Shown one piece after another: positions 1 to 64,000 of a stretch of 64,000 nt of DNA. Origin of the DNA: Octopus sinensis (Eukaryota); contig NC_042997.1 of NCBI RefSeq assembly GCF_006345805.1, positions 58,032,001-58,096,000 of the forward strand. Reading direction: 5' to 3'. Made by a program: the position numbers and the translations under genes. The notes under the pieces were generated by a model. That model did no database searches and was not told the origin of the DNA. It worked only from the letters and a program-made list of their open reading frames with translations. Numbering within the stretch: the stretch's first letter is position 1; the number at the start of each line of letters is the position of its first letter.

Positions 1-1031
1 TACAACACTGGTTTTAAGCAGTGAAAACATAAACTTAGATATGTCATCATCATCACAGATGTTAAATGATGATGATAATGTGTTTATGTTTGCACAGCTT
101 AAAACCAGTGTTGTAACTTAGCAGTTTGATAAACATCATCATCATTTAACATTCCCTTTTGCATGATGGTACATCAATAAAGTAGCAGACTGAAATAAGG
201 GTGGTAGGGGCAGAGTGTTGATATGCTCAACTAAAGCTTTAAAAGGTGGTGCTCCAGCAAAGCTAAATTCCAATTTCAAATCAGTAAAAGAATCATCTTA
301 TACGATGATCTTTCAGGCTTGCAAGATATAGAAGTTGATTTTAGATAGAAGTATAATGAAAAACAGTTCTAAATCTAAGGTTGCCAAATAAGAACCATTA
401 ATATTCTGACAGAGGAATTACAAATCAACATGTACACATGAGTTTATGAACTGGTGGAGAAAGAAATTAAATTCATAGTCTGTAACAATGAATTTCTGAA
501 TATAAGATCTCCAAGAAAATTAGTCAATTGATATATCAATTTTATACCCGATGTGATGGACAATGAATAAACTATAAAATTGCGAACTAAAGATAGACCA
601 ATCTGAGAAAATATCCAAATGCAGTTAAGTAGAAAGGCTGTCATTGGATATATCAAAAGAAACTCTAATTTCCAAAGAACAGAATTATAAGTTCTCTTTC
701 ATTGATCTATAGTTAATGGACAATTGTATTTAGATCAAGCACATATTTTGAGCATCAATTGATGTAATTCATAAAAAATATGTAATGAAATAAAAAGCAA
801 TGTTTAATCCCTTAAGTTTTCATAAATATTTCTGTCCAATTTTGATGTTTTACTATTCCACAGCTGTTTTTGTTTCACATTTAGAAGTTATGTGACTTTT
901 TAACAAATTTTGTATATTGAAACACTGAAATTTTTTTATATCAGAATTTCTGTAATGAAAAAAAAAAAAAAAACGAAACAAAGAGACAAGTTACCTATTT
1001 AAACAAATAATCAAATTTTTTATTGCTCCAG

Positions 1032-1122
1032 ATTTTGGCTGGAAATGTTGGATTCTTCATGATTTATTGAATGTCCTGGATAGAGGAAGGTTTCATTTGT
1101 TCAGGATATATAATTGTTACAA
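1032..1122 (+). CDS. Candidate isolated exon of a convergent gene (FGWKCWILHDLLNVLDRGRFHLFRIYNCY), weakly METTL24/FkbM-methyltransferase-like
   Basis: Pyrimidine tract + CAG acceptor, AA|GTATGT donor, open in phase 1; LLxxLxxxxFxLFxxY resembles the METTL24 C-terminus as recalled; flanking exons not found. Confidence 0.3.
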
Positions 1123-2580
1123 GTATGTTCGAAGTATGAGTGAATACAGATTCAACCTGACTAATTGTAGGTTCTTAACTATACCAGATGTTGTATTGTC
1201 ATAAAGACAGTAAACATTAGTTGATTATAACAACCTATATGCAATGTCTTTACTGGGGGTACCTCATATAGTAAAGGGATAAGTAAATTAATTTTTCCTC
1301 AGCATGCATTTTAAAAAGAAATGAGTAGTTTGTTGCCTTAAATATCCAATAATGGTATGAGGTCATAATGTCAATATAGCCTCATACCATCATGGAAACC
1401 AAGTGATTGAAATTAAACTGACAACTGTTAAAAAGCTGCAAAAAATGTTCTTGGTAGGTGAAAAAACATTTGTGAGGAAGATCAAATTAGAAAATGTTTT
1501 TTGAAATGTTTTTCAATCAATATTTAAGACTGAAATCTATTCAACAAATTGTGAAGTTCTTTCTTATGAAGACAAACCATGAATAAAATACAAAGAATTT
1601 GTTATTTAATCTAAATAAGTGTCAAGCATTACATAGAAAGTTGTCAGTTTAGATTATAGAAAAAGTTTCACCATTTAAAATTGTGACAGTTCTGACAAAG
1701 CTATGACTTAAAACTGACAAGAAATATTTAAATAGTCACCTGCTCCACTGATTCACAGCTGAAGGTTAAGTGAAGTAACAGAAAGGGCAGAGTAAATACT
1801 CCCCCCATCTCCCTCCCAAATTCAAATTAGGTGAAGGTAGGTTTCACCTTTCAACATTGCAAGGCCAATAAAAGAAGTTATCACGAAACAAGACTGATTC
1901 AATTGATTATATTCCATCCCAACAAATTTCTGTCATTGTGCTAATATGAGTGCTATAGTTTCCTCGCTGCTTTTAATGTTATAAAAGTTTTAAAAATTAT
2001 CTCCCTTCTTATCTACTAGCCAGCAGTTACATGAAGGCTACTCATACATAACCATCACTAGGTATGTAACCTAACTTGACGAATATAGTAACATTTGTAT
2101 TTTAAAATGATGTTTGATACAATATAGATTTTTAAAATTATTTTTAGATAATTGTTTCAGTCTTTTTACAGATTTGTCTTATGCATATGCATAGCTCATA
2201 AAATTTAAACAATTGACTACTCCAGAAAATCCTATTTTGGTTTACTTCAGAAAAATAGAGTAAAGGATTGGTTATTAGCACAATAATTATTGGAATAGCT
2301 TTCATAGCTTTGTCAGACGAAAAGAAATGGTTTTTTTAACTGAAACAAACTTAGTATTGAATATTAATCCCAACAGCTGTAGGATTGAATTTCACATTGG
2401 TGTTTGTAATCACAAATACACTGCTACCTCTTATTGCCCTGGCTTGGCTGGTTTGATTGAAAAATTTTGTTTCTTTTAAACCTTTTTTTTTTAACTATTC
2501 AAGAAGACATTTATTTAAAAACTCATTGGATAATGCATGTATATCTAGTTTCCAAGATGAGAACTTGTCAGAAAAATATT

Positions 2581-2784
2581 TAGGCGTAGGAGTGGCTGTA
2601 TGGTAAGTATAGGCATAAGAGTGGCTGTGTGGTAAGTAGCTTGCTTACGAACCACATGGTTCCGGGTTCAGTCCCATTGCGTGGCACCTTGGGCAAGTGT
2701 CTTCTACTATAGCCTTGTGAGTGAATTTGGTAGACGGAAACTGAAAGCAGCCTGTCATATATACACACACACACACACATACAC

Positions 2785-2817
<33 letters not shown>

Positions 2818-3048
2818 TATGTGTGTGTGTGTGTGTGTGTGTATATGTTTGTCTCTGCGTTTGTCCCCAACATCGCTTGACAACTGATGCTGTTGTGTTT
2901 ATGTCCCCGTAACTTAGCGGATTGGCAAAAGTGACCGATAGAATAAGTACTAGGCTTACAAAGAATAAGTCCTGGGGTCAATTTGCTCGACTAAAGGCGG
3001 TGCTCCAGCATAGCCACAGTCAAATGATTGAAACAAGTAAAAGAGTAA
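2581..3048 (+). mobile_element. tRNA-derived SINE, family A (other copies 19000-19428 minus; partial 17150-17425, 20300-20600, 85-290)
   Basis: A box TGGCTGTGTGG, B box GGTTCAGTCCC, central microsatellite, tail GGTGCTCCAGCATAGCCACAGTCAAATGATTGAAAC. Confidence 0.85.
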
Positions 3049-3293
3049 ACATACGAGAAATAAATAAATCATATCCTTCCTTTCATTCAGTACACTAAGA
3101 CTTAGTTTCTGTGCTGAATCAACTCATTTGATAATTGAACATTACTTATAATCCTTAGGAAATGTGTTTGGTGAAAGGGAGAGAGAAAATTTGTGGTATA
3201 CATTGTTTTCTCTTGACTAAGTAGGTTAGATGATTTTTGAAATGTAATACTTTTCTTTTGTTTGAAAAAAAATTTATATCTACTGGTCTACTG

Positions 3294-3338
<45 letters not shown>

Positions 3339-3594
3339 GTTATGACTTACTTTAGTCAGGCAACTGAGTAGACAAATAGATTCAAAATGAGAGAACCTTA
3401 ATATCAACTATACAAATATCTCAAATTTATAGGCATACAATACAAAATCTTTAGGCATAAGAAATAATAAATTAATGCACATTCCCACACATATATACAT
3501 ATATAATTTAATGTATAACTCATTCATTTATTACATAATATATTATAGCCTCAACATTGCATTGCTTTAGACAACCAAGATAACTTGGTAACAT

Positions 3595-3600
3595 TTTATT
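3595..3600 (-). terminator. Candidate DLD polyadenylation signal AATAAA
   Basis: AATAAA on the minus strand about 255 nt after the stop; other candidates lie further downstream. Confidence 0.4.
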
Positions 3601-3855
3601 AATTATCTTTTTATGGATACAGAGGTGTTAAGGATTCCAGAGGAAAATATGGACCTGGCTCTAATGACTCATGTGAAATGAAAATAGTTGTAAAAATTCA
3701 GTTTTTTCTTTTTTTTTTCTTTTTGCAAGAGTGGAGTCATCAGGTTGATTAGATGTTAAAATGTCTCATTCTTTTTAATCTGGAACTGAGCAACATTTGA
3801 ATAGTTTCTACTGTATTCTATTAAAAAAAAACAAAAACAAAGTAGGAGTGTTTCA

Positions 3856-27207
<23,352 letters not shown>

Positions 27208-27209
27208 TG

Positions 27210-27350
27210 TGTGAAGGTCAAGCTCTTACGACAGCCGCCTGTGCGGAGCAACGCTTGTTATCGGTTAGTTACGGCTGCCAAAGCTTAAACCTCACTACTA
27301 CAACTTAACTCTTTACATGCATATAGTTACGTAAACTACGTTTTGTTTCC
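27210..27350 (-). promoter_or_regulatory. DLD 5'UTR/proximal promoter
   Basis: Locally CpG-enriched segment directly upstream of exon 1; contains the bZIP-type palindrome TTACGTAA. Confidence 0.5.
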
Positions 27351-28699
27351 TGCTTTTTTTCTAAATTGCATTTCTTTCAAATGAAAATGTATTTCTATGA
27401 AAATTTAGTTTTTAACGCTGTAAACTTATCACATATTTAAAAAAAGGAGAATAAAAATATGGCTGAAGGAAAATACTTCAGATGGGCGGATGTGGGGTGT
27501 TTTGCATACTAAATATGCACATGGTTAGGTTTCACATGTGATATAGTGAGATGATAAACTTCAGTCAGTTTTCAATTATCTTAACCATCGCTTGAGGAAA
27601 ACTCCCTCAAGAAATTATAAAATCTTTAAAAAAAAAAGGGAGGTAACTCCAATAAAACCAAATGCATATTGGAGTGGATCTGGTGCGTGAAGTGAATTGA
27701 AGAAAGCAACGACGTGTTTCGGTCTTATTAAATCTTCTCAGTGAAGCATTTTTTTTTTTACTTGGCAAAACTAAAAGTGATCAATATATCGATTACGATT
27801 AAGGGAAATATTGTGATACCGATTAAAAATTCCAGCTATATGGCTAAGTGGGGGAAAAAACCTGCAAGGGAATGTTCTGCATTCGAAATACAAATACTCT
27901 AGAATATCATATGTAATATTGTGAATTGAAAGACTTCATAAATCTGAGCTTATCGAAGCAATTTGTAGATAAAGCCTTCTGCTAGGTGTATTAAAAACCG
28001 AAAAACAACAAAAAATTGAAATAATTCCAAAAAGATCAGTTGACTGAAAGTTTTAGATAACATGTATTGGAGTGGATTGGGTCAGCAAAGGCAACTGGAG
28101 AAAACAAGGGACATGTTTTAGTCTTGTGAGACCTCTTCAGTTAAGCTTAATCTATTTCGTCTGTCTCTCTCAGTTTATGCACATACCCACATATCATTAT
28201 CATCATAATTCAATATCCATGCTCCATGCTTGAATGAGTTTAATGGTTTGACAGGATCCACTGGGTCCAAGGACTGCATCATGCTTCAGTTTCTGCTTTG
28301 ACACAGTTTCTATGGCTAGGTACCCTTCCCAACATCAACCACTTGATGTAGTGGATACTTTTTCATGCCACCATCACTAGAGAGGTCACTACACAGCTTG
28401 TGAGACTATAAATTCCAAGATAGGGGATGACTTTATGCTAGGAGCATAAGGTATAGAATATAAGAGAAAAGAGATGGAAAAGAAGCACGCTCTAAAGCAA
28501 TGAGCAGTAATATATTAAAAGTAATTAAGTTTATGTCCGATCATAGACTAACCAATGGTTTTGCATCCACAAAGGCCTTTGTCAAACTCTAAAGCCAAAG
28601 ACAAAATTATTTTGTCTTCAGCTTTAGAGTCTGATGAGACGTTTGGTTACTCTATGACCAAACAAAAACTTGATTACTTTTAATATATATCTATACCTA

Positions 28700-28700
28700 A

Positions 28701-28756
<56 letters not shown>

Positions 28757-29240
28757 CTTCTCTTCACTCATACCCACCTTCTTCTTCCCCCTTTCATCGT
28801 CACCCCTCCCTCGTAACCCCACCCCACCCCTACAGGTTTCAACCCCACATTCGCTATCCTTCCCACCCCTTACACCGACTCCAACATACCCCACCTCTAC
28901 CCCCACCCTCAGCCTAACCCACACCCCACCCTTGCTTTCTCCATTCTCGTCTCCCCCACCTTCCAACACCATCACAATATACCACACACCACACATCACC
29001 ATACCACACAACACATCTCATCACATCACACCACGACGCACACACTAGCACTGACCACTTCCAGCCCCACATCTTCCCACCTACGCATACACATGTCAAG
29101 GTCACCAGCCCTCTTTCACATGCACATACATACTCCCTTATACACACGCATGTGCACCTTCGTTTTGGGATCACCACTACTTTATTATCTCCCCTTCTTC
29201 CTAGCTCTCCTGTGTGAACCTTCTGTCCAGCATTTGCCAT
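28700..29240. repeat. (CTAT)n followed by C/A-rich low-complexity tract
   Basis: Seen directly. Confidence 0.9.
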
Positions 29241-29428
29241 GATAGATTGCTAGCCACTACACATTCTTTATTTTCTCTCCTTGTTTCTTTTTGTGTTCCT
29301 TTCTGTGGAAGAGCGTAGGCTCAAAACATTAAAGATTTTTTTCATTTCCCGAGCATTAAACTAATACATCTGTTTGTTGTCTACACCACATGTCTTAGTC
29401 TTTTGTGTGTTTTTTTAATTCTCCCACC

Positions 29429-29740
<312 letters not shown>

Positions 29741-30225
29741 ATCACTCTAAAAGTCATGCCAACCGAATAGAAATATGCATTGCTGAGGTGATTTAATAAG
29801 ACGAAGCTATGTTCTATTGCTTTCACAGTTGGCTTTAGGGATCAAATCCATTCCATCAGTCAACTGATTTTATTTGAGTTATAAACCTTGCTTGCTGTTT
29901 ATACATATTAGATATTTCTAGGGGTACTTTTTTTTTCTCTACAAATTGCTTGGATGATTTCACTGCATTACATATATGACACTGCCATATTTATGAATAA
30001 TAAAAAATGTTCTTACTTTACTGGAATGTAATTTCATGTCTTTTGATAAGCTACAATGTTTTGGATGAATTAAAAGACAAGTGGGATTTAGTAATGTTTA
30101 TTGCCAAAGAATTTTTTTTTTCAACATCTCTAAAGTTCAATGATGAATTGAAATTGAATTGATGATTTATCTATCTGAAAGCTTGTTTTTTGCACTACAA
30201 CATTCAGTTTAGAAATAAAATTAGT

Positions 30226-30415
30226 TTAACCCTTTTGATACCAGTCTGTCCAAGATCTCCCTAGTTCTGTGATACAAATTTTGCTTTAAATTGATCTAAA
30301 CTAAAACCCTACATCAAAATTTCATGCTAATTTATGTCACCAAAACCAGCCTTATAATGACAGTTATTTTACAAATTCTTCATTATATTTAAAATTAATT
30401 GAAACAAAGGGTTAA
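30226..30415. mobile_element. Second piggyBac-type MITE family
   Basis: TTAACCCTTT...AAAGGGTTAA termini with a different interior. Confidence 0.65.
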
Positions 30416-31499
30416 AACATTATATTATTCCATTGGACTAGGATGACTAATTTTGTATTTTATACTAATTAAATATTGAATTTTATTTTAGTGACTACTG
30501 TCTATGGAGAAAGAGTCTGTAATTTTGTTTTGTTACTTAGAATGATTTCATTTTGCATCACTAATGCCTTTGCGAAAGGTAAAAATGTACAAGATTCTAT
30601 TTCATCTTTGTCAAAAACATTGTTGCACACTTGGTATGTTTAAGTATATGTAATTTTAGATGCCAGTGTTAAAAAGAAATAAACCATCGGCCATTGGAGT
30701 GCAATATATAGGGTTTCTAGTTGAGTCATGTTTTTTTTTTGGCAATGCTCCATCCTGGGTTGCATAAACTAAGACTTAGAGATAAATGACCAGAAAATTG
30801 TTAAACAGTCATAAGAAAAAATAAAATTAACATTTATAGACTGTCTCCACCAACTAGACACTTTTAGATTGCATTTATCTTATTAATAACAATTGTCTGT
30901 ATATCTGTTGTTTGTGTTAAGTTGATATATTTAGATTGCATTTATATAAAGATTATGTACTTGTTTGATATATCTTTTCCTCTATGTAATGATATATGAA
31001 GTCCTTGTTTACCAACAAACTACTCAAATGATCATTGTTGTCTATTCTGTAAAGTTGACATCTACGACCAGTTTATATTTATTTTGGAAAGCAAAATACT
31101 GAAGTTAATTATTCAGAGACACTATTTACCTGAAAACCAACATTAATTAGTGGTGAACATAATTAACATTGATGAAGAACTTAATTAAAAATACTAATGA
31201 GGGGAGGGGAACATAATTGAAAGACTAATATTTTAATCATTGCAAATAAGAGAGAAAATTTTGGACATGTTTCAATCTTATCAGAACTTCTCAACAAAGA
31301 CTAGTATTTACCATACAATTTTCATTGCCAACTCAGGTTGCAGTGCTGTTATACTATTTAATACTATTGCCTTTGTTACTAATGAAGCATAAACTTCACC
31401 AATAGGTGAAGTTTGTTCTTCATTGATAAGTTCCAATAAGACTAAAACATGTTGATAGTGGTCTCCTATTCTTGCTGAATGAAGGTAGGGCTTTTAGGT

Positions 31500-31770
31500 G
31501 CCTCCTTCATTGGGTCCTCTCAAGAGCAACTGTCATTACACTTTCTGATTGAACTCTCTAGCATGACCAACTGAGACTATGGATACTATCGAACATCTTC
31601 GTTTTAGTCTGCCCCTAGGTCTCCTACCAGTTAGCTTGGCTTGGAGGATACATCTTGTAATTCTTTCTTGTGACACTCTAATCACATGTTCATAGTACTG
31701 AAACTGTGACCTCTCAATGTGGGGAAATAGTGGCTCAATATGGAGAGACTCCTTGATCTCTGAGCTACAC
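31500..31770 (-). mobile_element. RTE-clade LINE 3' fragment
   Basis: SQFQYYEHVIRVSQERITRCILQAKLTGRRPRGR. Confidence 0.65.
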
Positions 31771-31836
31771 AATGTTGGGTTGCTGAAATGATTAAAACAC
31801 TATTAGACCTAGACCCAATATTTCTCCCCTCCAATT

Positions 31837-31868
<32 letters not shown>

Positions 31869-31955
31869 TATTAGAGACAAAACCACTATTTTGCAAAACA
31901 AACAAGGAAAGACTTAATCAATACATAAAATTTTAATAAATAGTCAAAAAAACCG

Positions 31956-31998
31956 CCACTACAATTGTTTCTTGTCTTGATCGACAATCTTCAGGTGG
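31956..31998 (-). ncRNA. Minimal type I hammerhead ribozyme motif
   Basis: CCAC-CUGAAGA-UUGUC(GAUCAA)GACAA-GAA-ACAAUUGU-A-GUGG. Confidence 0.75.
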
Positions 31999-32022
31999 AC
32001 TTCCAATAAGTCAGTTTCAAAT

Positions 32023-32063
<41 letters not shown>

Positions 32064-32064
32064 A

Positions 32065-32380
32065 TAGGCACATGGCATAGTGGTTAGAGTGTTATACTCA
32101 TGATTGCAAGATCATGGGTTTGATTCCCAGACCAAGCATTGCATTGTGTTCTTGAGCAAAGCACTTCATTTCATGTTGTTCTGCGATCATTTCATCATCT
32201 GACATGTGGCACATGGTGCACCTGCACAGGTAATGTTGATTCAATGGAGAGAGTGAGCTTATGTGTACACAAACATCTGATCACTATAAACAAATCATCT
32301 GTGTGGTTGTTTGGCAAGAAATTGCCGAACCTTCATACATTGTCTAACGATGGGAGAGTTCATGATATATAAATATTAAG
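32065..32380 (+). mobile_element. tRNA-derived SINE, family B
   Basis: A box TGGCATAGTGG, B box GGTTTGATTCC, core GTGTTCTTGAGCAAAGCAC. Confidence 0.75.
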
Positions 32381-32421
32381 GACCATGATATATGTGTGTG
32401 TGTGTATATATATATATATAT

Positions 32422-33708
32422 CATCATCATCATCATCATCATCGTTTAACGTCCGTTTTCCGCGCTAGCACGGGTTGGACGGTTCGACCGGTGTCTGGGA
32501 AGCCAGGGGCCACTCCAGGCTCCAGTCTGATCTGGCAGAGTTTCTACGGCTGGATGCCCTTCCTAACGCCAACCACTCCGAGAGTGGAGTGGGTGCTTTT
32601 TACGTGCCACCTGCACACAGGGGCCGGGGGGTCCGGCATCGGTCACGATCGGTTCAAGCTTTTAACGTGCCAGCGGCACGGGGGCAACGGGATCCGGGGT
32701 ACTTTGGGGATCCGGGGTACTTTGAATGGGTAGGGGCTATGTGGAATTGATGCAGAAAGCAGCCCGGGTCTTTGCAGTCACAGCATATCTCCAGAGATCT
32801 CGGTCCTTCGCCATTGCCTCAGTGAGGCCCAATGCTCTGAGGTCATGCTTGACTACCTCATCCCACGTCTTCCTGGGTCTACCACTCCCCCTGATACCTT
32901 CAACTGTTTGGGAGTGGCACTTCTTCACACATCTCTCTTCATCCATCCGCAGCACATGACCATACCATCGCAAGCGTCGCTCTTGCACACCACATCTGAT
33001 GCTTCTTATATCCAGCATTTCTCTCAGGATGCTTACACTCTGTCTTGCATGCACACTGACACTACACATCCAGCGGATCATGCTAGCTTCATTTCTTTCA
33101 AGTCTACGCATGTCCTCTGCCCATGTTTCATTACCGGGAAGCACGGCAGTTCGCACACATGCATCATACAATCTACCTTTTGCTCTGAGGGAGAGACCTT
33201 TTGTTGCCAGTAGGGGTAGGAGCTTTCTGAACTTTGCCCAGGCTATTCGTATTCTAGTGGTGATACTCTCTGTGCATCCACCTCCACTACTAACTTGGTC
33301 ACCCAGGTAGCGGAAACTATCAACTACTTCTAGTTTCTCTCCCTGGAGTGTGATGGAATCTGTTTTTTGAGTGTCTGTTGTGTCTATTGTCCCTGTGCAT
33401 CTGCCGCACATGAAAGCTATCTTATCTGTTAATTTCCCTTTAATGTTGCTGCACCCCTTATGTGTCCATAGCTTACATTGGGTGCATCTTATGGAGTTTC
33501 TACCTGTACCTTTCCTACAGATTGAGCAGGGCCACCTACCCAAGGGGGTGTGTGCTGAGTACCTCTTGCTGCTTACTATTACTTTGGTCTTTGCTACATT
33601 TATTCTAAGGCCCTTTGATTCTAACCCTTGCTTCCACACCCGAAATTTCTCTTCTAGTTCCGGTAGTGATTCTGCTATGAGAGCTAGGTCATCGGCATAG
33701 AGGAGCAT
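32422..33708 (-). mobile_element. 5'-truncated RTE-clade LINE with open RT C-half, 3'UTR and (GAT)n tail
   Basis: 323-aa ORF 33708-32737 (YADD, FRYLG, RLRWYGHVLR, GRPRKTW); tail at 32422-32442; (TA)n on both sides. Confidence 0.93.
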
Positions 33709-33742
33709 ATGTATATATGTATATATATATGTATATATATGT

Positions 33743-33784
<42 letters not shown>

Positions 33785-33964
33785 TAAGCAATAAGGGTTT
33801 AGCAACGAGTTGCCTTACCACATACCGAATTTAGAAATAGCAGTCAAAGGGTTATAGCTACTTCTTCTACTAAAAAGGGAGATCTCAGTAAAAACAGCAT
33901 TTGGAAGGCACAAACAGGTAAGAGAGAATGAATTGACTGCAATCTATCATACATTTTTTAGTTA

Positions 33965-34078
33965 TCCACGGACGTACGTTTCGAAATCAAGTTTTAAGGA
34001 AAGCATACGAATTAAATATTAAATATTAAATAATAAATAATTCTATCTTACCGAAACTTCTTTTCTCTTCAGCGTAGA
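33965..34078 (-). ncRNA. Type I hammerhead ribozyme motif with enlarged loop II
   Basis: UCUACG-CUGAAGA-GAAA...UUUC-GAA-ACGUACGU-C-CGUGGA. Confidence 0.7.
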
Positions 34079-34378
34079 ATACTATAATCATAAATGATTA
34101 TATATTGAATTTTGAGATACCAGAAGGCACCAACTCCACTCAGTATCAGAGCGAGCTAGAACCCGTGTGTGTATATATATATATATATACACACACATAT
34201 ACACATATACATAAATATATACATATATATATATATTATGGAGATGTACTCGCATAGCAAGTGATTTGATCTGAGATCGTGTGCTGAAACGAAAACAATT
34301 GCAGCGTGGAAGGTGTTTATAAGCCACCCAAGAAACACACAAAAAACGCTTGACTCACTTCAACATTCAAGTTCAATT

Positions 34379-34482
34379 TGTGAAAACACTTTCGTCGCTA
34401 AAATCCACGACCTGTTCACTGACAAAAATCCGTGCTGTCAGTGAACAGGTCGCGGTCTTAAAGCGACGAAAACACCTTGACA
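34379..34482. ncRNA. Two opposed hammerhead-like motifs with G3/C8 core (GUGAACA)
   Basis: Plus 34436-34482, minus 34424-34379; stems I and II present; each copy has a defect. Confidence 0.5.
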
Positions 34483-34589
34483 AACTAAACCCAAATGTTG
34501 AAGTGAACCGAACGGGCCCTTGTGCGCCCCTTAAATGGCTCACAAACACCTTCCACGCTGCAATTGTTATATATATATATATATATATG

Positions 34590-34620
34590 ATAAGGATGAT
34601 GATGATGGTGGTGGTGGTGG

Positions 34621-34666
<46 letters not shown>

Positions 34667-34722
34667 GGTGATGATGATGATGATGGTAGTGGTGGTGATG
34701 ATGGTGATGGTGGTGGTGGTGG

Positions 34723-34780
<58 letters not shown>

Positions 34781-34794
34781 GGTGGTGGTGATAG

Positions 34795-34828
<34 letters not shown>

Positions 34829-34875
34829 GGTGATGATGGTGGTGGTGGTGGTGATGATGATGATGGTGGTGGTGA

Positions 34876-34907
<32 letters not shown>

Positions 34908-34974
34908 ATGATGGTGATGGTGGTGGTGGTGGTTGTGGTGATGATGATGATGGTGGTGGTGGTGGTGATAGTGA

Positions 34975-35008
<34 letters not shown>

Positions 35009-35127
35009 GATGATGGTGATGGTGGTGGTGGTGGTGGTGATGATGGTGATGGTGGTGGTGGTGATGATGGTGATGGTGGTGGTGGTGGTGGTGATGATGA
35101 TGATGGTGGTGATGGTGGTGGTGATGG

Positions 35128-35158
<31 letters not shown>

Positions 35159-35256
35159 GATGATGGTGATGGTGGTGGTGGTGATGATGGTGGTGGTGGT
35201 GATGATGGTGATGGTAGTGGTGATGATGATGATGATGATGATGGTGGTGGTGATAG

Positions 35257-35287
<31 letters not shown>

Positions 35288-35289
35288 GG

Positions 35290-35320
<31 letters not shown>

Positions 35321-35322
35321 AT
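34590..35322. repeat. Compound (GAT)n/(GGT)n trinucleotide array, about 730 bp
   Basis: Interleaved GAT and GGT runs seen directly. Confidence 0.98.
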
Positions 35323-35339
35323 ATTACACTTAAGGACCA

Positions 35340-36870
35340 TGATGTATATATACATATATTACACTTGAGAACCATAAGCCCAACTTCCTCTCCCATCCCA
35401 AATGTAGGCTGATCAACCCCTCTAAAAGTGAAATGGATATCATTAGCAAATGTATTCTCAATACTCCAATATCAGAAGGGTTACAGGGCTGACTCAATGG
35501 AACTCCAGTACAGCCATGATTGATTGGTTCCATGGTATCGAGAATAAATCAGCCTGCAAATTCACCTGGTTTGACATTGTTGACTTCTACCCTTCCATAT
35601 TTAAGCCCCTCCTTCTGAAGGCCCTAACTTTTGCTGAGCAATACACCAGCATTAATGATCTTGATATCAGGGTTATCATGAAGGCCAGAAAATCAATTCT
35701 GGTCCATGACGATTCCTTCTGGGTGAAGAAGGAAGGTGATCCATTGTTTGATGTCTCTATGGGGAGCTTTGATGGGGTTGAAATTACTGACCTTGTCGGG
35801 TTATACATCTTGGATACCCTCAAGAGATGTATTCACCCACATAGGTTGGACCTTTATAGGGACGACAGCCAGGCTATCACAAGCCATATGAATGGCCATG
35901 CCATGGACAAGTTCAGGAAGGACTTGATAAAAATATTCAAGGATTTCAGCTTGTCCATAACAGTAACCAACCTGACTATGGTCGATTTCTGGATATAACT
36001 TTAGACCTGAATATGGGCAAGTATTACCTGTACAGGAAGCCTATACATCCACAAGAGCTCAAACCATCACCATACTGTAATTAGAAACCTGGTTTCAGGC
36101 ATTAGCAAATGACTATCTAATCTCTTGGCCAACAGAGAGATCTTTAACAGGGATGACTAGGAACAGGTTTACTGAGAAGCTCATGTATGTGGACAACCCC
36201 TAAACACCCTCTCTTCACCTCAAAAGGATTTGGAAAAGGAAAATGATATGGTATAACTCCATTTTTTAACCTAGAAGTTTCCACCAACAAGCTAAGGGCT
36301 TCCTGTTGGTAATTAAAAAGCACTTCTCCAGAGGCCACACATATTACAAACCCTTCATCCCTCATAATGTCAAGGTGAGCTACTCCTGCTTAGACAACAC
36401 TTCATCTAACATCGCATGCATCAACAAACATAAAAATGCACCTGCACCACCCCCAACCCCAACCTGAAACTGCTGAAACCATGTGCCTTCAAGAAGGATT
36501 CTGCCTCTCAAGGGCCGTAGTATACAGAGTCACCTTCATGCCATCCAATGGCATTACTAGACACTATACAGGTTTGTTAGCTAATGACTTCAAGGGAAGA
36601 TACTCCCAGCATATGCATTTGTTCAGATCCAGGGACAGAGAGAGCTCTACTTCCCTGTCTTGTTTTCTCTGGATATTCTGTCACTTCTGAGATGAAATAC
36701 CTAGCATCAAGTGGACTGTTGTCAACGGAGTGCTACCATATTCACCCAGTGTCCCCAACTGCCAGATCTGACTCATTGAAAAACTGCATATTCTCCAACA
36801 ACCCACAGTATCCACCAACAAGAAATATGATTTATCTTACTTCTGTCACCAGAAGTATACTCTTCTAGTA
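35340..36870 (+). mobile_element. Decayed Penelope-like element (RT + C-terminal GIY-YIG endonuclease, CxC linker)
   Basis: FDIVDFYPSI, WVKK..LFDVSMGSFDG.E..DLVGL, LYRDD; then C..EG.CL...VVY...HYTGL..NDFKGRY..H...STSLS; stops and frameshifts; clade (Hydra/Neptune-like) uncertain. Confidence 0.85.
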
Positions 36871-37019
36871 AATTTCAAGCCTCTGACAACCCAGATATAC
36901 CACCTTAGTACCAGCTGCTACTCTGCACCTAGGGCACCACTATCAACCCCATGAGCAGGACCACCAATTAGCAATCCCTAATGCTTACCCATTCCCAATG
37001 CATCTCAAGAGTATGATGT

Positions 37020-37290
37020 GCAAGACTTGTTAACATACCTGAGACTGCTGCAGCTATGGTCAGTTTGTTTCTCAATGTAATAAAAACTGAGTACATGACC
37101 ATCAATAAGTATGAAAGCCATCTACTTATTTGTTCCAAGGATGTCACACAACTCAAAGCAGTAACTTCAAGTACCTCTGGTAAGAAAGACTTCTTGATTT
37201 GCAAGAGACAAGTCTGGAGTGTTCATAACAAGTATTTCAGTCAACAAAGCTGGTCCTCTTCTAGGTGTTTGTAGAGAGCATTCTTCTCAA
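37020..37290 (+). mobile_element. RTE-like RT fragment
   Basis: LFLNVIKTEYM motif and downstream residues. Confidence 0.45.
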
Positions 37291-38295
37291 TGGAACTGAA
37301 ATCTGAACTTTAAAGGAGCTTCAGCTATATTAACAAACATTAAGTCTTGATGCCCACTTCTTTGACAAACTTTAGTTCCAGGTCAACCACTGCTACCTAA
37401 CCCCTCTAACAAATGTTTGACCAAATGTACTAATCTGCTTACATTTAGCTTTTGTTTAACCAATGACACTTCACACCTCTGACAGCCTTCTAGTTTTAGT
37501 TAACCAACATTAATCTATCTTTCTGACAACCTGTGTTCTTAGAATAACCAATATGTCATCTTTCTAAGTCTTCAATCCTAAATTGATCAGTTCTACCTCA
37601 CCTCTCTGATTACCTTCATTTTTCCATAACTCCCACCTTTCTGATTACCTTCTGTTCAAGATTAATTAATATTAACTTGCATTAAGTGAGCCTTCAATTC
37701 TATTTAACAAATGACAATCTTCAACTCTTGGTTGTTGTAGTTGTTTATCTCCAGATCAACCCTGAATGAGCAGATTTATGATCAAAGACCTTCTAACTGA
37801 GTTTTAAAGGTTTTACATTACCAAATGTGTCCTTCCTTTTTTGAAGATGCCTGAGTGTTATTTGGTGGAGATTTGGCTTCTATTTCTAGCAGGGTGAGCA
37901 ACTATCCAGAGGTCTTTTAGCTGGCTTATTCAATCTTGACCATCAACTATGGTGTGTCTCTTCTATAGTTATTTCAATATCATCTATTTTGATGAACATT
38001 TTAGTGTCATTCTACTTCAAAAAACTATTTGTTTCACCTAAATTTCTGTTTTCTCACTCATTCTCTAATCTCAATATAACATCTGAGAATATCCACAATA
38101 ATTTCGTTCTAAAAATTCTCATCTTTCTTTTTATATTTATGTCTTAAGAGTATGAAATTAGCATTAACATGAGTCAAATTAAAAAATTAAGTGAAAAAAA
38201 CCCCTCTAATATTCAATAGATTCAAAGTTTGAAAAATATTAGCTGACACACAAAAGGTTTAGAATAAAGGAATTCACTTGATACAAGGGAAAGAG

Positions 38296-38364
<69 letters not shown>

Positions 38365-40052
38365 GCAGATGAATGAATGAATGGATGGATGGATAGATGT
38401 GTTATTTAGGTGGCAATAGACATGTTTGAAAAATTATGTACGACAGATAGTACCACTGCTATATGTGGTTGAATGGTAAAATAACAGTATCTCATCAACC
38501 TAGAACACATTATTTTAACATTACACGTTATCTGAAATAGATAACAGTCTGTCCTAAATCTATTTTCATGTTTTGTAAACATAATAGATTCTCAGATAAG
38601 CATACATTATATATTTGATAAAACGTAAGTTTTATTTTGCCTACATATGATATTAGTTTCAAATTTTGGCACAAGGCCAGAAGGTTTAGGGGAGGGACTA
38701 ATTTGCTTAAATGAACCCCAGTGTTCAACTTTCAACCCTGAAAGGCAAAGTCAACACTGGTGGAGTTTGAACTCAGAACGTAAAGATGGAGGAAATGCCA
38801 CTAAGCATTTTACTTGGCATGCTAATGATTCTGCCAGCTTGCCATCTTAGCCTACTTATAATATTGGTTTCAAAATTTAGCACAAGGCTAGCAGTTTCAG
38901 GGGAGTGGCTAAGTTGATTACATTCTTATTCTAGCAACTATACCTTTGAAATACCCACTTTCTGCTAATTAAATCACCTCATAAAAACATCAGAAGCTAT
39001 CAGTACTTCTAGGGAGTCTTCTGGGTATCTGAAGTAATTTATTCCATGTTTTCTATTACAGCTAACTGCTCCCCTGCATCTGCCATTTATCAAATCTCTC
39101 TTCCTTTTCAGCCTGCCTATGATTTCCCTACTTATTTTGTACGTCCAGTTTACAATAGATATACCAAATGAAATTTGTGCTTATACACTCACGGAGTGGT
39201 TGGCGTTAGGAAGGGCATCCAGCTGTAGAAACACTGCCAGATCAGACTGGAGCCTGGTGCAGCCACCTGGCTTCCCAGACCCCAGTCGAACCGTCCAACC
39301 CATGCTGGCATGGAAAATGGACGTTAAACGATGATGATGATGACAGTATACCCATAGTAAACCATAGATGCACAAGAACTATAATAGCCTGGTTGGCAAG
39401 AAGGGTAGTCTTCATATATATTACCACACATATCAGTTTATAATATTCAGGAACCTGCAGAAAAAGCGTGGCAAAAACTGAACCTTACAAAGATAACGAA
39501 GGACAGCAACAAGTGACCAGACACTACAGTGAAGATCCAACCGGAAAAAATAGATGTAAAGTGAGGATGACGATATAATTTATATTTACATAATAATATT
39601 ATATATATGTGTATATATTATTATGTAAATATCTTTCGACTTATTTTCTTCTACAAATAAAAAAAAATATATAAAGAGTTAAAAAAAATCATTAAAACAA
39701 TTTTATAGATGTTATTATGAAAGAACGATTTTTAAATAATCGTTCATATCTAGAATTGCTTCCCTTGAACTGTAAGCAAAAGCAAGAAATTTTAACGATA
39801 TTACACCAGGGATAAAGGTGTATGCTTTAAGACCTCAGAGAACCCGGTGTCACCACGATACAATATCGATGGTGCATCCTCACATGAATGAAGAACTATA
39901 GTATATGCTTGTACAGTTATTTTTTCCGGATTACATTTTGGCATAAGAAAGCCATAGGTAGAGTTGCTTCCCTTGATCTATAAATCAAAACGTGTTAGAA
40001 AATAATTCAACATTTCAATAAAGAAAATCAATTTTATTTATAAACAATGCAA

Positions 40053-40278
40053 TTAACTCTTTAGCATTCATATTACTGTCAAATGTAATACCTATTTATT
40101 CACACTGTTTTCAGTTAATCATGCATTGTGTTATAGCTTTGAGATTTTAATGGTGTGATTGTTTATTCTTAGAATGACATTGTAGGGTAGATGTGAGAGG
40201 CCAGATCTGGCTGATTTAAACATAAAACAGACTGAATATTTGGGCTGCACATGGCCAGTTGAAATGCTAAGGGGTTAA
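40053..40278. mobile_element. piggyBac-type MITE copy
   Basis: As 4221-4449. Confidence 0.8.
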
Positions 40279-41672
40279 ATATGTTTTGAAATATTGAGTG
40301 GAATGACAAAATATTTGAAGTATTTGAAAGAAAACTTGAGTTTCTAGTATTTATCAATATTATTTATGGATAAATATCATGTTTGATAGCATATATGATG
40401 TACTTTTTCCAAAAAATGTCCCCCAAAATCATCCTGGGTCCTTTATGAAAAGTTGGGCCTATATTGCATACTTTAATGCACTAAAACCATTTTTAAAAAA
40501 TATGTACTGATGAAATTAAGGTGCTTCTAATATGCCCTTAAGTCTTTTGTGCCTTCAAAGATGGTACTGTTATTTTCATTTACAATTTTGGTTATGTGAT
40601 CCCAGGTAACTCTGATTGAAGATGCCTATGAGCAAACACGTTATGGCTGTGACCATCCTGTCATTTTGTAAGACATTGTGCACCCAAGACATTATCTAAT
40701 ATGACCTTCTTTTTTAAGTAAGTGAAATATGTTTTATGAGATTTGGCTACTATTTCTAACAGGTCAAATGACTGTGTTCAAACTTCTTAATTGACTCACA
40801 TGAAATGAACATCATTATGACTGCAACTAGTTCTAACAAAAGAATGAATTCTTGTAACCATATTTTCAATATATGACCAGTATTCTTTGGTTTAATATAT
40901 TAATTTTGTCACTGAGATCTATGTATTTTGTCAAAACCTCTCTTAAGCTGACTTATCACTGCTAAATAGTTATACTGTAAAAATGATGTTTGAATTTATA
41001 AATAAGGGAATATACAGACAAATTATAATTTTGTAGGGGAGCGATGTTGAACTCTAACATGCAAGTAATAATTGCATCATTCATCTTAAAAGGATAAATG
41101 ACAAAATTACAATCAGCAAAGTTTGAATTTAGAAGGAAGAAGAACTAATACACAAAACAAAGTATGTAGGTTATCTCCTTTGAATTACAATAAAGATTTC
41201 TTATAGTGTCAGAGGTGTACAAAATTGTGTATAAACGCACTCAATATATCAATAAAAATATGCACAAGTAAAATGAGGCAAATCATAAGGTAAAGAGATA
41301 AACAAATGAACAACATATGAATTTCGACAAATAAAACACATGGTGAAAGAAGTGCAGAAAAATGAAATGAGACAATAACAATCAAAGAGTGTGTAGATTG
41401 AAAATAAATACGGGAAATGAAAAAAAAAAAGAGGATCTAAAGTTTTGGGTCATACTCTTAATCAAAGAAAATTAGAAAAAATAAGAAAACAGGTATGAAA
41501 AATTAGAAATATAACGTTTGTTTACATTGCAGCCTTGGTGTGTGTCTGAGAATGAGTTGGATGCTTATTGCTGCAACAATAGGCTCAGAATTAATATGTT
41601 TCACATAGCATCGGTGATAAAGTTTAATAATATTGTAACTGCATATCTATGTTGTGATTATATGTATACGTT

Positions 41673-41678
41673 TTTATT
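41673..41678 (-). terminator. Candidate TMEM231 polyadenylation signal AATAAA
   Basis: About 100 nt after the stop codon. Confidence 0.4.
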
Positions 41679-41779
41679 GTTGTTGTGTAATTCTGATATC
41701 TTGTATGGCTATACCAGTCAGTATAGTAGCTTGGTATATATAAAGTGAACACCAACACAAATGTCATCCAAGAACAGCT

Positions 41780-41951
41780 TCAGGAAAGTTTCAGCCCAGT
41801 ATCTCTGTAAGGTCTTGTTATGATTGTATTCACAAGCTGGTTGCTAAATATGAACACCTTTAGGTTATGAGCCGCTACAAGGAAGAAAAACAGCAATGAT
41901 ACATACTGCACCCAACCCCACTTTAGTTGGTACAGTAGGCTTGGAGAATAA
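41780..41951 (-). CDS. TMEM231: TMEM231 exon 7 (YSPSLLYQLKWGWVQY...GLKLS*)
   Basis: Second TM helix, stop at 41782-41780; 5' boundary is 41951 (TG acceptor) or 41939 (AG acceptor). Confidence 0.9.
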
Positions 41952-44900
41952 CAAGGAAGAGTCAAGGAAAAAAAGTAAACTTTGGAGGGAGAGAAAAGAA
42001 ATGCTGGTCTAAAGAAAAGCTACAAGTTGAATATAAAATTGATTTAGTATCATCAATGTAATGTTTGGTTTTCCATGCTGATGTATACTAGATATATTTG
42101 TAATATATCTTTCCTTTCAAGTTTTGGTACAAGGCCTGCAATCTCAAGGGGAGAGGGTAAATTGATCACACTGACACTGCCCCACCCCACCCAGTGTTTA
42201 ACTGGTACTTCTTTTATAAACTCTGGAAGGATGAAAGGCAAAGTCGACCTTGGCGGAATTTGAACTCAGAACGTAGTGGCAGACGAAATGCCGATAAGCA
42301 TTTCGCCTGGCGTGTTAACGTTTCTGCCAGCTCGCCGCCTAATGTGCTAATGATTCTGTCAGCTCACCACCTTATATAATGTAAATATTAATTTCAAATT
42401 TTTGTGCAGGGCCAGTGGTTTTAGGGGAAGGAGTAAGTCAATTATGTCAAATCCAGGACTCAACTGGTACATATTTTATCAACCCCAAAAGGATGAAAGG
42501 CAAAGCCAATCCTGGTGGAATTTGAACTCAGATCGTAAAGAGAGATGAAGTACCCTTAACGATTTCATCTGGCGTAATAATTCTGCCAGCTTGCTGCCTT
42601 ATCTCATGTAAATATCAATAATTGTTTTCTCATTAGAAATGAGATTTAAAGTTTGAAAAATGATTATTGTATTAACAATAATTTGAAGCTATGATGTACA
42701 TCAGAATAATAAACTAATAAATTTCAGCCAACATTGTAAATCAATCTTGAATTTAATTCACACACACAGTATTGGCTATCTAGATTTATTCTGTACTACA
42801 TCATAGCATCAAAACCAAACACTGCTCATCTGTCAGTAATATATTCACAATAATTTATCTCAGATATTTAATTTCTTAAGCATTACTCTAGCTATCCTCT
42901 TTCAAACCTTCTTTAACCTATCCCAAACTCATATTTTCTCTTTTTGTCTTGTAACCGCATTTATCTGGGAGGGGTTAAACTGGCTCCTATTGCATTCAGT
43001 GTCATGGGTCAAAACAATCCATGCATGTCTGTCGTTGGCCAATTCTGTAGTGTGTTGAAGCCATTCCCAGTTGCAGCAATGAATGTCAAAGACTTGAGGA
43101 CCAGAAATGAGCTCCATATCTGCTTTGACTGTTGTGAGCCACGTCTTCAGCTGACCACCTCTCCACTTATGCCAACCCAGGGGAGGATTTGATGCTATTG
43201 CCTTCTGGATGATTTCAATATGGGGGCACCGCAATGTATGACCAAACCACTGTAGTCTCCTTGTCAGAAGAGTTCCCTTAGGAGGTGAGAGATTGCAGTG
43301 AGCATAAAGTTGTTGGTTCAAAATGCAGTGTGAGATACACAGTCAGAGAAGATGATGAATACAGAAGCAGTCAAAGACCTCCAACTTCTGGAGATAAGCA
43401 ACATGCATTGGTCAGGTCTCACAACCATAGAAAAGAACTGTTTGGACGAGCACCTGGTAAATACAGCATTTTATAGTGAGGCTGTATTATCCACAACACT
43501 ACACAACTTTATGTTATCCATAACACCATGTCACTCTTCAGCCATCTAATCATTTGAAGTAGGCAGAAACTTTGTGAAAGACTGTTTTGCATAACTGTCC
43601 TTAAAGAGTTACGACCACAAATATTTTAGCTTAATACAGGGTGTCCCAAAAGTCACTGATAGGTTTCAATTTTTAATAACTTCCTTAACTTTACAAATAA
43701 ATGCATGAAATTTTGATACAATATAAATGATGTAATGGAAATTAATATGCACAAGTCAAATTTTGCAACACCACTACATCACATATGAAAAATGACATTG
43801 CTTAAATGGTAGCCATTTTCAGCTTTGCAAATTGAAACCCATCAGTGACTTTTGGGACACCCTGTACATACCCAAGTTTCTAGTTGCTCATCTTGATATT
43901 ATTCTATGTAAATGTTTAACCCATTAGCATTCAAATTATTGTCAAATGTAATACTTATTCATTTACATTATTTTGAATTAATCATGCTTTATCTTGAAGC
44001 TTCAAGATTATGATGATGTGATTGTTTATTTTTAGAATAACATTATAAGGTATGTGTCAGAAGCCAAATTTGACCAGTTTGAACATAAAGTAGAATATTT
44101 GGGCCAGATAAGGCCGGTTTGAATGCTAAAGGGTTAAGACATGCTATAGTTACTTAGGGGGAATATGAAACTCTATCTCATAAGTTTATAAACCAAGTCT
44201 TCCATAGTGTTGTATTTTGGTTGTTATTTTGGATAATCATCATGCTATCACCAGATCCACATTCAACATAAATTATCACCTATATAACAGAGTTTATCTT
44301 CTACTTTCATTAAGTTCTCTATCTGAGCAGTTCATAGTTTTTAATTCATAATTCATATTTCAAGTAAGAACCACACATACTCTTAGCTTTCGTAAACTAT
44401 TCCCAGCATTAAAAAATTCTTGCTACACATGATAGAAAGTTACATAGCTATTCCACTCAGCTATCAATTATAATACCAAAGTGCATGTGTGTGTGTGCGC
44501 GCATGCACACACACACACACACATGAGAATGTTGAAGATGAAGAACTGAAAGAAAGTAGGACAATTTAAAAGGTAATGTCCATAGCTTAAATAGTCTTTC
44601 AAAAATACCATTTAATAAAAGAAAAATTAAGAAACTATTTGCATAAAAGCAAATAACTAAATATAATAAAAAATACACAGAGAGTAAAATGAAATTAAAT
44701 AAAGATTGAAGAAATTATAGAACTCAGTACCTCTGCTGACCCAGAAGTTTTAAATACTCTAATAATAATTAGAGCCAAGGCGATGAGCTGGCAGAATCAT
44801 TAGCACACCAGGTAAAATGCTTAGCGGCATTTTGTTCATCTTTATGTTCTGAATTCAAATTCTGCCACGGTTGACTTTGCCATTCATCCTTTTGGGGTTG

Positions 44901-47900
44901 ATGTAATTAACTTTTCCCCTGCTCCCAAACTGTGCCAAAGTTTGAAACCAACATTAATCAGAGCCAATAAATATTTTAATTCTAAGGCACTCTTTACTCT
45001 GTAATGTACTTAAATATGCCCCACTATGCTATTCTGTTTTCACATCTGTCACCCTTTTTTGATCAGTAACATCTCAGATTACATCCAAATATCATTTACC
45101 TTATTGATAGATTTCTCTTCATTCAGAATATTTATTCTCTATGATTACGTTGTTATTTCACTACTTGTATCATAATAGAATCTGCTCTTTAAATTTTACT
45201 AGTTGCATACAATATTGACTCTTCACGAACTCTCCCACTGAATTTGCCTGGCTCCTCATGTGCTGAAAACCCACATCAAAGATTACATTCCAAGGATCCA
45301 TGCTATCATTAGATTCACATTCAATATAAATTATTATCACTTATATAACAGAGTTTATTCTTTTACTTTTCAGTAAGTTCTCTATCTGAGCAGTTCATAG
45401 TTTTCAATTCATAATACATTAATTCAAGAAAGAACTACATATACTCTTGGCTTTCATAAACCATTCCCAGCTCTCTGTACTACTCACCCAATTCACAGAC
45501 TCCAAATTCAAAATTTATCTTAGTCTTATCAATTTCAATCATTCTCTCCAGGTTCCAAATTCAAAAAGGTTGTTTATAAGCTATAACAATAGCCTTCTTC
45601 CTCAGAAATGAAAATAACATTAAGCACAGTGCTTAGATCCCTTCTAATCATTAAGGTATCAAACCTCTACAAATGTCTATTTTCAAAGTAAAATACCAGA
45701 ATGTATTGACCAGCAGCCACTCAGTAACTCTGGATTTTATGACTAACATACTTCAAGTCAGCTGTAGAAATATTTTAGTGGAGAGAGAAATTATAGAAAA
45801 GGTTAAATTTTCTTTTCAGTCATATGAAGTTTGTTGACATTTATAACCAAATCTATAATTAGCCAATAAACTGACCAACTGACAAATTGCAGAGTTTACT
45901 ATCTTCTGAAAGAATTACTAAAGTTGGTAGGTCAGTGATAGAACTAAATCAACAAGAACACCAATTATTTCATAATATATTCTTCGAGTCAATTTGAGTT
46001 AATGAAGCCCTGATCTTATTTTCCTTAATAATTTAAGTATTTTATATTTTGCATGCTGTAGAAAGTCATGTTTTTAATTTTTAATAAACCACACTAATTG
46101 CTTGTATCTTAGTGATGTGTGATTTGGTTATAATAAAAATTATGTATAGAGTGGTGTGGTTGTGTGGTCAGAAATTTGTTTCCTGACAACATGGCTTCTG
46201 AGTTCAATTCCAGGCGGTGACCTGAATAATAATAATAATAAGAAGAAGAAGAAGAAGAATTTCCCTAAGACAGCCATGAAGGCTGGAGGGTATATCAGCC
46301 AAAATGTTGAGTTAACAACAAACAAGATGAGTACAAATATCCATCAAATGTAAATAATACCCAGCTTACCAGTTTTTAGTCAAACTGTCCAGCCTATGCC
46401 AGCATGGAAAACAGACGTTGTTAAATGATGATGATGATGATGATGATGAAATTCAACAAAAAGGCATCCTAATCATGGAAAACTGGATGTAGTCATTTCA
46501 TTCAAATTAAGGTGCATTCCAGAAGTTTTGAGACTTATTTTACTGATAGTAATTTTAGCATGTCATTACTATACATATTATTACCTGACCTGCCGACTTT
46601 TATTTTTCCAGATTGAAAGAGACAGCTGTTACAGCACTTTGAACACACTCTACTGAACAGTACTTCTCACAGCTGGCTAGCTTGCAGAATGCAGTTGAGA
46701 TTGAAGACAATTTAGAAGCTTGCTATGCAATAAAGTTTTGTGTTAAACAAGGCAAAATGCTACAGACTGTTCATAGATTAACTTGTATGAGCTGAGCATG
46801 TTTTTTGCCGCAAAGAGAGATTCAAGGATAATGGAGAGGAGGTGAGAGACGATGAGAAGTGTGTGCATGTGTGTGTGTGTGGGAAAGAGGGACATCAGGA
46901 CATCCTGAGAAAATTTGCAATGGTTTGGATGAAGAACACTGTGTGTCTATAAAGACAAAAAGCATAGATTTAGTGTGGCAACCGTACACAGAATTATTCA
47001 TGAAGATCTGAACATGCAAAAAATTTATGCAAAGTTTGCTCCCAGAGGGCTCAGTGATCAACAGAAAGGAAGATGTGCTGGAGATGGTTGAGCTCATTAC
47101 TTCCAGTCCTAGAGTACTTGAATCTCTGGTGACTTGTAACAAAAGATGAGCCTACTGTTATGATCCAGAAACCAAGAGACAGAGTGCCCAATGAAAGCAT
47201 CTTGTCAGTCCTAGACCCAAGAAGGTCAGGCAAAGCAAGTCCATTGGGAAGCTGATGATGATCCCTGTTTTTAGCAGCAAGGGTTTCATCTATATCTATT
47301 GGGTTTTCTCTGATCAGATGGTCAACAAAGAATACTTTGTGGAGGTTTTGAGAGAGTTCAGAAAAGATTTTGTTGCAAAAGGCCAGAGCTCTTCCACTTG
47401 GGTTGGTGGCACCTGCACCAGGGCAATGCACCAGTCTGCAATTCCATCCTGGTAACCAACAACTTGACAGAGATAAGCATCAAAACTATCCCTCACCCTC
47501 TCTACAGTCTAGACCTTGTTCCTAAGACTTTTGGTCGTTCCCCAAGTTGAAGGAGAACCTCAGGGGCAGTTCTTTTGAAGATGAAGAAGGCTGTGTCAAG
47601 AGTCCTGGATACTTTCACTTTGGAGGACTTCCATGGGGCCTTCATGAAGTGGCTGGTGCACTACAACAAGTGCATTGAAGCCAGAGGATCCAACTTTGAA
47701 GGAGATTAGAGTTTTGTACTTCTTTGAAATTAGTAAATGTATCTCCTGAAAAAGTTTCAAAAATTCTAGAATGCACCTCAAATATATTCATTTGTCTTAT
47801 ATTCATTTTCCCAGGTTAGCATGGTTTAAGCAAGAACATATTACTGAGGTATTGTTTTACAGCCAGATGTCCTTCCTGTTACTAACCTATCTTACAAGTA

Positions 47901-50900
47901 AAGGTGTTTTCATTCCACTTGTCTTCAAAAGTAAAGAACTTGCAAATGATTATTGACAAATATCAATATTACCATCTACAGTTCAGTGCTTTTTTTATAT
48001 GAATTGTCGAATGTAAATGTACAGATGCATACTTCTGCTAGCATAGAAAAATGAATGAGAAACACACAAATGAATGATTAAAAGGATACATAAATTCTTG
48101 CCGTGGGTATTTAATGTTCACTGAAATAATAAATGGCATTTTGGCCCCACGTCCAATGGTCCAAGCATAGTAAGGTTCTATCAATTTGGTGGTCACTGGA
48201 AAGAAACAGAAAATTTAGTGCACTGTTATGATAAGGTAAAATATAACAAAACTGATTTCATTTTGTATTTATTTTCTCATGATAGCATGGGTGTGATGGT
48301 TTTGAAAAATGTTGATGTTATAATACTGTTGATGTTTTAAAAATTGGTGACAGGATAAGCATCTAACTGTGTCTGAAGTCATTGTACTTGGGAACTTTAT
48401 CTTTATTGCACATGGCTCCTCTTTGCTCTTGTATTCCTTTCAACCTGAGACTGGTGTCTTAAACACAAATTCATCTGTCATCCTGAAATGTCTGTACTAG
48501 TTCATATCCAAACCTAACCATATCTCAAACACATATTCTGACATACCAGACAACTGTGAACTCTTTCTGCTATTGGATATTTCTCTATCACTAAGAGTAG
48601 TATAAATCTTGTTGTCAATGAGTTAATTCTTTCTGCTGTCAGCATTATGTGAAGGCTACCACTAGATGTAATTGTTTTAACTGAAAATCCTTATGTCAAT
48701 TAGTTATTTTTGTGTAATCTACAGCTGCTGGCAATAGTGTAATATGGCTTTTACATATAACTTTCTTGAACTGTTTACTATTCAGTATAGAAGTTCAAGT
48801 TTGAAACAAGATGGATGATAAAACATATATAAACACCATATATTATGAAAGAGATTGTCAATTTCTTAATTATTTGACAGGCGATAAAATTTGGTTAAAA
48901 CAATTTTCAGACAAAAGCTTTTATAAAATTTATACTAGAACACATATTTAACCACAGCTCATATATTTCTCACCCTTGCACACTTGTAGATAGATGTTAA
49001 ACTGATAATAATGATGATTTCAATGCTTTTCAAACAATATATTTGTGAGAATAGGAATGATGACATTAATAATGTGCTGAATGTTTATGATGATGATAAC
49101 AATACCACTTTCTTTACTGCACATGTAAAAAAAAAAAACAATAAATATGAGCTATGTAAAAAAATTGCCAATGAGATATTTGACAAATAAATCAAGGTTA
49201 TTATCATGTTTTGATACCTGTCCACTGACATAATGCGCCCCAGTTCAGACTACCAAACTACCAACACAACAAGTGTCCAGCTCTAATAAATTTCATTTTC
49301 CTAGTGGTTAATTGATGGTTGTAGGAGCAATTTATCTTCAAAAGTTGTTTAACATATCTCTTTTGTTTATGATTGCATCTGAACTAAGATAATTACTAGT
49401 TCTAGGAATATGGAGTTAATAATATAGGAGTTTTTTGCAGAAATATAAAACCTGGAAATGTTTAGGAAGCTAAGGAAAATGACACCTCATCTTGGTGGTC
49501 TAAAGTGAGAATGGTAATGTAAGCAGTCTCAACTAAGACCAACCATGTAGGTGGTTTAAACTAAAATTAGGCAAATAAGTGAACTAAACTGAGACTAAAC
49601 TAGAACATGTCAAATAGGTTGGTTACACTGAGAAATGTAGCATTATATCAAAACAAAAAGTTTGGCTATATTAGGACAAATAGATAAATCAAAATAGATG
49701 AAATTGGTGGAGTAAACTAGTAAGTGGAGTAAAGAATGGCAGCTAAGGAAGTTAAAGTAGCACTTCTCAGGAGATTAAATAAGGATGAATAGGTGGCCAA
49801 AATTATAAAAATAAAAATAATCTAAAACAAATAGGGGAACTAAATAAAGAAAAGTGAGTGACTAAAATAGAGCAAATAGGGGAAAAGACTTGGACAAATA
49901 GGTGATTAGACTAGGACACTCGACAGGTGTTAAATGAAGCAAGATATTGTTCCTCCAGCAAATTTTTACAAAAGAATGAACATACCATTTCTTTCATGAT
50001 ACTTCTTCAGGATATTAGACAAATCATAAGCTGAGGCATATACACTGTCAGAATCAATTATGGATGTCTGGAAATGAATGGGAGAACAGATTGAATTATA
50101 TACATTGAAAGTATGTTAGTTAATATATCTCATGAAATATTGCGTCAAGATGAATTATATAACATAGAGTTTGTTTTACAGCAATTTTGCATATCTAATC
50201 ATCATCATCGTTTAATGTCCATTTTCCATGCTAGCATGGGTTGGACGGTTTGACCGGAGTCTGGGAAGCCAGGAGGCTGCACCAGGCTCCAGTCTGATCT
50301 GGCAGTGCTTCTACAGCTGGATGCCCTTCCTAACGCCAACCACTCCGTGAGTGTAGTGGGTGCTTTTTACATGCCACCGGCACAGAAGCCAGTCCAGGTG
50401 GCGCTGGCATCGGCCACGTTCGGATGGTGCTTTTTACATGCCACCGACACAGGTATCACAACCACAATTTCCATTTGATATTTATTTTGATATGATTATA
50501 AGTATAATTTCCATATTCTTTGCTTGGTTATTATCATTTAAGCAAAATTGGTAAAATGTTGGATAAAATCTCATATACTATTGCATTAAGTCCCAGAGCC
50601 AAAAATTGGATCCAGTGAAGTACTGAGATCAATTAAATCAACCATATTCCTCCCACTAAATCTGAAGTCTTGAACATATACTAGAAATGATCACCTCCTT
50701 TTGTTCTTGTTAACATCATTAGAACCAACAATACAATTATCATTGTCCTCATATACCAGCAGCACAATAATACTCATTACTCATTATTATGTCTATATCA
50801 TTGCCGATGTAATATTCCTCTTTCTCCTCTTCCCTCCATTGGTACCACCACAACCACCATACTCACAACTGTAGTTAACATTACCAATCATTAGTCTGCA

Positions 50901-53900
50901 GTTGATGACTTATGACTGACTGACATTGGAAAGCAAATTCACATGAACATAATTCCAAACAAAAAAGAATTGATTACAAACCCCTAAAAGTCAAGAGATC
51001 AACTTCTGCTAACGGCAATTTATTGTGCCAATTTGGCAAACTGTTCCACCTAAATTGTATCCTTAGGCAATTACTACAACTAAATGAAATTCTTGATAAG
51101 AATTAATAAGATAGGATCCCCACATACTTAAATAATTACTTTCTCAATCCTAAATTTAAAGACAATTGTTTTAAGACTTAACTATAGTTTGTGCTTTCAA
51201 ATATTGCTACCATTATCGCTTTGTATTCTTGGATACAGCACATTATCATTTTACATCATTTTACCATATTTGCATGGGTTGTGCAAGTCTTCGTATGTAC
51301 AGCACATCACACTAGTTGGTGAGATCCTGCATCAGATCTCATCTTCATCCTCTCCTGAGATCAGCTTTCACCATTTCTTCCTATGCCTTTCTTGGTCTTC
51401 CTCTTCCACAAGCTCCAATTGGTTTTAGAAACTTCTTTCTCATTAAATAATTAATATTAAGAAAGGGGGTATAAAACCAAAGTCTTTCTACTGTAGAAAT
51501 ATTGGGTTCTGCAAAGCCATCCAACCAATGTAAAGGTGAAAAATAATCATCATAATTTTTTTTTGTTTAATCTTTTGTTTACTTATTAACATATTTTTAC
51601 AGGAATAGGAAGGAGTAACAAGTTGTACACCCCAGATTAAACGGTGTGTGCAGCCATGCTTTGTGAACATAACTGCAAAGACATTGCCATGGAGAGTAAC
51701 CAGCAATACTCACTGCAACAACTACTCCATCTTGCAGGGATCATTTCTCAGAGGGGCTGTAGTTATCCTGATTTGTGGAGAAATCAACAGTGCAGGATCC
51801 AAGAGCACCTGATGGTGACTAGCACAAACATACTAGATAGTCTAGATAGTGACTAGCACAAACAAACAATGGCTGGTTAGGCTCCTGTATTTGTTTATCT
51901 TCCTCTCCTCTGCATTACGAGTTGCAGCATTTTGCAGTTTGTCTCCCTCATATAAGAAGTTTACAGCATCGAAATGCTTACTATCCTTGCAGTCAAGACC
52001 TACTGGCTTCAGTTGTGACATGAAGCCAGCTGTGTGGAAGCCCCTTCTAATTATACCATTCAGGGTGGCATGTCAGGAGAACCCGCCTGCACTATGGCTG
52101 CAAAATAATTGATGTAGGCTGAATTCATTGACTACAGTTCCATAATGGCATTTGTGTGGCTCACACACAGACCAAGGTGCTGAGCCACCTTGATACGAGT
52201 GGACTCATCATCAAGATGGTTAATGAAGAAGGGATTGTATTGAGCTATGCACCACTGTTTGACTGTGAAGCAGAATGGAGATGGGCAAGACAGCACTGGT
52301 CTAAGGATGTCTCATTCTGCCTGAAGATAGATTTTGATTTGATGTCATTGCAGTTACATTAGACACCTGTATTCTGGGGGATGGCAAGACCTTCAATGGT
52401 CAAATTGGCCAGAGCTGTCTATTCCAGTTCCTGGGTCACATTGAGTTCAGTCATCCTGTCGGGTGTTTTGTTGATGAGGATGTGGCTGGAGGAGATTGAG
52501 GAAAAGATCATCTACCAGAGCCAAGTCAATAGGGGAATTGAAGCCAAGGCCACTGAACTTAACAGGTAGTTTAGCCTGTTGCTAGCTGGTGCTGTCAAAA
52601 CTGACATTGCAGATCAGTTCAGCACAACAACTGATGGTGGCATTGAGTTGCCTGAGGCAATCTGTGAGAGGATGACATGGCATGCTACATAGTGAGAAAA
52701 GGAGCTTAGGCAGAGCAAAACAATTCCTCAAAAGGAACAGCGTGGGGTGGTGGTGTCAATGAGAGGCAATCTCTCAGACATCCTAGACAAGTCTGCAAGC
52801 TTAGTCTCCAGGGACTTTGTTATGGCTTTCAGGAGGATTGAGAAGCCAAGAATGCAGATGGCATCTCCTGGAGTCAGATGAGCCCCTGTCAAGATGGGTT
52901 GGATGCTGAATATGGTGTCCTAGAAATCAACCTCATCACAGTTCAAGTTTATCACCTCTGACTTGGGCAGGTTGATCTCAAATCTAAGAAGCTTTAGGGC
53001 TGGGATGACCTGCTGAAAGTCCCCAACTACAGACACAGCTGAGCCAGCCAGGGTCACGTCATCCAGGTACCAGACACTGAAGGGTCAGTGGACTGGTTGG
53101 GCAACATCACTGACAACCAACACAAAAAGGAGTGGACCATGAAGGTCATCTTGCTGGACACCTGTGGAAAAAGGAACCCTGTTGTCAGCAGCCATGAGTG
53201 TGCTGGATGTTCCAGTCTTGCAAGCTGTTGGTAGCAAGTACCTGGTCTATAGATGACGCTAGTGCTTCAGTCACAAAAGTATGGGCAGCTTTGGGGATTC
53301 TGATGATGATTCTCTGCCACTGTGTAAAGCCGGAGATTGACACCAAGACTCATCTTGGCTGAGTGGGGTCTGCTCATAGTATTGAGAAGTATATTCTCCT
53401 CTGGAGGTTAGGCAGCTTGGGCAGTGCCACCAATGCAGAGATTCCAAGGTGCATCGGGTGAGTTTGACACAAGAGAGGTGGAAGAAATTGTTACAACAGT
53501 TACAGCATTTTCTTCCCTATACACACACACATAATATATATATATATATTGCTGACTGGCCCCTGTGCCAGTGGCACATAAAAGCACCCACTACACTCTC
53601 GGAGTGGTTGGCGTTAGGAAGGGCATCCAGCTGTAGAAACTCTGCCAGATCAAGATTGGAACCTGGTGCAGTCATCTGGTTCGTCAGCCCTCAGTGAAAT
53701 TGTCCAACCCATGCTAGCATGGAAAGCGGACGTTAAACGACAACGACGACGATGATGATGATGCTTGTTAAGCATCTTTACGCTTCGTACAAATTTATAA
53801 TTCATAGCTATTTAATGCTATTGTGCCTGCAATCCACCTCTGTCACTGCTGGTGTGATACCATCAATTTAAAAATTTATCCACAGATGATATGAACAGTA

Positions 53901-54545
53901 GTGACATCTGAATACAAATCTCAGTGTTTGAATGCCTTGCTTATATATATATATATATATATATCATCATCATCATCATCATCATTTAACGTCTGCTTTC
54001 CATGCTAGCATGGGTTGGACGGTTCAACTGGGGTCTGGGGAGCCCGAAGGCTGCACCAGGCCAGTCAGATCTGGCAGTGTTTCTACAGCTGGATGCCCTT
54101 CCTAACGCCAACCACTCCGAGAGTGTAGTGGGTGATTTTATGTGCCACCGACACAGGTGCCAGACGAGGCTGGCGAATGGCGACGCTCGGATGGTATTTT
54201 TTATGTGCCACCAACACAGGTGCCAGACGAGGCTGGCAGACGGCCACGCTCGGATGGTGTTTTTATGTGCCACCGACACAGGTGCCAGATGAGGCTGGCG
54301 AATGGCCACGATCGGATACAGCACGGAGGCCAGTCGATGCGGTACTGGCTACGGCCACGTTCGGATGGTTTTCTTGTGTGCCACCGGCACTGGTACCACA
54401 AAGATACAAATTCCATTGATGTTCATCTATTTTGATTTGTTTTGATTTGATTTGATTTGATTTGAAACATACACTTATGCCTATACATACATATATATAT
54501 GTTTAAAAACCGTTCATTTAATTTGGTTTGAGGGTAGTGATCCTA

Positions 54546-54578
<33 letters not shown>

Positions 54579-57500
54579 TACAATAAATATATTATGTGTT
54601 ATGTATATGAATTAAAATTTAAAAAAATTTCATTAAATATCTTAAAATGGAAATGAAATTACAGAAAGATACAGGAATGTAAAATAAATGTCAATCCTCT
54701 TATTTGTCTGTCTCTCAGCCAACATGATTAATAAGAAGCAAAATGGCTTTTAGAAGGAAAAGAAAAAAATAATGAAACAAAAGGCTGTCCAAGGAAAAGC
54801 TTAAAGTCTAATAAATTCACAGAAAAATTACTCTGTTAAAAAAAAAAAACAGAAAAAAAAAACTCATCAAAAAGACAAACTCGCTTTTATTGTGTTTATT
54901 TTCTTTTTTGTAAGAAAGGACATTCAGTCTACAAGAGGTGAATTTCTAGCTAAAAGGTATTAGTGACACAAAATGTTTGGAAATTCCTCACTGAAGAAAA
55001 TTCTTCTAAGATATATGATAAATAGGGCAGCGTTGCCTTGTTAAAAATTACAGCATAATGTTTGTTGTTTTGATTCTGAAGTGGATTTAATGTGTGAGTG
55101 TAGATCAGACAGGACCTTTTGCTAGAAACAACAGTCCAAATTAATGCTGTCACAAATATGAAACCAATGTTAAAGCTCTAACAATGAGTATTGGTATGAA
55201 TTACCAAACTTAACTGTGTGATAATATTTTTAAAGGTCATGGAGTTTTAGTTGCATTAACAGTTGTTGCTATTTTTGTTAAGCATCAGGCTGACTCTTAC
55301 TGAGAAGACATGTTAGAGGTATTTCATCTGAGGCCATCACTTTTCCTCATTTTTTTAATATTAAGTATTACAATTTCTGAAGTATAAATATTCTGTTTTT
55401 TTCTAGTGGTTGTTCACAAAAGGAAAAAATGTTGCAAGCATTGGGAAAATGCATGAACGTTGCTATTGCTCTATTTTGTTGAGCATGGCTTTCTTCTTGC
55501 TGTGCTTGGAAACAATCCACATAAGTAGTCAGTAAATAACTATTACAGACTTACCAATCACCACAATCTTCCAATAACCTTATCTTTAACATGTTAAAAG
55601 TGTTATACACAAATGTTCACTTGTCATACACTCAAGCTGGGTTATCAATAGTGGTCCATATAACAAACATTCTCTTAGATACAGATTCAGTGATGTTTAG
55701 CAAATGAAACATTAACCTCTCTCCTCAAAAGAGGATATCATTTCAGCTTTCCATAATGGAAAAATAGCAGTTACAATCACCATCACCATCGTTTAGCATC
55801 TATTATCCATGCTGGCATGGGGTGGATGGTTTGACAGGAGCAGGCCAGTTGGAGAGTTGTCCAGATTCCAGTTATTTGTTGTGGCAAGGTTTCTATGGTT
55901 GGATGCCCTTCCTAACACTAACTATTCTACAGAGTGTGTTGGGTGCATTTTACATGCCATCATTACAATAGTAAACAAAATAAAACAAATATTAAAAGAA
56001 GAGGGTGATTTATCTGTAGTAGAAAGGAGAACAATTACATCATTAAACTTACATTAAACCGTATATTATTGCCTTTATAGTGAAGTGGTATTCTCTGTAC
56101 AGTTTCCAATGTACCATACACATTTATTTTGGCACCTGGTATTACAGATGAATGATGAATATATGCCATAGAATTCATAGTTATTGAACCGTGCTTCTGC
56201 AAAAAGAAAGACAATAAGGAATTTAAATGTCATGTTATATAACCTGTTAGGAACATTACTAAATTGATTACTACAGTAACTTGCTATTGCTATTTATTAA
56301 GTCCTTAATAGGATTTTGAGCTTAGCACAGCAAAGCAACAAAATACTTGAGAATTAAAGTGTTTTCATGGCATTACAACTGACAGTTAAGCACATGGAGG
56401 GTTGTATGTCTTTGCCAGTGCGAAGATATGAACCCTCAATACCTTAGTTGATAGACTGGTATGCTATTGAATTGAGTGCGTGCAATACAGTCAATATTTT
56501 AAAACAAAAAGTCTGTTCATGGGTAAAAGGCTGGCGATTTGTATCTAGTGGGTTTGTTACTGAAAGCCAGTGTCTTGAGATTCATGCTGAGTGTTGATAG
56601 CTAGTAGAGTGGTAATCTATACTTGGTGGAAGCACATAAGTCATTGATAGCTACTGAACTGATTGTTGATAGCTAGTGTATTGGGAGTTTGAAACAAATG
56701 ATATATTTGTTGACAGATTGTAAGGTACTAAAATTCTCCTGAAATTAAATACAGAGAAAAATACTTCATAATAAATATTACCTTTCACGAGTGCCTTGAA
56801 TATTGTTTTCAAGTCTTACTAAAAAACTAAATACATTTAACCCTTCAGGATTCAGATTACTCTTTTAAATGTAATGCTTATTTATTGTTTTGAATTAATC
56901 ATGTATTATCTCATAGCTTTGAGATTTTGATGAGGTGACTGTCTATTTTTAAAACGACATTGTAGGGTATGTGTGAAAAGCCAAATCTGGCCAGTTTGAA
57001 TATTAGAGTTGGATATAGCCAGTTTAAATACTAATGGGTTAATGCTGCCCTACTTTCTTACTGCTAAATGAGGTAAAACAGAGAATTTCTTGCCACTGTG
57101 GAAACCATGCCATTTCAAAAAGACTTGCCAACCCCACAAAATCTTCTTATAACCCTATCTCTAACATGTTAAAAGGTGTGATACACAAAATGTTCACTTG
57201 TCATACATTCATGCTGATTTCCAAAGAGTAGTCCATATAACAAAAACATTTTACATACATTATCCTGTTTCTGTTACAGGTTATCAATTGAAGGAGGTCG
57301 TTGAGTGTGAATCAATAGAGTTAAAACTGTTTCTAATTTCAATGATATGAAATATTTAATACTGAACTTACATGCAATTCATAATGGAAAAACAGTAACA
57401 TTTCAATGGCAACGACATTTTCTGAATCATATAGTGGCACTTCAAGGGTAAGCTGTAAGTTATCCAATTTCCCATCACCATTTATGTCTTCTTCCACTGA

Positions 57501-57811
57501 CTGCAATATTTACAATGAATCTTTTTAAAAATAAGCTCTTTGCAATATCCAAATAAACAACTACATAAATAAAAACAAAATTTAGTTCAGTTTTATATTT
57601 AAGAGACGAGGAATTATGTACATTATTTACATTTGACGGATATTTGTCCTCATCTTGTTTGTTATTAACACAATGTTTTGGCTGATATACCCTCCAGCCT
57701 TCATTAGGTATCTTGGGGAAATTTTGAACATGGGTTCTCATTCTTAAGGTGGTGGTGGTGGTGGTGGTGTTGTTGTTGTTCTTCTTCTTCTTATTATTAT
57801 TATTATTATTA

Positions 57812-57865
<54 letters not shown>

Positions 57866-60098
57866 AGTCACTGCTTGGAATCTAACTTGGAATCTTGGGT
57901 TTAGTAGCCTGTGCTTTTAACCACTAAACCATATGCCCGTGGGCAATTATGGAGTGAATTTTAGGGCTTATAAATCTAATATTTTCCTATCCTTCCTTAA
58001 TACAGGTTCCCATATGCTACTCATATCTGCTTAGGAGGTTGTTGTGTCCTAGCATATGTGCTGCTTCTTTTAGTTTTTGTATTTTCCAGTGGTGTTCTCT
58101 GTTTATTATTTTAACTTCATCCCACAAGGGGAGATGGTCTCCATTTTTCCATACATGATCAGCTATACCTGATTTATCAATATCTTCTCATGTCACAGCT
58201 TTGTGATGTTTGTCTACCCTTATTTTGAGGGGATGGCATGTTTCACCTTTGTATAAGCTACCACAGCTGCATGAGATGGAGTACATGCAGTCTTTGATAG
58301 CTATTGATAAATTGGGTATAGCTGATCATGTATGGAAAATGGAGACTATCTCCACCTGTGGAATGAAGTTAAAATAATAGACAGAGAACACCACTGGAAA
58401 ATACGAAAACTAAAAGAAGCAGCACATATGCTCAGACACAACAACCTCCTAAGCAGACTGTGTGCAGATATGAACAGCATATGGGAACCGGTATTAAGGA
58501 AGGATAAAAGAATATTAGATTTATATGCCCTGGAATTCACTCCATAATTGCCCATGGGCATATGGCGTTAAGAGTGTGGGCTACTAACCCCAAGATTCTG
58601 AGTCCAATTCTAAGCAGTGACCTGAATAATGATAATAACATCGAAAAATACCTTAGGAATGAGAACCCAGGTTCGAAATTTCCCCAAAACACCTGATGAA
58701 GGCTGGAGGGTATATCAGCTGAAATGTTGTGTTAACGACAAACAAGATGAGGACAAATACCCATCAAATATAAATAATGTATAAAATTTAGGTCACCTCT
58801 TTTGTTCAAGAATTAGAATCTTTACAATTCTTAGTTATAGTTCTTACAATTTTTGTACACAGTATTTTGAATCTTCTATAGCATCCTATTTTGGAATTTC
58901 ATATCCTCAACATAGCTACAAATGTGTTGGAGAGTTTGAGCTTCCTGTTTCAGAGCTTTGGACTATTCTACCCCTTTTGTTTACTAAACTTTAAAAAGTT
59001 CAGCTGTTGCTGGCATCACCACCATTGCCATTTCTAAACCAAAACCAACATACTAACACTCAAACCTGATGAAGAAGCCAATATATAATCTCTCAACCTG
59101 TCACAAATAGCCAAATTCCCTCTAAATTAATCCTTGTCTTCCAGGAAGAATACACTGGAATACATGTAGTTCTAGATAGACAAAATGACGGCATGGTCAT
59201 AGCTGGAATGCCTTTTTTATCACTTAGTTTAAAGTAAAACAGGCAATTTAAGAATGATGAGAGAAAAAGAGGAATTTATCCTTAAATCAAGAGGTCTGGT
59301 TTAAATACTTGGTTGCATTTAGTAGAATGAACCCTACTTTGGTTCTCAAGGACCAGGTGCTGGTTTTAAACTGGGTAACAGGTTAAACCTATTATCCAAG
59401 AACTCAGAATACAAAGAGCTGAAACAGATACTACAAGGTATCTTGTTCAACATGCTATGAATTTTCCCAATCCACTGCCTTGGACTGGTATTTTATTTTA
59501 TTAACTCTGAAAGGAAGAAAGATACACTGAATACTGCTGAATCAAGGTTTTAAACCAGTGGTTTGCAACTGGATTCCATATGACCTTTGGGGGTCTATAC
59601 AAGATTTCATTGTTAAAAATTATGTGCAATAAATTGGTTATACTTTTACAGTACATGAAATATTTCAGCCATTTCTTTTTGTACAATGCCTAATAATATA
59701 TAATTATAAAAAAATAATAGGATTTTAAAAACATTGCATGGCTATGAGGGTCCACCCAAGTAAAATATGGATAAAAGGGGCCCATAGGTAAAAATAGCTG
59801 AGAACCATTGTTCTAAACAACATTTATTTTACAATGGTTGGAAATATTCTGATGTGTAGATACATCCCTGCTTTGTCAGCCTAGAGAAACAAATAGTAAA
59901 GTAATGATGATGATTATAATGGCAAAAGCTGGATTAATATACAGCATGGGCCAAAAGTCATGCACAAAATATGTTCAATACATTCCAGAATTGTTAAAAG
60001 GCATGCTTCTATTTTTCTAAAATTGAATAAAATAAATAAAATGATGATGACTACACACCTACTTGTACATGATAAACTAAATGAACAACAACAACAAC

Positions 60099-60157
<59 letters not shown>

Positions 60158-63100
60158 TAAAACATCAAATGTTTTGGTGTGTGGCTTCTGACTCTCCCTG
60201 TACTATAGCACTTAAAAAATACTGCAGCAAAATAAAAACAACAAAACAAAGTAAAATAATAGAAGTTGAATAAATCTACTCCTCCGTTCATATATATATC
60301 AGAACCAATTGTATCATAGGCTGAGGGAAACCTGCTGCTGGTAATCATGTAATCCAGTACCACTTGCTCCAAGACAAGTAGTTGGTGATTAAACTGGACT
60401 CCTACTAGGCCTGCCCAGTAAGTAGGGAGTGTGGAACTTTAGCAGAATAAAAACAAAACCTGTTAAAAGTAATGAACTCCTTGAGAGCCAATGACACCCC
60501 TTTCTTGAGGAGGAAATGGGTGCTACCAGGTTTACCAAGCCCAATGAGAATGGAAGTGACAACTTCTATACTGGGTTGATTGAAAGCCCAGGAGTGAAGA
60601 AGATTGGTAAAAAAAAAATTTAGGTACCATAATAACAGAAATGCTATGTGAATGATTTTAGTTTTCATCAATATGAGTTGACTTACTTTTATCAGTGGAA
60701 TCCTTAGGGAATTTTGTTGTAATTTGTTGTAATTTTCAAAAGTACTGTATGTGACATATGACTGAGTGCTACCAGTAGTATATAAAAGAAAAAGCAGTTC
60801 CTTTTTGAATACAATTTTTGGTTGATCTCTGAAACGAGCATCACTAATCCAAATACCTGAGAAAAATACAGAATAAAAACAAAATAAATGCTCAAAATAG
60901 CTCATTTAACGAATGTACTGTCTTTAAACAAAGTGTCCTATGTGTTTTTTGGTGCCTATAATAATTTGATATGATTATTGTGATTTATAAAGAAGAAACA
61001 GCATAGTATCTACAGAAGCAGATGTTAAGCTATGTATTAGAAAAGTTTGGACAGCACTTAAAAGTCTCAGCACAAAAATGGAAATCTAAGCTCTCAGACA
61101 ATCTGAAAAGGAACATCTGCACAGTACTTTAAACTGTATTACTTTATAGTTCTTTCAGTTAGACACTAATCAAAAAGCATGAAATTATGCAGGCTTTGTC
61201 TCATTTTGAATGTGTCTTTGAAGGATTACCCAAGCAGAAAAAGATCATATAATAAGCTGCCAGATGTATCAGACACCATTAGAGAAAGAAGGGTCTGCTG
61301 GTTAGTGACACTTTGTTTTTGACACCTCAGAACAGTTGCCATGTGAAGGCATACATTGATTAGTGATGTCACAAAGTGGAACTATCACATACTATGGAAA
61401 ATAGAGATGGATGATCAGGGTCATGCAAATCTGAGGAAGCTTGAATTGATGATGACAATAAGTTTGGGTAGTTGTGGGACAATAATAAAGGGGGGGGGAG
61501 GGGAGAAAGAAATAGAGTAGAAGAATGTGTGGTTGATCCAAATACCTGAGACATTTTGAGTGTCTTCTGGTAAAGTAAATCAATCTATGCAACTATTAAT
61601 TATTAAATATATAGGGCATAACTTATACACGATAATATAGGAGCAGCAGCAGTACAAGAAGTAACACTTACTGAGTTTCTTCTCATAATTGCAATCAAAA
61701 TTCACTGAAGTAGCTCTGTCAGGGCTTATCCAGCACTTCTGACAACTTCAAACCAAATTCTGAAATAAACCAACCATGTAGCGGCTCTACAGCAAGAAAC
61801 CTGTTCTACTCTGACCCTTTTCTCTCATTTTTACTCCCTTTTACTTCTCATCTTCTCAGGGTTTGTAGTCTTTTAAGTTACATGGTCAATTCACTAGTGT
61901 TGGTGGTATGAAAAAAAGCACCCAGTAGTACACACTGTAAAGTGGTTGGCATCCAGTCATAGAAACTATGCCTAAGCAGACACTGGAATATGATACAATT
62001 CTTGGGCTCATTGGGTTCTGTGAAACCATCCAACCCATGCCAGCATGGAACATGGACATTAAATGATGATGATGATAATGATAATAATGACAATGGAAGG
62101 TTCACAACTTCTGCTTGTTTCAAACACTACCACTTGAAGTATATGTCTAAGCAGATTTTCCAGATTTCACTTCTTTGGCATGCAAAACCATGAAATGTAT
62201 AATAAACCATGTGAGATCAAGCAAATGTTTACACCTGTTGTCCTAAATAAGACACTTTCCTTGTCTCCAAAGGAATCATATAATTCCACTAACTATAGAA
62301 TACTGGGAACCTCAAGTCTTAAGAGTTTGTGTTTTCTAATGCTACGAACCGCTGCATACCTTGGAAACCTAATATTTTGCAAGACAATAGATATGCATGT
62401 TTACCTTGAGAGTTCCACACTTGCATGATACTGAATCGCTTATTATGATGCCTAACAGGATTGTAATTAGATATACTGAATTGTTCAAAAGAGTTTTGAT
62501 CTATGATTTTGACCCTGGAGATCTGCTCGAAAGTATTTTAAGATGATGTGGTGTGGTAGGTGGAAGATTTAGTGGCTATTTCTAGTAAATCAAGTGATAG
62601 TGTAGAGCTCTCTCCTTAGTTTGTAATGAAGTAAACTACAGAAAATTTTCGAAACACTAAACTGGCGATCCTATTCATTACCGTTTTTATATATAAGGTT
62701 AATCGCCAGTAAAATTTATGACGTAGGGGATCGGTTAGAGTTAAGTAAGAGTCTAGGGCGAGGGGCTAAGTAGCAGGCTAGTCCAAGGTTGGAAAGCTAT
62801 ACTTATATTGAAATATTTTGTACATGCACTAAAAATACGGGGCTGCACAAAATTTCTGTTTGTTTTATGATGTTTGGGATACCTGTTTTTAGGGGATGTT
62901 TTAAGAAATAATCCGTATGTAAATATAGTACTAAAGTTTCAATTGGGTATGGCAATTAGTATACCATCAAAAAATTTAACTCGGAAGTTTTCATCTTTTA
63001 CGAGAAATGATAATTTATTTTTTAATCAATCTTAATACTCGAAATTTATAGGAGAGAGAAAGGGAGCAGGAAATTGTGTCGTTGTCAATGAGATGTACAA

Positions 63101-63326
63101 TAAACAAAATTGAGTAGCAGACGCAATCATATAACTTGTTATATATTTAAATTTAATAAACTCAATAATTTGGCGACAAAAGCTTACCATCATTAAGGTA
63201 AATTACTACAAGAGGTAGTATGTATGTTAAAAGAGTAATGAAAACCTGTAGAGCTGTAGCTTTGGAGAAAATGTGACTTCGATATCGGCGTAATTCAGCA
63301 TGAGAAAAGATTTCAAAGACCGCCAT
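41780..63326 (-). CDS. TMEM231: Transmembrane protein 231 (MKS/B9 ciliary transition-zone complex); 7 coding exons, about 313 aa
   Basis: Exons 63326-63188, 60856-60687, 57500-57372, 56196-56053, 50067-49986, 48195-48090, 41951(or 41939)-41780. The translation (MAVFEIFSH...SKA...LTYILPL, EEDINGDGK, YHERNVTT, KYP...YSPS...KWGWVQY) is colinear with TMEM231 as recalled; phases are consistent. Confidence 0.93.
42105..42600 (-). mobile_element. Two tandem tRNA-derived SINEs, family C (others 38655-38935 minus, 44777-44960 plus, 15195-15360 plus)
   Basis: Head GGCGGCGAGCTGGCAGAA...GTTCTGAGTTCAAATTCCGCC...GACTTTGCCTTTCATCC. Confidence 0.8.
42920..43500 (-). mobile_element. RTE/RTEX-like LINE 3' fragment
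   Basis: RRLQWFGHTLR...RGGQLKTWLTTVKAD...LANDRHAW. Confidence 0.7.
43637..43864. mobile_element. Tc1/mariner-type MITE
   Basis: About 35-bp TIR CAGGGTGTCCCAAAAGTCACTGAT(A/G)GGTTTCAATTT, TA TSD on both sides. Confidence 0.93.
43916..44137. mobile_element. piggyBac-type MITE copy
   Basis: As 4221-4449. Confidence 0.8.
44240..45470 (+). repeat. About 170-bp diverged direct repeat (44240-44410 and 45295-45470)
   Basis: Shared CATGCTATCA...TAAGTTCTCTATCTGAGCAGTTCATAGTTTT...ATTCCCAGC. Confidence 0.8.
44777..44960 (+). mobile_element. tRNA-derived SINE, family C
   Basis: GGCGATGAGCTGGCAGAATC...TTCTGAATTCAAATTCTGCC. Confidence 0.8.
46150..46360 (+). mobile_element. Short copy of the tRNA-like head/pLTR tail found at 58555-58780
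   Basis: Shares GAAGGCTGGAGGGTATATCAGCC and AACAAGATGAG.ACAAATATCC. Confidence 0.7.
46509..47779 (+). mobile_element. Near full-length (about 1.27 kb) decayed mariner transposon inside the TMEM231 U12 intron
   Basis: TIRs AGGTGCATTCCAGAAGTTTTGAGACTT / AAAGTTTCAAAAATTCTAGAATGCACCT; remnants YAIKFCVK, YDPETKRQS, HQGNAP, HPLYSLDL. Confidence 0.88.
48090..48195 (-). CDS. TMEM231: TMEM231 exon 6 (TTKLIEPYYAWTIGRG...IKYPRQEF)
   Basis: Acceptor TTCCAG, 106 nt, followed by U12-type donor GTATCCTTTT. Confidence 0.92.
49986..50067 (-). CDS. TMEM231: TMEM231 exon 5 (TSIIDSDSVYASAYDLSNILKKYHERN)
   Basis: AG/GT bounded, 82 nt. Confidence 0.92.
51650..53460 (-). mobile_element. Decayed CRE-clade non-LTR retrotransposon (RT + restriction-like endonuclease)
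   Basis: TGVQQDDLHGPLLF, WYLDDVTLAG, EINLPKSE; zinc knuckle PHKCHYG...HQLFC..SAG..HATLNGIIRR; KHFD; AATRNAEERK; LHGN. Confidence 0.8.
53965..54420 (-). mobile_element. RTE 3'-end (SINE-like) copy with internal tandem units; other copies 14615-14760, 24425-24500, 39180-39340, 46380-46450, 50201-50460, 53550-53765, 55785-55960, 61905-62075
   Basis: Matches the 3'UTR of the RTE at 32422-32737; (GAT)n tails. Confidence 0.85.
56053..56196 (-). CDS. TMEM231: TMEM231 exon 4 (KHGSITMNSMAY...NIRFN)
   Basis: AG/GT bounded, 144 nt. Confidence 0.92.
56837..57042. mobile_element. piggyBac-type MITE copy
   Basis: As 4221-4449. Confidence 0.75.
57372..57500 (-). CDS. TMEM231: TMEM231 exon 3 (SVEEDINGDGKLD...FFHYELH)
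   Basis: AG/GT bounded, 129 nt. Confidence 0.93.
57615..58780. mobile_element. Head-to-head inverted pair of Penelope-like element 3' ends (GIY-YIG + pseudo-LTR)
   Basis: Left arm (minus) YSISCSCGSLYKGETCHPLKIRVDKH...GIADHVW...KIINREHHWKIQKLKEAAH; right arm (plus, from about 58303) repeats the same sequence inverted. Confidence 0.88.
58688..58733 (+). ncRNA. Hammerhead-like motif in PLE pseudo-LTR
   Basis: AACAC-CUGAUGA-A-GGCUG..CAGCU-GAAAUGUU-GUGUU. Confidence 0.55.
59556..59810. mobile_element. hAT-type MITE, same family as 13560-13848
   Basis: Degenerate TIRs, near-identical 8-bp flanks TTTTAAAC/TTCTAAAC, shared interior. Confidence 0.8.
60687..60856 (-). CDS. TMEM231: TMEM231 exon 2 (GIWISDARFRDQP...LRIPLIK)
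   Basis: AG/GT bounded, 170 nt. Confidence 0.92.
63188..63326 (-). CDS. TMEM231: TMEM231 exon 1
   Basis: AACATGGCGG start, TM segment, donor G|GTAAGC, 139 nt. Confidence 0.92.
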
Positions 63327-63361
63327 GTTCAAACTAAAGTTGCATCGGAAATGTAACTGCG

Positions 63362-63375
63362 GTAACCATAGTAAG
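63362..63375. promoter_or_regulatory. Candidate RFX X-box upstream of TMEM231
   Basis: GTAACCATAGTAAG, 13/14 match to GTHNYYATRRNAAC, about 36-49 nt upstream of the ATG of a ciliary gene. Confidence 0.6.
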
Positions 63376-63382
63376 GATATTT

Positions 63383-63394
63383 CGTCACTTCCGG
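63383..63394 (-). promoter_or_regulatory. Overlapping ETS/CRE half-site motif (CCGGAAGTGACG)
   Basis: Exact motif in a CpG-richer proximal promoter segment; the start codon also sits in a YY1-like AACATGGCGG. Confidence 0.5.
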
Positions 63395-64000
63395 GTTCTG
63401 AAATCCCACCCTAAAGCTGTATGTTTATGTTTACGGAATAAATACATTTATAGTGATGGAAATTGTTAGGAACTAAGGGTACGCTAAGGTTCAAGTGGTT
63501 GAAGTTGAGGTGTTGGGGGCTAGACACTATAAGTCTCCCGCTGTCCGTGGGTTGATAAATAGGAGTACACCATAATCGTGCGTTGTACCTTTCCCAATCA
63601 ATCTACATTTAGTTATTTTTTAATCTTCTTTGTACTGAGTATAACTACATAAATGTTCCCCTACTGATTTTGTTTCCTCATAACTTTAAGAAAATGGGCG
63701 CTTTTTGATGAAATTTTCTACAAATATTTTCAAATGATGTAGATTACAGTTATATCGGAACTTAATATAGTAAAAAAAAATATTTCTTTTTTTTAAATGG
63801 TGGGCGCTAACACATCATTAACTTTTTCAAAATTTTAGTCTCATTTTGTAGATACGTATGTGCGCACTCTTCACTTTTTTCTCATTTTTTTTTCTAAAAA
63901 TTCCTATATGATCGTAATTTACATAATCTGAAAGGTATTTTTTGAATATTTCACCAAAAAGTATCCATTTTCCTCAAAGTTATGCCATAGAATTAATGAA

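What the first reader, a model, noticed from the sequence alone, without database searches (positions are those of the whole stretch)
41940..48089. TMEM231 minor (U12) intron that may end in a non-canonical TG
Seen: perfect U12 donor GTATCCTTTT and branch site TTCCTTGAC (branch A at 41962). The acceptor that keeps ungapped colinearity (YPRQEF-I-YSPS versus vertebrate YPVEVI-S-YQPG, from memory) is TG at 41953-41952, 10 nt after the branch A. The first AG (41941-41940) is 22 nt away and would delete YSPS in frame. Known: U12 3' sites are chosen largely by distance from the branch point and tolerate odd terminal dinucleotides. Inference: a GT-TG U12 intron, or two isoforms differing by 4 aa just before TM2.
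Basis: partly seen in the sequence, partly recalled or inferred. Interest (0 to 1): 0.7.

Follow-up and report, generated by a model that had tools for sequence, protein, structure and literature searches.

The report
Octopus TMEM231 minor intron ending in TG
The last intron of the octopus cilium gene TMEM231 is an ancient minor-spliceosome (U12) intron that very probably ends in TG instead of AG, a rare but already documented kind of splice site that the public gene model already uses.

Summary
The window carries a seven-exon TMEM231 gene on the minus strand. Its TG-spliced product (313 aa) is identical to RefSeq XP_029642118.1 of Octopus sinensis.

Introns 1-5 are ordinary GT-AG introns. Intron 6 has:
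- a perfect U12 donor (GTATCCTTT, 48089-48081);
- a perfect branch site (TTCCTTGAC, branch A at 41962);
- TG as the 10th base after the branch A;
- the first AG as the 22nd base.

The same TG is present in independent assemblies of O. vulgaris and O. bimaculoides, so it is not an assembly error.

The orthologous intron lies at the same position and phase elsewhere. It is GT-AG U12 in four gastropods (spacing 11-13) and AT-AC U12 in amphioxus and pufferfish.

Only the TG junction keeps the Y-x-P motif. Y is present in 118 and P in 114 of 133 diverse TMEM231 proteins. TG scores best of all seven in-frame 3' ends, and AG scores 18-19 bits lower.

GT-TG U12 introns are known but rare: 1 of 770 human minor introns and 29 of about 73,700 conserved animal minor introns.

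No RNA data could be reached, so use of TG, and any minor use of the AG, remains inferred. Verdict: a real feature, a new member of a known rare kind, of modest interest.

The parts
41780..63326 (-). TMEM231 coding region. Seven exons: 63326-63188, 60856-60687, 57500-57372, 56196-56053, 50067-49986, 48195-48090, 41951-41780 (stop included).
   Evidence: tblastn probe and manual splice-site reading. The 313-aa product is identical to XP_029642118.1 of Octopus sinensis. Pfam TM231 scores 329.5 bits.
48090..48195 (-). Exon 6. It ends with the first two bases (AT) of the Ile codon that the intron splits (phase 2).
48081..48089 (-). U12-type 5' splice site GTATCCTTT. The first intron base is G at 48089.
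   Evidence: It is the only GTATCCTTT in the window. The sequence is identical in O. vulgaris and O. bimaculoides, and GTATCCTT or ATATCCTT sits at the same spot in four gastropods, amphioxus and Tetraodon.
41952..48089 (-). Intron 6 under the TG reading: 6138 nt with GT...TG termini. Under the AG reading it would be 41940-48089 (6150 nt).
41961..41969 (-). U12 branch-site motif TTCCTTGAC, with the branch adenosine at 41962.
   Evidence: Orthologous introns have TCCTTAAT, ACCTTAAC, TCCTTGAC or TCCTTAAC 11-13 nt before their 3' ends.
41952..41953 (-). Proposed terminal dinucleotide TG of the intron. The last base is the 10th after the branch A.
   Evidence: TG is conserved in three Octopus assemblies. 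It is the only 3' end that reproduces the RefSeq protein, and it has the best family score.
41940..41951 (-). Twelve bases, T TAT TCT CCA AG. They supply the third base of the Ile codon and the Y-S-P-S codons, completed by the C at 41939. They are exonic if TG is used and intronic if AG is used.
   Evidence: Y258 and P260 are invariant in 17 homologs and present in 118 and 114 of 133 diverse representatives.
41940..41941 (-). First AG downstream of the branch site, the 22nd base after the branch A. It is a candidate alternative or cryptic 3' splice site, in frame, and its use would delete YSPS.
   Evidence: The 309-aa product is absent from the protein collection.
41780..41951 (-). Last exon, encoding (I)YSPSLLYQLKWGWVQYVSLLFFFLVAAHNLKVFIFSNQLVNTIITRPYRDTGLKLS plus the stop. 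It contains the C-terminal hydrophobic segment.
41953..42134 (-). [quoted passage not shown] It is 97-100% identical between O. sinensis and O. bimaculoides, more than the adjoining coding exon.
   Evidence: It is single copy in the window and has no significant RNA fold (z = -0.9). Its function is unknown. A role in supporting the weak 3' splice site is only a guess.

Best explanation
Intron 6 of Octopus sinensis TMEM231 is an ancient U12-type (minor spliceosome) intron, and its productive 3' end is the TG at 41953-41952.

Inferred mechanism:
- U11 and U6atac recognise the donor GTATCCTTT.
- U12 pairs with TTCCTTGAC and bulges A41962.
- The minor spliceosome does not scan. It takes a 3' site lying about 10-15 nt from the branch point, so exon ligation happens after the G at 41952.
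- The terminal G that partners the intron's first G is kept. The unusual penultimate U is tolerated.
- The AG 12 nt further on lies outside the preferred spacing and is used little or not at all.

The resulting mRNA encodes the full 313-aa protein with the family's Y-x-P motif just before the C-terminal membrane segment.

The state is derived. The molluscan ancestor had GT-AG at this position, and an A-to-T change, or loss of the A from TTAG, in the Octopus lineage produced TG.

Shown here: the sequence signals, their orthology and conservation, and the protein colinearity. Inferred: actual RNA cleavage at TG and dependence on the minor spliceosome.
For: (1) The signals are a perfect 9/9 U12 donor and a 9/9 branch motif. 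The donor has poor U1 complementarity (TAT|GTATCC), whereas introns 1-5 have GTAAGT, GTAAGC or GTATGT.

(2) The intron has orthologs at the same position and phase, in the codon before the invariant Y:
- GT-AG U12 in Patella (spacing 11), Lottia (12), Babylonia (13) and Gigantopelta (11);
- AT-AC U12 in Branchiostoma (11) and Tetraodon (about 15).
In all of them the exon begins one base before the Y codon, exactly where the octopus TG ends.

(3) Protein evidence.
- Pfam TM231 scores 329.5 bits for the TG product against 310.6 for the AG product.
- A profile built only from non-cephalopod sequences ranks TG first of all seven in-frame 3' ends (399.1 bits) and AG last (381.3).
- Y258 and P260 are invariant in 17 homologs.
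- Among 133 diverse representatives, Y is present in 118, P in 114, 126 have identical spacing, and none is 4 residues shorter.

(4) TG is present in three independent assemblies: the window, O. vulgaris GCA_951406725.2 and O. bimaculoides GCA_001194135.2.

(5) The TG product is letter-for-letter XP_029642118.1, and the O. bimaculoides RefSeq XP_014772534.1 uses the same junction. The AG product is not in a 15-billion-protein collection.

(6) Literature.
- The optimum branch-to-3' site spacing is 11-13 nt, non-canonical termini are spliced, and 3' site choice is error-prone (PMC3584512).
- GT-TG U12 introns are documented: one in mouse (PMC1557818 Table 2), one in human MIDB (PMC13602164 Table 1), and 29 among conserved animal minor introns (PMC10639083 Suppl. 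Table S1).
- TMEM231 is a U12 gene in human and zebrafish (PMC9992838).
Against: - No transcript or junction-read evidence could be obtained.
- I could not see on what evidence the RefSeq models rest. If they came from protein alignment alone, they are not independent of the colinearity argument.
- A spacing of 10 nt is at the short edge of the preferred range.
- Mutational work on an AT-AC intron found the penultimate A essential (Dietrich et al. 2001, recalled from memory; the paper was not held). A penultimate U is therefore expected to weaken the site.
- The downstream AG is preceded by a long pyrimidine-rich stretch and could serve as a U12 or cryptic U2 acceptor.
- The three Octopus species are too close (intron about 86-97% identical) for conservation of the TG, or of the 12 nt after it, to prove selection.
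Confidence: 0.78

Rival explanations
1. Both 3' ends are used at appreciable levels. The minor spliceosome ligates at TG (313-aa protein) and at the AG 12 nt downstream (309-aa protein lacking YSPS). This could be splicing noise or a regulated switch that lowers the amount of functional TMEM231.
For: - U12 3' site choice is described as error-prone, and alternative 3' site use is the one kind of alternative splicing seen for U12 introns (PMC3584512).
- 76% of human non-canonical U2/U12-like sites take part in alternative splicing (PMC4176328).
- The AG is in frame and follows a pyrimidine-rich stretch.
- The last ~180 nt of the intron are unusually conserved, which could reflect regulation.
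Against: - No 309-aa isoform exists in the protein collection or in the 90% cluster that holds the RefSeq models.
- The deletion removes two of the most conserved residues of the family, so such a product is unlikely to be functional.
- 22 nt is beyond the spacing reported as usable (from memory of Dietrich et al. 2001).
Confidence: 0.14
2. The AG at 41941-41940 is the real, predominant 3' splice site. Octopus TMEM231 then lacks the four residues, and the RefSeq models are homology-driven errors.
For: AG is the canonical partner of a GT U12 donor. GT-AG makes up 74% of animal minor introns against 0.04% for GT-TG. A second TTCCTTG copy (41958-41952) lies 9-18 nt upstream of this AG.
Against: - The second TTCCTTG has T where the branch A must be, so it is a poor branch site.
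- The AG lies 22 nt from the only good branch A.
- The product loses the family's Y and P, scores 18-19 bits lower, and has no counterpart among 133 diverse homologs.
- The 12 nt still read Y-(S/T)-P-S in frame in all three species, exactly where gastropods and chordates have Y-x-P-G directly after their 3' splice site.
Confidence: 0.06
3. The TG is an assembly or sequencing error, or a private variant of the sequenced animal. The true genome has AG at 41953-41952.
For: A single base difference separates TG from AG.
Against: The identical sequence TTCCTTGACTCTTCCTTG|TTAT is found in three assemblies of three species made by different groups and technologies.
Confidence: 0.01

Closest known systems
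GT-TG U12-type introns of mammals and other animals (Sheth et al. 2006, SpliceRack; Minor Intron Database; Larue & Roy 2023)
   Same: They share a U12 donor and branch site, a GT start and a TG end. That is a single-base departure from GT-AG that keeps the terminal G. They are rare: one in mouse, 1 of 770 in human, and 29 of about 73,700 conserved animal minor introns.
   Different: This is a different gene and lineage. Here the ancestral GT-AG state can be seen in gastropods and an AT-AC state in chordates. An in-frame AG lies only 12 nt downstream and appears to be passed over.
The U12 intron of vertebrate TMEM231 (human and zebrafish minor-intron gene, Joubert/Meckel ciliopathy gene)
   Same: It is the orthologous gene. 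In Tetraodon and amphioxus the U12 intron sits at exactly the same codon and phase. Human and zebrafish TMEM231 are experimentally minor-spliceosome dependent (PMC9992838, PMC8280824).
   Different: The chordate introns examined here are AT-AC, 341-413 nt long. The octopus intron is GT-TG and 6.1-11.2 kb long. I did not inspect the human intron itself.
GT-GG and GT-AT U12 introns, for example ARAF GT-GG conserved between human and mouse (Sheth et al. 2006, Table 3)
   Same: They are non-canonical 3' termini on G-type minor introns. They are conserved between species and differ from a canonical pair at one base.
   Different: The non-canonical base is different. Those cases have transcript support, and this one does not yet.
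TG alternative 3' splice sites in U2-type introns (Szafranski et al. 2007, PMC2374985)
   Same: A TG acts as an acceptor near an AG, giving small in-frame differences.
   Different: Those introns have U2-type donors and branch sites and were explicitly separated from U12 introns. The donor here cannot serve U1 well, so this is not a member of that class.

Membership tests
U12-type (minor spliceosome) intron | 5' splice site matching |RTATCCTTT | tested here: met
   GTATCCTTT at 48089-48081, 9 of 9 bases, starting exactly at the end of exon homology.
U12-type (minor spliceosome) intron | Branch-site motif TTCCTTRAY close to the 3' end (optimum 11-13 nt; PMC3584512) | tested here: met
   TTCCTTGAC at 41969-41961. 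The A lies 10 nt before the TG end and 22 nt before the AG end.
U12-type (minor spliceosome) intron | Orthologous introns in other lineages are U12-type (U12 introns are strongly conserved) | tested here: met
   The intron has the same position and phase, with U12 donor and branch motifs, in four gastropods (GT-AG), amphioxus and Tetraodon (AT-AC). It is lost in two bivalves.
U12-type (minor spliceosome) intron | Removal depends on U11, U12, U4atac and U6atac snRNPs | not testable with these tools
   This needs snRNA knock-down or an in vitro splicing experiment. It has been shown for human and zebrafish TMEM231 in PMC9992838, not for octopus.
GT-TG subclass of U12 introns | Genomic termini GT...TG at the boundaries that reproduce the colinear protein | tested here: met
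   Only the join 48090|41951 gives the 313-aa protein identical to XP_029642118.1. It has the best profile score of the seven in-frame options.
GT-TG subclass of U12 introns | The mRNA junction is observed in transcripts | not testable with these tools
   No transcript-derived protein or contig covering the junction was found. The evidence note of the RefSeq models could not be read.
TMEM231 (Pfam PF10149, TM231) | Full-length match to the family profile above the curated cut-off | tested here: met
   329.5 bits against a cut-off of 23.2, with residues 1-300 aligned to profile positions 1-300 of 301. Identity is 92% to O. bimaculoides TMEM231 and 38-54% to other animal TMEM231 proteins.
U2-type introns with TG alternative acceptors (Szafranski 2007) | [quoted passage not shown] | tested here: not met
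   The donor TAT|GTATCC matches the U1 consensus CAG|GTAAGT at only 4 of 9 positions, and it is a perfect U12 donor.

The most novel reading that the evidence does not exclude
A UG 3' splice site is used constitutively by the octopus minor spliceosome while an in-frame AG only 12 nt downstream is ignored. The near-invariant ~180-nt block at the intron's 3' end would be a dedicated element that makes this weak site work. Alternatively, that element toggles between the TG (functional protein) and AG (YSPS-deleted, probably inactive protein) junctions, controlling the supply of a ciliary transition-zone component.
Probability: 0.12. Interest if true: 0.5.

Novelty: new member of a known kind. Interest (0 to 1): 0.3.

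Why it matters
This is a clean natural example of the rule that the minor spliceosome picks its 3' splice site by distance from the branch point rather than by the AG dinucleotide. A visible evolutionary series accompanies it: AT-AC in chordates, GT-AG in gastropods and GT-TG in Octopus, all at one conserved intron position in a ciliopathy gene.

It also has practical value. Two of the four public octopus models of this gene (the O. vulgaris CAI9715125.1 and the older O. bimaculoides A0A0L8HGA7) read through the U12 donor and lose the C-terminal membrane segment. The case therefore shows how non-canonical minor introns break annotation.

It does not change what is known about splicing. GT-TG minor introns are already catalogued, and RefSeq already carries this junction.

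Tried and rejected
- **Transcript-level evidence.** The homolog search and the cluster look-up returned only genome-derived models. They returned no fragment or isoform from transcript assemblies and no 309-aa AG product. The exact-sequence look-up found the 313-aa protein only on the genome contig.
- **Other cephalopods** (squid, cuttlefish, nautilus). None were in the protein hits, and the locus-fetching tools do not cover eukaryote genomes otherwise, so the AG-to-TG change could not be dated beyond the genus Octopus.
- **Other in-frame 3' ends.** Terminal CT, CC, TA, TC and CC at spacings 4, 7, 13, 16 and 19 all score below TG and have no terminal G. Shifting both boundaries by one base would give Ser or Met instead of the Ile seen in RefSeq, and would break the U12 donor register.
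- **The AG upstream of the branch site** (41981-41980). It is out of frame and upstream of the branch point.
- **The second TTCCTTG copy** (41958-41952) as a branch site for the AG. It has T at the branch position.
- **RNA structure** in the conserved 3' block: none (z = -0.9).
- **Rfam scan** of the window: no hits.
- **A-to-I editing.** It cannot turn TG into AG. Editing the AA at 41942-41941 would give an out-of-frame site.
- **Primary papers not held.** Dietrich et al. 2001 and 2005 and Levine & Durbin 2001 could not be read. What I say about them is from memory and marked as such.
- **intronIC or PWM scoring.** Not run, because the matrices were not available.
Full report
**1. The observation**

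On the minus strand, exon 6 of the gene ends ...CCACGGCAAGAATTTAT at 48090. The next bases are GTATCCTTTTAATC, with the G at 48089.

At the other end the sequence reads TTTTTTTCCTTGACTCTTCCTTGTTATTCTCCAAGCCTACTG.
- TTCCTTGAC occupies 41969-41961, and its only A is at 41962.
- TG occupies 41953-41952.
- The first AG occupies 41941-41940.

I count the last intron base as the n-th base after the branch A. By that count TG is at 10 and AG at 22.

Joining 48090 to 41951 gives ...IKYPRQEF-I-YSPSLLYQLKWGW. Joining to 39 removes YSPS in frame. Every coordinate in the finding is right.

GTATCCTTT occurs once in the window, against 0.60 expected from shuffles. TTCCTTRAY occurs six times, against 4.0 expected. 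So the motifs are not remarkable by count. They are remarkable by position: they sit at the exact bases where protein homology stops and resumes. From those rates the joint positional chance is about 1e-9.

**2. The gene**

A tblastn probe plus reading of the splice sites gives seven exons on the minus strand: 63326-63188, 60856-60687, 57500-57372, 56196-56053, 50067-49986, 48195-48090 and 41951-41780.

Introns 1-5 have ordinary donors (GTAAGC, GTAAGT three times, GTATGT) and pyrimidine-tract CAG acceptors. Only intron 6 differs.

The 313-aa product matches Pfam TM231 end to end at 329.5 bits. It is letter-for-letter XP_029642118.1, transmembrane protein 231 of Octopus sinensis. The window is therefore O. 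sinensis or something indistinguishable from it. O. vulgaris differs at one residue near the junction, YPWQEF.

The public RefSeq model thus already contains this junction. This fact limits the novelty.

**3. The intron is U12-type**

The donor and branch site are perfect matches to the U12 consensus. The donor matches the U1 consensus at only 4 of 9 positions.

I fetched the genomic loci of homologs and located the same exon boundary in each. In every species that has the intron, it lies in the codon before the invariant Tyr, in phase 2.

| Species | Termini | Branch motif | Spacing (nt) |
|---|---|---|---|
| Patella caerulea | GT-AG | TCCTTAAT | 11 |
| Lottia gigantea | GT-AG | ACCTTAAC | 12 |
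| Babylonia areolata | GT-AG | TCCTTGAC | 13 |
| Gigantopelta aegis | GT-AG | TCCTTAAC | 11 |
| Branchiostoma belcheri | AT-AC | TCCTTAAC | 11 |
| Tetraodon nigroviridis | AT-AC | CCCTTAAA | about 15 |

Two bivalves (Dreissena, Mactra) have lost the intron.

Human and zebrafish TMEM231 are experimentally minor-spliceosome-dependent genes (PMC9992838, PMC8280824). This is an old bilaterian U12 intron.

**4. Which 3' end is used**

(a) *Orthology of the boundary.* In all six outgroup species the exon begins one base before the Tyr codon. The octopus TG ends at exactly that place.

(b) *Protein family.*
- Y258 and P260 are invariant in 17 homologs from molluscs, amphioxus, fish and a protist.
- I searched 1.84 billion representative proteins and aligned the 133 best hits that span the junction. 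Y is present in 118 (F in 9 more) and P in 114. In 126 the spacing is identical, and none is four residues shorter.
- Pfam scores the TG product 18.9 bits above the AG product.
- A profile built without any cephalopod sequence ranks TG first of the seven in-frame 3' ends (399.1 bits) and AG last (381.3).

(c) *Not an error.* O. vulgaris (GCA_951406725.2) and O. bimaculoides (GCA_001194135.2) have the identical TTCCTTGACTCTTCCTTG|TTAT.

(d) *Annotation.* RefSeq models of two species (XP_029642118.1 and XP_014772534.1, both 313 aa) use the junction. The AG product is absent from a 15-billion-protein collection and from the 90% cluster.

Two other public models read through the U12 donor (EFMYPF...) and lose the C-terminal segment. 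These are O. vulgaris CAI9715125.1 and the older O. bimaculoides A0A0L8HGA7. They show what happens when a pipeline cannot accept this intron.

(e) *Literature.*
- The optimum branch-to-3' site spacing is 11-13 nt, non-canonical termini are spliced, and 3' site choice is error-prone (PMC3584512).
- GT-TG U12 introns are catalogued: one in mouse (PMC1557818 Table 2), one of 770 in the human Minor Intron Database (PMC13602164 Table 1), and 29 of about 73,700 conserved animal minor introns (PMC10639083 Supplementary Table S1).
- From memory only, because the paper was not held: Dietrich et al. 2001 reported that spacings under 10 or over 20 nt activate other sites, and that the U12 spliceosome cannot scan to a distal site. 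That would place the AG at 22 nt outside the usable range.

**5. What is not shown**

I could reach no transcript data. The use of TG at the RNA level, the absence or level of the AG junction, and dependence on the minor spliceosome in octopus are all inferences.

I could not see the evidence note of the RefSeq models. If they rest on protein alignment alone, they add nothing independent.

The three Octopus species are close. Intron identity is 97% between O. sinensis and O. vulgaris, and 86-94% in alignable blocks between O. sinensis and O. bimaculoides. Conservation of the TG, or of the 12 nt behind it (one change, Ser to Thr), therefore proves accuracy of the sequence, not selection.

A penultimate U is expected to weaken the site, for two reasons that I recall from memory:
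- Mutational work on an AT-AC intron found the penultimate A essential.
- Spliceosome structures show the branch A contacting the penultimate A, and the first G contacting the last G.

**6. Mechanism proposed**

The U11/U12 di-snRNP binds the donor and the branch site. A41962 attacks G48089. The 3' site is taken within the short reach of the minor spliceosome, and the G at 41952, which can still partner the 5' G, is ligated.

The state arose from a molluscan GT-AG intron, either by an A-to-T substitution or by loss of the A from ...TTAG. The distance rule kept the junction, and therefore the reading frame and the Y-x-P motif, unchanged.

My probabilities are:
- TG is the predominant productive site: about 0.78.
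- Appreciable dual use of TG and AG: about 0.14.
- AG is the main site: about 0.06.
- The TG is a sequence artefact: about 0.01.

**7. Comparison and verdict**

This is a member of the known, rare GT-TG subclass of U12 introns, in a gene already known to carry a U12 intron. It is not a U2-type TG acceptor of the Szafranski type, because the donor test fails.

Three points are mildly new:
- the lineage (cephalopods);
- the visible AT-AC, GT-AG, GT-TG series at one orthologous position;
- the in-frame AG 12 nt downstream, which makes it a neat natural test of the distance rule.

Interest is modest (0.3). Novelty: new member of a known kind.

**8. Side observations**

- The last ~180 nt of the intron (42134-41953) are 97-100% identical between O. 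sinensis and O. bimaculoides. That is higher than the coding exon next to it. The block is single copy and shows no stable fold.
- O. vulgaris and O. bimaculoides carry an internal TAATAG|GTATCCTTTC inside intron 6. This is an acceptor followed by a second perfect U12 donor, which would regenerate the donor after splicing. The O. vulgaris model starts an exon there. In the window exactly these 16 nt are deleted, between 45937 and 45936.
- The pipefish Stigmatopora argus encodes TMEM231 without introns.
- Elsewhere the window holds exons of a pyridine nucleotide-disulphide oxidoreductase gene (10.6-12.2 kb, minus strand) and LINE reverse-transcriptase fragments.

Noticed in passing
window 41953-42134 (minus strand); L001 about 28517-28698: The last ~180 nt of intron 6 are 97-100% identical between O. 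sinensis and O. bimaculoides. Identity is 76-94% further upstream and 92-96% in the adjoining coding exon. The block is single copy in the window and has no significant RNA fold (z = -0.9).
   Followed up: partly
L009 26811-26832 (O. vulgaris); L001 about 23476-23497 (O. bimaculoides); deletion point in window between 45937 and 45936 (minus strand): Inside intron 6 both species have TCTATCTAATAG|GTATCCTTTC, an AG acceptor directly followed by a second perfect U12 donor motif. After splicing to exon 6 it would recreate TTTAT|GTATCCTTT, so it looks like a recursive splice site. The O. vulgaris model CAI9715125.1 begins an extra exon there. In the window exactly these 16 nt (TAATAGGTATCCTTTC) are missing.
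   Followed up: partly
P0018 (O. vulgaris CAI9715125.1) and P0019 (O. bimaculoides A0A0L8HGA7): Two public gene models read through the U12 donor (…QEFMYPF…) and lose the conserved C-terminal membrane segment. They are probable misannotations caused by the non-canonical minor intron.
   Followed up: yes
L007 501-1430 (Stigmatopora argus, pipefish): The TMEM231 coding sequence is uninterrupted by introns (930 nt translate directly to the 309-aa protein), which is retrogene-like. Tetraodon keeps the introns.
   Followed up: no
L004 (Dreissena polymorpha) and L008 (Mactra antiquata): Both bivalves lack introns 5 and 6, including the U12 intron. A single exon covers residues ~190 to the end. In Dreissena the preceding intron holds a tandem array of short copies resembling the end of the previous exon.
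   Followed up: no
window 10604-12199 (minus strand): ORF pieces match Pyr_redox / Pyr_redox_2 (pyridine nucleotide-disulphide oxidoreductase; they look like dihydrolipoamide dehydrogenase). This is a neighbouring gene downstream of TMEM231 on the same strand.
   Followed up: partly
window 7713-9202 (-), 32737-33708 (-), 42929-43321 (-, inside intron 6): There are LINE-type reverse-transcriptase fragments (RVT_1, one with a PHD finger). Inside intron 6 there is a C-terminal LINE-like ORF remnant with no Pfam hit.
   Followed up: partly
window about 34480-35400; also about 32.4, 39.2, 50.1, 53.7 and 53.9 kb: A ~900-nt trinucleotide-type microsatellite is open in all frames (poly-His, Met/Val, Asp/Gly, Ser/Pro). 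Several copies of a SINE-like repeat have a translation containing HHHRLTSVFHASMGWTV.
   Followed up: no
window 41952-41969 (minus strand): The heptamer TTCCTTG occurs twice, 11 nt apart (41969-41963 and 41958-41952). The TG that ends the intron is the end of the second copy. The second copy has T where a branch A would be needed.
   Followed up: partly
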